Below are positions 1-64,000 of a stretch of 64,000 bases of DNA, piece after piece. Under the pieces are notes generated by a model that was given only the letters and a program-made list of their open reading frames with translations, searched no databases and had not been told where the DNA came from. The stretch's first letter is position 1, and every line of letters starts with the position of its first letter. The position numbers and the translations under genes were made by a program. This stretch comes from Candidatus Latescibacterota bacterium (GTDB lineage Bacteria; Latescibacterota; UBA2968; GCA-2709665): the NCBI GenBank assembly GCA_965237675.1, contig OZ250150.1:2848001-2912000 (forward strand), read 5' to 3'.

Positions 1-151
1 GCAACTGTCCTTCCACATACCGCGTGGTCTCCGTTTCCTCGCCGCTCACCTCGGGATGGGCATGGAGATGCCGCCTGGCCTGCACCATGCGGTCCTGGTA
101 CGCATCGACGGTCCGGTCGAGTTGCCGAATCCATGGATTTTGATCTGTCAT
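1..151 (-). CDS. M20D amidohydrolase, N-terminal part (runs off window)
   Basis: Not in ORF track. Manual translation from ATG151 gives MTDQNPWIRQLDRTVDAYQDRMVQARRHLHAHPEVSGEETETTRYV; RRHLHAHPE.SGEE.ET is the M20D N-terminal signature. Confidence 0.85.
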   Translation of the reverse strand, partial: MTDQNPWIRQLDRTVDAYQDRMVQARRHLHAHPEVSGEETETTRYVEGQL

Positions 152-174
152 CGTCGACGTGTTTATCCGGGATT

Positions 175-2115
175 CTAACCCGCGACTTCTTTGGCGATGG
201 CGACGCATTTGGCGGCGAAGGTGTCGTAGGCGGCTCGGAACTCGGCGCTGGTTTTCTGCACGGAGCCGAAATCCGGCCAGTCGGCAGGTTCCATGCCCCG
301 GGTCTGCCAGCCCGCGACATCGATGCCGACGACGTTCTGCAGGAAGTCTTTGAGAGAGGGCGTCAGGTCGTAGCCGCGGCAGAAATCGGGAAGTTCGCGC
401 AGGCGCTGGTCCACGCCGGGTTCGTAGGTATCCAGCACCGCGCCCCTGAAGTCTTCGAGGTTGAAGCCCTCCTGCTCGGAAGCGGTCTGGACGGCGCGCG
501 CGTGGTTTGGAAATTCGGTGTTGCACATGTTGGAAGCGCCCAGCGTGTGGAAGGAGTCTTCCGGAATGCGCTTGGAGGCGGGAAGTACGTCCATGGAGTC
601 CACGATCCATCCTGCCTGCTCGTCCGTAACAGCGCAGGTTTTCCGGAGATAGGTGACCCATTTGGGCCGGTTTTCCGGGCTGAAGAAGACCCAGTAGACG
701 CGGCGGGCGACCAGGGTGCCCGCTTTTTTCAGATCTTCTTCGAGAAGCTGGATGGCGTCCGCGGACTGCCCGGCCGCTGCAGCGGCTTCCAGGACGATGG
801 GGTGGTCCAGGGATTTGAGGTTCTGGTAGGCGCAGACAGCCTGAGCCCTGTCGGCCATGGATCCGTTGTCCGCATCTCCCGCGCCGAGGTCGGCTGCCAG
901 GGCGTCAAGGAGTTCACTCGCTTTGCCTTCTCCGGCTCTTTCCGCCGCGGAGAGAAAGATTTTCTCGGCTTCAACCTCCCGCAGGTGGCTTACAAACCGG
1001 CCGCCCATGTTGGTTTCGTAGGTGCGTACAACCTGCCCGCCCGCCTTCGCCGCGTGAGCCTTGCCCTCGAACGCGTCCAGTATGAGCTGAACTTCCTGGG
1101 CCACGGTGTAGACCACGGTGTTGTTGGAGCCAATGGCATTGCTGTTGAGAGTCGTGGTGATTTTTCGGGCGGCCTCGTGGCTGGCGGCGACTTTGAAGAC
1201 GATGTTGGGGTTGACCACGCCAGACCGGTTACCCAGGCCCAGCAGACGGTCGTATCCTTCGAGGAAATCGGCCGCCAACCCGTACGCATTTCGGGCATCC
1301 TCGATGCTCGCGTCGGCCTGGTCGGCGATGTTGGGATTCAGCTGGAAGCTGACCATGTAGTCTTTGAGGTCCGTATGCACGGCAAGCGGCCGGAAAATGG
1401 ACAGGTTGGGCCAGAGGGCGATGAGGGTGGCGGCCATGGCGATTTCATCCGCGTAGGCCTCGGGGTGTTGTTTCCAGTTATCGTGTTTGTCGATTTCGCC
1501 CTTGAGTTGCTCGGCGAGTGAACCGTCTTCGTCGAAAGCCTTTGCGGCCAGCACGGGGTTGGTGGACACCTGGCAGAAACCATAGTGGCGAAGGTATTCC
1601 AGGCCACGCGCGAAGTCGTTGCCGAATTTGCAGTAGTCTTCGCCGATCATCTTCCAATAAACACCGCCGCGCATGTGCCGTTTAAGCAGAGTAAGAAAGG
1701 AACGGCCCGGGCCGCTCTGGCTCAGGTCCGATTCGATGCGTTCGGCAAGAAGGCCGGAGAGGCTGTCGCTCAGGTTGACGGACTTCATGTCGGCCAGAAA
1801 TTCAGCCACGACGCCCGCCATTACGCCTCCTTCGAGATCATCGATCGCGGCCAGGACCCGCTCGAGTGCGCGGTCGGCTTCGTGCGCGCCGTATCCGACG
1901 ATTTCGGCGTCCCGCCCCACAAAGTTCATGCCGAGCCGGATCAGGGTGCGGCAGACCGCGTTGGCGGGACACTCGCTATTTTGAATAGCGGCCAGGAGTT
2001 CGTCTACGCGGGCGGTCAGGGCGCCGGGCTGCGGTTCGATGAGTACCTGGTCCGCTGCTGCGAGTGTCTGTCCGTTGCCGATCGCTTCCACCACGGCGGT
2101 GTTGTCGATTGCCAT
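175..2115 (-). CDS. Transaldolase-family protein with long N-terminal extension
   Basis: STNP motif, FKV Schiff-base Lys region, NNTVVYT; ATG2115 with GGAGG RBS; ~646 aa. Confidence 0.75.
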   Translation of the reverse strand: MAIDNTAVVEAIGNGQTLAAADQVLIEPQPGALTARVDELLAAIQNSECPANAVCRTLIRLGMNFVGRDAEIVGYGAHEADRALERVLAAIDDLEGGVMAGVVAEFLADMKSVNLSDSLSGLLAERIESDLSQSGPGRSFLTLLKRHMRGGVYWKMIGEDYCKFGNDFARGLEYLRHYGFCQVSTNPVLAAKAFDEDGSLAEQLKGEIDKHDNWKQHPEAYADEIAMAATLIALWPNLSIFRPLAVHTDLKDYMVSFQLNPNIADQADASIEDARNAYGLAADFLEGYDRLLGLGNRSGVVNPNIVFKVAASHEAARKITTTLNSNAIGSNNTVVYTVAQEVQLILDAFEGKAHAAKAGGQVVRTYETNMGGRFVSHLREVEAEKIFLSAAERAGEGKASELLDALAADLGAGDADNGSMADRAQAVCAYQNLKSLDHPIVLEAAAAAGQSADAIQLLEEDLKKAGTLVARRVYWVFFSPENRPKWVTYLRKTCAVTDEQAGWIVDSMDVLPASKRIPEDSFHTLGASNMCNTEFPNHARAVQTASEQEGFNLEDFRGAVLDTYEPGVDQRLRELPDFCRGYDLTPSLKDFLQNVVGIDVAGWQTRGMEPADWPDFGSVQKTSAEFRAAYDTFAAKCVAIAKEVAG

Positions 2116-2214
2116 TTCGTGGCCTCCCTTCACATCGTACAGGACGTGAGACGGCTCTGTACACCATCCGGCGGCGGACGGGCCGTCTGTTATCTGCCGG
2201 TTGCCGGATTAACT

Positions 2215-3021
2215 TCAGTCAATGCCCAGCACATCCCGCATGGTGAACAGCCCGGGGCGCGCGTTCACGACATAGCGGATGGCCTGAAGAATCCCCACGC
2301 CGTAGGAATCCCGGCTCTGCGCGCGGTGAACGAGTTGGAAAGTTTCGCCGGTGCCGCCAAAGATGACAGTATGCTCCCCGGCCAGGTCTCCCGCGCGAAT
2401 GGCGTGGATGCCGATTTCATCCCCGGTGCGAGCGCCCACTTCCCCGTGGCGGCCATAGAGGGCCACGTCGTCCAGGTTTCGACCCAAACCCGTTGCCGCG
2501 GCATTCGCCAGCGCCAGGGCCGTGCCGCTGGGGGCATCGGTTTTGAAGTGGTGGTGGGCCTCGACGATCTCCACGTCGTAACCGTCACCCAGCATGCGTG
2601 CGGCGTCTTCGACCAGCTTGATGAATACGGTCACGCCAATACTGAAGCTGGGGGCGAAGACGCAGGCGACGTTCTTGAGGGCATTTTCGAATTCGGTAAG
2701 CTGCAGGGCCGACATGCCCGTGGTGCCGACCACCATCGGCCTACCCGATTCGCCGGCAATTCGAGCCGCGTCGAGCGTGCCGTCCGGGGGTGCGGTGAAG
2801 GCGACGACCACGTCGGCGTTTCCGATGACGGTTTCCAGGTCGTCCACAACGTGGAAACCGGTGTGCGCGGCGCCCACGACCTCACCGATGTCACGCCCGA
2901 TTGCGGGGTTGTCGCGAGCTTCCACGCCGCCGACGATTTTCAGGTCGTCGGTATCCATGGCAAGATGGGCGATACGGCCGCACATCTTGCCCGCGATGCC
3001 GCAGATAACGATGTTTGTCAT
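2215..3021 (-). CDS. dapB: 4-hydroxy-tetrahydrodipicolinate reductase
   Basis: GIAGKMC Rossmann start, VGTTG, EAHHHFKTDAPSGTA signature. Confidence 0.97.
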   Translation of the reverse strand: MTNIVICGIAGKMCGRIAHLAMDTDDLKIVGGVEARDNPAIGRDIGEVVGAAHTGFHVVDDLETVIGNADVVVAFTAPPDGTLDAARIAGESGRPMVVGTTGMSALQLTEFENALKNVACVFAPSFSIGVTVFIKLVEDAARMLGDGYDVEIVEAHHHFKTDAPSGTALALANAAATGLGRNLDDVALYGRHGEVGARTGDEIGIHAIRAGDLAGEHTVIFGGTGETFQLVHRAQSRDSYGVGILQAIRYVVNARPGLFTMRDVLGID

Positions 3022-3148
3022 GTGGATTCTCCGGGGACAACGCGACGTGGAGAGAAGGCGCGTCGTTCGAGGGTGTCCGGTGCGCCCACCAGGGCAGGTC
3101 GATTCACCGCGCTTCCACAGGGACCCCGCTGCGCCGGCGATTGCCCGG

Positions 3149-4945
3149 CTACCAGGCGCTGAGGCGTTGCTCGAGGGCGTTGAGTTCGGTTAACAATTCC
3201 CGGGGCAGGCGATCTCCAAAGCCGGCGTAGAACTCCTGGATATCGGGCAGTTCGGCGCGCCAGTGTTCCGCATTCACGGAAAGCAACTCATCCACGTGGG
3301 CATCCGGGACGTCCAGGCCGTCGAGGTCCAGGGCGTCGGGCGTCGGGACATAGCCGATTGGGGTTTCAACCGCGTCCGCCGTGCCTTCGATGCGTCCGCA
3401 GATCCATTTGAGCACGCGGCTGTTCTCGCCGAAACCGGGCCAGAGCCAGTTGCCGTTCGCGTCCTTGCGAAACCAGTTCACGTAGAAGATTCTGGGCGCG
3501 TTGTCGCCCAGCCGGGCACCGATATCGAACCAGTGTCTGAAATAGTCGCCCATATGATAGCCACAGAAAGGAAGCATCGCAAAGGGATCTCTCCGCAGCT
3601 TGCCCACGGCGCCGGCCGCGGCGGCCGTGGTTTCGGACGCCATAATGGAGCCCAGGAAGACGCCGTGCCGCCAGTTCGTCGCTTCGAAGACCAGGGGAAC
3701 GACCAATGAGCGACGACCGCCGAAGATGAACGCCGACATGGGGACGCCATCGGGGTTTTCCCACTCCGGATCGATGACCGGGCACTGCACGGCCGGGGCG
3801 GTGTACCTGGCATTGGGATTGGAGGCTTTGCCTTCCGAACCCGGTGTCCAGGGACGGCCCAGCCAATCTTCCAGTTGTGGGGGTGGGTCGTCCGTCATCT
3901 CTTCCCACCAGACGTCGCCCTCAGGTGTGAGCGCCGTGTTGGTGAAGATGCTGTTCTTTGTGAGGGCAGCCATGGCGTGGCCATTGGAATCCAGGCTTGT
4001 TCCGGGCGCAACGCCGAAGAATCCGGCCTCCGGGTTGATCGCCCTGAGCTTTCCGTCGGGCCCCTGCCGCATCCAGGCAATGTCGTCGCCCACGCAGCGC
4101 GCTTCCCAGCCGGGGACCGTGGGTTGCAACATGGCCAGGTTCGTCTTACCGCACGCGGATGGAAATGCGGCGCCGATGTAATGTTTTCTTTTTTCGGGAG
4201 AGGTGAGTCCCAGGATGAGCATGTGCTCGGCCATCCAGCCTTCGTCGCGGGCCATGGTCGACGCAATGCGGAGGGCGAAACATTTCTTGCCAAGCAGGGC
4301 GTTCCCGCCGTAACCGGAGCCGTACGACCAGATGGAGGGCTCTTCGGAAAAGTGTACGATGTATTTTCGATCCGCGTTGCACGGCCAGGAGACGTCTCTC
4401 TGTCCGGGCTTGAGCGGGGTGCCCACCGAATGCATGCACGGGAGGAAGTCTCCGTCCCCAAGGGCGTCCAGTACCCGGTCGCCCGTTCGGGTCATGATGT
4501 ACATGCTGCAGACGACGTAAGGTGAGTCCGTGATTTCCACGCCGATCTTGGACGTGGGCGAACCGATGGAGCCCATGGAGAACGGGATCACGTACATGGT
4601 CCGTCCCCGCATCGACCCCGCGAACAAACCCTTGAGATTGCGTTTCATCCCTTCGGGTTCGCGCCAGTTGTTGGTGGGTCCGACGTCGTCCTCATTGGTT
4701 GTGCAGATAAAGGTGCGGTCTTCCACGCGGGCGACATCGCCCGCGTCGGACCGGGCAAGAAAGCTGTTGGGGCGCCGGTCCGGATTCAGCCGGACAAAGG
4801 TTCCCGCCCGGCACAGCAGTTCGGCGAGATCATTGTACTCTTCCTGGGAACCGTCGCTCCACTGGATGTTGTCGGGCTTACAGAGTTGCGCGGCCTCTTC
4901 TACCCAGTTCAGCAGTTTAAGGTTTGCGGTTTTCCTTTTTTCCAT
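3149..4945 (-). CDS. pckG: Phosphoenolpyruvate carboxykinase (GTP)
   Basis: [55 protein letters not shown]. Confidence 0.98.
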
Positions 4946-4968
4946 TCGATTCTTTCCAGGGTTTAGGG

Positions 4969-6006
4969 TCAGTCAAGGTACGCCAGATCTTCGAGTGTTG
5001 AGGCGTCCCTGAGACGGTTTGCTATATTCACGTTGAAGAACTGTTCGATGGGCGCGAGGATTTCAGGATTCTTGTCCTGCACGTTTCGTGCGATTTCAAG
5101 GACCTGTCTGAGACCGCTCTGGTTCATCCTGCCCAGCGGCCGCCGGCATGGGCCCGCCGGCATGCCCAGGATATTCATCAGTGTCTTTATGGGCACGGGG
5201 TTTCGGGCTTTAACCTGCGTCGTTCCGAAGGGTGTTTCTTCTTCCGACAGGACGGTGACCATTCCGAAGAGGAGCCTGAGCGCATCCGCCAGGCGATCCG
5301 CCTCGACCGTATCGCCGTCGAGGATCGCTTGCGTGAAACTCTGTATGGGTCCGGGGACCACGTTGGATAAGACCGAGATGACGCCGTTCGCGCGGATGCG
5401 GGCGTCGGTCATCATGGTATGGGTGATATCGTCGTCGCCGGAGAGAATGTTGAAATCGTCCCCGCAGACTTCACGCGTCCGGGCCATGTTCTCCAGGTCG
5501 CCTGTGGCTTCTTTGACGGCGTTGACGTTTTCGTAGTCGCGGTTCAGAATGGCCAGGTCTTCCGGGAGCAGTTTCGTGCCGGAACGCCCCGGAATGACGT
5601 AGGAGACCATCTGAAGCTCCGGAAAGGCTTCGGCAACGGGCGCAACGTATTCCCGGCGGATTTCAAGCGAACTGGGGCCGTTGTAGTACGGATCTACAAG
5701 AAGGGCGGTATCGGCCCCGGCGTGCGCGGCGTGTTCCGTGGCGCGCAGGGTTTCCTCCGTGGCATTGCTACCGGTGCCGGCGATGGCGCGGCATTCGCCT
5801 CTGGCCAGGGCGCAGACCCGATCTGTGACGCTGTTGTGTTCTTTACTGTTGAGCGTGGGGCTTTCGCCGGTCGTGCCTACCGCGAGGATGCCGCTTACAC
5901 CCTGTGAAATCTGGAAATTGACCAGTTTTTCCAACCCGCGTTCGTCCACGCCTTTGTCGGGGTCCAAGGGTGTGATGAGGGCCGTATAACATCCACTGAA
6001 TAACAT
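4969..6006 (-). CDS. dapA: 4-hydroxy-tetrahydrodipicolinate synthase
   Basis: [29 protein letters not shown]; AGGAGG RBS; directly downstream of a lysine riboswitch. Confidence 0.95.
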
Positions 6007-6060
6007 GGGGCCACCTCCTGGTGAAAATAGGTTGAACCGGGTTGCCGATCAGGTTGGAGC

Positions 6061-6106
6061 AAAAAAAACAGCCGGTTCCCAATGGGGGTGGAGGCAAGGC
6101 CGGCCG
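6061..6106 (-). terminator. Intrinsic terminator of the lysine riboswitch expression platform
   Basis: Minus strand GCCGGCCTTGCC...GGGAACCGGCTG followed by T8. Confidence 0.85.
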
Positions 6107-6128
6107 TGCAAGTTCCAGCATGGATGGC

Positions 6129-6304
6129 GCAAGAGAGCACTCCACGGAGTCATCCGTGACAGTCCAGCGGATCTTATCCGAGTGGACCAGCCCCAGTCTG
6201 CGGCGGAGCAGATTCGGGACTTCGGCAGGTTTTCCCTTTCGCCGGTGTGTTGGTTACGCCTCGTTTCGCCGGGTACTCTTGAAAACCTGCGCCTCTACCC
6301 TTGC
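6129..6304 (-). promoter_or_regulatory. Lysine riboswitch (L-box) aptamer
   Basis: Minus strand carries AGAGGCGC, AAGAGTA, GAAAGGG, GCCGAAG, CTGGTCC, GGACTGTCAC, GTGGAGTGCT in the canonical order; P1 GCAAGGG/CTCTTGC; upstream of dapA. Confidence 0.95.
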
Positions 6305-6319
6305 CTTTCTGAAAAAAAC

Positions 6320-6348
6320 AAATTAGCCAATGGGTTGGCCTGTGTCAA
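6320..6348 (-). promoter_or_regulatory. Sigma-70 promoter for riboswitch/dap operon
   Basis: TTGACA-17-TAATTT about 15 nt upstream of the aptamer. Confidence 0.75.
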
Positions 6349-6545
6349 GTGGAAAGATGGAACGTGGGATCCCGAGGCCGCGGAATGCGCCGGATGAAGA
6401 CCCTGTAAAGATGCGGGAATTCGCGATAAGGCGTCATGTTTTGCTTTCGTTTACGGACCCGGTAGACTATATTCCGTCTTCCGTTTTTCTGCAGTCCGTC
6501 GGACGGATACGGCCTCGCGCCGGGCCTATCCATGGAAGGAAGACT

Positions 6546-7784
6546 ATGCATTCATTTGAACCGCAGCGACATACCTTGACCAATGGGATTGAAGTCGTCG
6601 CCGAGGGCATACCCGGCGCCCAATCTGTTGTCGTTGGCTTCCGGTTGGGCTTCGGGGCGAAAGACGATCCCGTCGACCGGCTGGGGTTGGCCTGGGTCAC
6701 CGAAGAAACGTTGTTGAAGGGCACGCCGACTCGCGACGCACGCTCAATTTACGATGCCTTCGATTCCCTCGGCGCGCGACGCGGCTCGGCGACGGCCGTG
6801 GAGTTCACCGAATTCCAGGCACAGCTGTTACCGAGGCATTTTCTCGATGTGTTGAAACTCTACGCCGAAGTGTTTCGCGGCGCATCCTTTCCGGATGAGC
6901 AGGTCGAGGTGGCGAAAACACTGGCGCTCGAGGAACTGAAGCGTCTGGAAGACAGTCCGACACACCAGGTTCTGTATATGACGTATCAGGCCGGGCTGGG
7001 GGATCCGATGGGGCGCAATCCCCTGGGAGAAGCCGAGACGGTTGCCACGATTGCCCCGACTGACGTGCGCGGTTTCTGGAGGCGGTTCTGCGGCCCGCAA
7101 CGTCTTCTGATCTCGGTGGCCGGCGGCCTGGAGACAGAAGCGATGTTCCGGGCAGTAGACGATGCGTTTGGCGCCTGGAAGAAATCCGGGCCGCCGCCCG
7201 AAGATCCGTACCCACTTTCGGTGGCGGGCCGAACGGTGCACCATCCAAAACAATCCGAGCAGGCGCATATCGGGCTGCTTTTTGAAGCCGCGCCGCGGGG
7301 CCACGCACTCTATTATCCGGCCCAACTCGCGGTGGCCGTACTGTCCGGCAGCGGGTCCAGCCGCCTGTTTACCGAGGTGAGGGAAAAGCGGGGGCTGGCT
7401 TATAGTGTTTCGGCCTTTTACGGGGCACGTCGGGGCGGCGGTTTAATCGTACTGTATGCCGGCACGACGGCGGACCGCGCCGACGAGACCCTAAAGGTGT
7501 GCCGACGGGAGGTGCTGCGGGTTACGGAGGACCTGACGCAGGCTGAACTCGACAGGGCGAAAACCGTGTTGAAGGGACAACTGTTCACAACGGGCGACTT
7601 GCCGGAAGGGCGCGCCGGCAGTATGTTGGAAGATATGTTTCTGGAGGGGCGTCCGCGGTCGATCCAGGAGATCGCCAATGGGATTGACGGCGTGACGTTA
7701 GACCAGGTGCCCGCTTATCTGGAGACGTTTCCACCGTCTCCTGCATCGCTGGTTACGCTGGGCCCCAGGGCCCTGGAGGCCTGA
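6546..7784 (+). CDS. M16 peptidase family, non-catalytic subunit
   Basis: M16 fold motifs (LKGT, SSRLFTEVREKRGLAY) but HXXEH replaced by WVTEE; ATG6546 after GGAAGGA. Confidence 0.9.
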   Translation: MHSFEPQRHTLTNGIEVVAEGIPGAQSVVVGFRLGFGAKDDPVDRLGLAWVTEETLLKGTPTRDARSIYDAFDSLGARRGSATAVEFTEFQAQLLPRHFLDVLKLYAEVFRGASFPDEQVEVAKTLALEELKRLEDSPTHQVLYMTYQAGLGDPMGRNPLGEAETVATIAPTDVRGFWRRFCGPQRLLISVAGGLETEAMFRAVDDAFGAWKKSGPPPEDPYPLSVAGRTVHHPKQSEQAHIGLLFEAAPRGHALYYPAQLAVAVLSGSGSSRLFTEVREKRGLAYSVSAFYGARRGGGLIVLYAGTTADRADETLKVCRREVLRVTEDLTQAELDRAKTVLKGQLFTTGDLPEGRAGSMLEDMFLEGRPRSIQEIANGIDGVTLDQVPAYLETFPPSPASLVTLGPRALEA

Positions 7785-7815
7785 GTACGGCAGCCGAGAT
7801 TCCCGGGAGAAATCT

Positions 7816-9048
7816 ATGCGTTCACCCTTTTCTACTCATACACTGGATAACGGGCTTAAACTGGTATTCGAGTCCATTCCCAGGATTCACTCGGCGGCAC
7901 TGGGATTTTACGTGCATACCGGGTCGCGCGACGAACCCGCGGACCTGGCAGGGGTGTCGCATTTTCTGGAGCACATGTGTTTCAAGGGCACTGCAAATCG
8001 GGATTGGCGCCAGCTGAGCCTCGACGTCGACGATCTGGGCGCGATGTGGAATGCGTATACATGGTGGGAGGGCACGGCCTATTTTCACTGGGTGCAGAGC
8101 GATCGGGCGGCGAACTCGGCGGAAATTCTGGCCGACATGATGCGGTCGACACTGCCGGAAGACCAGTTCGACATAGAAAAGAAAGTGATCCTGGAAGAGA
8201 TTGCAATGTATCGAGACCGGCCTGATGCGTTGATTATCGACGAACTGATTCAGGAGGCATTTGCCGGGCATCCGCTGGGGCAGAGCGTACTCGGCACGGA
8301 GGACACGATCGGGCCGATCTCCCGGGATCAGATGGCGGATTATTTCCATGAGCGATATGGGCCCGATAACATGACATTTGTGATTACCGGCAGATTCGAT
8401 CGCGATGAAATGATCCGCGTGGCTGAAAACCATTGTGGCGGATGGGAAACACGGGAGGCGATCCGGGCGCAAATGAAACCGGAGTTTCGAGCTTCCAGGA
8501 AGGTGTTGGAGCGTACAAACGTGATCCGGGAACATATCGCCATGGCGTATCCCGCGCCATGCGACTCGGACGAATGGGCAACGACGGCCGATCTGCTGGC
8601 CTACTATCTGGGTGCGGCCAGCAATAGCCGTCTGTTCTGGTCGGTCGTTCAGAAGGGGCTGGCAGACGAGGCGTCGGCGGATTTTTGCGGGTTCAGCGAT
8701 ACCGGACTGTTTTGCGTTTATGTCTCCGTTGATCCGAAAAATGTCTCGCGAGTGCTGGAGATTGTCCGGCAAGAAGTGGACGAACTTAAGCGGGGGGTGG
8801 ACGGAGAAGCCCTTGCCCGGGCGAGGACCAAGCAGGCGACGGCACTCGTGACGGGCGGCGAGCACGGCCTCCGGCGTTTTTCACAGATTGTGGGAAGTTT
8901 GAGTACTGGCACGCCGCTGAAAACGCTGGAAGAGGAGTTGGCCGAGATCGACGCGGTGACGCCGGGACGGATCGCCGAATATCTGGAACGGTATCCACTG
9001 GATGGTGAACCGGCGGTAGTCGCCCTCGGACCGCTAACGTCTATCTGA
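7816..9048 (+). CDS. M16 zinc peptidase, catalytic subunit
   Basis: HFLEH motif, NAYT, EKKVILEE. Confidence 0.93.
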   Translation: MRSPFSTHTLDNGLKLVFESIPRIHSAALGFYVHTGSRDEPADLAGVSHFLEHMCFKGTANRDWRQLSLDVDDLGAMWNAYTWWEGTAYFHWVQSDRAANSAEILADMMRSTLPEDQFDIEKKVILEEIAMYRDRPDALIIDELIQEAFAGHPLGQSVLGTEDTIGPISRDQMADYFHERYGPDNMTFVITGRFDRDEMIRVAENHCGGWETREAIRAQMKPEFRASRKVLERTNVIREHIAMAYPAPCDSDEWATTADLLAYYLGAASNSRLFWSVVQKGLADEASADFCGFSDTGLFCVYVSVDPKNVSRVLEIVRQEVDELKRGVDGEALARARTKQATALVTGGEHGLRRFSQIVGSLSTGTPLKTLEEELAEIDAVTPGRIAEYLERYPLDGEPAVVALGPLTSI

Positions 9049-9079
9049 GAAGCAGACGCTATCCGTGGGCCTTGGCCGT

Positions 9080-10303
9080 TCAGGCGTAGCGGGCGAGGGC
9101 TTCGTCGAGGGATCGGGTGGCGTTGAAGAAGGAGAGCACGCGCAACAGCACGGCATCTACAATGGCGTCCGGGCACGAGGCGCCCGAGGTCAGCGCCACA
9201 TTCAGGGGGCGTTTGACAGGAAGCCAGTCCGCCGTAAGGGCGGCTTTTTTCGTTTCCAGGTCGAAATGGCGGATGGATGATTCCGAGCGGATTTCATCCG
9301 CGTCCTTGACAAAATAGGTGGGCATTTTTTCGTGGCAGAGTTCCACGATGTGGGAGGTGTTGGAGGAGTTGTAACCGCCGACGACGAGCGCCATGTCAGC
9401 GTCCTGTTCGATCAGGGCGTAGGTCGCGTTCTGGTTTTCATTGGTTGCGTAGCAGAGGGTATCCGAGGTGTCGGCGAAGTGATTCTGAACGTTCTGATCG
9501 CCGTAATGTTCCGCCATGCTTTCGCGCAGTATCTTTGCTATGTGCCGTGTTTCGGTGGCAAGCATGGTGGTCTGATTGACGACGCCGATGCGTTGGAGGT
9601 GCCGGTCCGGGTCGAAGCCTTCCGAGCACTTGTGGCCAAAGCGCTTGAAGAACGTGTCGCGGTCTGCCATGCCGCGGATGACGTCGGCAAGAATGTGCGC
9701 CTCTTCCAGGTCCAATACCACAACGGTGGGCGCGCTTCGGACGCTGTGGGAGAAGGTGGCGCGGGTTTCCTGGTGGGTGTCGTTTCCATGCACGATCACG
9801 GAGAATCCGGAATCACCCAGTTTGGCACTGCGGTTCCACACCCGTTCCACAAAGGGGCAGGTTGTGTTGTAAGTATACGCGTCGATGCCGCGTTTGGCGA
9901 GGGCCTCCTGAATTTCCAAGGACGTGCCGAAGGCGGGTACAACGACGATATCTTCCGGTTCAAGGTGTTCCCATGGAATGAGTTGCATTCCGAAGGGGTC
10001 GAACATGAACCGCACGCCCCGGTCTTGCAGGTCGTTGTTGACCTTCGGGTTGTGGATCATTTCATTGAGGAAAAAGATGCGTTGATCCGGATGCTCCTCC
10101 AGCGTTTTATAAGCAATTTCAATGGCGTTCTCCACACCAAAACAGAACCCGAAGTGCCGGGCCAGCAGAAACCGAACGGGACCGAAGTCGAGCACTGAAG
10201 GCGTGAGATCCCGTTTGCGTATGTCTTGCGCCTGCCTGAACGCCTTCACGCGCGAGATTACGGGACTCTTGTAGAAGTCAGGAATTTTGAATTGGCGTGC
10301 CAT
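9080..10303 (-). CDS. ispH: 4-hydroxy-3-methylbut-2-enyl diphosphate reductase
   Basis: GFCFGVENA, IHN, TCPFV, NQTT, TLCYAT, SSNT, GASCPD; start ATG10303. Confidence 0.95.
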   Translation of the reverse strand: MARQFKIPDFYKSPVISRVKAFRQAQDIRKRDLTPSVLDFGPVRFLLARHFGFCFGVENAIEIAYKTLEEHPDQRIFFLNEMIHNPKVNNDLQDRGVRFMFDPFGMQLIPWEHLEPEDIVVVPAFGTSLEIQEALAKRGIDAYTYNTTCPFVERVWNRSAKLGDSGFSVIVHGNDTHQETRATFSHSVRSAPTVVVLDLEEAHILADVIRGMADRDTFFKRFGHKCSEGFDPDRHLQRIGVVNQTTMLATETRHIAKILRESMAEHYGDQNVQNHFADTSDTLCYATNENQNATYALIEQDADMALVVGGYNSSNTSHIVELCHEKMPTYFVKDADEIRSESSIRHFDLETKKAALTADWLPVKRPLNVALTSGASCPDAIVDAVLLRVLSFFNATRSLDEALARYA

Positions 10304-10374
10304 GGTTCGAATCAAGTTGACGAATGGGGCCTGCCGGGTTCGGGAAGAAGTCCGGGCGCCCGCCGGCCGGCGCG

Positions 10375-10821
10375 TTATTGCCCGGTGCTGCCGAAACCTC
10401 CACGGTCGGGTGCGTCGAGTTGGTCTGCTTCCTCCCATTCGGCCTGGACGATTCGGACGAAGATGCCCTGCGCGAGTCGCTCACGCCGCCCGACACTTAC
10501 CGGGCGGTCCGTAAAGTTGTAAACCTGGACGTGGATCTCGTCATTGGGACCGCGATAATCCTGGTCCACAATGCCAACGCCGTTCGGTACCATCAGGCCT
10601 TTCGTGAAAGGTAAGCTGCTGCGGGCGGCCAGCAGGAGCATGTAGCCGGGTGGAACCGCAACGATGAGGTTGGCCGGGACAAGACGAATTTCACCCGGAG
10701 GAACGGTCGTCGTCTTCCGGCACAGCAGATCGAATCCGACCGAGCCCGGAGTCTGGTGGCTCGGCAGAGGGAGCGAGGAGTCCACTCTTTTGATCAGTAT
10801 TTTTTTTACGTGTTCAGGCAG
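10375..10821 (-). CDS. dut: dUTP diphosphatase (trimeric)
   Basis: GFDL, RSS, GIVDQDYRG, RLAQ, RGGFGSTG. Frame stays open upstream of GTG10785 to a CTG at 10821 that follows an AAAGGA RBS; start uncertain. Confidence 0.93.
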   Translation of the reverse strand: MPEHVKKILIKRVDSSLPLPSHQTPGSVGFDLLCRKTTTVPPGEIRLVPANLIVAVPPGYMLLLAARSSLPFTKGLMVPNGVGIVDQDYRGPNDEIHVQVYNFTDRPVSVGRRERLAQGIFVRIVQAEWEEADQLDAPDRGGFGSTGQ

Positions 10822-10859
10822 TGTCGCGTTTCCTTTCGGGCAGGCTTGTCGATGACAAT

Positions 10860-10889
10860 AATGTAAACCATCGGGTCGTCGGCTGTCAA
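10860..10889 (-). promoter_or_regulatory. Putative sigma-70 promoter for dut-ispH
   Basis: TTGACA-18-TACATT. Confidence 0.55.
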
Positions 10890-11066
10890 TAGTTTTCCTG
10901 AAAACAGTGTGGACACCCGTCGTTACGGATCACCAATATGGCTTGACTTTCACATGTTCCTTTGTCATCATGGACGTCGGATTATGAAAACCATACGGGT
11001 CTCTTGACCAACAGTCGATTGTTGTGAGTTCAGGGTTGGTTTCACAAGCCAGTGTGTGAATGAGAG

Positions 11067-13022
11067 ATGAATCCGGATTACGAACATTGGACGCGGTATC
11101 TGCTGCCGCTTCCCCACGAGGTCGCCTTCGAGGGTGATGTAGAATGCCGTCCCGAGGGGGTTTCGATTGTGGTGCGGACGGGCGCCGGGGCGATCGAAAA
11201 ACACGCGGCGGCGATGTTGGAACGCCTGTGCGGCGCAGCTGCGGGGGACGAACCCGTGGGCGGTGCGTTTGAGATCGCGATCGGGGTGGTAGATAGCGGC
11301 CCGGATGCGGAGCGGTTGCGGGGGTTGCCGAATTTCGAACAGGCATATGCGATCCGGCCGGAGGGACAGAAGCGGCTGGTGCTCGCCGCGTTGTCTGAAC
11401 CCGGAATATTGTATGCGGCCCAGACACTTCGCCAACTCCTGGAGCCGATGCTGTTACCTGAAAGCATCCGCATTCCGCTCGTTTCGGTGACCGATTGGCC
11501 GGATCTGGACGAACGCGGCATGTGGAACTTTCCCTCGCCGGAGGAATGGATCCCGTGGATGGCATCGATGAAATTGAACTATGGCAAAATGGATTCCACG
11601 GAACTGTCGACGGTGGTGCGAGGGAAACCGAACAGCGCCAGGATCGATACGGCGCTTATGGAAGCGGCGCGCCTGCTCGGATTTCACTATGTGCCACTTA
11701 TAACCCATTTGAATTTTCTGCATGACCGCGGCCTGTATCGCGCTTATCCCGAGTTGGCGGGCAAAGGCGACGGCGCGCTGGCAGGGCGATATTTCGCCCA
11801 TAAGGAAGGCAATCAGCATCGTGTGCCGTGCGCGTCCAATCCCCTGCTGGTGGAAATTCTGGCAGAGTGGATGGCGGATATCGCGTCTCAGGGCGCACCC
11901 CAGGTGGGCTGCTGGTTGAGCGAGCGGCCCGCTCAGTGTGAATGTGACGATTGCACGGCCCACGGGCAGTTCGTGCTTGAAGCCAGGGCGTTTGTCAAAG
12001 CCCGGAAACGGATTCGCCCGCGGTATCCCGATTTCAACATTCGCATTTTCCTGTCCACCACCACGTCGGAGCGGGATTACCGCGTTGTAGCGGAGTTGCC
12101 GGGGGAAGTGAAAATCGAGCGCGCCTGCGCTACCGAAATGGAGCGCGTGTTGCACCTGCCGAGAGATCTGACGGCCAACCCCCTTTTGGATTACCATGCT
12201 TCGCAGGGTCGATGGATCGCCAGCTACGACGTGCCGATCAACGCGAACGGACGGGTGGATACCCCCGAGTTCAAGGTACCGCAGTCGTCGGCGCATCGGA
12301 TCCGGGACTATGTGGGTCAGCTGATACGGCGGAAATACAGCGGGGCCTACGGAATGATGGCGTGGGTGTCCATGGGCAAGGAGACGTGCGGGTTCAATGT
12401 CGCGGCCCTGGCGGAGTATTCATGGAACTTAAACGGTCGCAGTGAAAAGGAGTTCGCCATCGCGTGGGCCACGCGGGAAGGCTATGCCGATGCCGAGGCG
12501 TTCGGGGAATGGTCGGAACGGATAGGGCCCGTGGCGTTTGATGTCTACGATTCCGATTTTCCGATCTGTTATTCCTGGGGGAAGGCGGTCGAGATGATTC
12601 GGCGGAAACGGCGCCCGTATCTCGGCGAGGGCATGTTCCGGTACTATGAACGTGTAGAGGCCTTTGACGAAAAAGTGAACACGTGCCGCCAGGCAATGCA
12701 GATCGCTTATGAATTCGCCCGCCACGATCGTGTCAATGAGACTCGCGTCGTCATGACCTACGTGGAACTTGCCCGCTGCGTCTATCACGTTGCGGAGCAG
12801 GTGGCGACACGCGACCTGGCGGATCCGGACGTTCAGGCACAGCTTCACGCGGCGTTTGAATCGCTTGAGAGAGCCGGCGGGGCCAACGTCGCCGCCATCC
12901 GGACCTGGCGGGCGGCGCTGGGGCCGGAGCCGTGGCATGATAGGGTTTACGATGCGATTCGAGGCACGGAGACAACCGTGCGCGAGATTGAAAAGCTCTT
13001 ACAGGAGCGGTATTGCCATTAA
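11067..13022 (+). CDS. GH20/hexosaminidase-N-domain-like protein (DUF4838-like)
   Basis: N-terminal LLPLPHEV...EQAYAI...GILYAAQTLRQL...TDWPDLDERG pattern of GH20 domain 2; CECDDC motif. Confidence 0.65.
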   Translation: MNPDYEHWTRYLLPLPHEVAFEGDVECRPEGVSIVVRTGAGAIEKHAAAMLERLCGAAAGDEPVGGAFEIAIGVVDSGPDAERLRGLPNFEQAYAIRPEGQKRLVLAALSEPGILYAAQTLRQLLEPMLLPESIRIPLVSVTDWPDLDERGMWNFPSPEEWIPWMASMKLNYGKMDSTELSTVVRGKPNSARIDTALMEAARLLGFHYVPLITHLNFLHDRGLYRAYPELAGKGDGALAGRYFAHKEGNQHRVPCASNPLLVEILAEWMADIASQGAPQVGCWLSERPAQCECDDCTAHGQFVLEARAFVKARKRIRPRYPDFNIRIFLSTTTSERDYRVVAELPGEVKIERACATEMERVLHLPRDLTANPLLDYHASQGRWIASYDVPINANGRVDTPEFKVPQSSAHRIRDYVGQLIRRKYSGAYGMMAWVSMGKETCGFNVAALAEYSWNLNGRSEKEFAIAWATREGYADAEAFGEWSERIGPVAFDVYDSDFPICYSWGKAVEMIRRKRRPYLGEGMFRYYERVEAFDEKVNTCRQAMQIAYEFARHDRVNETRVVMTYVELARCVYHVAEQVATRDLADPDVQAQLHAAFESLERAGGANVAAIRTWRAALGPEPWHDRVYDAIRGTETTVREIEKLLQERYCH

Positions 13023-13055
13023 TCGGGTACAAACATCACCTCACGGGAAACGTCG

Positions 13056-14111
13056 ATGCCGGTCTTGTCACATCTGAATCTCAGACAGTGCGGATATGCG
13101 ATATTCGAAGCCGCCGGGCTACCCGGAAATCAGGCGCGGATCGTAACGGATCATCTGGTGGATGCGAATCTGGTGGGACACGACTCCCACGGGATCATCC
13201 GGATGCCAGGCTACGCGCGCGGCGTGAAGGCGGGTGGAATCAAGCCCGCCGGAGGCCACAAAGTGGTTCGGGAGACGCCCGCGTCGATGACCATCGATGC
13301 GGACGGAGGGATCGGCATCGTGGTGGCCAATCTGGCCATGGGTATGGCGGTGGACCGGGCCCTTCAGCACACGATCGGGGCGGTTGCGGTCCATCGGTCC
13401 GGGCATATCGGCCGGCTCGGCGATTTCCCGTCTATTGCGGCAGAGCGGGATTGTATCGGAATATTGATTTTGAATGGAGGCGGACGTTTCGCGGCGCCGT
13501 TCGGCGGCACGGGCCGGCGTCTGCCTCCCAATCCGATCGCGATTGGCGTCCCCACTGGAGACGGTCCGCCGATGACGCTGGATATGACGACAAGCGTCGT
13601 GGCCGGCGGCAAGATCGACATCTGCCGTGTGCGGAAACAGGCCGTGCCCGAAGGCTGGCTGGTAGACCGGCACGGAAACGCCGTGACCGATCCGGAGGTC
13701 TTCTACGCCGGAGATGCGGCCATGTTGCCCCTCGGCGGCCCCGCCGGACACAAGGGATACGGCCTGGCGATGATGATCGACGCCATCGCGGGCGGCCTTT
13801 CATGGGCTGGGTGCAGTGCGGAGACGCCCACCCGGGGCGGGAGCGGGTTTTTGGCGTTGGCAATCAAGATCGAGAGTTTTGCCGACGTGGACGACTTCAA
13901 GTCGGAGGTGCGGGGTCTGATCGATTGGGTGAAGTCGTCGCCGACGATGCCGGGGGTGGATCGGGTGTACGTGCCGGGAGAGATCGAGACGGAGACCCGC
14001 AGGAAGCGGGAGGCGGAGGGGGTTTTCGTGGAGGAGGCAACGTGGTCGGAAATCCGTTCCGTGGCCGAAGAACTGGGCGTGCCCGTGTCGGAAAACGGAA
14101 CCATGACGTAA
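13056..14111 (+). CDS. Ldh_2 family (malate/L-lactate/ureidoglycolate-type) dehydrogenase
   Basis: GHDSHGI, HIGRLG, NPIAIG, LDMTTS, LPLGG.GHKGYGL, PGEIE. Confidence 0.92.
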   Translation: MPVLSHLNLRQCGYAIFEAAGLPGNQARIVTDHLVDANLVGHDSHGIIRMPGYARGVKAGGIKPAGGHKVVRETPASMTIDADGGIGIVVANLAMGMAVDRALQHTIGAVAVHRSGHIGRLGDFPSIAAERDCIGILILNGGGRFAAPFGGTGRRLPPNPIAIGVPTGDGPPMTLDMTTSVVAGGKIDICRVRKQAVPEGWLVDRHGNAVTDPEVFYAGDAAMLPLGGPAGHKGYGLAMMIDAIAGGLSWAGCSAETPTRGGSGFLALAIKIESFADVDDFKSEVRGLIDWVKSSPTMPGVDRVYVPGEIETETRRKREAEGVFVEEATWSEIRSVAEELGVPVSENGTMT

Positions 14112-14156
14112 TGGCTGAAGCGTCCACCGATTCCAATTTTACGATGGAGAATCAGA

Positions 14157-16784
14157 ATGTCCGGTCCGCCTCGTTCGGTCGTTGATTTCTGTAAAAAAGT
14201 TTTGCCCCTGCTGCACAGGAAAACAGACGGTAGACGGGTACTGGAGGATGTGCGTGCGGTTGTGGCAACGGACCGGTGGAATTCATTCGACCGCTTCACT
14301 GAAACCACAGAGTTGCTGGTAAGGCGTTACGAGGATTCCGGCGCGAAGGCCGAGGTGCATACCATGCGGACGGGTGGTTCCATCGGATCGGGGCGATGGA
14401 TCATTCATAAAGCCGCGGATGTGCGTTCCGCGACGATGGACCTGATTCGTCCGGTAAAGACGCGTATTCTGGACTACAAGGAGAACCCGTGGCACGTGAT
14501 TCAATGGAGCGACGCCACACCGCCCGGCGGAATGGAGAATGAACTGGCTGTCGTGGATACAAAGGAGGCCCTGAGGCGAATTCCCCGTGACGGGCTGTCC
14601 GGGAAGGTGGTACTGACACGGATGGATCCGCGCGGAATGTTGCAGTCCCTCGGGGAATCCGGCGCCGCCGGGGTCGTTACCGATCACCCGGTGCCGAACC
14701 TGCCCGACGCGACAGCGTGGACGAAATTCGGGTGGGGTGGCGTGCCGATTCAGGACGCGGCGGTTCAGATGGTGGGCCTGGTGCTATCCGAGAACCAGGG
14801 AAAACGGCTGCGCCGCCTGGTTCGGAAGCACGGTTGCCTGACGGTGCGGACAGACGTGGATATTCGGCACTATCAGGGAACACACGATCAGGTGAGCGGG
14901 ATCGTGCCGGGTGACGCGGACCCTCAGGATGAGGTATGGGTGCTCGCGCACAGCGCGGAGCCGGGTGCAATCGACAATGCATCGGGCGTGGCGCTTTGTC
15001 TGGAGATCGCACGCATTCTCGAGGCGTTGATCTCGGACGGCGCGCTGCCCCGGCCCAGACGCACAATCCGCCTGATGAGTGCCTACGAATGTCACGGGTT
15101 TTTCAAATACCTGGAAGACGTGCAGCGCCTGCAAACGCCCCTTGCGGGTGTCGTCATCGATACGGTGGGAAGCAAGCCTTCGGTATGCGGCGGCCGGCTC
15201 GAGTGGCATGCGACGATCCCGATGTCGGCCGGCTTTGTGGACCGCCTGGGAGAAGTGATTCTGAACGAAACGCTCCGCCTGCGGAATCCTGGCTATCGTC
15301 TGTTTATGGAGCCGTTTCAACCCACGTCCGATACGCTGATTGGCGATCCGAAGTATGGATTCCCATGCCCCTGGCTCACCACGCACCACCGGAAATCCGG
15401 CCGGGGATTCGATGCTTATCATTCATCCGCCGACACGCCTGATCTTTTGAGTACAACCGGCCTGGCGGCATGCGCAACGGCAATGGCGGGTTATCTGTAC
15501 TGGCTGGCGGATGCGGGCAGCGAGGAAATCGTTGACGTGGCCGCAGCGGAGACCGCAAGAACGATCGAGCGGGTGCGGCGGGCGGGTTCGTCCGTTGTGC
15601 AGGTCGAATTTGAACGCGAGCAGCATCGTGTGAATCTGGAAAAACTCCAACGCTGGATGTGGCGAGGGCGCCGGTCGGATGTTATGGCGCGTTTCATGGA
15701 CCACGAGCGCGAGGTGCGGGACGCCGTGGAAGTCGTGGTGAAGGGCAGGAGGCGTCCACGCCGCAGACGGATTGAAGGCGCGGATCTGATTCCGAGACGG
15801 ACCCGTTTACTGGCCCCCATCGGGGAGAACGCGCCGCCTGAGATCGTCCGACGGATCGGCGAAACGAAGCTTTCACCCTGGGCACTGTTCTGGGCGGACG
15901 GCAATCGGACACTCCAGGAGATCTCACAGGCCGTGGCGTCCGAGACGGGGAGCGCGGTGACGGTTGAGCGGGTCATCGCCTATTTCGAGGCGCACGCCGA
16001 ACTGGGGTACGTGGAGCTTATCCGCGAGGCGGAACAGGTGACGCGCGCCGGTCTGCTGGCGGACCTCCGGGCGCTGGGACTGGCACGGGGCATGGATGTG
16101 ATGGTGCACAGTTCCCTTTCGTCAATCGGACACGTAGTGGGTGGCGCGGATACCGTAATTGAGGCTCTGCTGGCGGTCATTGGTAAGCGAGGCACCCTGA
16201 TGATGCCCTCCTTCAACCACCGGGCCGCCAGTGTGTACAATCCGATAACCACGCCGACGACAAACGGCGCAATCCCCGATGCGTTCTGGCGGCGCCCGGA
16301 CGCGGTCCGGAGCGACCATCCCACACACGCGGTGGCTGCCGTGGGGCCGAGGGCGGAGGCGCTCTGCCGTGACCACAGCAAGAAGGGCCTGTGGACGCCG
16401 GACAGCCCCATCGGCCAACTCGTGCATGGGAACGGGTACGTATTGCTGCTGGGGGTCGACCACAATGCCACAACGGCCTACCATGTGGCTGAGCTTTCGG
16501 TGCCGTGCGGCTGTATCGACCCGTTTGGCAATACCTACCGTGTTGTGATGCCCGACGGCGGCGTGGGCCTGGTCAAGGGGCTGGCGTTCCGGTCGGCGCT
16601 TTGTCCGGTGCCGCCGGGGAAACTGAACAAAGCCCTGGATCGCAGGGGTAAGCAGCGCCGTGGAAGTGTGGGCGCGGCTGACTCGATCTTTGTGCCGGCA
16701 ATAGAGGTCTGGAAGGCGCGGCGGGACCATCTGCGTAACGTATGTCCGAGGTGTGACATCAAGCCCAGGATAGTTGACCCGTAA
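14157..16784 (+). CDS. Fusion of PA/M28-like peptidase (DUF4910-like, with wHTH) and AAC(3)-family N-acetyltransferase
   Basis: HSAEPGAIDNASG, YE, DTVG, YHSSADT (M28); WADGNRTLQEI (wHTH); VMVHSSLSSIG, RSDHPTHA, LLLGV...YHVAE (Antibiotic_NAT). Confidence 0.85.
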   Translation: MSGPPRSVVDFCKKVLPLLHRKTDGRRVLEDVRAVVATDRWNSFDRFTETTELLVRRYEDSGAKAEVHTMRTGGSIGSGRWIIHKAADVRSATMDLIRPVKTRILDYKENPWHVIQWSDATPPGGMENELAVVDTKEALRRIPRDGLSGKVVLTRMDPRGMLQSLGESGAAGVVTDHPVPNLPDATAWTKFGWGGVPIQDAAVQMVGLVLSENQGKRLRRLVRKHGCLTVRTDVDIRHYQGTHDQVSGIVPGDADPQDEVWVLAHSAEPGAIDNASGVALCLEIARILEALISDGALPRPRRTIRLMSAYECHGFFKYLEDVQRLQTPLAGVVIDTVGSKPSVCGGRLEWHATIPMSAGFVDRLGEVILNETLRLRNPGYRLFMEPFQPTSDTLIGDPKYGFPCPWLTTHHRKSGRGFDAYHSSADTPDLLSTTGLAACATAMAGYLYWLADAGSEEIVDVAAAETARTIERVRRAGSSVVQVEFEREQHRVNLEKLQRWMWRGRRSDVMARFMDHEREVRDAVEVVVKGRRRPRRRRIEGADLIPRRTRLLAPIGENAPPEIVRRIGETKLSPWALFWADGNRTLQEISQAVASETGSAVTVERVIAYFEAHAELGYVELIREAEQVTRAGLLADLRALGLARGMDVMVHSSLSSIGHVVGGADTVIEALLAVIGKRGTLMMPSFNHRAASVYNPITTPTTNGAIPDAFWRRPDAVRSDHPTHAVAAVGPRAEALCRDHSKKGLWTPDSPIGQLVHGNGYVLLLGVDHNATTAYHVAELSVPCGCIDPFGNTYRVVMPDGGVGLVKGLAFRSALCPVPPGKLNKALDRRGKQRRGSVGAADSIFVPAIEVWKARRDHLRNVCPRCDIKPRIVDP

Positions 16785-16852
16785 ACGACGGGGCCGATGC
16801 TCGGGGCATGATGGGGCCACGTGGAACGACCCGCTGGACCCGGGGGACAGTG

Positions 16853-16880
16853 TGGTGACATATTTCCGGGACCGAACACT
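16853..16880 (-). repeat. Solo terminal inverted repeat of MITE family A
   Basis: Reverse complement AGTGTTCGGTCCCGGAAATATGTCACCA matches the left end of the copies at 18191 and 55729. Confidence 0.75.
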
Positions 16881-16897
16881 TGAGAGGATTGTCCGCG

Positions 16898-18193
16898 GTG
16901 AATACGGCTCGATCCACAGAGCTTTTTGAAGCGAGTTCCCGCTACCTCGCAATGGGTGTGTCGTCCGGGATGAGGCGCACCGTGACCTCGCCGCCGCTAT
17001 TCTTTGAGCGTGCGGAGGGGCCGTACTACTATGACGTGGACGGGAACAGATTGTTGGACTATACATTGGCGTGGGGGCCGTTGATCCTCGGGTCGAACCA
17101 TCCGGAGTTGAACGCGGCGGTGACGGCGGCGGTTCAGAATTCCTATACCCTGGGCGCCCAGCATCCGGGCGAGGTTGTATTCGCGAAACGACTCGTGGAA
17201 ACGCTGCCGGGCGTGGAACAGGTGATTTTTTCCAATACGGGCTCCGAGGCCGTTCAGGCGGCGCTACGGCTTGCCCGCGCGACAACCGGACGGACCAAGT
17301 TCGTCAAATTCGAGGGGCATTACCATGGCTGGTTGAACAATATTCTGGTGAGCTACCACGAACCCGACGAGACGCTTGGCCCACCGGAAGCCCCCAGGGC
17401 GGTGCCCGCCTGCGGCGGACAGCCCGCGGCCGAATACGCGGAGACCATAACGCTGCCCTGGAACCGGCTGGATCTGTTGGAACGCGTGTTTGCCGAAAGG
17501 GGTACGGAAATTGCCGCTGTGATTACCGAGCCGATACTGGCCAACTCCGGATCCATCATGCCTGCCGAGGGGTTTCTGGAGGGGGTGGTCGACCTCTGTC
17601 GACGCCATGGCGCGGTTTCGATATTCGATGAGGTCATTACCGGGTTTCGTCTTGCCCTGGGCGGTGCGCGGGAATATTTCGGAGTTATCCCTGACCTTTC
17701 GGTCTACGCGAAGGCGTTGGCCGGCGGTTTTACCCTGTCCGCGGTGGCGGGATCGCGGAGGATGTTTGACGTGCTCAGGGAGGGGGCGACGATTCACGCG
17801 GGGACTTATAACGGAAGCACGGTCAATCTCGCCGCCGGGCTTGCGACGGTCAGGGTCCTGAGCGCCAATCCCCAGGCCTTCCGGCAAATGCATGCGCACG
17901 GGGATGCCATACGTCAGACGATTGAAGGGGCGGCGGCTTCGCGGGCTATCCCTGTTTGCGTTTCGGGAGTGGGCACGGTCTTCAACGTTCATTTTGGCGT
18001 TGAGTCCCTGCCTGTGCACTATCGGGACCTGAAAGCCACGGATATGCGGCTTTACACGCGGTTCAGGGAAGGTATGCTGGAGGCGGGCATTCAATTGTTG
18101 CCCGACGGCCGCTGGTATGTGGGGCTCACCCACGGAGAGGCAGAATTGAAACTGGTACGAACAGCGGTCCGGTCGGTTGTCGCTGCGCTCTAG
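16898..18193 (+). CDS. Class III aminotransferase (GSA aminomutase-like)
   Basis: DVDGN, NTGSEA, FEGHYHG, FDEVITGFR, AKALAGG, HAGTYNG. Confidence 0.92.
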   Translation: MNTARSTELFEASSRYLAMGVSSGMRRTVTSPPLFFERAEGPYYYDVDGNRLLDYTLAWGPLILGSNHPELNAAVTAAVQNSYTLGAQHPGEVVFAKRLVETLPGVEQVIFSNTGSEAVQAALRLARATTGRTKFVKFEGHYHGWLNNILVSYHEPDETLGPPEAPRAVPACGGQPAAEYAETITLPWNRLDLLERVFAERGTEIAAVITEPILANSGSIMPAEGFLEGVVDLCRRHGAVSIFDEVITGFRLALGGAREYFGVIPDLSVYAKALAGGFTLSAVAGSRRMFDVLREGATIHAGTYNGSTVNLAAGLATVRVLSANPQAFRQMHAHGDAIRQTIEGAAASRAIPVCVSGVGTVFNVHFGVESLPVHYRDLKATDMRLYTRFREGMLEAGIQLLPDGRWYVGLTHGEAELKLVRTAVRSVVAAL

Positions 18194-18379
18194 TGTCCCG
18201 TCCCAGAAATATGTCACCATTCTTCCAACGATTCATCCCGTCTCGCTTCGTTGCTTGCGCTGAGCTTGTCGAAGTGCCTTCGCTCGCCGACCTTGCGCAG
18301 GTCGCCTTGCTCAGGCGCCTTGCCAGCCGGGCGACTCGTCGGCCGAATTCAGGCAATCTATTTCCGGGACAGAACACTA
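18191..18379 (+). mobile_element. MITE family A (IS630-like ends, TA-flanked)
   Basis: TIRs TAGTGTCCCGTCCCAGAAATA / TATTTCCGGGACAGAACACTA; closely related copy at 55729-55971; no transposase. Confidence 0.85.
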
Positions 18380-18417
18380 GGACAATCTGTCCGCGCTGGA
18401 TTTAAGGGTCAAAGGCC

Positions 18418-18446
18418 TTGACAATGGGGAGGCGTTGTGGTAAAAT
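18418..18446 (+). promoter_or_regulatory. Sigma-70 promoter for UVR protein-hflX
   Basis: TTGACA-17-TAAAAT. Confidence 0.75.
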
Positions 18447-18520
18447 CTCAAAGGGGACGCGCATAACGGTTCTTTTGTGGAGTACCCTACGCTTAGACGG
18501 GAATCTGGAGGAAAAGGGAC

Positions 18521-19297
18521 ATGGGGATGGATGACATTCAGCCTCTTCTCGATAGCTGGCCATACGAGCCCGATAAACTCTGTGTCAGGCGCATCAAGGG
18601 GACGGATGGTCAGGAGAAAATTCAACTCCGGGTGGAGATGGGGATTTTACAGATGGAAGTCGCCGGCCGCCCGGACGGGCAGCGTCCCCACGGGCATGAA
18701 TCGTTGCTCCGATACTATAAGGCAAAGGTTGGGGCGTCACTGCCGGATTCGAAGTCGTTTAAACTCGATCCCGAGGTTTGCCTTGCGCTTCAGGTCGAAG
18801 GCCTTCAGTATTACCATCGGCGGATCAGCTTTCTGGAATTGGGAGAATATCGACTGGCCCAGGAGGACGCTCAGCGAAACCTCGACATGTTTGATTTCGT
18901 CAAGGAATACGCGCGTGAAGAAGAAGATAGCCTGGCTCTTGAGCAATACAGGCCATTCGTTATTGGCCATCGCGTGCGTGCGGCTGTTCTGCAGGAACTG
19001 GAGGCGGAGGATTTCGATGGTGCGCTTCTGGAAATCAACACCGGTATCGAAGAGATTCAGGGTTTTTTCAAAGAGTACGACCGGCCCGACCTGGTGGAAG
19101 ACAGTGAAGAGGTAGTATTCTTGAAGGAATGGGCGGATGAGATTCGCAAGGATCGGCCCAGGCCGCTGTTTCAGGACCTCAAGGAACAACTCAGCGACGC
19201 TGTTGCCATTGAAGATTTCGAACGCGCCGCACAGCTTCGGGACCAGCTCCGGGCGCTTTCGCCCAGAGCGGACCAGAAGTCCGGATCCCGCAAATAG
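18521..19297 (+). CDS. UvrB/UvrC (UVR) motif-containing conserved protein
   Basis: C-terminal LSDAVAIEDFERAAQLRDQL UVR motif; N-terminal GRPDGQRPHG conserved block. Confidence 0.85.
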   Translation: MGMDDIQPLLDSWPYEPDKLCVRRIKGTDGQEKIQLRVEMGILQMEVAGRPDGQRPHGHESLLRYYKAKVGASLPDSKSFKLDPEVCLALQVEGLQYYHRRISFLELGEYRLAQEDAQRNLDMFDFVKEYAREEEDSLALEQYRPFVIGHRVRAAVLQELEAEDFDGALLEINTGIEEIQGFFKEYDRPDLVEDSEEVVFLKEWADEIRKDRPRPLFQDLKEQLSDAVAIEDFERAAQLRDQLRALSPRADQKSGSRK

Positions 19298-19344
19298 GGT
19301 TCGGCGCCCGGCACCCCGCGCCTGCCCGGAAAGGGTCTGACCTA

Positions 19345-20646
19345 TTGGCAGTGCATGAAGTAATGATAGCCAGGGAGCCGGAACGCGCGATTCTGGTGGG
19401 GATTGCGCTTCCGAACAATTCATCCTGGGATACAGAGGACACGTTGAATGAACTTGCGCTGCTCGCCGATACGGCGGGCGCGCAGGTTGTGGACCGGATG
19501 GTGCAGGAGCGAGAAAGCATCGATCCGGCATTTTTTATCGGTCGGGGTAAAGCCGAGGAACTCGCGCACCGCGTGAAACAACAGAATGCGCAGGTGGTGA
19601 TTTTTGACGATGACCTGTCACCTGCCCAGCTCAAGAATCTGGAGGAATTGGCGGGAGTCAACGTAATCGACCGGAGCCGACTGATTCTGGACATTTTTGC
19701 CGGTCGCGCAAAAACCCGCGAGGCCCAGACGCAGGTGGAACTGGCACAGCTCAACTATCTGTTGCCGCGTCTGACGCGTCAATGGACGCATCTGTCGCGC
19801 CAGGCCGGCCACGGGGGGACAACAGGCGGAATAGGTACGCGGGGCCCGGGAGAGACTCAGTTGGAGGTGGACCGCCGGGCACTGCGGAGTCGTATCGGGG
19901 TATTGACCAAAGCGCTGAAAAGGATCGCCCGGCGGCGTGTGCTGGAGCGACAACAGCGTTCGGATACATTTCGTGTTTCTCTGGTGGGCTATACGAATGC
20001 GGGCAAATCAACGCTGATGCGCGCGCTTTCCGGCGCCGATGTACTGGTGGAAGACCGCCTGTTCGCAACGCTGGACTCCACGACCCGTAGAGTGTATCTG
20101 GGATACAATCGTGAGATACTACTTACCGATACGGTCGGGTTCATTCGGAAGCTGCCACATCACCTTGTCGCCTCCTTCAGAAGCACGCTTGAGGAGGCGG
20201 TGGATGCGGACCTGCTATTGCATGTTGTCGATGTGAGCCATCCCAAGTGCGAGGATCAGATTGCAGCGGTGTTTGAAACACTCCAGGGATTGGGCATTGG
20301 GGAATACCCAACGTTGATGGCTTTTAACAAGATCGACCGGCTTCACGATCCCGGCGTACAGAGGCGTCTGCAGACCGAGTTTCCAGACGGCATCTGGATT
20401 TCGGCACAGAAGGCCCGGGGGTTGGACGAACTGCGATGGGCGATCTACGACCGGCTCGAGGGCGAGCGCACGGTGTTGCATTTGCGCATTCCCCAGTCGG
20501 AAGGAAAGCTCGTTTCAGAACTGTATCGAGTGGGTGAAATTCTAAGTACGGCCTATGAAGGAAACGATGTGTTTCTGGAAATCAAGCTGAGCCTTCAAAA
20601 TGCCAGGCAACTCGTGCCGGACGGAAGGTTTCGGATTAAGCGGTGA
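19345..20646 (+). CDS. hflX: Ribosome-splitting GTPase HflX
   Basis: GPGETQLEVDRR, GYTNAGKST, LFATLD, DTVGFI, NKID; exact start uncertain. Confidence 0.97.
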   Translation: MAVHEVMIAREPERAILVGIALPNNSSWDTEDTLNELALLADTAGAQVVDRMVQERESIDPAFFIGRGKAEELAHRVKQQNAQVVIFDDDLSPAQLKNLEELAGVNVIDRSRLILDIFAGRAKTREAQTQVELAQLNYLLPRLTRQWTHLSRQAGHGGTTGGIGTRGPGETQLEVDRRALRSRIGVLTKALKRIARRRVLERQQRSDTFRVSLVGYTNAGKSTLMRALSGADVLVEDRLFATLDSTTRRVYLGYNREILLTDTVGFIRKLPHHLVASFRSTLEEAVDADLLLHVVDVSHPKCEDQIAAVFETLQGLGIGEYPTLMAFNKIDRLHDPGVQRRLQTEFPDGIWISAQKARGLDELRWAIYDRLEGERTVLHLRIPQSEGKLVSELYRVGEILSTAYEGNDVFLEIKLSLQNARQLVPDGRFRIKR

Positions 20647-20797
20647 ACCGAAGATCCGCCAGTCCTGCCGAAATTTGGTCCACGCGGCGGATTGCGAAGT
20701 TGGTGTTTAAATTCGGGTAAATTGAACAGGCGTTCGCGGAGAGGAACCGTGAACGCCCATTTTCTGTAGAACCGGTGTCTGCGGATGCGCGTGGCTT

Positions 20798-21217
20798 TCA
20801 GCCCTCCGCTTCTTCTGTTTCAGTCGGTTGGGATTCATGGGTGTCAACCTCCGGTGATGACTCATCTTCGCCTCCGGCGGCGCACTTCCCCTTGATGATG
20901 GCCCCTTCTTCCACGATGATCGATCGTGCGGAAATCTCTCCCGTGAAAACGGCGCTGGCTTCCAGTTTGACACATCCCTTGGCTTCCATTCTACCCGTGA
21001 CTTCCCCGCCAATTACCGCGTCCCGGACACGAACGAACTCGGCTTCCACCTTGCCGGAAGGCCCGATGACAAGGGTGCCGGCGGCGTATAACTCGCCCTT
21101 GAGCGTTCCGTCCAATCTGATGCTTTCTTCGGTCTTTACACAGCCTTCCAAAACTGTGTTCTTGCCAATCACCGTCTTGATGGCTTCCTTTTCCATCTTT
21201 TGTTTGAAAGCTAACAT
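20798..21217 (-). CDS. Bactofilin (polymer-forming cytoskeletal protein)
   Basis: TVIGKNTVLEG...IRLDG.LKG...LVIGPSGKV...IIVEEGAIIKG beta-helix repeats. Confidence 0.92.
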   Translation of the reverse strand: MLAFKQKMEKEAIKTVIGKNTVLEGCVKTEESIRLDGTLKGELYAAGTLVIGPSGKVEAEFVRVRDAVIGGEVTGRMEAKGCVKLEASAVFTGEISARSIIVEEGAIIKGKCAAGGEDESSPEVDTHESQPTETEEAEG

Positions 21218-21364
21218 GCCTATGCCCGCTCGTGAGTGTCCTTACTGCTCAAGAAGTATGTTCCGTGGATTCCTGTTTCCGCGACGTTCCGAAATTCCGG
21301 TTCGGAAAGGCGGGCCGCTGCTACGATCGGTCGTTCCGACAGACAAAACCCATCGACTCCGAAT

Positions 21365-21802
21365 TCATCTGGCATCCGCGGAATCGCGAGGAGATGCGGA
21401 TGGGCGTTCAGGCGTGGTGGCTACGGGCGCGCCTTCTGTTCCATTTTCCTGCGGTCCCGTCGGATTCCCATAGGCAGCCGGCGCCAACCCGGCGTTGGGT
21501 GACAGCATTTGGCGCAGTCTCTGATCGGTTCCCTGGATTCGCTTCAGCATGAGCGCCAGTTCCTCAACGCGGGCGACTTCGGCGTTCAGCCGGCTGTTTT
21601 CTACCATGAGTGTCTGTGCCGACTGTCTCCACTCTCGAATCTTCCAGAAGAAGGCGACTTCCAGGACGAGCATGATGAGCAGCAGGAGGAGGGCGGCGGC
21701 GGCGGCCCTTAGCCGCCAGTAACCGAGCTTGAACACCCGGGTGCGCGAACCGTCGTCGGGGACAAACAGAACCGACATCTGTCTGCGGCGTTGTCTGGCC
21801 AC
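21365..21802 (-). CDS. Membrane/coiled-coil protein resembling the N-terminus of bactofilin-associated M23 peptidases, no M23 domain
   Basis: GTG21802 after AAGGAG; SVLFVPDD..RTRVFKL, one TM helix, coiled coil, low-complexity tail; upstream of bactofilin. Confidence 0.7.
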   Translation of the reverse strand: MARQRRRQMSVLFVPDDGSRTRVFKLGYWRLRAAAAALLLLLIMLVLEVAFFWKIREWRQSAQTLMVENSRLNAEVARVEELALMLKRIQGTDQRLRQMLSPNAGLAPAAYGNPTGPQENGTEGAPVATTPERPSASPRDSADAR

Positions 21803-21953
21803 GCGTGTGGTCTCCTTCTCGGGTGAATTCAAATTCCATGCTGCAATCGACCGGTGTCGTGGGGTTCGGCAGGTAGCTGATGGCGATGGAGCTAACGCTT
21901 TAACGGGTTTCCGGGGTTCACCCGGCCCTGAAGCCCATATGGCGTCCTTATTG

Positions 21954-21982
21954 AGGTTAGGTCCTGGGCTCGCCTTTGTCAA
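21954..21982 (-). promoter_or_regulatory. Putative sigma-70 promoter
   Basis: TTGACA-17-TAACCT. Confidence 0.55.
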
Positions 21983-22062
21983 GTGATTTTAGATGGGGCA
22001 CCGTCCGTTGACGGCGATCGATCTTCAAAGTTCCGATTGGCGCCACCCCTGAATATTCCCAT

Positions 22063-22236
22063 TCATGCGCGTTTCTGCAGCAGCCATCCGGCCACGAACA
22101 TCAGACCGCCGATGCCGGCAAAGCGCAACTCCCGGCCGATGTCCTCTTCGTATAGGCCGACAAACAGGCCGTACCCCATATAAATGAGACCGGCAAGCTG
22201 CAGGGTGCGAGCAAGCAGACGCATTGAAAGACCCAT
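22063..22236 (-). CDS. Small two-TM membrane protein (57 aa)
   Basis: GGAGGAGG RBS, ATG22236, two hydrophobic helices; TTGACG-17-TAATGT at 22308-22336. Confidence 0.75.
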   Translation of the reverse strand: MGLSMRLLARTLQLAGLIYMGYGLFVGLYEEDIGRELRFAGIGGLMFVAGWLLQKRA

Positions 22237-22521
22237 CCCCGCCTCCTCCCGTCTGATCCGCGTTTCCCGACGGAAGAATCGGGGAAAGCGTGCCGTGTAC
22301 ACTCGGAACATTAAGAACTCGCCGTCAATCCGTCAATAGCCCATTTCAACATCGCGGCTGAAGCGGCGCCGCCGAGTTCTGCGAAACAGGATACGCCCGT
22401 CCCGGGACGAATGAGACGGCATTCGGCACCAGCCGTAGTCCGGCTTCCCGACCGGGTTAAGGTGTTCCAAAACGCAAACCAACCGAATGAGCGAAGGTGA
22501 AAAGATCCGGATGCGGAAACG

Positions 22522-22553
22522 CGAAAGCCGACATCGCAAGATATCGGCTTTCG
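22522..22553. terminator. GCAA-tetraloop hairpin (terminator-like)
   Basis: CGAAAGCCGACATC-GCAA-GATATCGGCTTTCG. Confidence 0.5.
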
Positions 22554-22771
22554 ATTGCATGGATCGAGAAAAGCGGTATTATCTCCCAAAATACACAACA
22601 CTGATACTTCAAACGACCACACTTTAGACCCCAAAACGCCGATCTGTTCAGCAACATCAATACTCGCTTATTTTAGGGCCAACACCACATGTGTCCAAAA
22701 ACGCCTATTTAGGCCAAATTTCGAACCTGATGTCTAAAAATCCAACGGTTCTTGGACAGCATTGGGCTAAC

Positions 22772-22817
22772 ACGAAACCTTCATAGCCCCCCTTTCGGCG
22801 GGGACTCAAGATTTCGT
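22772..22817 (-). repeat. Palindromic REP/terminator-like hairpin just after the helicase stop
   Basis: Minus strand ACGAAATCTT-GAGTCCCCGCC-GAAA-GGGGGGCT-ATG-AAGGTTTCGT. Confidence 0.55.
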
Positions 22818-22820
22818 CTA

Positions 22821-25800
22821 TCATGCCCAAAGCCAATCCAACTCGGAGAAAGCAAGCTTCCGGTCGAAGTTCTCGATGTTGTCTCGAACGTTGAGGATCA
22901 GGCAGCGCTGATCGCCACCATTCAAAGGTCCCCGTAAACCCCTGCCTATCATCTGGAAATATAGGTTTGGGCTGTAGACTGGCCGCGCCACGATGATGGC
23001 ACGAGTCTTGGGAGCGTCGAAACCCTCACGGAATACTCCGTAGTTGACAAGTGCCCTTACCTCGCGGTTACGAAACTCTTCAACCACACGGCGGCGGGTC
23101 GCTGCCGCTGTCGTTCCACTGACCGCACGTGACCGGATTCCCCTTCGGTTGAGGAGTGCTGCCAAAGTCTGCGCGTGCTCGACCGATGTCGCAAAGATTA
23201 GTGTTGGCCATTCCGGATCAATATGTGATTCATACGCTTCGATGATGCGTTTGGTTCGCTCGGCGCTCTGAGCGATGCGCTCCTCCACGCTCTGGGGAAG
23301 CCAAGGTAGTGCCAGCCATTCGTTTAGTTTCCGTTCCATTTCTTCCTTGTCCAGCGAGCCATCCAGGATCTCGTCGATCGGGAACGTCTCGCCCTCAATG
23401 GTCTCGTGATCGGCTTGGGCAAGCACACCCATGTTTTGCAACTCGCGGATGACTGCGTCCGGCTCGTCGCTAGCGAACGCTCCTGAGTCCAGTCGCCTGT
23501 TTCCATAGCGACGAACGAGTCTCTTGGTCTCCTCCTCGTTACGTCCGCGATAGGGCGTAGCGGTGAGGCCAAGCATAAACGGCTCTTCCGCTCTTTGAAA
23601 ACGCGTCAATCCGATATCCTGCAATACCGACGTGAAGGTCGGAGCTATGGACCGATGTGCCTCATCGAAAACAACCAAATTAAAGTTGGCCAAAAACCTG
23701 TAGTCTTCTGTTTGGGTCGAGAGTCTCGCTTTAATTGTCTGGATGGTCGCGACGATGACATGAAGTTCGCTCGTCGGCTGTGGCCTCTCTAACCCGCCCC
23801 ACATTCTGGAAGTACGTAGCCGAACCGCTTGCATGCCTATGCTTGACCAAACCTGCCGCCACGCTTCCACGGCTTGCTCGCACAGTTCGTCGCGGTCCGC
23901 GACCCAAAGGACCCCGCCACTAAAACCTTCATCACGCATGGCTTCGACGATTGCCTGCACGGCGACGCGGGTTTTTCCGGATCCCGTCGGCAGACTCATT
24001 ATTCCGCGTCGCTTGGATTCATCCCCGTGTTCGCTACGCAACATTTCCCGGACATTGTCGACAATGGTCCGCTGGTAGACATGAAGGTTCGGAAGCGAGA
24101 ACGGGCCTTCGATCTCCAGAAAGGGATCGCGCTTCCCGTCCCGCTCTCCGGCCCATTCGGCGGAGAATCCGAGGGACCGCACGAAGTCCACGGCCCGCTG
24201 CGAGCCAGCCCATTGTGACGGCGGATCGAAACGATCCAACCCCCACCTGTATTGCTTGAGCGCGTCGGTGTGCCAAGTAGCAATGGCAGCTTCGGCGATA
24301 TCAACACTCGTCAGTGCGACGCCGTCGCTCTCGAGTACACCCAGAAGGGAGTCGGGAAGACCTGCGCGCAACGTTTCTTCACCCACCGCAGCTAGAAGCC
24401 GTTCAGCGTCGGTCGTATACTGCCGAACTCTCTCACGTCTCTCCTCGATCTCCTGCGGCGTCTTGCGGTTCAGAATCTCGACGATTTTCTGAAGGCCTAT
24501 CCCAAGCTCCAGCTCGTCAACGACGAGCTGGAGCTTTCGTAACTCGTCATCACCAACGGTGTCGGCAAGAAAGATATCGGAGGCGTGTAGAACGCACTCG
24601 CGAGGTTGTCCAAGGACGAGTATTCGCTCGCATCGAATGAGATTGCACGTTCTCCGATGCGTTGGAAGACTTGGTCCCAGTCCCGGCCAAATGTCAGTCA
24701 AAGGGATAGGATCGCCTTCGCCATGAAATTCCGGTACTGGTTCGGCCAAATCAAAGGCGGCCTTGATCTTGTCAGCCTGCGGATGAGCTAGTAGGATGTG
24801 CAGGGCTTCCGGACTCTTCGGGTGCGGTCCAAGGGCGTATGCTAGCGGCACAATGCCGCTGGGGGTCCGGATTAGTCCATGCGTTCGAAGCATGTGTATT
24901 GTAAGCGACTCGTACTGCACACTTGGGTATGATCGTCGATTCGTTCCCGTATGTTGCATTGTCCAACGTTCGAAGGAAGCATCGAGACCCAACAGCGCGT
25001 CCGTGTAGAACGCGTTGCCCGTATCGGAAAGGGTCGCAAGAACGCTCAGCGGGCCGACACCCTCGGATGAAGTGAATTCCAGGTACCACCTATTTGGATT
25101 GTGTGGCAGATTGTCCTGTTGGGAATAACGCGTGCGGCAAGTATTGAGGAATGACCTGAACTGCGGTTCTAACGACAGTTCCCGGCCATCATGTGGGGCC
25201 TCTGTCAGACCAAGAACGCGTAACAGATGATCGTTCGCTTCATGGAATTCGGTGTTCACAGTGGTGTTTTCGTCCCGGCTCCCATCGTCCGGCACGATCT
25301 GACCCGGCAGCAATACAGAATGAGGAGGCTGCCAAGTTTCTGCCCGTGTACGCACTCGGAGTTCGGTGGGCCAAGTTTCTCTTCCATCCCAGTCCTTGTA
25401 CTCTCGAATAACATCGCTGGCCGCTCCCGGTGATAGCGTGCGCGCAGTGATCCAGAAGTCGCGATGAAGATCGTCTCCTAGTTCCTCACTGCTGTCGGTT
25501 TGAAGGATCCGCTGTGCGACCTGTCGAAACTTCCTTTCCGGGGAAGGCGGCCTGAGTCCCAATTTCTTAAGTGCGGTAAGCGTGTCACCGTCCACCACCA
25601 GTTCACGGTGGACGTATGACGCTTGGTCCGCAGTGCCGTCGCCATTCAGCGACTCATCAGGCAGGAAAAGATGATCGGGATCGGGCGATAGCCAATGGCC
25701 GCTTGCCGTCAGAACGATGTCGCCAAGTCCGTCGATTGACCTATGTTCGGTAGGTATTTCTGCGGCCGTCTGGATAGCGGCCATTGAAGCTCGAACGGCT

Positions 25801-27338
25801 TCATCCGCCCTATGGTCTCGCACGAGAGAACTTAACCATTCGGCGATCGTGGCCCTGGGCACGGTCGGGGAGCTTCCCGGTAAACGCGAGGGAAACAGCC
25901 GGTCGACGCTAGCGAGACGGTTGCGTGTGAGGGCTTCATGGTGCAGCCAATTCGATGGTCGCCCCGGATACGCTGACCAGCGCATAAATGGCGCCTTGTC
26001 CGAGGCGTCGGTCAATTCCCTAGGGGGATATAAGATTTCCCCCATGGTGCGCAACTTTCCTTTCTGATCGGGTACGATTTCTCGTTTGCGTAGATGGGCA
26101 AACAAACGGTTGCGAAGCAGAACACTCTGCTCCGAGTCACCAGACTCTTGTCTGCGAGGCAGTGCGTCCAAATGGCAAGCAGGGTCTAACTGAGTCGCGA
26201 GTCTTGGCAATTCGTCGGCTATCAGCCGTGCCGCCATTTCGATCAGTTCGTCGTTATACGGTCCAGGCAGCAGATTTTGACGATCTTCATTGGTTTTCCA
26301 TGGCGCATTCAGGATACCGGCAAGGAGGCTTGCGGTCTTGGTCGGGAAGAACGCCCAGAAATGTCCGGGGCGATCCAAGCGATCTAGCGGTGCCGCCCAC
26401 GAGATCGGCACGTTGCCGCTGCCTTCGTCCAAGCCCCAGTCGCTCCGTGCTTCGGAAGAAAGGGCATGGGTTGTTTTGAAAAGCCGCCAACGCGAAGTCC
26501 CTTCGCCGGTATCGAGATGAAACTCCCCCTGCCGATCCTGCAAGATGAAGCTCCGGGAAACTTCCCCATCCTCAAGGGTCAGATAACGGACATGATCGAC
26601 GAAAAGCAAAAATTCGGGCGGAAAGTCTCTGATCTGTTGGGCGAGGTCATCATGCGCACCGGGCTCTATCGGCAGGCGGACGATGTTCGTCGCCCAACTC
26701 ATCAGTTCCCGCATTTCCGCGTCGGTATCACTCTCATTGTAGGGATCGATCGGTTCGGGCAAACGCAGCACAGGGTATCCTTCGGCTTGCGCGACGTCCG
26801 CTATTCGTTTCGCCGAGCGCGTTTTGTTGAACAAGAACGAACCAGACCGGCTGTAGAACTCGGGAGCATCCGTTACTCTCAAGACCGATTTGAAGCCCTT
26901 CCCGAACCTTCCGATCGCGGGGGTGTTCCGTTTGCTCGACATGCGGTCGAACATTAGACCCACGATTCCGTCCTCGTCGATAGATTTTCCATCGTCGGCA
27001 CAGTAGAGGAAGCGTTTCGTCAGGCGGATCAGGATGCTCCTGGCTTTTGGCGCGTCGAGCAAGGCGTCCGCGCTGTTCTGAACGAGTTCGAACAATTGCC
27101 GATGGGCATATCCACCATGAGCGGTATCGTGTTCGAGGTTGGCATGCTCGGTTACTAGACGTGGCTGCGCGCGGTACGATTCGAGAGTTCTTTCCGCCTC
27201 CTCGACAATGAACTTAGCGATCTGCCCTGTGGGGCCGATCCAATTCGGTTTCTCGTCGAAAGCGGAAAAGCCCAGCTTGGCATTCTCGCGGAAAAACCTA
27301 CCGCGCTCGCCTTTCGAAAAGTCGTATTCTGTCTTCAT
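22821..27338 (-). CDS. Sacsin-like GHKL ATPase + SF2 (DEAH) helicase, N-terminus antitoxin-like
   Basis: LFELVQNSADA, ADDG, IGRFGKGFKS (GHKL); LPTGSGKT, DEAH, TATP, EGFDAP, QMIGRGLR (SF2); begins MKTEYDFSKGERGRFFRENAKL. Confidence 0.9.
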   Translation of the reverse strand: MKTEYDFSKGERGRFFRENAKLGFSAFDEKPNWIGPTGQIAKFIVEEAERTLESYRAQPRLVTEHANLEHDTAHGGYAHRQLFELVQNSADALLDAPKARSILIRLTKRFLYCADDGKSIDEDGIVGLMFDRMSSKRNTPAIGRFGKGFKSVLRVTDAPEFYSRSGSFLFNKTRSAKRIADVAQAEGYPVLRLPEPIDPYNESDTDAEMRELMSWATNIVRLPIEPGAHDDLAQQIRDFPPEFLLFVDHVRYLTLEDGEVSRSFILQDRQGEFHLDTGEGTSRWRLFKTTHALSSEARSDWGLDEGSGNVPISWAAPLDRLDRPGHFWAFFPTKTASLLAGILNAPWKTNEDRQNLLPGPYNDELIEMAARLIADELPRLATQLDPACHLDALPRRQESGDSEQSVLLRNRLFAHLRKREIVPDQKGKLRTMGEILYPPRELTDASDKAPFMRWSAYPGRPSNWLHHEALTRNRLASVDRLFPSRLPGSSPTVPRATIAEWLSSLVRDHRADEAVRASMAAIQTAAEIPTEHRSIDGLGDIVLTASGHWLSPDPDHLFLPDESLNGDGTADQASYVHRELVVDGDTLTALKKLGLRPPSPERKFRQVAQRILQTDSSEELGDDLHRDFWITARTLSPGAASDVIREYKDWDGRETWPTELRVRTRAETWQPPHSVLLPGQIVPDDGSRDENTTVNTEFHEANDHLLRVLGLTEAPHDGRELSLEPQFRSFLNTCRTRYSQQDNLPHNPNRWYLEFTSSEGVGPLSVLATLSDTGNAFYTDALLGLDASFERWTMQHTGTNRRSYPSVQYESLTIHMLRTHGLIRTPSGIVPLAYALGPHPKSPEALHILLAHPQADKIKAAFDLAEPVPEFHGEGDPIPLTDIWPGLGPSLPTHRRTCNLIRCERILVLGQPRECVLHASDIFLADTVGDDELRKLQLVVDELELGIGLQKIVEILNRKTPQEIEERRERVRQYTTDAERLLAAVGEETLRAGLPDSLLGVLESDGVALTSVDIAEAAIATWHTDALKQYRWGLDRFDPPSQWAGSQRAVDFVRSLGFSAEWAGERDGKRDPFLEIEGPFSLPNLHVYQRTIVDNVREMLRSEHGDESKRRGIMSLPTGSGKTRVAVQAIVEAMRDEGFSGGVLWVADRDELCEQAVEAWRQVWSSIGMQAVRLRTSRMWGGLERPQPTSELHVIVATIQTIKARLSTQTEDYRFLANFNLVVFDEAHRSIAPTFTSVLQDIGLTRFQRAEEPFMLGLTATPYRGRNEEETKRLVRRYGNRRLDSGAFASDEPDAVIRELQNMGVLAQADHETIEGETFPIDEILDGSLDKEEMERKLNEWLALPWLPQSVEERIAQSAERTKRIIEAYESHIDPEWPTLIFATSVEHAQTLAALLNRRGIRSRAVSGTTAAATRRRVVEEFRNREVRALVNYGVFREGFDAPKTRAIIVARPVYSPNLYFQMIGRGLRGPLNGGDQRCLILNVRDNIENFDRKLAFSELDWLWA

Positions 27339-27622
27339 TCGCCAGACTCGTATTGACGCCGTTCGTTAGGGGTGGCGACGCGCGCCGAGATGAGCCGCAC
27401 CAATGTCTCGCGGTCGCCGGACTCGGCATCAGTATGACACACCACCAGCAGCCGACCGTCCTGAGCGCAACCCATGGTTATCCAGCGCTCCTCGAACTCA
27501 CTGTGATCCTCGTCGGGAATCGACTTCGAGAGCGGATCCCGGAAGACCGTGGCTGCAAGTTCGAAGCTGACCTTGTGATTCCGTAGATTGCTCGCTGCCT
27601 TGGCTGGATCCCAATCGAACAT
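27335..27622 (-). CDS. brnT: BrnT family ribonuclease toxin (DUF497)
   Basis: FDWDPAKAASNLRNHKVSF..A..VF.DP, EERWITMG, LLVVCHT, RLISAR.AT..ERRQYE. Confidence 0.93.
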   Translation of the reverse strand: MFDWDPAKAASNLRNHKVSFELAATVFRDPLSKSIPDEDHSEFEERWITMGCAQDGRLLVVCHTDAESGDRETLVRLISARVATPNERRQYESGE

Positions 27623-27831
27623 GCCGTTCCATTCAACGCGGCGATCGGTCGGCGGATGGGCTTATGCTTGAGACAATGGACTTGGCTGCACGGAGTGAGA
27701 TCGCACGAGGACGGAAAAAGGAATCGCAGTGTCTATTCACAGTAGAGGACTTGCGCATGGCGTCCACTGCGGCACCGTCAGGAGCCAAGGACAATGCAGA
27801 GGACTAGAACGTACGCGCCGTTATAGCGGAG

Positions 27832-28296
27832 CTAAAATGCCTTGTTGAGGTTCAGTCTGACGCCCCTGCGGTTGAGGTCGCCATTGACGGCCAGGCCGAC
27901 GCCTCCCATTTCGACCATATTGTTTCTCTTTTCGGGGGGCGGGAGGTCCTCTCCCTCATCCGATAGAAAAAGGTGGACCGAATAGGCCAGGGCCCCCACG
28001 CTCAGGCCAAACAGCACGGCGGCTTTGGTATCGCCCGATTTGCTTTCGTTGTAAAAGTCGGTCGCCGTCTCGGAGGACGTTGTGGTTCTGTACCGCTCGT
28101 ACGCGTTGTCCGCATCCTTCCTGGCAGCTTGCGCCTCTTTGAGGAACCAGATGCCCGCGGCGAGCGAGAGCGTTCCGTACAGTTTCTTGGAATACAGGAA
28201 GTCTTTCTTTTTCTTCTGCGCGATCGCCGGAACCGCTGAGAGTATCAGCATGGCGACGGCAACGGCGAGTGCGCATGCCCGTTTACGGCTGTCCAT
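27832..28296 (-). CDS. Hypothetical exported/membrane protein
   Basis: Signal-peptide-like N-terminus (PAIA-Q), two hydrophobic segments, C-terminal Phe; GGAGG RBS; follows TolC. Confidence 0.7.
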   Translation of the reverse strand: MDSRKRACALAVAVAMLILSAVPAIAQKKKKDFLYSKKLYGTLSLAAGIWFLKEAQAARKDADNAYERYRTTTSSETATDFYNESKSGDTKAAVLFGLSVGALAYSVHLFLSDEGEDLPPPEKRNNMVEMGGVGLAVNGDLNRRGVRLNLNKAF

Positions 28297-28339
28297 AAAT
28301 TCCTCCGCAGATCTAATTAACCCTTACCGGATGTTCCTT

Positions 28340-29716
28340 TCATTCCTCGTTCTGAACAAGCGGCCCTCCGACGTGCTGTTCCAACTGAGCCAATTCGATC
28401 TGATATTGGAACTTCTCATGCACGAGCTGGTTTCGGGCCGTAAAGAGTTGAAATTGCGCTGTTTGGCGTTCGAAAAAAGTGCCGCCGCCCAGGTTGTAAC
28501 GCTGGTCCTCAAGCCTGAAGACTTCTTCGGCGGCCTTCACGGCGGTTTCGTTGGCGGCGATGCTCTGGCGAAGACGTTCGAGGTTCAGGAACGACAGCCT
28601 GATGTCCATCTCTCTCTGACGTTTCGCCTGGTCGAGTTGCTCCTGGCTTCTCAGGTACTCCAACTTCTGGATTTTGATGCCATTTATGGTATTCAATCTG
28701 TTGAAAATCGGGAGGCTGACACTGATGCCCGCGCTGTACGAGTAGTTCTTGACAAAGAGATCTTCCACGCCCGAAAAACTCTCGTCGCGGTTCAACCGCC
28801 AACTGTACCCTGTGCTACCCGAAATCGTTGGGAAGCGTACGCTGTATTTCGTGGCTCTCAGTTGATCCCTGCTGGCAAGCATTCTGTGTTTTTGCGCCAG
28901 AATCTCGGGATTCCCCTTTAGCGCCCGCCTCAACGACTCCTGGTAGGTGATGGGCGGGGGCGTAACCGAAAATGTCTTCTCGGTTGGATAGATGTTAACG
29001 TCGGGACCGAGTCCGAGGGAAAACGCGAGCTGTGAGCGGGCAATGGCAACGTCGTTTTCCCTGGCGATAAGTTCTACGCGAAAACGAGCCAACTGAGATT
29101 CGGCGCCGAAGACGTCCGAAATGGTGGAGGAACCGATCTCATACAGCGTATTGTTGCGGCGAAGGCTCTCTTTCGAAACGCTGACCTGCTCTTTCGCCAG
29201 TTCCAGCTGCTCCATTCGCTGGAGAAGGATGAAATAACGTTGTTTCACCTGAAAAACCGTCTGGTGGCGGCTGCCGGACAGGTCCATCTCCGCCGCCCGC
29301 GCAGTCTTCTTGCTGGCCGATAGATTGGCAAGACTGGCAGCGTTGAAAATGGTAAGGCTCATGCTCGACCCCACCGATTGGGACCCGCCCACACGGTCTT
29401 CGCCCAGGGTGGTGATGATTGTCTGCGTTGTTTGATCGAAAATCGCCCCTTCCCGTGGGCCCGTGACACTTCTGGAAATTCCGTAGTTGCTGCTCAGCGA
29501 TGGAAGGAAGGCGTTTCGCATCTGGTCGATCCGGGCGACGGCAATCTCCCGCGAGAAGCGGCTTTGGGTAATTGCCGAGTTGTTTCCCAGAGCGATTTCG
29601 ACGCTTTCGGCCAGGCTGAGGTGCATTTCTCTGGATTGCGTTTCTTCGGCCGCGACAGGGGCGGAAAGCACTGCGGCAACAGTGAACAGCAGCGCGGTTC
29701 TCAGCACACGTGACAT
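28340..29716 (-). CDS. TolC family outer membrane efflux protein
   Basis: Signal peptide, LSLAESVEIAL.NN, FLPSLS, VSLPIFN, duplicated OEP helical repeats. Confidence 0.9.
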   Translation of the reverse strand: MSRVLRTALLFTVAAVLSAPVAAEETQSREMHLSLAESVEIALGNNSAITQSRFSREIAVARIDQMRNAFLPSLSSNYGISRSVTGPREGAIFDQTTQTIITTLGEDRVGGSQSVGSSMSLTIFNAASLANLSASKKTARAAEMDLSGSRHQTVFQVKQRYFILLQRMEQLELAKEQVSVSKESLRRNNTLYEIGSSTISDVFGAESQLARFRVELIARENDVAIARSQLAFSLGLGPDVNIYPTEKTFSVTPPPITYQESLRRALKGNPEILAQKHRMLASRDQLRATKYSVRFPTISGSTGYSWRLNRDESFSGVEDLFVKNYSYSAGISVSLPIFNRLNTINGIKIQKLEYLRSQEQLDQAKRQREMDIRLSFLNLERLRQSIAANETAVKAAEEVFRLEDQRYNLGGGTFFERQTAQFQLFTARNQLVHEKFQYQIELAQLEQHVGGPLVQNEE

Positions 29717-30185
29717 AAAGGGCGCTCCTATATTCATCTCTTCCCAGCCCCTTCGATGTCCTGGAAAAAGGGGACCCATTGTGTTGTATCAGACCGGGCC
29801 GTACCGGTACGAATCCGTTCCCGATGACACCGACATTCCCAGCAAGTCCGATCGGGGTGATTGTCGGGCCGGGCCGGACAACCCGACCGCCCGGGTCGAT
29901 ATTCCAGGACAACGGCCTGCGGACGGGATGCCGGTTATCCTACTTAGACAACGCAACAACCAAAAAAGTTACCGGTAAATCGCTTCCCGTCGCGGGTGGC
30001 GAAGTAGTAAAGAAAACAGAATTCAGGACAAAAGGAAAGCGAAAACTTCCGTGTGTGGAAACCGGAATTGAGTGCAGCGATTCCGAAATGCCGTGAACGC
30101 GCGAGGCTCCCGTGGACTCTATTGGTCGTGTCGATGACTTGGCCTTCGCGCGTGATTCCTGCCCGCCGGCACCCGATGCCAGGCC

Positions 30186-33100
30186 TCAATCCCTTCGATC
30201 CAGGAGGGAATAGACGGTCGGGATGACGATCAGTGTGAGCGCGGTCGAACTGATGAGGCCGGCAACCACGGTGATGGCCATTGGAGTTCGGATCTCCGAG
30301 CCTTCGCCCAGGCCCAGAGCCATGGGTAGAAGCCCAAGAACGGTGGTTGCGGTCGTCATCAATATCGGGCGCAACCGCACGGAGCCGGCCTGTATAATGG
30401 CGTCGGCCTTGGATCGGCCATTGGCGCGCAGGTGGTTGATGTAGTCGACAAAGACGATGGCGTTGTTGACGACAATTCCGGCCAGCATGATCAATCCCAG
30501 GAAGACCACAACGCTGAAGGAGATACCGGTGACAAAAAGGGTCAGGAAAACGCCGATCAACGCCAGGGGAATGGTGAAAATGATGACAAAGGGATGTATG
30601 AAGGATTCAAACTGGGAGGCCATGACGATGTAAACCAGAAACACGGCCAGGCATAGAGCGAAGATGAGGCTTTGCATCGAGGTCTGCATCTCCCGGTTCT
30701 GGCCGCCGATGACAAAGGACACGTCCGCAGGAATGTCAACTTCCTCCAGGGCCTGCTGGATCAGCCCGGTTGCGGTTCCCAGATCGATACCGGCGACGTT
30801 GGCCGATATGAGCACGGCGCGCTGCTGGTCGATACGCCGGATCTCGCTGGGGCCTTCACGAACCTGTATGTCTGCGATGGCCGAGAGGTATATGGGAACC
30901 TCACCGTTGGGGTTGACCACCAGGCGTTTCAGATCGGACACGCCCGATCGATCGGCTTTGTCTACGCGAACCAGGACATCGATGCGGCGGTCGGCCTCCC
31001 GAAACCGGGTGACCACGTCACCCTGTACTTTTTCTCGAACCAGCGTGGCTACGCTTCGCAGATTGAGTCCATAGGAGGCCAGCAGGTCCCGGCGGTAGAC
31101 GATCTGTACTTCGGGACTCCCGCGCTGGAGACTGGATTTCACGTCGTATAACCCCGGAATTCCGGAAAGGGCGCGTTCCACGTTTCGTCCCAGACTGGCG
31201 AGGTCGCCCAGGTCGTAACCTCGAATTTCCAACTCTACAGGTGTCTTGAAGGTAAACAGGGCCGGACGTGAAAAGTTGACCGTGACCTGTGGCAGATCAC
31301 TCAGGATGTCCCGCAATCGGGACATGAGATCTGACTCTCGTTTTGCCATCAACGTATTGCCGGAAATGCCCGCCCAGACTCTTTTCGGAAACGTACTGAC
31401 GTTTTTCCAGAGCCGGTCCAGGTCGCCCGTGCCGTTTGCATTCTCCTGGGAGACAACGATGGTGACCCTCGAGGTATGTTCTCCCTGGTCGGAGGTGGAA
31501 ATTGAGGTCTTGTCCGCGCCCACGGTGGTCGTAATGCGTTCAACGCCCGGTTCGCCCAGAACCCTCGATTCCACATCTGCCACGGTCCTCTCGGTGCGTT
31601 CCAGGGGCGTACCCACCGGCATGGTCAGTTCCAGGTCGAATTCGCCTTGGTGAACTGACGGGATGAGTTCACGACCGATCTGGGGAACCAGGACGTACCA
31701 GCACAGGAGGAATGGCAGGATGGCCAGGGCGATGATGGTGAGGCGGTGCTGTAACGCCCAGCGGATCAAGGAAGGATAGGCCCGGCTGATGGCGCCGAAG
31801 CCGATTTCAAAGGCGTGAATAACGGGCGTGAGCAGGGGAACGACGATGGCGGCCAGCACAGCCAAGGCCGTCACCCCCGCCGGAAAGGTAATCATCAGAG
31901 TCAGGATCAGGAGCTTGCCCAACAGGGATGCCGTCAGGAAGATGAAATACCGCAGCACGAAGTAGACAGGTCCGAGCACGAAGAGCAGGCCCAGGAAGAG
32001 AACGCCCACCAGGGCCGGCGGTATTCTCAGGAATATAGCGAAACCGCGACCCCGAAACGGCCATTGGCACGTGCCTCTGACCGCGCTCCATGTCCATCGT
32101 ACGCAAACGGCGAGTCCTTCGCCCAGCGGGACGGGGGCGCTAAAGACCAGCAGGTCGTGCCAGATGGCGTGTACAATTCTGGATCCGAAGGGCGTCGGGT
32201 TTTTGGACCATGTGCATAGATCCCGCCAGGCATGCGCGGGTTTTTTCCGGATCTTCCGGATAAGGGCGGCAACCGGGAAATACAAAATGGGGGCCAGGAT
32301 CACGCAGACGGCCTTCAGAGTGACGATCAGGATCGCAAGCGCTACCCAGAGCGTGCGCCCAATGAATTCCAGCGCGAGCCATGACACAAAGATACAGGCC
32401 TTAAGCGCCAGGACCGGAAGCCGTGCCAGTGACCTATCGCCGGCAAGTTCCTTGAGACGGGCAAGGGATTTGAACTGCAGCAGTTCCGAGTTGAACATCT
32501 CGCTGGCGGTCGAGCCGGTGCGTCCGCCGCGGGACCCGCCGAGGCGGATTTGGCGGGAAGCGAGCATCGGAATGAAGAAGAGTGCGACTGCCAGTGACGC
32601 TATCAGCGAAAAGACCACGGTAAGGGACATATCGCCAAAGACCTGGCCGGCCACGCCTTCCACGAAGACAATTGGAAAAAAGACGGCGACCGTGGTGAGT
32701 GTGGAGGCAAAAACCGCCCCGCCGACTTCGCCCGTTCCGCGAACCGCGGCGGTAACGATGTCGTCTCCTTCTTCCCGGCATCGAAAGATGCTTTCCAGTA
32801 CGACAATGGAGTTGTCTACCAGCATACCGATGCCCAGCGCCATGCCGCCCAGCGACATGATGTTCAAAGAGACGCCGAAAATTTTCATGGGGGCGAACGT
32901 GGCTACGATCGAAATCGGAATGGCCAGGCTCACAATGCCGGTATGGGAAGGGTTGCGCAGGAAGATATAAAGCACCAGGATCGCAAGAATGCCGCCTATG
33001 ATTGCAGTCTGTTTGACCTCGTCGACTGACCGCTTGATAAATAGCGACTGGTCCGACAGGACTCCCACCTGCAGTCCTTCCGGCATGGTATAGGCGATAA

Positions 33101-34217
33101 AGCTGGTCATTTCCTTGAGTTGGACAAACTGGCGCACCTGGGCGCGTCGATCGGCGCCCTTGGCAGGTTCGATCTCTCCTGCCTTGAGTCGCTGCACGTA
33201 GGCCAGTTGCTCCGCTGTTCCGAACAATCGATCCCGGACCCGCTGTGCGGTCGCGACGATATTCGCGTCGGCTTCTTTGAAAATTTCGATTTCCACGCTC
33301 TCCACGCCATTGACACGGGTGATGATCTCCCGCTCTTTATGGCTGCGGACAATATTGCTGACGTCCTTGAGCCGGATGTCAGCGCCGCTTTTTTGTCCGA
33401 TGACGAGGTCGCGGATTTCATTGATCGTCCGGAATTCGTTCAGGGTGCGAACCATGTACTGGGTCTGCCCGTCAAGCAGACTGCCGCCGGCCAGGTTGAC
33501 GTTCTCTTCGCGGAGACGCCGGTTGATATCGCCGATGCCGAAGCCCAACAGGGCGAGTTGACGTTCGTTGATTTCGACACGGATTTCTTCTTCCAGGCCG
33601 CCGTGGACGCGGGCCGCGGCGACCCCTTTCATTGCTTCCAGCGCCTGTTTGATTTCTTCTTCGGCAATGAGCCGGAGCGCATATAAATCGGTATCGCCGT
33701 AGAGACCGATGCGCATAATGGGATCCTGCGTGGGATCGTAACGCAAGATCAGCGGTTTGTTGACACCCCGGGGCAGGTTCAGCCGGTCCAGGTTTTCCCG
33801 TACCGTCTGTACCGCGTCGTTCATATCCGTGTCCCAGCCGAATTCCAGGATGACGTCCGACAGGCCGGGCCGGGAAATGGATACGATACTCGCCAGATTG
33901 TTGACAACCCCCAGCCGTTGCTCAATTCGCCGGGAGATCAGGTTTTCGACTTCCTCGGGCGCGGTATCGGGATAGTCCGTGCGGATCGTGAGGGTGGGGT
34001 AGGAAATGTCCGGCATCAGGGTGAGCGGTAGCTGCTGGTAGGAAATATACCCGAAGACCGCGATGGCGAGGACGACCATAAAAATGGCCACCGGCCTGCG
34101 GGTGGTTATTTCGAAAGTGCGGGAGATCTGCGTCCTGGCGCGGGAAAGGGGATTTCGGGAACCGTCGCCTGCGGAATCGTCAACCATCTTGTCTGAGTCC
34201 TCAATGAGCCGCACCAA
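30186..34217 (-). CDS. RND efflux transporter (AcrB/AcrD/AcrF family) with large insertion
   Basis: RRPVA, P.ISYP, GMLVDNSIVVLE, GIVVNNAI, RLRPILMT; 1343 aa. Confidence 0.95.
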   Translation of the reverse strand: MVRLIEDSDKMVDDSAGDGSRNPLSRARTQISRTFEITTRRPVAIFMVVLAIAVFGYISYQQLPLTLMPDISYPTLTIRTDYPDTAPEEVENLISRRIEQRLGVVNNLASIVSISRPGLSDVILEFGWDTDMNDAVQTVRENLDRLNLPRGVNKPLILRYDPTQDPIMRIGLYGDTDLYALRLIAEEEIKQALEAMKGVAAARVHGGLEEEIRVEINERQLALLGFGIGDINRRLREENVNLAGGSLLDGQTQYMVRTLNEFRTINEIRDLVIGQKSGADIRLKDVSNIVRSHKEREIITRVNGVESVEIEIFKEADANIVATAQRVRDRLFGTAEQLAYVQRLKAGEIEPAKGADRRAQVRQFVQLKEMTSFIAYTMPEGLQVGVLSDQSLFIKRSVDEVKQTAIIGGILAILVLYIFLRNPSHTGIVSLAIPISIVATFAPMKIFGVSLNIMSLGGMALGIGMLVDNSIVVLESIFRCREEGDDIVTAAVRGTGEVGGAVFASTLTTVAVFFPIVFVEGVAGQVFGDMSLTVVFSLIASLAVALFFIPMLASRQIRLGGSRGGRTGSTASEMFNSELLQFKSLARLKELAGDRSLARLPVLALKACIFVSWLALEFIGRTLWVALAILIVTLKAVCVILAPILYFPVAALIRKIRKKPAHAWRDLCTWSKNPTPFGSRIVHAIWHDLLVFSAPVPLGEGLAVCVRWTWSAVRGTCQWPFRGRGFAIFLRIPPALVGVLFLGLLFVLGPVYFVLRYFIFLTASLLGKLLILTLMITFPAGVTALAVLAAIVVPLLTPVIHAFEIGFGAISRAYPSLIRWALQHRLTIIALAILPFLLCWYVLVPQIGRELIPSVHQGEFDLELTMPVGTPLERTERTVADVESRVLGEPGVERITTTVGADKTSISTSDQGEHTSRVTIVVSQENANGTGDLDRLWKNVSTFPKRVWAGISGNTLMAKRESDLMSRLRDILSDLPQVTVNFSRPALFTFKTPVELEIRGYDLGDLASLGRNVERALSGIPGLYDVKSSLQRGSPEVQIVYRRDLLASYGLNLRSVATLVREKVQGDVVTRFREADRRIDVLVRVDKADRSGVSDLKRLVVNPNGEVPIYLSAIADIQVREGPSEIRRIDQQRAVLISANVAGIDLGTATGLIQQALEEVDIPADVSFVIGGQNREMQTSMQSLIFALCLAVFLVYIVMASQFESFIHPFVIIFTIPLALIGVFLTLFVTGISFSVVVFLGLIMLAGIVVNNAIVFVDYINHLRANGRSKADAIIQAGSVRLRPILMTTATTVLGLLPMALGLGEGSEIRTPMAITVVAGLISSTALTLIVIPTVYSLLDRRD

Positions 34218-34276
34218 CGCGCAACGGACGCACCGCCACCGTTATTGCGCAGGGATGCGCCCGTTTCCCGGGATTC

Positions 34277-35443
34277 TTAAGGTTCTTGCTCGGTGGTATC
34301 CGGTTTGGCCGGAATGCGCAGGCCCTTGCCATGGATCACCCGGACTTTGGCCTGGTCCTTGAGGCCATTCTGGCCCACAACCACAATGCTGTCGCCCTGC
34401 GAGACGCCGCTGAGAACTTCCAGGTTTTCGGTGTTTTCAAAGCCCACGTCGAGCTGTATTTTCCGGGCGGTGCTGTCCTGAACAACGAACACATGAGGAT
34501 GTCCGTCATCGTAGACGACGGCGCGTTTGGGCACCAGCAAAGCCCGTTCGTGGGTGGCGGTAACGATATGCGTCGTAACGAACATTCCGGGACGCAACCT
34601 GCCGTCACCGTCGTCTATACCCAGTGTTACCCTGAAAGTGCCGCTGTTCGGATCTATAACCGGGCTGATTCGAATGATGCGGCCGGGAAATTTGACATCG
34701 GACAGATGATCCGTGGTGATGCGGGCGGACTGCCCTACGGAGATGTTGTGCAGTTCCCCGCCGGGTATGTGCGCTCTGGATATTAGACTATGCATGTTGA
34801 CCAGAACATAGAGCTTGGTGTTCGGGCCGATCCGGTCGCCCAATTTGACGATCCGTTCCGCCACGATCCCGGCTATCGGAGATCGTACCAGGGCATGATC
34901 CAGGTTCAACTGGGCGCGCTGCCACTGAATTTCAGCCTGTTCCAGGTCAAATCCGTCACGTTCGTAGTCTTCCTTGGAGAGCAGGTTTCTGGCGAAGATT
35001 TCCTTGCGACGTTTGAAATTGCTCTCCAGTTTTTGGTACGCGATCCTGGCTTCCGCTTCGGACAGTTTGAGATCGCGGTCGACCATGTGGACAACGACTT
35101 GATCCATTTCGACATGATCACCCTCTTCGACGAGCACACGTTTGACCAGCCCCGTACCGTGGGCGTAAACGTCCACAGTCTCTTCGGCCTCGACCTTCGC
35201 GTTGTATTGCAGGTAGGATGAAATCGCCCCGTGTTGAACGTGATGGACCTTTACCGGCACGCCCTCGGGCGTTTTTTTCTCCTTCTTTTTTGTCACTTCG
35301 GTCGAGTCGACTTTGGTGGAATCGGCGCCGGCGCCGGTCCCGCTCTGACCCTTGGCTTGTTCGCCGCCGCACCCCGCGAGTGCGTAGCCGGAAAAAACCG
35401 CAACGATGACAATTAGACGCTTCAAATTCCGTATTTCCTTCAT
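34277..35443 (-). CDS. RND membrane fusion (periplasmic adaptor) lipoprotein
   Basis: LAGC lipobox, VEEGD.V, RSPIAGIV, LRPGMF, LLVPKRAV. Confidence 0.92.
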   Translation of the reverse strand: MKEIRNLKRLIVIVAVFSGYALAGCGGEQAKGQSGTGAGADSTKVDSTEVTKKKEKKTPEGVPVKVHHVQHGAISSYLQYNAKVEAEETVDVYAHGTGLVKRVLVEEGDHVEMDQVVVHMVDRDLKLSEAEARIAYQKLESNFKRRKEIFARNLLSKEDYERDGFDLEQAEIQWQRAQLNLDHALVRSPIAGIVAERIVKLGDRIGPNTKLYVLVNMHSLISRAHIPGGELHNISVGQSARITTDHLSDVKFPGRIIRISPVIDPNSGTFRVTLGIDDGDGRLRPGMFVTTHIVTATHERALLVPKRAVVYDDGHPHVFVVQDSTARKIQLDVGFENTENLEVLSGVSQGDSIVVVGQNGLKDQAKVRVIHGKGLRIPAKPDTTEQEP

Positions 35444-35795
35444 CCGTACATCCTTCCGGGCGGTATGTGGGCATTCCCCCGCAGCCGGTGGCATTGAAGG
35501 CCTCCTTCGGAGGAAACACGCGCCCGTTTCATATGTGCTGAACTATAGAACGAAACGCGTTGTCTGAAACGGCAAGACCCCGGTGACCGTGGCCACCGCA
35601 AGCCCCGGCAAGAGTCCGTTGTTCCGCTTGCCGGCGCGTTCCTGGTTCTCCTCAAGAAGCCATCGGGTGAGTGAGGGCTCGGTTGCCCGTTTCGAACCCT
35701 TTAGACGGTTTCCAATGTGCCGCCGTTTCAGGCGACTTCGGGGCGTGGTGAAATTCCCCACAGTCTTTGACTCCCCAGGCTGCCCGGATGTTTCT

Positions 35796-35840
35796 AAAAA
35801 AAGCCGTTGGGCCGTCAATCATTCGACGGCCCAGGGGGGC
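35796..35840 (-). terminator. Intrinsic terminator after mrp
   Basis: Minus strand TGGGCCGTC-loop-GACGGCCCA followed shortly by T7. Confidence 0.65.
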
Positions 35841-35903
35841 GGGGTCCGTGCAACTGTCCCGGACCGGGAGGGTCAAACCCGGCGAGGGGCGATACCCGAT
35901 AAG

Positions 35904-36698
35904 CTAACTTTCCACGGCCTTCCTGACTCTTGACGCGATGTCGACGTATCGCCGGGAGATCGGGGAGTCCGGATCTGCGGCTGTAACCGGGGCGCCTGTA
36001 TCTCCGCCCTGGCGTATCCGCATGTCCAGCGGGATTTCACCCAGAAGCGGCACGTTATACTTGGCAGCCATTTCTTCGCCGCCGCCCTGCCCGAAGATAT
36101 CGGTCTGTGTATTGCAGTTGCCGCAAATGTACACACTCATGTTTTCGACGATCCCCAGAACGGGTACGTCCACCGTGTTGAACATCTGGATGCCGCGACG
36201 TACGTCCTCGAGTGCAACGGCTTGCGGCGTTGTGACAATGACGGCGCCGTCCAGGCGCGCGGACTGAATCAGGGTAAGCTGAACATCGCCCGTTCCCGGT
36301 GGCAGATCGATGACAAGAAAGTCCAGAGGCGCCCACGCGACGTCCCTGAGGAATTGCACCACTATTTTTGCCAGCATCGGACCGCGCCAGATCACCGGGG
36401 CGCCCGCTTCCGTAATCATACCGAGCGAGATCATCTTGACATTAAAACGTTTAAGAGGAACAATCCCGCCGTTCGGGTCCATGCCTGGTGTTTCGTTTGC
36501 GCCCATCATGATCGGAACATTGGGACCATAGATGTCCGCATCCATGAGACCCACCGCGGCGCCCTGCCGCGCAAGCGCCACGCAAAGGTTGGCGGCCGTG
36601 GTGGATTTTCCCACGCCGCCCTTGCCGCTGGCGACGGCGATCAGATGCTTGACGCCGGGAATCGGCGCGGGTCGTGGCGCGGACGTATGCGTATTCAA
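35904..36698 (-). CDS. mrp: Mrp/ApbC iron-sulfur cluster carrier ATPase
   Basis: SGKGGVGKST, DADIYGP, IWRGPM, DLPPGTGD, ENMS..CGNC; TTG36698 after GGAGGAGG. Confidence 0.93.
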   Translation of the reverse strand: MNTHTSAPRPAPIPGVKHLIAVASGKGGVGKSTTAANLCVALARQGAAVGLMDADIYGPNVPIMMGANETPGMDPNGGIVPLKRFNVKMISLGMITEAGAPVIWRGPMLAKIVVQFLRDVAWAPLDFLVIDLPPGTGDVQLTLIQSARLDGAVIVTTPQAVALEDVRRGIQMFNTVDVPVLGIVENMSVYICGNCNTQTDIFGQGGGEEMAAKYNVPLLGEIPLDMRIRQGGDTGAPVTAADPDSPISRRYVDIASRVRKAVES

Positions 36699-36736
36699 AC
36701 GGGGGCCTCCTCCGGAACGGGCTTCGAATGATGCAT

Positions 36737-37870
36737 TCAACCCGGCTGTTTCCGGCTGTTTCGAACACATTCAGCCAGAATGGGTATGCCCTGGCGGATC
36801 TCGTCGGGTGTTGCAAAGCCGAACGCGAGACGGATGTACGGTACGTCCGTATTATGTACGTGGAAGGCTTTGCCGGTTGCGTAGTCGACACCCATCGACT
36901 CCGCAAGCCGCTCACAGGCAACGGTGTCTGTGACGTCGGGTAACCTGACCCAGATGAAGAGGCCGCCCTTGGGGCGGCTGAACCACTCGAAGGCGTCCGG
37001 GAACCGAGACAGCGTGTCGAACATCAGATCGCGTTTTTCCCTGACGATGGCGTTGATCCGGTCCACGTGCGTCCAGAGTTCTTCCCTGAAATATTCGTAG
37101 ACGATGGCTGCGCTGAGGGCGCTTGTACCACCGTCCCGCCGATACGGAAGAATCTGGTCCAGCAGATGTCGAGGCGCAGCGAAATAGCCCAGACGGATTC
37201 CAGGGCCCAGGATTTTGGACAGGGATTCGATGTGGATCACCGGCGTATCGTGCTCGAGCGTCCACAGGGCGGGTTCGTGGTCGTCTTCGTAAACGGTATC
37301 GGCGTAACAGTGATCTTCAACCACGGGAATGCCGTAACGGTCTGCAATGGCCAGCAGTTCCCGGCGCCGGTCGAGCGGCATAATTGAACCCGTCGGGTTC
37401 TGGTAGGTTGCCAGGGTGTAGATGAATTTCGGTTTTCTGTTTCGTGAAACCAGGGCAGAAAGCGTTTCTTCCAGGGCGTCCATCCGCATGCCGAACTCGT
37501 CCAAGGGAATGCCGACCAGTTCGGCCTTTTCCTTACGGTACGCGCTCAGGGTACCCGAGTAGGAGTATTCCTCGAGCACAATCACGTCGCCGGGCGAATC
37601 GACGAACACCTGCGCCATCAGCGTAACCGCCTGCATGGAGCCCGTGGTCAGAACGATCTGATCGATGGGCAACGCAACCCCTTCCCGGTGCGCGAACCGC
37701 TGAGACATCAGTTTCCTGAGCGGTTCGTACCCCAGCGAACCGGGATAACACGCCAGTTCATCTCCCAGCTCCGGAAGTATGCGCATGGCGGCCTCCGCCA
37801 GGCCTCGATTGGGAAAGGACGCGGGGTCGGGGCGGCCACTGCCAAAGGGGAAGGTCATCATTTTGGACAC
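36737..37870 (-). CDS. PLP-dependent aminotransferase class I/II (LysN/ARO8-like)
   Basis: YQNPTG, EDHCY, SLSKILGPGIRLG, GGLFIW. Confidence 0.9.
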   Translation of the reverse strand: MSKMMTFPFGSGRPDPASFPNRGLAEAAMRILPELGDELACYPGSLGYEPLRKLMSQRFAHREGVALPIDQIVLTTGSMQAVTLMAQVFVDSPGDVIVLEEYSYSGTLSAYRKEKAELVGIPLDEFGMRMDALEETLSALVSRNRKPKFIYTLATYQNPTGSIMPLDRRRELLAIADRYGIPVVEDHCYADTVYEDDHEPALWTLEHDTPVIHIESLSKILGPGIRLGYFAAPRHLLDQILPYRRDGGTSALSAAIVYEYFREELWTHVDRINAIVREKRDLMFDTLSRFPDAFEWFSRPKGGLFIWVRLPDVTDTVACERLAESMGVDYATGKAFHVHNTDVPYIRLAFGFATPDEIRQGIPILAECVRNSRKQPG

Positions 37871-37985
37871 ATATCCTTAATTTTCAAGAATTTAAAGGAA
37901 TTTTTTCTGGGCGCTCCGGTTGCCCCTGGTACCCTCTGACGCCGGAAGCCATCTCCATATTGAGCGACGATTGCTCCCCGGCGCG

Positions 37986-39575
37986 TCAAATCCCTTTTTC
38001 CTTGCCCCGGATTCTGGGATCGAGCGTGGCGAGAAGTTCGTCGTCCTCGGTAATTTCGATGGCTCTGACGTGGGCGGCCGCACTGCCCTTGCCTAATGTG
38101 TACTTTATATCCGATTTGAGGTAGACGGGCGCGGTCTCTCCGAATCCTTCTTCCAGGGCGACCCATTCGTTGCCTTCGGAGTGCACCCTGGGCGCGCTTA
38201 CGGCCCAGTCCAGGTCCTCGTCGAGCACCAGTCTCCGTGTGAGCACCTGAAACAGGGAGGAAGGGATGCGGGTGCCGCCCGAGGCGCCCAGGGTCATCAG
38301 GGGTTCACCGTCGTTCATGATGAGCGTGGGACACATGTTGGTGATGGGCGACTTGCCCGCGTCCACTGAGTTGGGCAGGCCGGAGCCGGGGTCGAAGCGG
38401 GACATGCCGGCATTCATAATGAGTCCCATTCTGGGGACGGTGACAAACGAGCCGAAGGCGGGACCGTGCGTCAGAGTCAGGGAAGCCATATTTCGGTCGC
38501 CGTCCACAACGGAGATGTGGGTGGTGCCGCCGTACGAGAGCGGGCGTAACAGCGCCTGTCCGCGCGTACCTTCGGACACGTGATCGGCGATTTCCCGGCC
38601 CGTTGCTCCGACCTGTATGTCGGACGTCAGGGTTTCAAGCGGCACCTTGACAAACCTGGGGTCGCCGAAATACCTGTAGCGGTCCAGCCATGCGGCGCGG
38701 ATGGTTTCAGTCATGCCGTGGGCGAGCCGGGCTGCGTCGCGGGCCCAGAGGTCCAATTCGGCCACTTCGGCGACTCGGCACATTTGAAGAACGGTGAGGC
38801 CGCTGGAACAAAGGGGAGCCGTGTAGAGGTCGTAACCGAGACACGAAGCATGTACGGGATCGACGTGCCGGGCCTGGTAGCCCGCGAAGTCGTCTTCCGT
38901 CAAAATTCCGCCGTTTTCCTTTATGTATTTTGCGATTCTTCCGGCGATTCTGCCCCTGTAAAACTCATCGACGCCGTTCTTGGCAACCTGTTCCAGAATC
39001 CGCCCAAGATTCGGATTGGCCGCCCTGTCGCTTGTGGCGGGCGACGACCCGTCCACCAGCAGCAGCCGCGCGGTTTCCTGGAACTCGCGGATGCGTTTTT
39101 CGTTCGCCCGGACGGCGTCCACGTAGTCGGGTGAGACCCGAAAGCCGTTCATACAGGCCCGAATGGCCGGCGCAAGCGCCTGATCCAGTGGGAACTTCCC
39201 GTATTTTTCAAGCGCCGCCGCCAGCCCGGCAAGTACGCCGGGAACGGAAATTGCGAGGGAGCCGATCTCATTGCCCCGATTCTTGACCAATGACCCGAAG
39301 CGTCCGTCGGAGCGGACGACCTGGAACATCCTGCTCGTGGCGGCCTTGGGAGCGACGGTGTTGAAGTCGATGCAGCCGATTTCCCCGTTCATATAAACCA
39401 TGAGGGCGCCACCGTAGCCGCCGATTCCCGTGTGGTGCGGCGTGACCACGCAGGCGAGCAGGGCGGCCGTGACGGCTGCATCAACGGCATTACCTCCTTT
39501 TTTCAATATGTTGACGGCTGCGGCGTCGGCTTCAGGCTGGCCGACGACCGCGGCCTCTTCAAACGTGGCTGACAC
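37986..39575 (-). CDS. ggt: Gamma-glutamyltransferase family (no signal peptide)
   Basis: GGNAVDAA, GIGG, VPG, TTHISVVD nucleophile Thr, GASGG. Confidence 0.92.
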   Translation of the reverse strand: MSATFEEAAVVGQPEADAAAVNILKKGGNAVDAAVTAALLACVVTPHHTGIGGYGGALMVYMNGEIGCIDFNTVAPKAATSRMFQVVRSDGRFGSLVKNRGNEIGSLAISVPGVLAGLAAALEKYGKFPLDQALAPAIRACMNGFRVSPDYVDAVRANEKRIREFQETARLLLVDGSSPATSDRAANPNLGRILEQVAKNGVDEFYRGRIAGRIAKYIKENGGILTEDDFAGYQARHVDPVHASCLGYDLYTAPLCSSGLTVLQMCRVAEVAELDLWARDAARLAHGMTETIRAAWLDRYRYFGDPRFVKVPLETLTSDIQVGATGREIADHVSEGTRGQALLRPLSYGGTTHISVVDGDRNMASLTLTHGPAFGSFVTVPRMGLIMNAGMSRFDPGSGLPNSVDAGKSPITNMCPTLIMNDGEPLMTLGASGGTRIPSSLFQVLTRRLVLDEDLDWAVSAPRVHSEGNEWVALEEGFGETAPVYLKSDIKYTLGKGSAAAHVRAIEITEDDELLATLDPRIRGKEKGI

Positions 39576-39619
39576 TAATAAGGTCCCCCTTCAACCGCTT
39601 GGGATCCGCGGAAACACTT

Positions 39620-39848
39620 AAAAAACACCCCCGCGACAGGGCATGAGGGTCTCCGTGCGTCCGTTCTGCGGTTCATGGCGATGTGTCGACCAGCCGTGAT
39701 CCACCGCCGGCTCCATCCCGGCTCGGCGGAACGCGGGTCCCCCTTGTCGCGGACACAGGTGGTAACGGAGGGTCACCTGCCGATCGGTCGTCGATTTCGA
39801 ACTTTGACGGGTTTTTCCGGAAACGGAAGGTTCTCGGGCAAGCCCTGG
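39620..39848 (-). ncRNA. Candidate structured leader RNA or sRNA with terminator, upstream of ggt
   Basis: ~230 nt between a promoter and a hairpin+T6; several GC helices; long-range pairing CCGCGACAAGGG/CCCTGTCGCGG competes with the terminator. Confidence 0.55.
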
Positions 39849-39852
39849 TTCG

Positions 39853-39881
39853 ATAATATAAGCCGGTTCCCTGTAGGTCAA
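39853..39881 (-). promoter_or_regulatory. Sigma-70 promoter with A-tract UP element
   Basis: TTGACC-17-TATTAT preceded by AAAAATGAAAAAAAAA. Confidence 0.75.
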
Positions 39882-39987
39882 GGTTTTTTTTTCATTTTTC
39901 GGCTTCCTGTTGCATAATCCGGCATTTGCCGGCCGTGAACAGGACGGGCAAAGCCTCCCGGGATCGACGGAGTCGTCGGGAACGGGT

Positions 39988-42147
39988 TCAAGCGTCGACA
40001 TAAATGGGGCTTGTCCAGGCTTTGGCGCCGTCGGTCTGGATCACCCGCACCCAGTAGGGATGACAGCCGTCGGGCAGTTCGGACTCCCGGTAGGTGAAGC
40101 TGGCTTCGGGTCCGACGCCGGTGGGGGCCTGCTCGAAGACGACCGCGATGTCGATTCCGCCCGCGGGAACCCTTACCGGCCCCCCGGTGATTTCCTGAAG
40201 TGTGATGGATCGGGACACTATGTCCGTGCTGAAGTCGATGGTTGCCTGCGGGGGGGCGTCCAGGGTGAGTATGACGCCGTCGGCGTCACCGGTTGTGACG
40301 GAGTTCCAGGTCACGGAATGGTCTGAGACGGTCCGGATTCCCTCTGACGCCGAATCGAAGGCATATCCTTCGGCGCGGAGAATGCGGCCCCGTTTCAGGG
40401 TGAGGCCGCCGTCCCAGCGAACCAGTCGGTTGCGCGCGCGGATGCGCTGGCCCGACCAGGCAATGCGGATTCTATCTTTTGCGCGGGGAATGGTCGCGGG
40501 AAAACTGTAGACCGGTTCCAGGCCCCTGAATATGTCCACGCGTTCGATGGGCGCGGTGCCGACCACGCTGACGGCGATTTCGGGCGGCTCCGACGCTTGA
40601 AGGTCCGAGCCCATCGGTTGGCCGTCGGCAGTGACGTTTACGAGGATTCGCTGGCCGGTGGTGCCATAACAGCGGCGGGCTTTAAGGGCTTGCCAGAGGC
40701 CGCGCCGGGTGAGTTCGTTTGCAAACACACAGGTGAGGCCTCCGTAGACGCCGAAGGAGCCGCTTCCGGGGTACGCAGCGCCGGGTCTGCCCTTGTGGTC
40801 GTCGCTTCCGGCGGTGAATCCCACCCGGTAGCCGTTTTCGAGCGCCCACTTGAGGAACCATTCGAATTCGCCCCACTCGGAGTAGACTTCCACCAGGGGC
40901 TCGAACTCGGGGTCGTGCCAGTCCAGATTGGCGTAGCGGCCGCCGACGTGCGGAACAAGCAGGACGTCCTCGCCCTTCATCGCCTTGTAGAGGTCGGTCA
41001 CGTGCAGGCAATCCGTGCGGACATCGGATTTGTCCGGAATCAGGACATGGCTGGAGCGGTGCATGGGGCCGGTGTCACCTGGAAAATACACGTTGTGATC
41101 GCCCCCGACGGGGGTGTTTCCCGACCATTCGTAGCCGACGAACGCGACAAATCGTCCGGGATCGTTCTGGGAATTGGCCTGGTGTCTGATTTCCTCCCAG
41201 ACGGTTTCGGTGATCTGAAAGTCGTTACCCTGATGGCCGGCAAAATCGACGAACGCGGATTCACGGGCGAAACGAAAGTACGACGACACGGGGTTTGTCC
41301 CCACGGTCTCTTCGCTCTGTCCGTGCAGGTCGCCCCAGTACGGACGGTACGTGTTCCACGTGTCGATACAGCGCAGCGGATTGCTTTCCGCTTTCAGGCC
41401 CAAAGATTTGTCCTCGACCCGGACACGAAAGACGCCGGTCCGGGGCGCAACGACGTCTTCAAACCGATGCGTTCCACGGTCGGCGGGTCGAAAACGGTAT
41501 GTCTGTGGAAGCCCCTCCAGGCCATCGGTATCCATACTGACTTCGCCGGAGTAGTCCCGGCAGGGATTACCCCAGATGTCCTCGGCCTTCACGCCCGCCC
41601 ACGCAGATTCACCGGGGATGGTTTCCGAGGCGCACAGGGCGACGAGTTTCCGGGGAGCACCGCTGACAATGGGCACCGAGGGCGAGGGGACTTCGACGTA
41701 AACCCACGTGCCGCACCAGTCAACCGCCACACGGAATTCGAATCGTTCCTTACAGAAGGTCTGTGCGCGAATTCCCGGAGATCCGCCGGAGGTGTCTCCG
41801 AGGGTTAGGGTGACCGTGTCGCCTTCGGACAGGGAGTCGTCGAAGACGTCGACGGTGACGCATAGGCGCCACGGTCGCACGTAACGCTGCTTTTCAAAGG
41901 CGGGGCGGAGCGACGCGGGTCCCGTCGTGGATACGGAGGCGTATCCGGGCGCGGTCGGGTCGGCGAACTGTGGCGCCTGCCAGTCGCTAACGTCGCGCCA
42001 GGCGATTTTGATGACGCCGCCGTCATCCACGCCATATCTGCCGGCGTGAAAGATGATCCGCCAGGTGCCATTGGCGCCGGCCGTCACCGGCCCGGCGGGG
42101 TCGATTTCCGCCCACCCGTAACGCTCGCGAGTTTCCGCTTCGCCCAT
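39988..42147 (-). CDS. DUF3604 / PHP-like domain protein
   Basis: YWGDLHGQSEETVGT, GYEWSG, GDHNV, PHVGGRYA, SDDHKGRPG, AWTSPI. Confidence 0.85.
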   Translation of the reverse strand: MGEAETRERYGWAEIDPAGPVTAGANGTWRIIFHAGRYGVDDGGVIKIAWRDVSDWQAPQFADPTAPGYASVSTTGPASLRPAFEKQRYVRPWRLCVTVDVFDDSLSEGDTVTLTLGDTSGGSPGIRAQTFCKERFEFRVAVDWCGTWVYVEVPSPSVPIVSGAPRKLVALCASETIPGESAWAGVKAEDIWGNPCRDYSGEVSMDTDGLEGLPQTYRFRPADRGTHRFEDVVAPRTGVFRVRVEDKSLGLKAESNPLRCIDTWNTYRPYWGDLHGQSEETVGTNPVSSYFRFARESAFVDFAGHQGNDFQITETVWEEIRHQANSQNDPGRFVAFVGYEWSGNTPVGGDHNVYFPGDTGPMHRSSHVLIPDKSDVRTDCLHVTDLYKAMKGEDVLLVPHVGGRYANLDWHDPEFEPLVEVYSEWGEFEWFLKWALENGYRVGFTAGSDDHKGRPGAAYPGSGSFGVYGGLTCVFANELTRRGLWQALKARRCYGTTGQRILVNVTADGQPMGSDLQASEPPEIAVSVVGTAPIERVDIFRGLEPVYSFPATIPRAKDRIRIAWSGQRIRARNRLVRWDGGLTLKRGRILRAEGYAFDSASEGIRTVSDHSVTWNSVTTGDADGVILTLDAPPQATIDFSTDIVSRSITLQEITGGPVRVPAGGIDIAVVFEQAPTGVGPEASFTYRESELPDGCHPYWVRVIQTDGAKAWTSPIYVDA

Positions 42148-42339
42148 TTCTAGGTTCCTTTCGAATTCCAATACGGATCGTTGTCGGCGGATTCGGCCGT
42201 GGAATGGAAATGCTTTCCTGTTAGGCGGTTCCCGCGGGTCTGCGGCGGGGCGGCCCCGGCGGGTCGGGGCGAGTAAAGATATGGATTATCGGATGGAGGA
42301 CAAGGGAATTCAGGGCCGGGATCGAATTCCCCTTTCCGC

Positions 42340-42368
42340 TTGACGGTTACCGGGTTTCACGTTACATT
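42340..42368 (+). promoter_or_regulatory. Putative sigma-70 promoter
   Basis: TTGACG-17-TACATT. Confidence 0.6.
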
Positions 42369-42451
42369 TTCGACAGAACCCGTGGTTCATCGTACCTTAT
42401 TCTCCGCCTGCTTTCAACCTCGGACGAGGTAGCGCGCCGTGGTCAAAGCCG

Positions 42452-42736
42452 ATGTCCGATAGCCTTCCCGTGGTCACGCTTTTTTCCAGGAACGACTGTC
42501 ATTTGTGTGATATCGCGAAAGGCCGCATCGCCACGGCAGTCCGGCGTGTCCCGTTCCGGCTTGAGATCGTTGATATCGACGGAGATCCGGAACTGTATGA
42601 GCGATACAATGAACGGATACCGGTTGTGCAGATCAACGGGGAAGAGGTATTTGCATACCGGGTGAACGAGAGGGTGCTGGTCCGGAAGTTGAAATCGCTG
42701 TCGGCCCGGCCAAGGAGACGATATGGGTGGGGATGA
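42452..42736 (+). CDS. Glutaredoxin-like protein (DUF836)
   Basis: CHLC motif, VDID.DPEL...Y..RIPV. Confidence 0.88.
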   Translation: MSDSLPVVTLFSRNDCHLCDIAKGRIATAVRRVPFRLEIVDIDGDPELYERYNERIPVVQINGEEVFAYRVNERVLVRKLKSLSARPRRRYGWG

Positions 42737-44057
42737 CCTTTTCGCCGCGCTGGAACCCGAGGCACCGCTTGCGGATCGGATGAGACCCCGCTGCCTGGAT
42801 GAGGTGAGGGGACAGGATCATCTCACGGCGCCGGGCGCTCCGTTTCGGAGGTTGATCGAAGGCGACCGGGCGCCGTCGATGATCTTCTGGGGGCCACCGG
42901 GATCGGGCAAGACAACGCTGGCGCGTCTCGTGGCCGAGTCCACGAAAAGCCGTTTTGTGGCGTTCAGCGCGGTCACGTCCGGGGTGAAGGAGGTGCGTGA
43001 GATCGTTGCACGCGCAAAGGGGGAACGCGGGCTGGGAATGCGGACCACCCTGTTCATCGACGAGATTCACCGGTTCAACCGTGCGCAACAGGATGCATTC
43101 TTGCCGCATGTCGAAGACGGCACCATTAGTCTGATCGGTGCGACGACCGAGAATCCTTCGTTTGAGGTGAACGCGGCGCTGCTTTCGCGGATGCAGGTTT
43201 TCGTGTTGAATCTGCTGGATGTCCCGGCAATTTGCGAGGTCCTGAATGCCGCGCTCGTCAACAACGGGCGCGGGCTGCCGGACGCGACCGCCGACGAGGA
43301 CGCCCTTGAGGTAATAGCGACGGCGGCAGAGGGGGACGCCCGCCGTGCCCTGAATTTGCTTGAAATGGCCTCGGCGTCCGTGGAAACGGGCAAACGACTG
43401 ACAGCAGAGTCGGTCAAAGCCGTGATGGGCAGCAAGGCGTTTCTGTACGACAAAGGCGGCGAGGAACACTATAATCTGATCTCGGCGTTACATAAGAGCC
43501 TGAGGGACAGCGATCCGCATGCGTCGCTATACTGGCTGGCGCGTATGATGGAATCGGGCGAGCACCCGCACTATATCTTGAGGCGGATGGTTCGATTCGC
43601 GTCCGAGGATATCGGAAACGCGGATCCCCGGGCGCTTTCAATCGCGCTGGCCGCGAAGGACGCGTACGATTTTCTGGGCAGCCCCGAGGGAGACCTCGCG
43701 ATTGCGCAGGCAGCCGTATATCTCGCTACCGCGGTCAAGAGCAATTCGGTTTATAAGGCCCATGGTGAAGCGCGCAGGGATGTCAGGGAACAGCCGAATC
43801 TGCCCGTGCCGCTGCACCTGAGAAATGCGCCGACGGGATTGATGAAGGAGTTGGGTTACGGTCAGGGTTATCAATATGCTCACGACGATCCCGATGGGTA
43901 CGTGGCGCAGAACCATCTGCCGGAAAACCTGCAAGGGCGTGAGTACTATCGTCCCGCGAACCGCGGGTACGAGCGGCAGATCAGGGAATTGATGGACTGG
44001 TGGGAAGAACTGCGAAGGCGGAAGCCGAAATTGGAGAACGCCCGGGACGACCTGTAA
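42723..44057 (+). CDS. rarA: Replication-associated recombination protein A
   Basis: PLADRMRP, GPPGSGKTT, FIDEIHRFN, GATTENP, ISALHKS, ASEDIG, VPLHLRNAPT. Confidence 0.97.
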   Translation: MGGDDLFAALEPEAPLADRMRPRCLDEVRGQDHLTAPGAPFRRLIEGDRAPSMIFWGPPGSGKTTLARLVAESTKSRFVAFSAVTSGVKEVREIVARAKGERGLGMRTTLFIDEIHRFNRAQQDAFLPHVEDGTISLIGATTENPSFEVNAALLSRMQVFVLNLLDVPAICEVLNAALVNNGRGLPDATADEDALEVIATAAEGDARRALNLLEMASASVETGKRLTAESVKAVMGSKAFLYDKGGEEHYNLISALHKSLRDSDPHASLYWLARMMESGEHPHYILRRMVRFASEDIGNADPRALSIALAAKDAYDFLGSPEGDLAIAQAAVYLATAVKSNSVYKAHGEARRDVREQPNLPVPLHLRNAPTGLMKELGYGQGYQYAHDDPDGYVAQNHLPENLQGREYYRPANRGYERQIRELMDWWEELRRRKPKLENARDDL

Positions 44058-44191
44058 TGCCAATAAGTGCATCCGCGATTGTGTATTAAGGACGGAAAAC
44101 TGTCATAACGTATGCAAACGTCGTTCGACAGCGGGTGTGTCTCGCGTGTCGTCCGATCGTCGGGAAACAAAGGCAAGGGAGGAGGCGAGAC

Positions 44192-44245
44192 ATGAGGCTG
44201 ACCCGAACTTTCAATGTGTCCTATCCGCCTCCCGAGCGTTCCTGA
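44192..44245 (+). CDS. Putative leader peptide MRLTRTFNVSYPPPERS
   Basis: GGGAGGAGG RBS 6 nt before ATG44192; 17 codons; TGA 44243-44245; terminator follows. Confidence 0.7.
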   Translation: MRLTRTFNVSYPPPERS

Positions 44246-44292
44246 CGCAGTCATTGCCGCTGTCATTATCGCAACTCGATTGTTCCTCCGGA

Positions 44293-44326
44293 GCCGCGGG
44301 TAGGATTCTGTCCCGCGGTTTTTTTT
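44293..44326 (+). terminator. Attenuator terminator
   Basis: GCCGCGGG-TAGGATTCTGT-CCCGCGGT followed by a T run, 36 nt before the next start codon. Confidence 0.85.
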
Positions 44327-44362
44327 GTGCCCAAACGGGTTTTTCATCGCCCCACGGAGGAG

Positions 44363-44770
44363 ATGATCGAGTATATGTACAATTCCGATTTCTGGGAAAT
44401 GCGGCTGGACCAGCGCGAACTGGAAAATGCTCCCAACGAGGCCGGCATCTGGTATGAGTCCGTCGAAGATCAAAAACGCCGATATGTGTGGGAGGACCGG
44501 GTTGCGGAACTGGCGGTTCGTATTCTCGAGGCAACGCCACGCTGTCTGACGGAGAAACAGCGTGAGGCGACGCTGCTGTATTTCTGCCGCCGGAAAACGC
44601 AAAGTGAAATTGCGGCGATTATGGACATTTCCCGGCGCGTGGTCAGCCAGCATCTGTTCGGCATCAGACGCGGGGGGAAGCAGGTGGGTGGCGCAATAGG
44701 TAAATTGAGAAAGCTGTGTGAAGAACAGGCGATGGGACCCGGCATCCGGGACTCAGCGGCTTCAGGGTGA
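44363..44770 (+). CDS. Sigma-70 region 4-like HTH protein
   Basis: LTEKQRE...LYF..RKTQSEIAAIMDISRRVVSQHL; ATG44363 after GGAGGA; no region 2 evident. Confidence 0.8.
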   Translation: MIEYMYNSDFWEMRLDQRELENAPNEAGIWYESVEDQKRRYVWEDRVAELAVRILEATPRCLTEKQREATLLYFCRRKTQSEIAAIMDISRRVVSQHLFGIRRGGKQVGGAIGKLRKLCEEQAMGPGIRDSAASG

Positions 44771-44842
44771 ACCTCCCGCCGTTCGGATGGGTGGCCGTTC
44801 GTTTCTTCCCGACGCCGGCGGTCGCCGGCGCGGCCAGCGGGT

Positions 44843-46051
44843 TCAGATCGCCCACGTCTTCATTTTCTCTTCGTCCAATTCAACGCCCAGGCCGGGTTCT
44901 TCAAAGGGTTCCAGTGCGCCGTTCCGGTACCTGAATGGTGTCTTGCAGATGTCGTCTACCAGGAGGGAGGGCCCGACGAGGTCGGAGGGGACGGTCACGT
45001 TTCTGGAAGCCACGGCGAGGTGGACAAACGCGGCGGTGCCGGGGCCCATCTCCACGGTGCTGCCCAGCAGCACGGGGATTCCGGCCGTCTGCGCGATATG
45101 GATCAGGCGTTGACTGCGCAGGATGCCGCCGGCCTGGGAGGGGATAACGTTGAAGACGTCAACGGCTCGGTGGCGTACGAGAGCCATTGAGAAACCGTCG
45201 TTGAGATCGGCCACGTGTTCGATAATCTGAATGGGGGTCTGTTTCCGAACGCGGGCCAGCGAGCAGGCCGCTTCATCGGCATTTTCGTTGATCCGTTCGG
45301 GATTGTCGTTGGCGACGGCACGGTTCACGGCGACCAACGGCGTCTCGCATGCGTCGACGCCGGCGGCGGCCATGTCCCGGATTTTTTCAATGGCCTCATC
45401 CTCCTCCCACGCGCCGCTGGCGTCGGCTTTGAGATAGACATCGGGGCCCGCCACCTGGCGGAAGCGCGCGATGCGGTCCAAATCGCGTGAATGATCCTCG
45501 CCGACCTTGAGCTTGAAGGCACGAAGTCCCTGGGAGACCTTGGCCTCGATTTCATCTTCAAGCGCGTTGAGCTCTTCGTCCAACGAGACGCCTCGTCGCA
45601 TATAGGCGACCCAGCAGACGTCAACCCGTTCGTGACGGCGCCCGCCCAGCAGTTCGTAAAGGGGGGCGCCGTAGTGTTTGCCGGCAAGGTCGAGCAGGGC
45701 GATCTCTACGCCGAACAGAGTGAGACCCCGAAGTTCCGGGTGAATGCCGTCCGGCAGTTCCGAGGCGACGCGGGCGCGCAGGAGGTTTCGATCGGCGACG
45801 TCGCCATCCTTCAACACGCGCAGGAGGAGGTCGCCCAGATCGCCAGGTCCGAGCGGATTCATCCTGTCCGCGATATCGGGGACCTCACCCAGGCCCACGC
45901 GGCCCGTGTCCGTAAAGAACTCGAGGATCTGATATCTGGATCGGCTGAGGTCTTCGTCGGGTTGGAGGCCCTGCGGGTCGGCGGCATAGGTGGTGTAGAT
46001 GCGGGGAACCGAGACTTCGCGCACACGGACGCCGGTGATTTTCATGGACAC
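44843..46051 (-). CDS. Mandelate racemase/muconate lactonizing enzyme family
   Basis: ALLDLAGK..GAPLYELLGG, KLK, DAS, ETP motifs. Confidence 0.88.
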   Translation of the reverse strand: MSMKITGVRVREVSVPRIYTTYAADPQGLQPDEDLSRSRYQILEFFTDTGRVGLGEVPDIADRMNPLGPGDLGDLLLRVLKDGDVADRNLLRARVASELPDGIHPELRGLTLFGVEIALLDLAGKHYGAPLYELLGGRRHERVDVCWVAYMRRGVSLDEELNALEDEIEAKVSQGLRAFKLKVGEDHSRDLDRIARFRQVAGPDVYLKADASGAWEEDEAIEKIRDMAAAGVDACETPLVAVNRAVANDNPERINENADEAACSLARVRKQTPIQIIEHVADLNDGFSMALVRHRAVDVFNVIPSQAGGILRSQRLIHIAQTAGIPVLLGSTVEMGPGTAAFVHLAVASRNVTVPSDLVGPSLLVDDICKTPFRYRNGALEPFEEPGLGVELDEEKMKTWAI

Positions 46052-46063
46052 GGTCCTCCCGGT

Positions 46064-46402
46064 TCAGACGGAACCGGATCCTGCGAGTTGGTTTCGCGTA
46101 TAGGACAGAAGTGCGGCCGTGAGGATGCTGGCGATGAGCAACACGCCCGCCGGCATGAGTTTCCGGGTTCTGATGAATCGACTCAACGAAATCCCGGTGA
46201 GGAGCAGGGAGAGCATCAGGCCGATGAGCAGCCCCGTGGCTGGATCGGTCCGCCCGATCCAGAATGCATAGAGGGCAACCAGCCCGCTGAGTCCGCCGGC
46301 GAGGAGAGAGATGGAGCTATCCGATTTGAGCTTGCCCATCAGGCCGCCTGCAATCAACAGGAGGCCGTACAGAGCCAGGACGGTTTGTGCGAGTTGGAGC
46401 AT
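46064..46402 (-). CDS. TMEM14 family small membrane protein
   Basis: YGLLLIAGGLMG....S.ISLLAG...RFIRTRKLMPAG. Confidence 0.88.
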   Translation of the reverse strand: MLQLAQTVLALYGLLLIAGGLMGKLKSDSSISLLAGGLSGLVALYAFWIGRTDPATGLLIGLMLSLLLTGISLSRFIRTRKLMPAGVLLIASILTAALLSYTRNQLAGSGSV

Positions 46403-46429
46403 GGGTTCCCTCCGATTGCGGTTGACGAA

Positions 46430-46557
46430 TCGTGTTCTGTCGCGGAAAATAGATTGCCGAAATTCGGTCGACGAGACGGGATGACCCGGCGCCTGCCTGT
46501 GCGTACTGCCTCACGCAGGCAGGGAAGCGTGGTAACTATTTCAGGGACAGGGCGCTA
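46430..46557 (-). mobile_element. MITE family A, degenerate inverted copy
   Basis: Begins GTGTTCTGTCGCGGAAAATAGATTGCCGAAATTCGG (reverse complement of the family right end) and ends TATTTCAGGGACAGGGCGCTA; internal CCTGCCTGTGCGT hairpin shared with the 55729 copy. Confidence 0.75.
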
Positions 46558-47559
46558 GCCCGTGCGGTACTTATCCACCGTGGCGAGATCCAGTGTCACG
46601 CCCAGACCCGGCGTTTCGGGCAGCATGAAGTGTCCGTCCTGTACGACAAGGGCGCCGTTGACAACGTCGGCGACGCGGGTGAATGGCAGTTCGTCACAGG
46701 GCAGGGTGGCATTGGCGATTGTGGCCTGGACGTGCACGGAGTAAGCGGCGAGGACGCCCAGGCACAGGCCGCCCATCTGCACCCAGCAGGGGACGTCCGC
46801 GGCCTCCGCGAGAACGGCGGCTTTCTTCACCTGCTGCGCCGGCCCCCCAAGGTTCACGTAGTCGATGCATTCGGCCTTCAGCGCGTTCAGCACGTCTTTC
46901 GGCGCGCCCAGGTGCAGCGCGATTGGAATGTGGGTTTTTTCGCGCAGGAGACGATACCAGTCCAGGTTATTCTTGAGCACGGGATCTTCGAAGTTGGCGA
47001 CCGTACCGAAGGGTTCCAGTTCACCGGCGAGTCGCGCGGCGACGGAGGGGCGCTGAAACGCCGTATTGGGGTCGACGCCGACGGTGTATTCGGGCCCCGC
47101 GGCTTCTTTGATGAGCCGGACGGTTTCCACGATGTTCCACGGGCGCGCCTTGAGCTTGTGGTTGGTGAAGCCCAGTTTCGCGCCGATCTCGGCTTCGGCG
47201 GCGGTTTCTTCGGGTTCCATGGCGCAGGACCAGTAGGAGACGGGTATGCGGTCGCGGACTTTCTCCCCGAAAAAGCGGTAGAGCGGAACACCGTAGGCCT
47301 GTCCGGCGATGTCCAGAAGGGCACAGGTGAACGGGTCGGGCTGCGCGAATGGATCCACGGTGAGGGGATCCTGCCCGGTGAGCGTGGCGGCTTTTTCCGC
47401 GAAACGGGTAGGTTCGCCCTGGCATTCGCCGATTCCCTCGATGCCGCCGTCGGTATGTACGCGACACAGCGTGATGGCATAGATTTTGGGATGGTATCTG
47501 GCAATGGGCGGAATGGGTGGGATCTCTACTTCGAAGAGGTCGATGTCGGTGATTTTCAC
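46555..47559 (-). CDS. Mandelate racemase/muconate lactonizing enzyme family
   Basis: ALLDIAGQ, HKLK, VDPN, EDP, PGLGV. Confidence 0.88.
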   Translation of the reverse strand: MKITDIDLFEVEIPPIPPIARYHPKIYAITLCRVHTDGGIEGIGECQGEPTRFAEKAATLTGQDPLTVDPFAQPDPFTCALLDIAGQAYGVPLYRFFGEKVRDRIPVSYWSCAMEPEETAAEAEIGAKLGFTNHKLKARPWNIVETVRLIKEAAGPEYTVGVDPNTAFQRPSVAARLAGELEPFGTVANFEDPVLKNNLDWYRLLREKTHIPIALHLGAPKDVLNALKAECIDYVNLGGPAQQVKKAAVLAEAADVPCWVQMGGLCLGVLAAYSVHVQATIANATLPCDELPFTRVADVVNGALVVQDGHFMLPETPGLGVTLDLATVDKYRTG

Positions 47560-47663
47560 TACGGGCCTCCTTTGAACCGTTCCGGCCCCTTTTCGCCTGG
47601 CGGAAAGGAGCCTGCCGATCGTTCAGGGTTTATGATCGGCCGTTAGCGTACGTGTCCGGACCG

Positions 47664-49163
47664 TTAGATTCGAGTTCGCAGGCACTGTTTGACGGCTGCA
47701 AGGCAGACTTCTACGACGGTGTCCGTGTTCATGACGAGGGCATGCACGTCGTCGCGATTGCCGGACATCTCTATCAGGAAGGCGGCGGGCGTGCCGCGTT
47801 CGGCGGCGTAAGAGATGCAATACGGCTCGGGTGGCCGGAAATCGGTGATGCGATCCATGTTGACCTGCTGGTACGCGCCTGCGTACGGCTTCTGAGTCAG
47901 GTAACGGTCCTTCAGGCGGTCCCGGATGTCCGCGTGAATGGCCGCGAGCAATTCCCCGTCTCCCTTGTGGGGCAGCATCATGATGTAATCGGCCGTATGG
48001 AAGTCGATCACGCAGATCGGCCGGCAGCGATCGATGATGCCCTGGATGATCCGCGTCTCCCGCTCGGAGGCGGGTTCCGTCCCCATGTAATTGTAATCCC
48101 AGGGCATCCGCACGTCCTGCACATAGTGGAAGCCGTCCCAGTTGCAATCGAAGTTGCGGTTGAGGTCAACGCCCCGCGAGTTCTGTCGGGTGAAGCGATC
48201 GAATCCCCCCGGGTTCTGCACCGGCAGCATCTTGAAATGCAGTTCGCGGGTGTTCAACCCTTCCACGTTCGGATTCTGACACAGGACTTCCGCAAGCCGC
48301 AGGAGGCCGTACGCGTTCTCCCATTCCCAGCCGTGTATGGCGGCGCCGAAGTACATTGTGGGTTTGGATTCATCGCCGACGTTCAGGGAATAGATCGGCC
48401 TGCCGTCACTGGAGCGTCCTTCATCCTCCAGGTGGAGGTCCGGATACCGTTCGGCGGTGTCGCACATCAGATCGACAAATCCATCGTAGGCAAGGCGTTC
48501 CGGATAGTGTCTGCCGTAACGAACGGCGTTGTTGACGATGTTGCCCAGGAAGAGATACTTGTTCGTGCTCCCCCAGGAATTGTACCAGGGGCGCACCGGC
48601 GACACGAGGTCCATGGCCACAATGCGGCCATCTCCGACTCTTTGTTCCAGCATGACGGCGCCGCTGTTCAGATTGGATAGGCCCAGAACGGCGACGTCCC
48701 GGGAGGTTTCCAGGCCCAGGATCTGGCGCTGGAACATCTGGTTGGCATAGGTCTGATCCGGGGCGCTGGTGACGGTTCCGTACCACCACACGGTGTCGCC
48801 AACGGAATAGCCCCGGGTCACGTCGTTTTCAATTTCAATTCGCATCTCGGGTCGGATGCGGTCGTGCATGTGGGTTTTGCTGAAATGCAGGCCACGGTTG
48901 TGCGCGTACTCGACGAGGCAGGAGATGACCTGCCCCCCGGATTCCGCGAATGCGGTGACGGCATTGTAGTCCAGCATCCGCAGGTTGCGTCCGTCATTCA
49001 CCACGGTGATCACGAATTCATACTGGCCGAGAACGCCTGCGTCGTGACCGTCACTCACATAGTCCAGGCGTTTGACTCTGTCCGGATACAGAATGTCCAG
49101 ATCGGCCCCGATGGTTCCGCCGGTGCCGTCCGTGAGCAGGAGGATGTTTTGATCAGATTGCAT
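47664..49163 (-). CDS. M14 zinc carboxypeptidase domain protein
   Basis: IHGWE, NPGG, RQNSRGVDLNRNF, SERET, IDFH, IEM. Confidence 0.88.
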   Translation of the reverse strand: MQSDQNILLLTDGTGGTIGADLDILYPDRVKRLDYVSDGHDAGVLGQYEFVITVVNDGRNLRMLDYNAVTAFAESGGQVISCLVEYAHNRGLHFSKTHMHDRIRPEMRIEIENDVTRGYSVGDTVWWYGTVTSAPDQTYANQMFQRQILGLETSRDVAVLGLSNLNSGAVMLEQRVGDGRIVAMDLVSPVRPWYNSWGSTNKYLFLGNIVNNAVRYGRHYPERLAYDGFVDLMCDTAERYPDLHLEDEGRSSDGRPIYSLNVGDESKPTMYFGAAIHGWEWENAYGLLRLAEVLCQNPNVEGLNTRELHFKMLPVQNPGGFDRFTRQNSRGVDLNRNFDCNWDGFHYVQDVRMPWDYNYMGTEPASERETRIIQGIIDRCRPICVIDFHTADYIMMLPHKGDGELLAAIHADIRDRLKDRYLTQKPYAGAYQQVNMDRITDFRPPEPYCISYAAERGTPAAFLIEMSGNRDDVHALVMNTDTVVEVCLAAVKQCLRTRI

Positions 49164-49227
49164 GGTGACGTTTGGTCCTTGCCGTTTTCACGTACGAGCG
49201 ACGCGTGGACCCTTGACGATCAAAAGG

Positions 49228-50244
49228 TTATGGCCGTGTGATTGCCGGTGGGTTGACAATATTTCTGAGCGGCTGTCCGAGCAGGGCCTTTCGGCAGGTC
49301 TCGGCGGTCCTGACGCGGAGGTCCGTCAGGCTCTGCTCCGAATAGAATGCGGAATGGGGCGTGATAAGCACGCGATGGTGTGCGGGGTGCCCGGGATTCC
49401 GCCATGCAACGATGAGGGGATCGTCCTCTTTGAGCTGTTCCCATTCGAATACGTCGATACCTGCTCCCGCCAGGCGACCCGACGCGATGGCGTCCGGTAT
49501 CGCTGACGTGTCGACGACCGCGCCACGGGCGGTATTCACCAGGTACGCGCCTTCAGGCATACGGGCGATGGCTTTGGCGTTGATCAGGTGTCGGGTCTCG
49601 TCGGTGAGCGGGCAGTGGATGCTGAGCGTGAAGGCCTGGTTGAGAGTTTCCTCGAGCGTTTCCACGCGCCGTATGCCCAGGGCTTTGGCGTATCCATCCG
49701 GTTTGTAGGGGTCGTAAAAACACACGTCCATGCCCAGCGCCTTCGCGCGCAGCGCGGCGGCGGTGCCGATGCGACCCAGGCCGACGATCGCAAATACGCT
49801 GCCGCGGATGCGTTGGAGGGGCGCGGCCTGGGAGGGGGACCAGGGTCCCCGGGCGGCCCGCAGGCGGGAGTTGAGAAACGCCACGCCACGGATCATGGAC
49901 ACCGCCATGCCGACGGCCGCATCGGCCACGTCTTCGGTTCCATAGTCCGGTACGTTGCACACCGATATGCCCAATTCACGGGCGCAGGAGACGTCTACAT
50001 TGTCGAATCCGACGCCGCCCCGGGCGATGACTTTGCATTTGCGCAGGCGATTGAGGGTCGTTCGGGAAACCCGGATGTAATGGTAGGCAATGATGGCGTC
50101 GGCGTCTTCGACTCTGCCGGCGAGCTCGTCCTCCCGGGTCGCTTGCAGAACGCGGACGTCGGCGACGCCGTTGAGGATGTCCCTTTCGACACCGGGGTCG
50201 GAGATGAAATCCGTGATGACGACATTTGATTTCCGGCTGGACAT
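49228..50244 (-). CDS. D-2-hydroxyacid dehydrogenase (CtBP-like)
   Basis: RGGVGFDNVD, GLGRIG, HCPLT.ET, NTARG, TPHSAFYS. Confidence 0.93.
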   Translation of the reverse strand: MSSRKSNVVITDFISDPGVERDILNGVADVRVLQATREDELAGRVEDADAIIAYHYIRVSRTTLNRLRKCKVIARGGVGFDNVDVSCARELGISVCNVPDYGTEDVADAAVGMAVSMIRGVAFLNSRLRAARGPWSPSQAAPLQRIRGSVFAIVGLGRIGTAAALRAKALGMDVCFYDPYKPDGYAKALGIRRVETLEETLNQAFTLSIHCPLTDETRHLINAKAIARMPEGAYLVNTARGAVVDTSAIPDAIASGRLAGAGIDVFEWEQLKEDDPLIVAWRNPGHPAHHRVLITPHSAFYSEQSLTDLRVRTAETCRKALLGQPLRNIVNPPAITRP

Positions 50245-50439
50245 TTCGGATCGGGCGGAAGACGGGGATCTTTGGGGTGGGAAGGCGTTCCGGGTACGGT
50301 TCCGGCCGATAACGTATCGTGGAACCCGCGGAAAGTCAAGCCCATTTCAGGTGGCCGGCGCTGTCCTGTCAATTGGTACGCGTTTCGGCCGGCCGGCAGG
50401 TCTGTCGGAGGTCGGGTGCGTTGAGGCGCGGGTCCGGCT

Positions 50440-51699
50440 TCAGGTATCGTACCCGAGCCTGCGCCAGCGCGTGCGGGCGGAACGGACGGCATCCTGGCCC
50501 GGTTTGACATAACCCCGCGTGCTGGGTGGAGGCTGGCCGGGCCCGGCGTCTTCGGGGTAGGGCGACCAGTGGTCCTCCAGATAGGGTTTGCAGGCGGTCT
50601 TCCTGCGGAAGTCGGGAATCGGACAGGGGACGCCGTTCTCCAGGCAGGAGCGCCAGGCCTGGACGCCGACAGCAGCCATGGCGACGCCACGGTACACGTT
50701 CAGATAGGGTTGGCGGCCCGACCGGATGGCGCGTGCAAAGTGAAAATTCGTCCAGAAGTCCCCGCCTCCGTGGCCCGCCCGGCGGGCGAGGTCGCCGTGT
50801 TCCGGCCAGTCGGCCGTGTAGGAGCGGTCCACCGGCTGACCCTTGTCTCGCAGCCAATCTTCATGATGAATGCGTACGCAACTCCAGTGGTTGGGCTCCG
50901 CGGTGGCGATGAGGCCCCGATCGCCGTGAATTTCGTAGCGGACACGATGGATGGAACTGAGTTGCAGACCCAGAATTCGAAAGACGGCGCCGTTGTCCAT
51001 CCGGACCAGTATGAGACCGCCCTGATCGCCCACCCGCACGCGATGGGGAGATTGGGTGGGTTCTTCGACGATGGAAAGGGCGTTCACGGACACGGGCATG
51101 GTCCCCGTGATGCACATCAGGGGCGCGAGCGCGTGGCTGCAGTAGTAGGTCGGCGGGATCCAGTTGCGCCAGTGGTTCAGGCCCGGTGAGATGCCCAGGC
51201 GCCAATTCTCTTCGGCGGCGTGGTTGTATTCGCCTTCGGCGTACGTGACGTTTCCGATCTCTCCGGCGCGGTAGAGGCGACGCAGTTCCTGGTTGGCGGA
51301 GGAGAAGGGGTAGTTTTCAGCGAACATATAGATGTTGCCGCTTGCTTCCACGGCGCGGCAGAGAGCGACGCCCTCCGCAAGGGTCTTGCACGCGGCGGTT
51401 TCACTCATCACGTGTTTTCCCGCTCGCAGGGCCTTAACGGCGAAAGGCGCGTGCTCGTGGCTGTAGTTGGCCAGGATGACCGCATCCATGTCATGTTCGA
51501 GAAAGCGGTTGTAGTCGGTGTACGTGGTCACGCCGTATTCTCTCCCGGCCTCTTCGAGTTTCTCCTTCCACGTATCACACAGGGCCACCAGTTCCATGCC
51601 CACGGCGTCGGTTGCGCCCCGGGCAAAGCTCCGTCCCCTGCCCACACCGATGATTCCGACCCGGATGGGTCGGTGAACGGATTGATGCTGTGGCATCAA
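50440..51699 (-). CDS. Gfo/Idh/MocA oxidoreductase
   Basis: GIIGVGRG, AGKHVMSE, AENY, GHGGGD. Confidence 0.9.
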   Translation of the reverse strand: MMPQHQSVHRPIRVGIIGVGRGRSFARGATDAVGMELVALCDTWKEKLEEAGREYGVTTYTDYNRFLEHDMDAVILANYSHEHAPFAVKALRAGKHVMSETAACKTLAEGVALCRAVEASGNIYMFAENYPFSSANQELRRLYRAGEIGNVTYAEGEYNHAAEENWRLGISPGLNHWRNWIPPTYYCSHALAPLMCITGTMPVSVNALSIVEEPTQSPHRVRVGDQGGLILVRMDNGAVFRILGLQLSSIHRVRYEIHGDRGLIATAEPNHWSCVRIHHEDWLRDKGQPVDRSYTADWPEHGDLARRAGHGGGDFWTNFHFARAIRSGRQPYLNVYRGVAMAAVGVQAWRSCLENGVPCPIPDFRRKTACKPYLEDHWSPYPEDAGPGQPPPSTRGYVKPGQDAVRSARTRWRRLGYDT

Positions 51700-51770
51700 A
51701 GGGGGATCCTTTTGGTTAAGTTATTGAGGAACAGGCGATTATCGGACACATCTGAAGACATTCAGGGCGT

Positions 51771-52628
51771 TCAGGCCTCGACTAACCGCCTTAAATACGC
51801 GCCCTGTTCGCCAAGTTTGGTGTCGTCCTCGCCGGGCCCGAAGTCTTCCAGCGAGAGGTAGCCGGTATAGCCGATGCCCTTGAAGTCCCGGATGATCTGG
51901 CCGATGTCGGCAATCCCTTCCCGCAGGTCGGCGAAATCCCAATCCCAGATCCGAGCACCCATGCCATCCCGTTTTGCGGCGACGGGTCTGCCGTTGCCGA
52001 TGTGACAATGGACGAGATAGGGGCCGAGCAGTTCCATGCCCATTTTGGTGTCTTCCAGGCCCACGCGGAGCATGTTCGGTATGTCGTAAATGGCGCCGAT
52101 ATGTTCCGGGTCCAGGTCGCGCAGGAGTTCGATGGCGCGGGAGCAGGTGACGGCGACGGTGCCCACGTGTATTTCGTAGAGAATCTTGACGCTATAGTGT
52201 CGTGCGGTTTCGACAAGGTTTGCAAAACCCGCCCGTGCTTCGAGGAACTGAGGCCAGTAGGGCTGCGTCCGGTCGTGCCGGGGAGCGCCGATGCGGATCA
52301 TGGGCGGATTGTGAGGGTTGACCGCTACGGCGCCCCTGAGCAGCTTCTCCACCACGTCGGTATCTTCGAGCGTCACGTTCGGGGCCAGGGCGATCACGCG
52401 TATGCCCGTGCGCTTTTCCGCGGCCCGGATCGCTTCGGCCTTGTGAACTATGTTGTCGGGGCTGACGTCGGACAGATGACGGCCCCAGAAGGAGGGTTCC
52501 TCGGCATCGTTTCCCGGATTGTAGCGACAGCGCAGTTCGATACCGTCGTACCCATGTTCGGCCAGTTTATCGAAGGTTCGGTCCAGGTCCCAGCGGGGTA
52601 GCATTACGGACGTACAGGAAAGTTTCAT
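51771..52628 (-). CDS. Sugar phosphate isomerase/epimerase (xylose isomerase-like TIM barrel)
   Basis: GYDGIELR, YEIH, YDIPN, HCH, GYLSLE. Confidence 0.88.
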   Translation of the reverse strand: MKLSCTSVMLPRWDLDRTFDKLAEHGYDGIELRCRYNPGNDAEEPSFWGRHLSDVSPDNIVHKAEAIRAAEKRTGIRVIALAPNVTLEDTDVVEKLLRGAVAVNPHNPPMIRIGAPRHDRTQPYWPQFLEARAGFANLVETARHYSVKILYEIHVGTVAVTCSRAIELLRDLDPEHIGAIYDIPNMLRVGLEDTKMGMELLGPYLVHCHIGNGRPVAAKRDGMGARIWDWDFADLREGIADIGQIIRDFKGIGYTGYLSLEDFGPGEDDTKLGEQGAYLRRLVEA

Positions 52629-52651
52629 AGTGCCTCCGCCTTTACGGCGAA

Positions 52652-53716
52652 TTACGGTGTAAACCGGGTTCCCGGGGTGATTTCCAGGATGAATTCCGTG
52701 AGCATGGCCACGGTTCGGTCGAGGTCATTGAGCGAGAGGACTTCCACGGGAGTGTGCATATAACGCAGCGCCACGCTGACAAGGCCCGTGGCCACGCCGG
52801 CGCGGGTGAGTTGTATGGCGTTCGCGTCGGTTCCGGTTCCGCCGGACGCGGCTTCGATCTGATAGGGCACGTCGGCCTTTCGCGCCGCGGCCACGAGGCG
52901 TTTGAAGACAACCGGATTGATGTTGGCGCCCCGGGCGATGACGGGGCCGGCGCCCAGTCTCAGGTCGCCGTCACGACGTTTGTCGATGTCGGGATGATCG
53001 GTTGCACAGGCAACGTCCAGGCCGATGCCGAGATGCGGATCTATGCCGTAGGCGCTGGTCTTTGCGCCCCGCAGGCCGATCTCCTCCTGGACGGTAGCGA
53101 CAGCGTACAGGGCGGCTTCGGGGCGCTTTTTGGACCGGGCAACGCAGCGCAGGGTCTCCGCGGCAACGTAGGCGCCCATTTTATTGTCGAAAGCGCGGGA
53201 GACGGCCAGGTCTCCACGGATGGTCTCAAAATTGGGATCGTAGGTGACGGGGTCGCCGGTGTCGACGATTTTCACGGCCTCTTTCTGGTCTTTCGCACCG
53301 ATGTCGATCCAGAGTTCATGAGCACGAGGTGTTTTCTTGCGATCCTCCTCCGTCATCAGATGGACGGGTTTCTTGCCGAATACGCCCGGTACGGGTCCTG
53401 ACGACGTATGGATACGGACTTTTCTGCCCGGGATGATGCCGGTGTCGAAGCCGCCGATCGTGTTGACGTAAATATATCCGTTGTCGTCTATATAGTTCAC
53501 CTGGAATCCCAGTTCATCCATATGTCCAGCCAGCATGATTCGCGGGCTGCCGTTGGCATTATGCACGGCAATGGCGTTGCCGTGGGCGTCAACGGTCACT
53601 CGATCCGCGTATTTCTTCGTTTCCGCCGTCCAGACTTCACGTACGGGACCTTCGTACCCGGATGGACCCGGCGCGTTGAGCATGGCTTCGAGAAAAGCGC
53701 GGGAAGATTTACGCAT
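52652..53716 (-). CDS. M42 family metallopeptidase
   Basis: GHMDE, AFDNK, QEEIGLRGA, GTDA, RYMHTP. Confidence 0.93.
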   Translation of the reverse strand: MRKSSRAFLEAMLNAPGPSGYEGPVREVWTAETKKYADRVTVDAHGNAIAVHNANGSPRIMLAGHMDELGFQVNYIDDNGYIYVNTIGGFDTGIIPGRKVRIHTSSGPVPGVFGKKPVHLMTEEDRKKTPRAHELWIDIGAKDQKEAVKIVDTGDPVTYDPNFETIRGDLAVSRAFDNKMGAYVAAETLRCVARSKKRPEAALYAVATVQEEIGLRGAKTSAYGIDPHLGIGLDVACATDHPDIDKRRDGDLRLGAGPVIARGANINPVVFKRLVAAARKADVPYQIEAASGGTGTDANAIQLTRAGVATGLVSVALRYMHTPVEVLSLNDLDRTVAMLTEFILEITPGTRFTP

Positions 53717-53726
53717 CGTTCTCCTT

Positions 53727-54755
53727 TCAGAAAACCGACCGTTTTCGGCATTGTTCGATTACGCGAATCAATTCGCGGGACTCACGGGTTTTGACATGGG
53801 GCTCTGCGTTTCCCGTAAACGTCTCGTAGATATTGGCGTAAAAGTCCAGGTGCGCTTCAGGACGGATAGGCACGGTCTTTTCCCGCCAGGGGAGCCGATC
53901 CTGGTTGTCGTAGCTGCGCCCTGGCGCTGCACCATCGATGACTTCCAGTTCGGGCGCCCGGCTGGGATCGTAGTAACGGATATGAAATGCATTCTCTGTC
54001 TGAACGAGGGTTCCGTAACGCCCGCAAACGTGCCACGGTGGCAGGGGCAGGGCCGCCGCCTGGTTGACTTCCAGATCAAGGAGCTGACTCCCCCCGGTCT
54101 TGAGCCAGATTCTGACCACATCGTCCGCGTCTCCGCGCGTGGCAACGGCCCAGAGGTTGCATCGAATATCGGCAACGGGGGTGCCGTCGGAGAGATAGAG
54201 CAACTGGTCGATGTAGTGGGCGCCGTAGTTGTTGAGCATGCCGCCGCCGTGTCTGCGCAGGCTCTGCCAGTCGTTGCGACGCACGTAACGCGTCAGACAC
54301 CGGCGGATGAGGTAGACCGGGCCAAGAATCCCGCTATCGAGGATCCCTTTGAGAACCTGTGTTTCAGGAGAAAGGCGATGCGGCTGGTAGACGAGCACCC
54401 GGCGGCCGTGCCGGTGTGCTTCTTCGACAATACGGTCGGCCGATTTGAGGGTGGTGGTCATCGGTTTTTCGAGGATAACGTGACAGCCTTCGCGGAGCGC
54501 TTTTCGGGCGTGCCGTTCGTGAAATCTCGTGGGGGTGGCGACAACCAGAACGTCGGGGCTTTCTTTTTTCCAGAACGCGCCCACGGTCGTGTAGGTACGG
54601 CAACCGGAAAAAGCGGCTGCCTCCTCGAGCCGTTCCGGTAGCGGGTCGATTACGGCGACGAGTTGGAAGTTGGATGCGTCCTTGAGTTCGTTGAAATGCT
54701 TGGACCATCCGGCACGGCCCAGTCCGGCGATTGCAATATCCAGCTTTTTTGCCAT
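53727..54755 (-). CDS. Gfo/Idh/MocA oxidoreductase
   Basis: GLGRAG, EKPM, GGGMLNNYGAHYID. Confidence 0.92.
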   Translation of the reverse strand: MAKKLDIAIAGLGRAGWSKHFNELKDASNFQLVAVIDPLPERLEEAAAFSGCRTYTTVGAFWKKESPDVLVVATPTRFHERHARKALREGCHVILEKPMTTTLKSADRIVEEAHRHGRRVLVYQPHRLSPETQVLKGILDSGILGPVYLIRRCLTRYVRRNDWQSLRRHGGGMLNNYGAHYIDQLLYLSDGTPVADIRCNLWAVATRGDADDVVRIWLKTGGSQLLDLEVNQAAALPLPPWHVCGRYGTLVQTENAFHIRYYDPSRAPELEVIDGAAPGRSYDNQDRLPWREKTVPIRPEAHLDFYANIYETFTGNAEPHVKTRESRELIRVIEQCRKRSVF

Positions 54756-54769
54756 GGGTGGTATCCTGA

Positions 54770-54980
54770 GAAGCTGTTTTAAAATTCCCGGTGCGTTCCC
54801 GAGCGCGAGCGAAAAGGTGTCGGTTATGAGGCGCGAAGGGCGTGCAGCGCCGACGGGAGGACCCGCCTATGAGAGGCGAGGGTCGCGCAGCCTCGACCCC
54901 AAGATACGGGTGGGTTTGACCAACGCCGACCGACGCATTTGCAGCCGCGCGAAGACCGCTGGGGGTTTTAAGACAGCTTC
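54770..54980. mobile_element. MITE family B (IS5-like, TGA duplication)
   Basis: TIRs GAAGCTGTTTTAAAATTCCC / GGGGGTTTTAAGACAGCTTC, flanked on both sides by TGA. Confidence 0.75.
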
Positions 54981-55000
54981 TGAAGCATTATGGGAGAAAG

Positions 55001-55029
55001 TTGACGGCGTTGCCTTCCCTGTCTATATT
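55001..55029 (+). promoter_or_regulatory. Putative sigma-70 promoter
   Basis: TTGACG-17-TATATT. Confidence 0.6.
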
Positions 55030-55209
55030 CCTGCGCATGGTTTTTAAAATAAAACCTGCAACCCAAATGTCCACAGAAAACCTGAGGGGTTTGTGCTGGT
55101 CTGGGGCGCCATGCGCGGGCGTTTTTGTCCAGGATTCATAAGCGGGAGGTCCACGGTGGGAACGGAGTCAGGACGGCCGGGCGCTTCAGAAGGCGTTAAG
55201 TCGACAACG

Positions 55210-55731
55210 ATGCAAGCGGCTATTCTGGGCATGCTCGTTGTGAATATTCCACTGTTGCTCGTCAGCTTCGGCATGGGTTACGCGGCCCGTTTCGGCTGGA
55301 TGTCGGTTTCCGTGGGAGCGCATTTGAAGGTGGGGCTTCTGGCCGCGTTTCTGACGGTCCTGACGCAGACGACAACGATGTTTTATTTCATGGGAACGGG
55401 TTCGGCGATCAAGGCCGAGGTTCGGGAGCGGGGTCTGGATCCGGATTTTCTTGCGCGCGCCCGCGCGTTCAAAGGGAGTTTTTTCTACCTGCTGACGTTC
55501 GGTATTTTGCTGATTATGGTTGCGGCAATGATCGGCGGTGGCGCGCACGCGGACCTGCTGTGGAGCGATGGAGCGGCAGGCCGGACATTCTATTCCATTC
55601 TGCACGAGGTCCTGGCGATCCTGAGCCTGGTCATAAATATGATTGCCTTTGTCCGCACGCCGTACAATATCCAAAGGAATAACCGGCTGCTGGATGACGT
55701 GGGCAGCACCCGGGTCGTGGCTTCAGAATAG
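55210..55731 (+). CDS. Four-TM membrane protein with His residues in helices
   Basis: Four hydrophobic segments, YFMGTG block; stop TAG coincides with the MITE end. Confidence 0.75.
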   Translation: MQAAILGMLVVNIPLLLVSFGMGYAARFGWMSVSVGAHLKVGLLAAFLTVLTQTTTMFYFMGTGSAIKAEVRERGLDPDFLARARAFKGSFFYLLTFGILLIMVAAMIGGGAHADLLWSDGAAGRTFYSILHEVLAILSLVINMIAFVRTPYNIQRNNRLLDDVGSTRVVASE

Positions 55732-55971
55732 TGTCCCGTCCCAGAAATATGTCACCATTCTTCCGCCTGCCTGTGCGTGCGTGAGGCTGCACGCACAGGC
55801 AGGCGCCGATTCATTCCGTCTCGCTGCGTTGCTTGCGCTGAGCTTGTCGAAGTGCCTTCGCTCGCCGACCTTGTGCAGGTCGCAGGCGCCGGTTCCTGAG
55901 CCTGTCGAAGGATGCGAGCCGGGCGACTCGGCAGCTGAATTTCGGCAATCTATCTCCGGGACGGAACACTA
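55729..55971 (+). mobile_element. MITE family A with nested REP-like inserts
   Basis: Same TIRs as 18191; extra hairpin CGCCTGCCTGTGCGTGC...GCACGCACAGGCAGGCG and extra CCTGAGCCTGTCGAAGG. Confidence 0.85.
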
Positions 55972-56077
55972 GGCGTCTGCGACCGGAAGGCAGGGGGCGC
56001 TGTCAAAACAGGATTGCGGGTGTGGCGGTGCGCCGACGAGATCTGAGGTCGCCCTTTATCTGATCACGGAGGAGGTT

Positions 56078-57796
56078 ATGGACAACCGGGAGGTCGCGGA
56101 AATCCTGGAGGAGATGGCGACATTGATGGAGTTGAACGGCGAGGGCGGATTTCGTATACGTGCGTACACGAATGCGGCCCGGGGTATCGAATCTCTGCGG
56201 GTGCCCGTCGCTGAACTGGTTGTCGAGCGGAAGCTGGATTCGGTCAGAGGAATCGGCAAAGGACTGGCGGGACGCATTACCGGACTCGTGGAGACGGGGT
56301 GTCTGCCGGGTCTGGAGGAGTTGAGGGCGTCCGTTCCGGAAGGGTTGTTGGAGATGACGGAAATTCCCGGTCTGGGGGCCAAGAGAGTGCGGGCAATTTA
56401 CGAAGGACTGGGCATCGTGGACATAGATGCGCTCTCCAGAGCATGTGATTCCGGAGAGTTGGAGGCGATGACCGGATTCGGCAGGAAAACTGCCGACCGG
56501 ATCGCGCACGGAATTCAATATATGCAGAAGCACCGTGGACAATTTCTGTGTCATAACGCTCGCGAAGAGGCAGAGGACATTCGGGCTTATCTGGAGGGCC
56601 AGGCCAGCGCGGATCTGTTGACCGTGGCTGGATCGATTCGGCGCCGCATGGAAACGAGCAAGGATGTGGATCTGGTGGCGTGTACAAAGGACCCGGATGG
56701 ACTGGCCGGGGCATTTACCGGGTATGGAGAGGTGGCCGAGGTTGTGGAAGCCGGAGAGATGCGGCTGAGCGTAATGTTGAAGTCGGGTATGCGCGCGAAT
56801 CTGTGGCTTGTGAAGGAGGAGGCTTTTCCGGCTGCGCTGCATCACGTTACGGGTAGCCAGGCGCATGTTGCGCAGGTGCGCGAGAGAGCGTCGCAACGGG
56901 GCCTGAAGTTAAACGAACACGGACTGTTTGACGGAGATCGTCGAATCCCCTGCGAGGACGAGGCGGCGCTATTCGAAGCGCTCGGTCTGTCCGAGATCCC
57001 GCCGGAACTGCGTGAGGGTGAAGACGAGATCCGACAGGCCGAGGTCGGGGCGCTTCCCGGTCTGGTGTCACGATCGGATCTGCGTGGGACGCTGCACGTG
57101 CATACCCGGCACAGCGACGGCCGGGCGGATGTGATGGAGATGGCGAGTGCGGCGGCCGGCCTGGGATATGGATATATCGGGATATGCGACCACAGCAAGG
57201 CGGCGGCCTATGCTAAAGGCCTGACAGAGGACCGGGTTCGTGCCCAGTGGGAGGAAATCGAAAGCGTGGACGCGGAACTCGAGGAGATCCGGGTGTTGAA
57301 GGGAATCGAGGTGGACATACTCGGCGATGGGCGGCTTGACTTCGAGGACGAGTTCTTGGAACAGTTCGACGTCGTCGTGGCGTCGGTGCATTCCAGATTC
57401 GGCATGAACGAGTCCGAGGCGACCGAGCGGATCGTGCGCGCGGTGCGGAATCCACACGTGCACATTCTGGGCCATCCCACGGGGCGATTGTTGCTTTCGC
57501 GTGAGGGTTATCCGCTGGATCTCCGCGCCGTCATCGACGCGGCGGCCGAGGCCAATACGGCCATTGAGCTGAATGCCAATCCTCGACGGTTGGACCTGGA
57601 CTGGCGGCATATCGGATACGCGAGGGAAAAGGGGGTGAAGATTGCAATCAATACCGACGCCCACAGCGTTGAGGGCTTGGAGCAGATGGAGCACGGTCTG
57701 GGCGTGGGCCGGAAGGGCGGACTGCCGGCCGCGGATGTCCTGAACGCGATGTCTGTGGACGAGTTTCTGGCATGGTGCGCAACAACTGGACTGTGA
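56078..57796 (+). CDS. polX: DNA polymerase X family / PHP 3'-5' exonuclease
   Basis: FRIRAY, GIGKG, GLGAK HhH; GSIRR...KDVD; TGS; PHP motifs HVHT.HSDG, DHS, GHPTGR, NTDAH. Confidence 0.95.
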   Translation: MDNREVAEILEEMATLMELNGEGGFRIRAYTNAARGIESLRVPVAELVVERKLDSVRGIGKGLAGRITGLVETGCLPGLEELRASVPEGLLEMTEIPGLGAKRVRAIYEGLGIVDIDALSRACDSGELEAMTGFGRKTADRIAHGIQYMQKHRGQFLCHNAREEAEDIRAYLEGQASADLLTVAGSIRRRMETSKDVDLVACTKDPDGLAGAFTGYGEVAEVVEAGEMRLSVMLKSGMRANLWLVKEEAFPAALHHVTGSQAHVAQVRERASQRGLKLNEHGLFDGDRRIPCEDEAALFEALGLSEIPPELREGEDEIRQAEVGALPGLVSRSDLRGTLHVHTRHSDGRADVMEMASAAAGLGYGYIGICDHSKAAAYAKGLTEDRVRAQWEEIESVDAELEEIRVLKGIEVDILGDGRLDFEDEFLEQFDVVVASVHSRFGMNESEATERIVRAVRNPHVHILGHPTGRLLLSREGYPLDLRAVIDAAAEANTAIELNANPRRLDLDWRHIGYAREKGVKIAINTDAHSVEGLEQMEHGLGVGRKGGLPAADVLNAMSVDEFLAWCATTGL

Positions 57797-57831
57797 TTAA
57801 CTGTGATTAAGGTATGATTAACTGTGATTAA
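57791..57831 (+). repeat. Tandem repeat CTGTGATTAA (3 perfect + 1 degenerate)
   Basis: Directly visible, overlapping the polX stop codon. Confidence 0.85.
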
Positions 57832-57894
57832 AGGCAAAGGCGAGGTGGCGGGAGAGAGTTCGGACGGTGATAGAGGGGATCTGAAGAGGCGGGA

Positions 57895-58088
57895 TACATG
57901 GATGGACAGGATGAACAGGATAAAGACCAGAAGCCGTAGTTGCGTTACACTGTCTTACTCCATTTGAGATATTTTGCCGCATTTTCTGAATTTCGATTTT
58001 CATCCTGTATATCCTGTGTATCCATGTAAGTTATGTTTTCAGTCATTCGGCGATAGTCACCAACTGCAATTAACATGGATGGACAGGA
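57895..58088. repeat. ACATGGAT/ACAGGAT-type REP-like repeats (inverted pair plus partial)
   Basis: TACATGGATGGACAGGATGAACAGGAT (57895-57921), inverted copy 58002-58028, partial copy 58073-58088. Confidence 0.75.
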
Positions 58089-58103
58089 CGTATTGGAGGT
58101 CGT

Positions 58104-58832
58104 TTGACGCGCGAAGAGATTTTCGACACGGTCCAATCGCTCTGCAAAGAGAAGGACCTCTATGCCGCCAGCGAGTTCGTGCTCCGTCTCGCGGATGAGT
58201 CTGGCGATGGCGAGATATTCGGAAACCTCGTGCTCGACTGTTATTGGAAGGCCAAGTCCACGGAGCAGATGATCCACTTCGCCAACGCAGGCATCCACTA
58301 TTGCCTGGCCAAGGCGTGCGCGTACGACGGCATCGAAGACGATTCCGCGAGGGAACTTCGATTCGCCGCCAAGCGGATGGCCACCAACGCCGCTTCCTTC
58401 ACCTGGATTGGCTGGGAAGAACCCGGGGTGGCGGTCTCAGCCGAGCAGATGCGGCAGGGACTCGCCTTCGCCCGGTACAGCGTAAGGCAACTGCATGAAC
58501 TGGACCCGACCGACGCGCAACTCGCATTTTCGTACTGGTTTCTTGCCGCGCATCTGATCGTCGAGGTCTCGTACGAGGAGGCGTTGTCGGTATTTGTGGA
58601 CGCGAGAGAGTACAATAGCTCGGACGGAGGGAATCCGGATTACGACACCATGCTCGAAGGTTATATCGGGCTGACGAGAATTCTGTCGGGCGACAACGAC
58701 GCTGGTGAATCCGAATTCGGCTCATCGGTAGCAGCACTGGAGTCCCTCGATAGCGAGGATGCCGCGTTCTACGCGAAGCAACTCCTGAGCGTCCGGACGT
58801 TCTTCGAGAAGCGGTTGGCATCAGACGCCTAG
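58104..58832 (+). CDS. Hypothetical helical (TPR-like) protein
   Basis: TTG start after GGAGG; 242-aa ORF with amphipathic helical pattern. Confidence 0.75.
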   Translation: MTREEIFDTVQSLCKEKDLYAASEFVLRLADESGDGEIFGNLVLDCYWKAKSTEQMIHFANAGIHYCLAKACAYDGIEDDSARELRFAAKRMATNAASFTWIGWEEPGVAVSAEQMRQGLAFARYSVRQLHELDPTDAQLAFSYWFLAAHLIVEVSYEEALSVFVDAREYNSSDGGNPDYDTMLEGYIGLTRILSGDNDAGESEFGSSVAALESLDSEDAAFYAKQLLSVRTFFEKRLASDA

Positions 58833-58930
58833 CCCGGGCGTCAACGATCACCTGGCCCATCGGGCTTCCTCGTACGCAATTCTCACACAAAGGCACGAAG
58901 ACACAAGGGTAAACCCAAAAACGCTTTAAA

Positions 58931-59036
58931 TGTCGCAATTTGCGACACCTGCCAGATACAGGGTACGATGGCGGTTGTAGGGATGTATGAAGGGGCGGTT
59001 TGGGAACCGCCCTGCGGTCGTATGATGGATGTGGAC
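58931..59036 (+). repeat. 106-bp direct repeat copy 1 (palindrome + REP)
   Basis: TGTCGCAATTTGCGACA ... GGGGCGGTTTGGGAACCGCCC ... GGATGTGGAC. Confidence 0.8.
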
Positions 59037-59239
59037 TTTGATTCGCCTTTCCGAAAACCGAACAGGCACCGAGGTTTGAATTCATACGCGGTTTTTTGCC
59101 CAACTGCAGAAAACCAATTGCACGCTATTCTTGGGAATGATATATTCGCTATGAGGGCAAGAAGCAGTCGCCAGCGTCCGGCCTGTTTTTTTGGGGATGG
59201 TCGATTCTCAGACGTCTAATGATTCTCCAGGAGGATCCA

Positions 59240-59425
59240 ATGTCTGCAGGTAATTTAACTGCCGTGATCAGAAAAGAGGACGACTTGTACGTTGCGGATT
59301 GCCCGGCATTGGGTACAGTCAGCCAGGGCACTTCGCCGAAGGAAGCGTTGGAAAACCTTAGGGAGGCCACAACACTCTATCTTGAAGAAACTGGTGTTAC
59401 CGTAGCGGAGTTCAATATTGCCTGA
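59240..59425 (+). CDS. hicB: HicB-like antitoxin (short, no DNA-binding domain)
   Basis: YVADCPALG..SQG.S.KEALENLREA..LYLE; AGGAGG RBS. Confidence 0.9.
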   Translation: MSAGNLTAVIRKEDDLYVADCPALGTVSQGTSPKEALENLREATTLYLEETGVTVAEFNIA

Positions 59426-59648
59426 ATTGCCATCGGACAAATCTGGCAGTGACGTGATAGCAGCACTCGAAAAACTCGGATTTAGCTTTGTGCGACAAAA
59501 AGGAAGCCATGTAGTGCTTAAGCGTTCCGATCCAATCAGAAGCAAAGTGGCGGTTGTTCCGGTGCATAAACGACTGGCGCGCGGAACGATAAGAGGTATA
59601 CTCACGCAGGCGGGTATCGACAGGGACGAGTTTCTAAGTGTCATATAG
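59418..59648 (+). CDS. hicA: HicA mRNA interferase toxin
   Basis: LEKLGF..VRQKGSHVVL...VVPVH..LARGTIRGIL.QAG. Confidence 0.92.
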   Translation: MPELPSDKSGSDVIAALEKLGFSFVRQKGSHVVLKRSDPIRSKVAVVPVHKRLARGTIRGILTQAGIDRDEFLSVI

Positions 59649-59670
59649 GCGTTGAATAATGCTACACAGG

Positions 59671-59700
59671 GTAGGGTTTGTCGGAATCCGCGACAAACCC
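59671..59700 (+). repeat. GTAG-type REP hairpin
   Basis: GTAG-GGTTTGTCG-loop-CGACAAACC. Confidence 0.6.
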
Positions 59701-59824
59701 TTTGGTATGTCGTAGGAGATCCGTATGCGGTCTATATGTACGCGTGAGCAAAGCCTTGCGATTGGCGTCGATTCGTCAGAAGACCGCAGCCACTACGCTT
59801 CATAAAGACCCGGGTTCCTGTCAC

Positions 59825-59930
59825 TGTCGCAAATTGCGACACCTCGTAAACATCGGTTACGACAACAGTGGTCGGGTTTTTTGTAGGGGCGGTTCGCGAA
59901 CCGCCCTGCGGTGGTGTGGTGGATGTGGAC
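59825..59930 (+). repeat. 106-bp direct repeat copy 2 (palindrome + GTAG REP)
   Basis: TGTCGCAAATTGCGACA ... GTAGGGGCGGTTCGCGAACCGCCC ... GGATGTGGAC; collinear with copy 1. Confidence 0.8.
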
Positions 59931-60022
59931 GGGGTTTCGATTATTGTATCGATATTCCGCATCTTAGGATTTTTCCGCCCGGGCGACCGTGCGGCTATAT
60001 ATTCAACAAGTGAGGTTTTTCC

Positions 60023-62944
60023 GTGCCCCATACCAGTGAAATCGCCGTCAATTTCGAGCTGTCGAACGTGTTGCGGACCAAACATCCGGGCTGGCATGAC
60101 GGTATCACTGCGGAACAAACGAACGTCTTTCGTGAGACCGCCCGGCAGCCGGACGTGGTTATTCGTTCCCCGGGTGGCGTCCCTGTCGTACTCGAAACTG
60201 AGTTCGAACCGGCTCGTGGTGTCGAAGAGGACGCCAGGAAACGGCTGGGAAGCTTCTTGCAGTACGGGGGAGACCAGATAGAGCAGACAATTGCCGTCCA
60301 GGTTCCGAAAGACCTGAGCCAGGCGCCGCAGGGTGATCTAGAGTCCCGGATCAAGGCCGCCGAGTTCCGTTATTGCACGTATTCTCTGCAAGAAACGGAT
60401 GCGGCTAAGCGTTGGCCGACCACGGGTTGGCTCGTTGGTGGCATTGACGATCTCGCTACCTGTATTGAGAACGTCTCGCTTTCCGAGCGGCTACTGGCTC
60501 AAGGAACACACATTTTGGAGCAAAGCATCCGCGAGGCCGCCGGTAAGCTGCGAGAAACAGCGGGCAAGAATGCGCTGGGGAACATGGCGGCTTCCCTCCA
60601 CCAGGAGGACGGCGACCAAACCTCGCGCATGGCCATGGCCATCGTGGCCAACGCACTCGTCTTTCACACCGCGATTGTGCAAGCGCACGAGATTGCTACC
60701 ATCGACCAGTTGCGCATCCCGGGGCGCAACGACGTAAGCAAAAGCCGTTTGCTCGCCTGCTGGCAGCATATCCTCGACAATATCAACTATTATCCGATCT
60801 TCCGCATCGCCTCCGATTTGCTGCTGCCGATTCCCGACGGTACGGCGAACGCAGTACTTAGTGGCCTTGCTCAGGCGGCCAGCGACCTGGCGGGTCTCGG
60901 GGCTACAACCCTGCACGACCTCTCTGGACGGATGTTCCAAACGTTAATCGCAGACCGGAAGTTTCTCGCCACGTTCTACACGCTTCCGATATCAGCGGCT
61001 CTGCTCGCGGAGTTGGCGGTATCCCGATTGGACGCTGAGACCGATTGGTCCGACCCGGACGCACTCACACGTCTCCAGATTGCCGACCTTGCCTGCGGTA
61101 CGGGAACCCTGCTCTCAGCCGCGTATCGTGTGCTGGCTGCGCGCTATCGGCGCACCGGCGGCGACGACCAGGCATTGCACCGGCAGATGATAGAAGGCGC
61201 CCTCATCGCGGCAGATATCATGCCTGCGGCAACGCACCTTACTGCGTCTATGCTTTCAAGCGCCCATCCTGGGACGACTTTTGGCCGCACCCGTGTCCAC
61301 ACCCTCCCTTACGGACGGCAGGACGAGAAAAAACGGCATGCAATGGCGTTAGGTGCCCTCGACCTGATTGAAGACGACGCCGCGCCATCGCTATTTGGCA
61401 CCGGTGTAAAAGTTGCTCACGGCAAAGGCTCCGACGTGGAAAGCGAGGGCAGCCAGGATATGATCCTCCCGCGCGGAACCGCGGACGTGGTGATTATGAA
61501 CCCTCCGTTCACGCGCCCAACTGGTCAGGAGAGTAAAAAGGTTGGAATTCCTGTGCCGTCGTTTGCTGGGTTGGGCACGAGTAAGAATGAACAGCGACAA
61601 ATGAGCATCAGGTTAAAGGCGATATGTGCCAAGCTGAAAAAGAGCGGATCCCTGGCTGGCCACGGGAACGCTGGGCTGGCCACAAATTTTATTGATCTCG
61701 CTCATGCCAAAACTAAGCCGGGTGGTGTCATAGCGTTAGTGCTACCAGCGGCATTTGCGAGCGGTAGTTCATGGGAAGATGCTCGGCGATTGCTGGAACG
61801 TGAGTACGAAGATTTAGCCGTGTTTACTGTTGCTGCGTACGGCCAGATGGATCGGGCTTTTTCGGCCGATACTGGAATGGCTGAAGCGCTGGTGGTGGCT
61901 ACCAAGTGCCGCGCTGGACGCAAGGGATGTGGGAAAGCTCTGTTCGTCAACATCTTTCACCGTCCGTACAGTCCTGAGGAAGCCTTTGAGATTGCGCGGG
62001 CTGTGCAACGGCTCACACCTGAAGTTCGGCATGGGCGGATTTCTGTGGGGAATCGCGAGATCATCGGCGCCTACATTCGTGCACCATTGAATCAAGGCGG
62101 ATGCGCGTCACTACGCGAAACTGGGCTTGCCGACACCGCCCATGGCTTGTTGGAAAAGAACCTGCGACTGCCTCAGGGATACTCCGTGCCATTTTGCACG
62201 ACGAACCTCCAGGCCCTTGGAAAGCGGGGGTTATATCACATTGACATCTCCGGAAACCAGAGTGACGGAACCCCTCGAGGACCATTTAAGATCATACCTA
62301 TTCAAGGAGTCCCCGAGTATCCCGTGTTATGGGGCCACGAGGCGCAACGTGAACGGGGCCTCGTCGTTCAGCCCGATAGCGAAGGAGACGTGCGTGCTGG
62401 CTGTAACGACCACGCGGTCGCTGCTTGGAACGAAACGGCATCGCGGCTCCATTTCAACCGTGACTTTCAAATCAACTCGCAAAGCCTTACCGCATGCCTC
62501 ACCCCCGCGAAAACGATTGGCGGCAGAGCGTGGCCCAACTTCATTCTTGAGCGAGAGGAGTGGACGCTTCCCCTTGTTCTGTGGTCCAACACGACACTCG
62601 GACTCCTCTCATTCTGGTGGGCTGGCACCCGACAGCAGCAGGGGCGGGCGTGTCTCACAATCACCCAATTGCCCCAACTGACGGTTTTAGACCCGCGCAC
62701 CCTCAGTGAGGATCAGTTATCTCAGGCCACGGAAATCTTCGAGCAATTCAAGGAAAGGGAATTCCTGCCAGCCAACGAGGCGTATCGGGATGACGTCCGC
62801 CAGGACCTTGACCGCGCCGTCTTAGTGGAACTGCTACAATTTTCGGAGGAAGTCCTCGAACCTCTCGCTATTTTACGCGATCAATGGTGCGCCGAGCCAA
62901 GCGTTCACGGGGGTAAGAAGACAAGGATTGATACGCCCATTTGA
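60023..62944 (+). CDS. Type IIG-like restriction-modification fusion (nuclease + amino-MTase + TRD)
   Basis: N-terminal PD...ETE nuclease-like motif, FYT, DLACGTG (motif I), MNPPF (motif IV), long C-terminal TRD-like region. Confidence 0.85.
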   Translation: MPHTSEIAVNFELSNVLRTKHPGWHDGITAEQTNVFRETARQPDVVIRSPGGVPVVLETEFEPARGVEEDARKRLGSFLQYGGDQIEQTIAVQVPKDLSQAPQGDLESRIKAAEFRYCTYSLQETDAAKRWPTTGWLVGGIDDLATCIENVSLSERLLAQGTHILEQSIREAAGKLRETAGKNALGNMAASLHQEDGDQTSRMAMAIVANALVFHTAIVQAHEIATIDQLRIPGRNDVSKSRLLACWQHILDNINYYPIFRIASDLLLPIPDGTANAVLSGLAQAASDLAGLGATTLHDLSGRMFQTLIADRKFLATFYTLPISAALLAELAVSRLDAETDWSDPDALTRLQIADLACGTGTLLSAAYRVLAARYRRTGGDDQALHRQMIEGALIAADIMPAATHLTASMLSSAHPGTTFGRTRVHTLPYGRQDEKKRHAMALGALDLIEDDAAPSLFGTGVKVAHGKGSDVESEGSQDMILPRGTADVVIMNPPFTRPTGQESKKVGIPVPSFAGLGTSKNEQRQMSIRLKAICAKLKKSGSLAGHGNAGLATNFIDLAHAKTKPGGVIALVLPAAFASGSSWEDARRLLEREYEDLAVFTVAAYGQMDRAFSADTGMAEALVVATKCRAGRKGCGKALFVNIFHRPYSPEEAFEIARAVQRLTPEVRHGRISVGNREIIGAYIRAPLNQGGCASLRETGLADTAHGLLEKNLRLPQGYSVPFCTTNLQALGKRGLYHIDISGNQSDGTPRGPFKIIPIQGVPEYPVLWGHEAQRERGLVVQPDSEGDVRAGCNDHAVAAWNETASRLHFNRDFQINSQSLTACLTPAKTIGGRAWPNFILEREEWTLPLVLWSNTTLGLLSFWWAGTRQQQGRACLTITQLPQLTVLDPRTLSEDQLSQATEIFEQFKEREFLPANEAYRDDVRQDLDRAVLVELLQFSEEVLEPLAILRDQWCAEPSVHGGKKTRIDTPI

Positions 62945-63229
62945 TCACGTTGAAGACCAACCTACTTTCAATCGGACACGATCATATAGTGAATTTGTAC
63001 CGATGGCGTCAGTACCGGGATCCAGATCAAGTACAACAAATGAAGGTGATCGATTGTACCGTTGACGCTACCGCCTTGAAAAGACCATCTGTTAACATTG
63101 GATCCTCAATTCATGTCTTGGGTCCGGTCAACATAGCGTGTTTTGCTCCTTGATTCAGCTTGGCGCTCAGAAGCGACATCTGAACGTTGTTTCAGATCTG
63201 ACAGACTACAGATTAACAGGAGATAAGCC

Positions 63230-63853
63230 ATGAGCGACTGGATCACGGATGTGGATACGTTTCAACTTGGTGGTATCTGCATATTGATAGCGTTGTTCCT
63301 TTTCAAGAATTACGTTACGCCCTACATACGCAAGAAGGGCGAAAACCTTGCGACGAAACAGGATATAGCGGAGATTACCGACGAAATCGAAAAGGTCCGC
63401 TCGGAATACGCGAAGCAACTGGAAGAAATATCACAGCAGAATCGCCTTATCTTAGAACAGGCAAAACGAAAACACCAGCTCAGCATCGCCGCCTTGGACC
63501 GCCGCCTCGAAGCACATCAACAAGCATACACACTGTGGCGGAAGCTCCGGTCGGTATTGTACAAAGATGAGGTAGGTAGCGTCGTTATGGAGTGTCAGGA
63601 TTGGTGGGTAAATAACTGTTTGTACCTGGATGCTGAGGCGAGACAAGCGTTTTCGGAAGCATACCATGCAGCTTTTGCGCATCGGGAGCGTGCGGATGGA
63701 AATAGGGCCACGGCAGAGGGAAAGGAGATTATCAAGGAAAACCTTATGGCAGTAATGAATGCAGGTGATAAGATAGTGAAGGGTGTGGAACTTCCGAGTC
63801 TCGGAGAAGACGAGTACAAGCCTGTTGATCCATCAGAATCGGTCAAGGATTAG
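63230..63853 (+). CDS. Hypothetical protein, N-terminal TM + coiled coil
   Basis: AGGAG RBS; TM helix, then KKGENLATKQDIAEIT coiled coil; lower GC than core genes. Confidence 0.8.
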   Translation: MSDWITDVDTFQLGGICILIALFLFKNYVTPYIRKKGENLATKQDIAEITDEIEKVRSEYAKQLEEISQQNRLILEQAKRKHQLSIAALDRRLEAHQQAYTLWRKLRSVLYKDEVGSVVMECQDWWVNNCLYLDAEARQAFSEAYHAAFAHRERADGNRATAEGKEIIKENLMAVMNAGDKIVKGVELPSLGEDEYKPVDPSESVKD

Positions 63854-64000
63854 CCGAAGGAAACAACGCCTGGAACCTTTGAGGATGAGAATCATGGGGC
63901 AAAAGAACAAGCTTGAGTTTTCGTCAATTCAAATCACCAAATCATTGAATGAGGCAGTTACGGGTGCTGCTGAATTGACTGAACAGAGTGTTGAAGATTT

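Follow-up and report, generated by a model that had tools for sequence, protein, structure and literature searches.

The BrnT/BrnA module of Brucella abortus (PF04365 with PF14384/PF12441) is a toxin-first operon in which BrnT is an RNase and the antitoxin carries an RHH half for DNA binding and dimerisation. The locus described here is alike in its gene order, its BrnT RNase, its antitoxin N-terminal segment and its stop/start overlap. However, it has a 1480-aa ATPase-helicase instead of the RHH half. The autoregulation and the 2:2 tetramer of BrnTA, as given in the available part of PMC5086665, are not applicable to it as such because that half is replaced. Single-chain BrnT-BrnA fusions are also known, with 28 prokaryotic and 4 eukaryote-labelled cases, sponges included (PMC11980606, mBio 2025). 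These show that a covalent or tight link between BrnT and the N-terminus of BrnA is tolerated. They differ in that the toxin is joined to an entire antitoxin, of RHH or HTH type, and the word "helicase" is absent from the main text of that paper. In the HigB2/HigA2 module of V. cholerae, a toxin-first module of the RelE superfamily, the disordered N-terminal segment of HigA2 neutralises HigB2 by itself and folds upon binding (available part of PMC5416850). This is the mode proposed here for the N-terminal segment, or head, of the large protein. HigA2, in contrast, is a small, dimeric repressor with its HTH DNA-binding domain retained, and its toxin and antitoxin families are different ones.

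The large protein (hereafter the giant) can be compared with Tiamat. The B. cereus Tiamat is described in the abstract of bioRxiv 10.64898/2026.09.30.754977 as an antiphage ATPase/DNase, and is the sole one with an antiphage demonstration there. In the available part of the same preprint (October 2026), Type III-A is a helicase-swapped Tiamat-like form. Its helicase is labelled "UvrB-like" there, whereas the best NCBIfam partial match of the giant is RadD. Prokaryotic N-terminal extensions are treated in that part solely as short, with a median of 30 residues, and its main text has 0 occurrences of BrnT and no antitoxin-derived N-termini. Canonical Tiamat (TmtA) ends in a C-terminal PD-(D/E)xK nuclease, where the giant has an SF2 helicase. 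In the RtcR-associated CoCoNuT (PMC11090510, eLife 2024), the gene of a BrnT-like toxin directly precedes, on the same strand, a large defence system that contains a helicase. That system has a McrBC-type scaffold, and its downstream protein is described, in the part of the paper available, without an antitoxin head. A prior description of BrnT, head and ATPase-helicase coupled together was not found in the literature searched, which covered few subscription journals and no supplements.

The window, a stretch of 64,000 nucleotides from a Candidatus Latescibacterota bacterium (contig OZ250150.1), contains a two-gene module whose features are listed in Table 1.

Table 1. Features of the brnT-giant module, in positions of the window.
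Feature	Position	Strand	Description
brnT	27335..27622	(-)	95 aa; BrnT (DUF497) RNase toxin, RelE/ParE superfamily; PF04365
Giant ORF, whole	22821..27338	(-)	1505 aa; full-length homologues with identity of 59-81%
ATGA stop/start overlap, brnT to giant gene	27335..27338	(-)	brnT TGA and giant ATG; translational coupling
Antitoxin head, giant residues 1-25	27264..27338	(-)	homologue of the N-terminal segment in free BrnA/CopG-type antitoxins
GHKL (sacsin/Hsp90-like) ATPase and first part of Tiamat-like core, residues 38-506	25821..27227	(-)	PADLOC TmtA, NF047352
Conserved middle region, residues 507-1083	24090..25820	(-)	no matching domain; many invariant Trp/Pro/Leu columns
SF2 helicase (ResIII/DEAD and Helicase_C), residues 1084-1487	22878..24089	(-)	PF04851, PF00270, PF00271

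A sequence-only reading had described the ATGA coupling of the two genes and about 1480 aa of enzyme past the head. The coupling is present in the window, the length agrees with the ORF, and the overlap is kept in 21 of 22 related loci (20 ATGA and one TTGA, with L056 as the exception). Codon 1 is the sole workable start of the giant, since the next in-frame ATG, GTG or TTG is codon 82, which lies within the N-box helix of the ATPase. A chimeric join at the brnT-giant junction, which that reading had raised as a danger, is excluded by single contigs X1 and X2 from two studies. These cross 26800-27800 unbroken with 0 differences, although one is possibly the source of the window, and the same junction recurs in dozens of independent assemblies. 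The probability of an assembly artefact is thus negligible. No separate antitoxin gene had been seen, and this fits the flanks of the related loci. Conserved small ORFs are lacking on either side of the module, as any similarity occurs in only 7 of 253 locus pairs upstream and 2 of 231 downstream. Nor is there a conserved third gene or a conserved defence neighbour, every flanking family being limited to 5 or fewer of the 80 loci. In the window there is no evident defence island around the module. A scan of 22300-28400 for promoters and terminators gave counts not above those of shuffled sequence.

The product of brnT matches PF04365 with an E-value of 2.2e-25 (89.2 bits; cut-off 34.5) and the "toxin" of PDB 7vd7 with 1.6e-13. 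The RNase residues Asp6, Lys9, Arg41 and Glu78 of Brucella BrnT have conserved equivalents, D5, K8, R46 and E87, in an alignment to 3u97 that is weak (E 0.27). In the same alignment (E 0.27), Glu7 corresponds to Pro6 in the window BrnT and in its subfamily. With equivalents for four of the five Brucella residues, the window BrnT is likely to be an active toxin.

The giant was read earlier as a sacsin-like GHKL ATPase joined to an SF2 helicase, and profile searches agree. Residues 38-506 match PADLOC TmtA (E 2.4e-50) and residues 80-162 match the sacsin-type ATP-binding domain NF047352 (E 6e-15). The N-box and G-box residues of the GHKL ATPase are invariant in an alignment of relatives. A Foldseek search with an AF2 model of the N-terminus returned GyrB, ParE, Hsp90, SMCHD1 and MutL at E-values of about 1e-4. 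The TmtA profile match ends at residues 506-515, and DUF3684 is not reached in Pfam at E<=0.01. Residues 507-1083 have no Pfam, NCBIfam or PADLOC domain, and an ESM Atlas search with residues 500-1085 gave no usable match. In the helicase region, residues 1084-1469 match ResIII, DEAD and Helicase_C (PF04851 at E 7.9e-27). The RadD-like NF053632 matches partially over residues 1085-1487, while UvrB reaches just E 1e-3. The helicase motifs PTGSGKT (Walker A), DEAH, TATP and QMIGRG are invariant in 37 sequences. A PD-(D/E)xK (DUF3883) nuclease is absent from the giant in Pfam, NCBIfam and PADLOC scans. With an SF2 helicase and no nuclease at its C-terminus, the giant is not a canonical Tiamat. 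Its domain matches place it in the "Tiamat-like Type III-A" architecture, that is, a GHKL ATPase, a core and a C-terminal SF2 helicase.

An N-terminal antitoxin motif in the giant had also been pointed out, correctly. Residues 1-22 are identical at 21 of 22 positions to those of P0126, a free-standing protein of 66 aa (BLASTP E 4e-15 for that one comparison). More generally, the head of about 25 residues resembles the N-terminus of free antitoxins of 64-68 aa that are paired with the same BrnT subfamily. The similarity to P0126 stops at about residue 25, where P0126 runs on into a C-terminal half with sub-threshold CopG_antitoxin/RHH matches. At another locus of the same genome (L001), the gene after brnT encodes an antitoxin of 72 aa whose head is related and which passes PF14384 and PF12441. 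Within the giant, residues 1-40 and 1-60 match no Pfam domain even at E<=10, which bears out the earlier remark that the DNA-binding half of about 50 aa is missing. Free proteins with head and RHH half gave 332 relatives, and the upstream neighbour was scored at 80 metagenome loci. A BrnT of the same subfamily lies directly upstream in 63 of these and slightly further off in 2; it is lacking in 10, and in 5 the contig is too short to judge. The consensus of the heads and that of the free antitoxins are identical at 21 of 25 positions, with a Spearman correlation of 0.86 for per-position conservation, and the near-invariant positions of the head are those constrained in the free antitoxins. At position 25 the window has Ser, and Pro is found in at least 90% of relatives. 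The head is most likely the N-terminal toxin-binding segment of a BrnA/CopG-type antitoxin, with the RHH half swapped for an enzyme of 1480 aa. It would then be a minimal peptide expected to neutralise this BrnT subfamily.

Structure prediction hints that the head binds BrnT. The predicted complex scored 0.32 against 0.00 for the best of three controls, with no interface given, and scores in this range mislead in most cases, except where the guess was likely beforehand. The runs agreed in at least 70% of contacts, with a partner pLDDT of at least 51. Among 80 solved complexes 58 attain the mark used, as do 2 among 110 mismatched pairs; scores of 0.60 or less were given to only 7 of the 80 solved complexes and to both passing mismatches. 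In an AF2 model of the window N-terminus alone the head is disordered (pLDDT 40-47). A natural read-through of BrnT, head and ATPase exists at the decayed locus L071. AF2 did not dock its head (residues 99-132, pLDDT <50) on its BrnT (pLDDT 82-96), in a run with an alignment of just 20 rows per block. Comparison of the two models is uninformative, since the head is equally disordered without BrnT.

The head and brnT are inherited together. Among the 120 best homologues of the giant (identity 59-81%), 107 possess the head. From 1427 protein hits and 437 genome hits, 80 loci in species-level genomes were kept for a census, and the head is present in 31 of these, across several phyla. In these 31 the brnT gene is uninterrupted in 23, decayed in 4, a faint remnant in 1 and absent in 3, so that 27 retain it. 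None of the 45 assessable head-less loci has brnT, and no locus of the census has an intact brnT beside a head-less scaffold. The search for homologues with the same peptide and an upstream brnT, which had been suggested earlier, therefore finds the two together. In two loci (L080 and L081) the giant is destroyed and brnT is likewise lost. The scaffold itself does not appear to need the toxin. Most of its relatives have neither nuclease nor toxin, and brnT is decayed in 4-8 head-bearing loci that still have the giant with an almost intact head, so BrnT is dispensable for the scaffold, although some of the frameshifts are possibly assembly errors. Of 3337 representatives of the wider family, the 150 best include a single protein with the BrnA head, P0131. 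The long extensions of P0138, P0182, P0189 and P0192 have no Pfam domain.

The sequence-only reading had offered, as one of two inferences, a recent recombination that fused a defence helicase into the antitoxin gene and borrowed its start. The counts above, and the constraint on the same positions as in free antitoxins, contradict this. The fusion of head and scaffold is old and conserved. A related view is that the head is an evolutionary relic of such a recombination and serves as a functionless ribosome start. The almost unchanged heads at loci where brnT is decayed or gone (L011, L016, L021, L025 and L066) fit this view. It is nevertheless very improbable, since the head persists in homologues down to 59% identity under the constraint of free antitoxins, is gained or lost jointly with brnT, and has a counterpart in the second toxin/head pair that this scaffold carries.

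This second pair is found at L046 and L053. A RelE/ParE toxin of TIGR02683 (E 4.4e-37) stops 10 nt ahead of the giant, and giant residues 7-51 correspond to positions 3-47 of 89 of its cognate antidote, TIGR02684/PF21716 (E 2.6e-8 and 2.8e-6). The sister of these loci, L070, retains a toxin remnant. In this sister branch the same scaffold was paired independently with a TIGR02683 toxin and the N-terminal half of its antidote. Thus a natural domain swap, in which the DNA-binding half of an antitoxin gives way to a 1480-aa ATPase-helicase and a toxin-binding head (25 residues in the window) is kept, has arisen at least twice, with unrelated toxin families, and has persisted through deep divergence and much horizontal spread.

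Two toxin families on one scaffold indicate that a factor specific to the scaffold is at work. This is still compatible with an addiction module, in which the toxin and head serve only against loss of the giant gene and the ATPase-helicase has no control of the toxin. Loss or disruption of the giant gene would remove the head, and the leftover BrnT would kill or arrest the cell. The architecture and the co-inheritance fit this equally well: no locus of the census has intact brnT without a head, both genes are lost at L080 and L081, and selfish stabilisation would pay in a family that is transferred horizontally across phyla. However, addiction needs an antitoxin less stable than its toxin, and an enzyme of 1505 aa would be an unusual labile partner. 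The autoregulatory RHH half that is typical of addiction modules has been discarded, and another toxin family underwent the same swap on this scaffold in an independent event. Addiction alone is therefore rather unlikely as an explanation. Even with a toxin that does no more than stabilise the gene, the locus would be a clear case of an addiction element within a giant enzyme.

The best explanation, and one judged somewhat likelier to be right than wrong, is a self-contained two-gene module in which the tethered head holds BrnT in a latent state on an ATPase-helicase that acts as the sensor, until an infection cue releases the toxin. The first gene would supply BrnT as a small RNase toxin, and the second, translationally coupled to it, a Type III-A GHKL-ATPase/SF2-helicase with the antitoxin head at its N-terminus. 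The disordered head would fold onto BrnT and hold it latent, with one toxin per scaffold. The ATPase/helicase may sense foreign nucleic acid or another cue of infection, a nucleotide-driven conformational change would unmask or free BrnT, and the freed toxin would cut RNA and so arrest the infected cell. The head presumably occupies the position of the N-terminal dimerisation strap of GHKL proteins, which hints at how the conformational change may act on it. In PrrC-EcoprrI and Hachiman HamA-HamB, likewise, a large enzyme with a helicase keeps a nuclease latent until a cue of infection sets it free. To our knowledge neither has an antitoxin-derived tether, and the likeness is functional only. 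The earlier reading had also proposed a guard-type system of this kind. Its tether part is upheld by the head homology, by the fact that head and brnT strictly co-occur and by the independent second pair, while release on sensing of infection, and an antiphage role as such, are proposals. The module bears on the question of how toxin-antitoxin modules come to be linked to phage-defence sensors. It offers a testable model for signal-controlled toxin release, and it suggests BrnT as the effector that the nuclease-less class of Tiamat-like proteins lacks.

BrnT could also be the missing effector of the nuclease-less Tiamat-like class in another way. The head may dock BrnT as a working nuclease subunit that cuts RNA only in the complex, fed by the helicase and without release. 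The lack in Type III-A of the PD-(D/E)xK nuclease of canonical Tiamat, seen also in the domain scan of the giant, would leave room for such a subunit. A gene next to the scaffold may provide the effector in trans, according to the available part of bioRxiv 10.64898/2026.09.30.754977, and BrnT-like genes lie just upstream of the RtcR-associated CoCoNuT helicase-nuclease systems, as described in the part of PMC11090510 available. This arrangement seems improbable, since the same head in free antitoxins belongs to a neutralising protein and the majority of scaffold relatives manage with neither a nuclease nor a toxin.

Latency on the tethered head, followed by release, could be part of a more general design. 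The heads may be interchangeable "sockets" that arm giant GHKL-ATPase/helicase immune sensors with different type II toxins, BrnT in the window and a RelE/ParE toxin in the sister branch, with ATP-driven dimerisation upon detection of foreign nucleic acid pulling the head off the toxin. This extension is speculative and on balance doubtful. If true, a GHKL conformational cycle would be coupled to toxin release in a new way, and this would show how large defence proteins can domesticate toxin-antitoxin modules for use as effectors.

A second capture of the BrnA head, in L033, L036 and L044, was hinted at by a FastTree tree of the scaffold and by the BrnT tree, and was dropped. In an IQ-TREE PMSF tree (36 of 74 rows, 800 of 1450 columns) the BrnA head needs 2 changes, of which well-supported branches force 1. 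The two BrnT paralogues of the genome are not monophyletic and so give no root for the BrnT tree.

The scaffold family has spread horizontally across phyla and, going by record titles, is found mostly in sponge-associated bacteria. A sponge metatranscriptome run contained one contig of 305 nt (26960-27264, 2 differences), which stops short of the junction, is the run's whole coverage of the stretch and is not proof of transcription. Run X8 contained short pieces only, one of which omits 220 bases of brnT and is taken as the sequence of a relative.

The brnT gene lies directly ahead of the ORF for a giant ATPase-helicase (Table). The TGA of brnT shares bases with the ATG of the giant (ATGA), as the sequence-only reading had claimed, and the overlap is kept in 21 of the 22 related loci examined (20 ATGA and one TTGA; the exception, L056, has a short gap). 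There is no other start codon in the giant before codon 82, which is inside the ATPase N-box helix. Thus, the giant must begin with the peptide, here called the head, that this reading had described. The window's genome contains one copy of the giant. The junction was checked for assembly support, and in two different studies a single contig covers 26800-27800 with no differences; one of these contigs may be the source of the window. In total, 20 public runs from eight studies contain all or part of the stretch.

Table. Features of the brnT-giant module and of related loci (nt, window or locus positions; aa, residues of the giant).
Feature	Position	Strand	Description
brnT	27335-27622	minus	95-aa ORF; BrnT toxin, PF04365 E 2.2e-25
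Giant ATPase-helicase	22821-27338	minus	1505-aa ORF directly after brnT
Tiamat-like region	aa 38-506		PADLOC TmtA models, best E 2.4e-50
GHKL ATP-binding domain, sacsin-type	aa 80-162		NF047352
SF2 helicase	aa 1084-1487		ResIII, DEAD, Helicase_C
L001 classical pair	L001:1456-1988		brnT and 72-aa antitoxin, head related to the giant's; passes PF14384 and PF12441
L003 classical pair	L003:1480-1966		brnT and 99-aa BrnA-family antitoxin (NF047399, E 3.5e-36)
RelE/ParE-armed scaffold	L046:3536-8506; L053:3577-8437		Dehalococcoidia; TIGR02683 toxin, then giant with antidote N-terminal half

Pfam did not recognize the first 40 or 60 residues of the giant alone. When residues 1-40 were searched among shorter proteins, free-standing proteins of 64-68 aa were found to share the giant's start; one of these, P0126, has 21 of the first 22 residues in common with it (BLASTP E 4e-15 in this single comparison). 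The small proteins have a conserved Leu-Pro at 24-25 and then a C-terminal half with sub-threshold CopG_antitoxin/RHH matches (P0130 25.6 bits and P0126 17.1 bits, cut-off 28). The giant does not possess this half and runs on after the head into the conserved N-terminus of its own scaffold. To survey the partners of the free antitoxins, 80 of 332 metagenomic loci were fetched, and upstream BrnTs were scored against a profile built from giant-associated BrnTs. A BrnT is directly upstream in 63 of the 80 (E down to about 1e-47) and slightly further upstream in two; the upstream contig is too short in five, and ten have none. From the shared start, the divergence at Leu-Pro 24-25 and the BrnT partners, the head is identified by sequence as the N-terminal segment of the cognate antitoxin for this BrnT subfamily, with a fusion junction near residue 25, and the antitoxin N-terminus claimed earlier is upheld. 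Per-position conservation in 94 distinct giant heads matches that in 56 distinct free-antitoxin heads (same consensus at 21 of 25 positions, Spearman 0.86), which argues for the same constraint on the head in both contexts. That the head is a functionless relic is much less likely than the readings discussed below.

Two other proteins, P0122 (82 aa) and P0123 (61 aa), have the head, then the giant's N-terminus, then divergence and a stop. They probably represent giant genes with a frameshift or truncation and not small antitoxins. Two classical brnT-antitoxin pairs (L001 and L003) are also present elsewhere on contig 1 of the window's genome, and cross-talk of their antitoxins with the giant-linked BrnT is conceivable.

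Among the candidates scored, 1427 relatives of the giant were found at E<=0.001. The best 120 are 59-81% identical to it and nearly all full-length, and 107 of them start with the head; the 13 without it include three with a truncated N-terminus and two that begin just after the head. The head is not a one-off, which refutes the recent recombination that had been proposed. A genome scan limited to one per species yielded 437 relatives, of which the 80 best were kept. A BrnA-type head is present in 31 of these loci (30 by pattern and L071). Immediately upstream, 23 of the 31 possess an uninterrupted, near full-length brnT, three of them (L004, L031 and L071) with no canonical start codon where one is expected. 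In four others brnT is decayed, by a frameshift (L016 and L021), an internal stop (L025) or divergence that leaves only a C-terminal part (L011). L029 has a faint remnant, and L028, L066 and L080 have no brnT. The head is absent from 49 loci, of which four (L019, L039, L052 and L081) lack the giant's N-terminus and are not assessable. No brnT was found in the other 45, and no intact brnT without a head among the 80 loci. In L081, a brnT remnant (residues 2-23) abuts a giant reduced to residues 760-1505, which indicates a single deletion through both genes. In L071, an indel joins brnT and the giant gene in one reading frame. Assembly errors in long-read MAGs may account for some frameshifts.

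The decay of brnT beside an intact giant is repeated, which shows that the toxin is an optional addition. Three readings fit this alike. The giant may hold BrnT as a tethered toxin whose unmasking or release is set by the ATPase-helicase, the toxin and head may serve purely for addiction, or BrnT may be an adaptor, a nuclease supplied to Type III-A scaffolds, which lack one. The tethered toxin is the best-supported reading and appears narrowly probable. A pure addiction role is unlikely, and the adaptor is more doubtful still.

By record title, the hosts of the 80 loci are Gemmatimonadota, Alpha- and Gammaproteobacteria, Acidobacteriota, Chloroflexota, Actinomycetota, Spirochaetota, Verrucomicrobiota and others, with many sponge-associated lineages. 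The module occurs in five or more phyla, with identities of 46-78% (titles of L004-L083). Pseudomonadota, Gemmatimonadota, Spirochaetota and Acidobacteriota are intermixed in a well-supported main head clade (IQ-TREE PMSF tree). Together with the sponge-associated titles, this mixing implies extensive horizontal transfer of the module within that habitat. L033, L036 and L044 fall outside this clade in both the FastTree tree and the 36-row IQ-TREE PMSF tree, and their BrnTs lie among those of free antitoxins. The BrnA head may have been captured once or twice, but well-supported branches force only one change.

The absence of a separate antitoxin gene, noted earlier for the window, holds family-wide. 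No flanking gene family (>=90 aa) occurs in more than five of the 80 loci, and no conserved small ORF lies beside the module, with similarity upstream of brnT in 7 of 253 locus pairs and downstream of the giant in 2 of 231. In the window, translations of 19345-22311 and 27832-34217 look by eye like housekeeping or envelope genes, including an HflX-like GTPase, a bactofilin-like protein, a TolC-like outer-membrane factor and an RND-type efflux pump; no adjoining defence island or mobile-element gene is evident in them. About 70 nt upstream of brnT (27623-27700) show a short translated similarity to L005, L012 and L060 (E 1e-4 to 6e-3), which are otherwise non-syntenic with the window. A conserved promoter/leader could explain it, as could a module boundary. 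Only L004 shares longer upstream synteny. Promoter and terminator scans around the module were no better than shuffles. One sponge metatranscriptome run has a 305-nt contig on 26960-27264 (two differences), which is no proof of transcription.

Behind the head, the scaffold shows no variation across 37 aligned members in the GHKL N-box and G-box residues or in helicase motifs I, II, III and VI. The middle region (507-1083) has no domain match in Pfam, NCBIfam and PADLOC scans and no usable match in ESM Atlas. Residues 1-420 as modelled with AlphaFold2 (mean pLDDT 70.6, order from about residue 31) resemble the ATPase modules of GyrB, ParE, Hsp90, SMCHD1 and MutL (Foldseek E ~1e-4, TM 0.2-0.35). 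Canonical Tiamat has a C-terminal nuclease, whereas the window's giant has none and is thereby excluded from that class. It fits the Tiamat-like Type III-A class, which a preprint describes as bacteria-only, with an SF2 helicase in place of the C-terminal PD-(D/E)xK nuclease (bioRxiv 10.64898/2026.09.30.754977). Residues 31-1200 were searched exhaustively against 50%-identity representatives, with 3337 matches at E<=0.001. Most of the distant members have short N-termini and only one of the best 150 has a BrnA head; thus the toxin-armed form is a sub-branch, and the larger family works with no toxin. Elsewhere in the window's genome is a second, distant GHKL-type match (L165, G000:C1:477359-477655; E 2e-5, 35% identity over ~90 residues) inside a 1830-aa open frame, which may be another sacsin/Tiamat-like giant.

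Support for binding of BrnT by the head is indirect. Homology and co-inheritance favor it, as does the experimental example of Vibrio cholerae HigA2, whose disordered N-terminal segment neutralizes its toxin, for which a 20-residue peptide is enough, and becomes folded only once bound (PMC5416850). A predicted complex between BrnT and residues 1-40 (20-row alignment each, three controls) scored 0.32 (runs 0.34, 0.32 and 0.32) against 0.00 for the best control, with >=70% contact agreement between runs and partner pLDDT >=51. This was graded as weak support: 58 of 80 solved complexes pass the mark, as do 2 of 110 mismatched pairs, but scores <=0.60 include only seven of those 80 and both mismatches that passed. 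The PDB holds no BrnT-antitoxin complex with such a head, the relatives being the lone toxins 7vd7 and 3u97, and so the pass does not derive from a solved complex. The AlphaFold2 model of the natural L071 read-through counts against binding, as BrnT is confident and the head has pLDDT <50. The toxin itself has 16 invariant columns among 20 giant-associated BrnTs. In Brucella BrnT, Asp6, Glu7, Lys9, Arg41 and Glu78 are reported as important for RNase activity, according to a review (PMC5086665). Conserved residues are found at four of these five positions (D5, K8, R46 and E87) and a Pro at Glu7, in a weak profile alignment to 3u97 (E 0.27).

In the tethered-toxin reading, BrnT would be translated first and the coupled ribosome would then make the giant, whose disordered head would capture BrnT so that the toxin is never without a tether. 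With the RHH half discarded, classical autoregulation would be absent, and the ATPase-helicase would set the moment of BrnT unmasking or release. The head is ~10 residues ahead of the first ordered GHKL helix. GyrB, MutL and Hsp90 have an N-terminal strap there that is exchanged on ATP-driven dimerization. By analogy, a head at the strap position could be a direct mechanical link to BrnT. The components are already known, as is the concept of a large enzyme restraining a latent nuclease. Fusion of an antitoxin's toxin-binding head to a Tiamat-like ATPase-helicase, its strict coupling to brnT and its recurrence with a second toxin family were not found in the literature searched (main texts, few subscription journals), which included passages of PMC11980606, PMC11090510 and both Tiamat preprints. 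The module is of high interest because it is immediately testable.

The second family is found in L046 and L053. Their toxin (96 aa, RelE/ParE family, TIGR02683 E 4.4e-37, PF05973) ends 10 nt upstream of the giant, residues 7-51 of which match positions 3-47 of 89 in the cognate 'addiction module antidote' family TIGR02684 (E 2.6e-8); the head also scores 27.6 bits against PF21716 (cut-off 27). This is the N-terminal half of the antidote, and the DNA-binding half is absent. L046 and L053 form a clade with L051 and L070 (FastTree support 0.998), and L070 has a stop-containing remnant of the same toxin (3827-3985, E 2.7e-8). With the BrnT pair, the same scaffold has thus gained a toxin-plus-antitoxin-head at least twice, from unrelated families.

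Other N-termini are also present. In many Chloroflexota members, a Lys/Arg-rich head of 30-60 residues replaces the antitoxin head (L035, L042, L045, L047-L050, L055, L057, L061 and L083, with giant N-termini near 3800-4000; also P0141, P0142, P0157 and P0159). No toxin was seen upstream of these giants, and the head may be a nucleic-acid-binding or localization module. In L019, a Phd/YefM-like antitoxin and a PIN (VapC-like) toxin were seen by eye in translations directly upstream of the giant (L019:3099-3784); the ORF of this giant starts no earlier than query residue 126.
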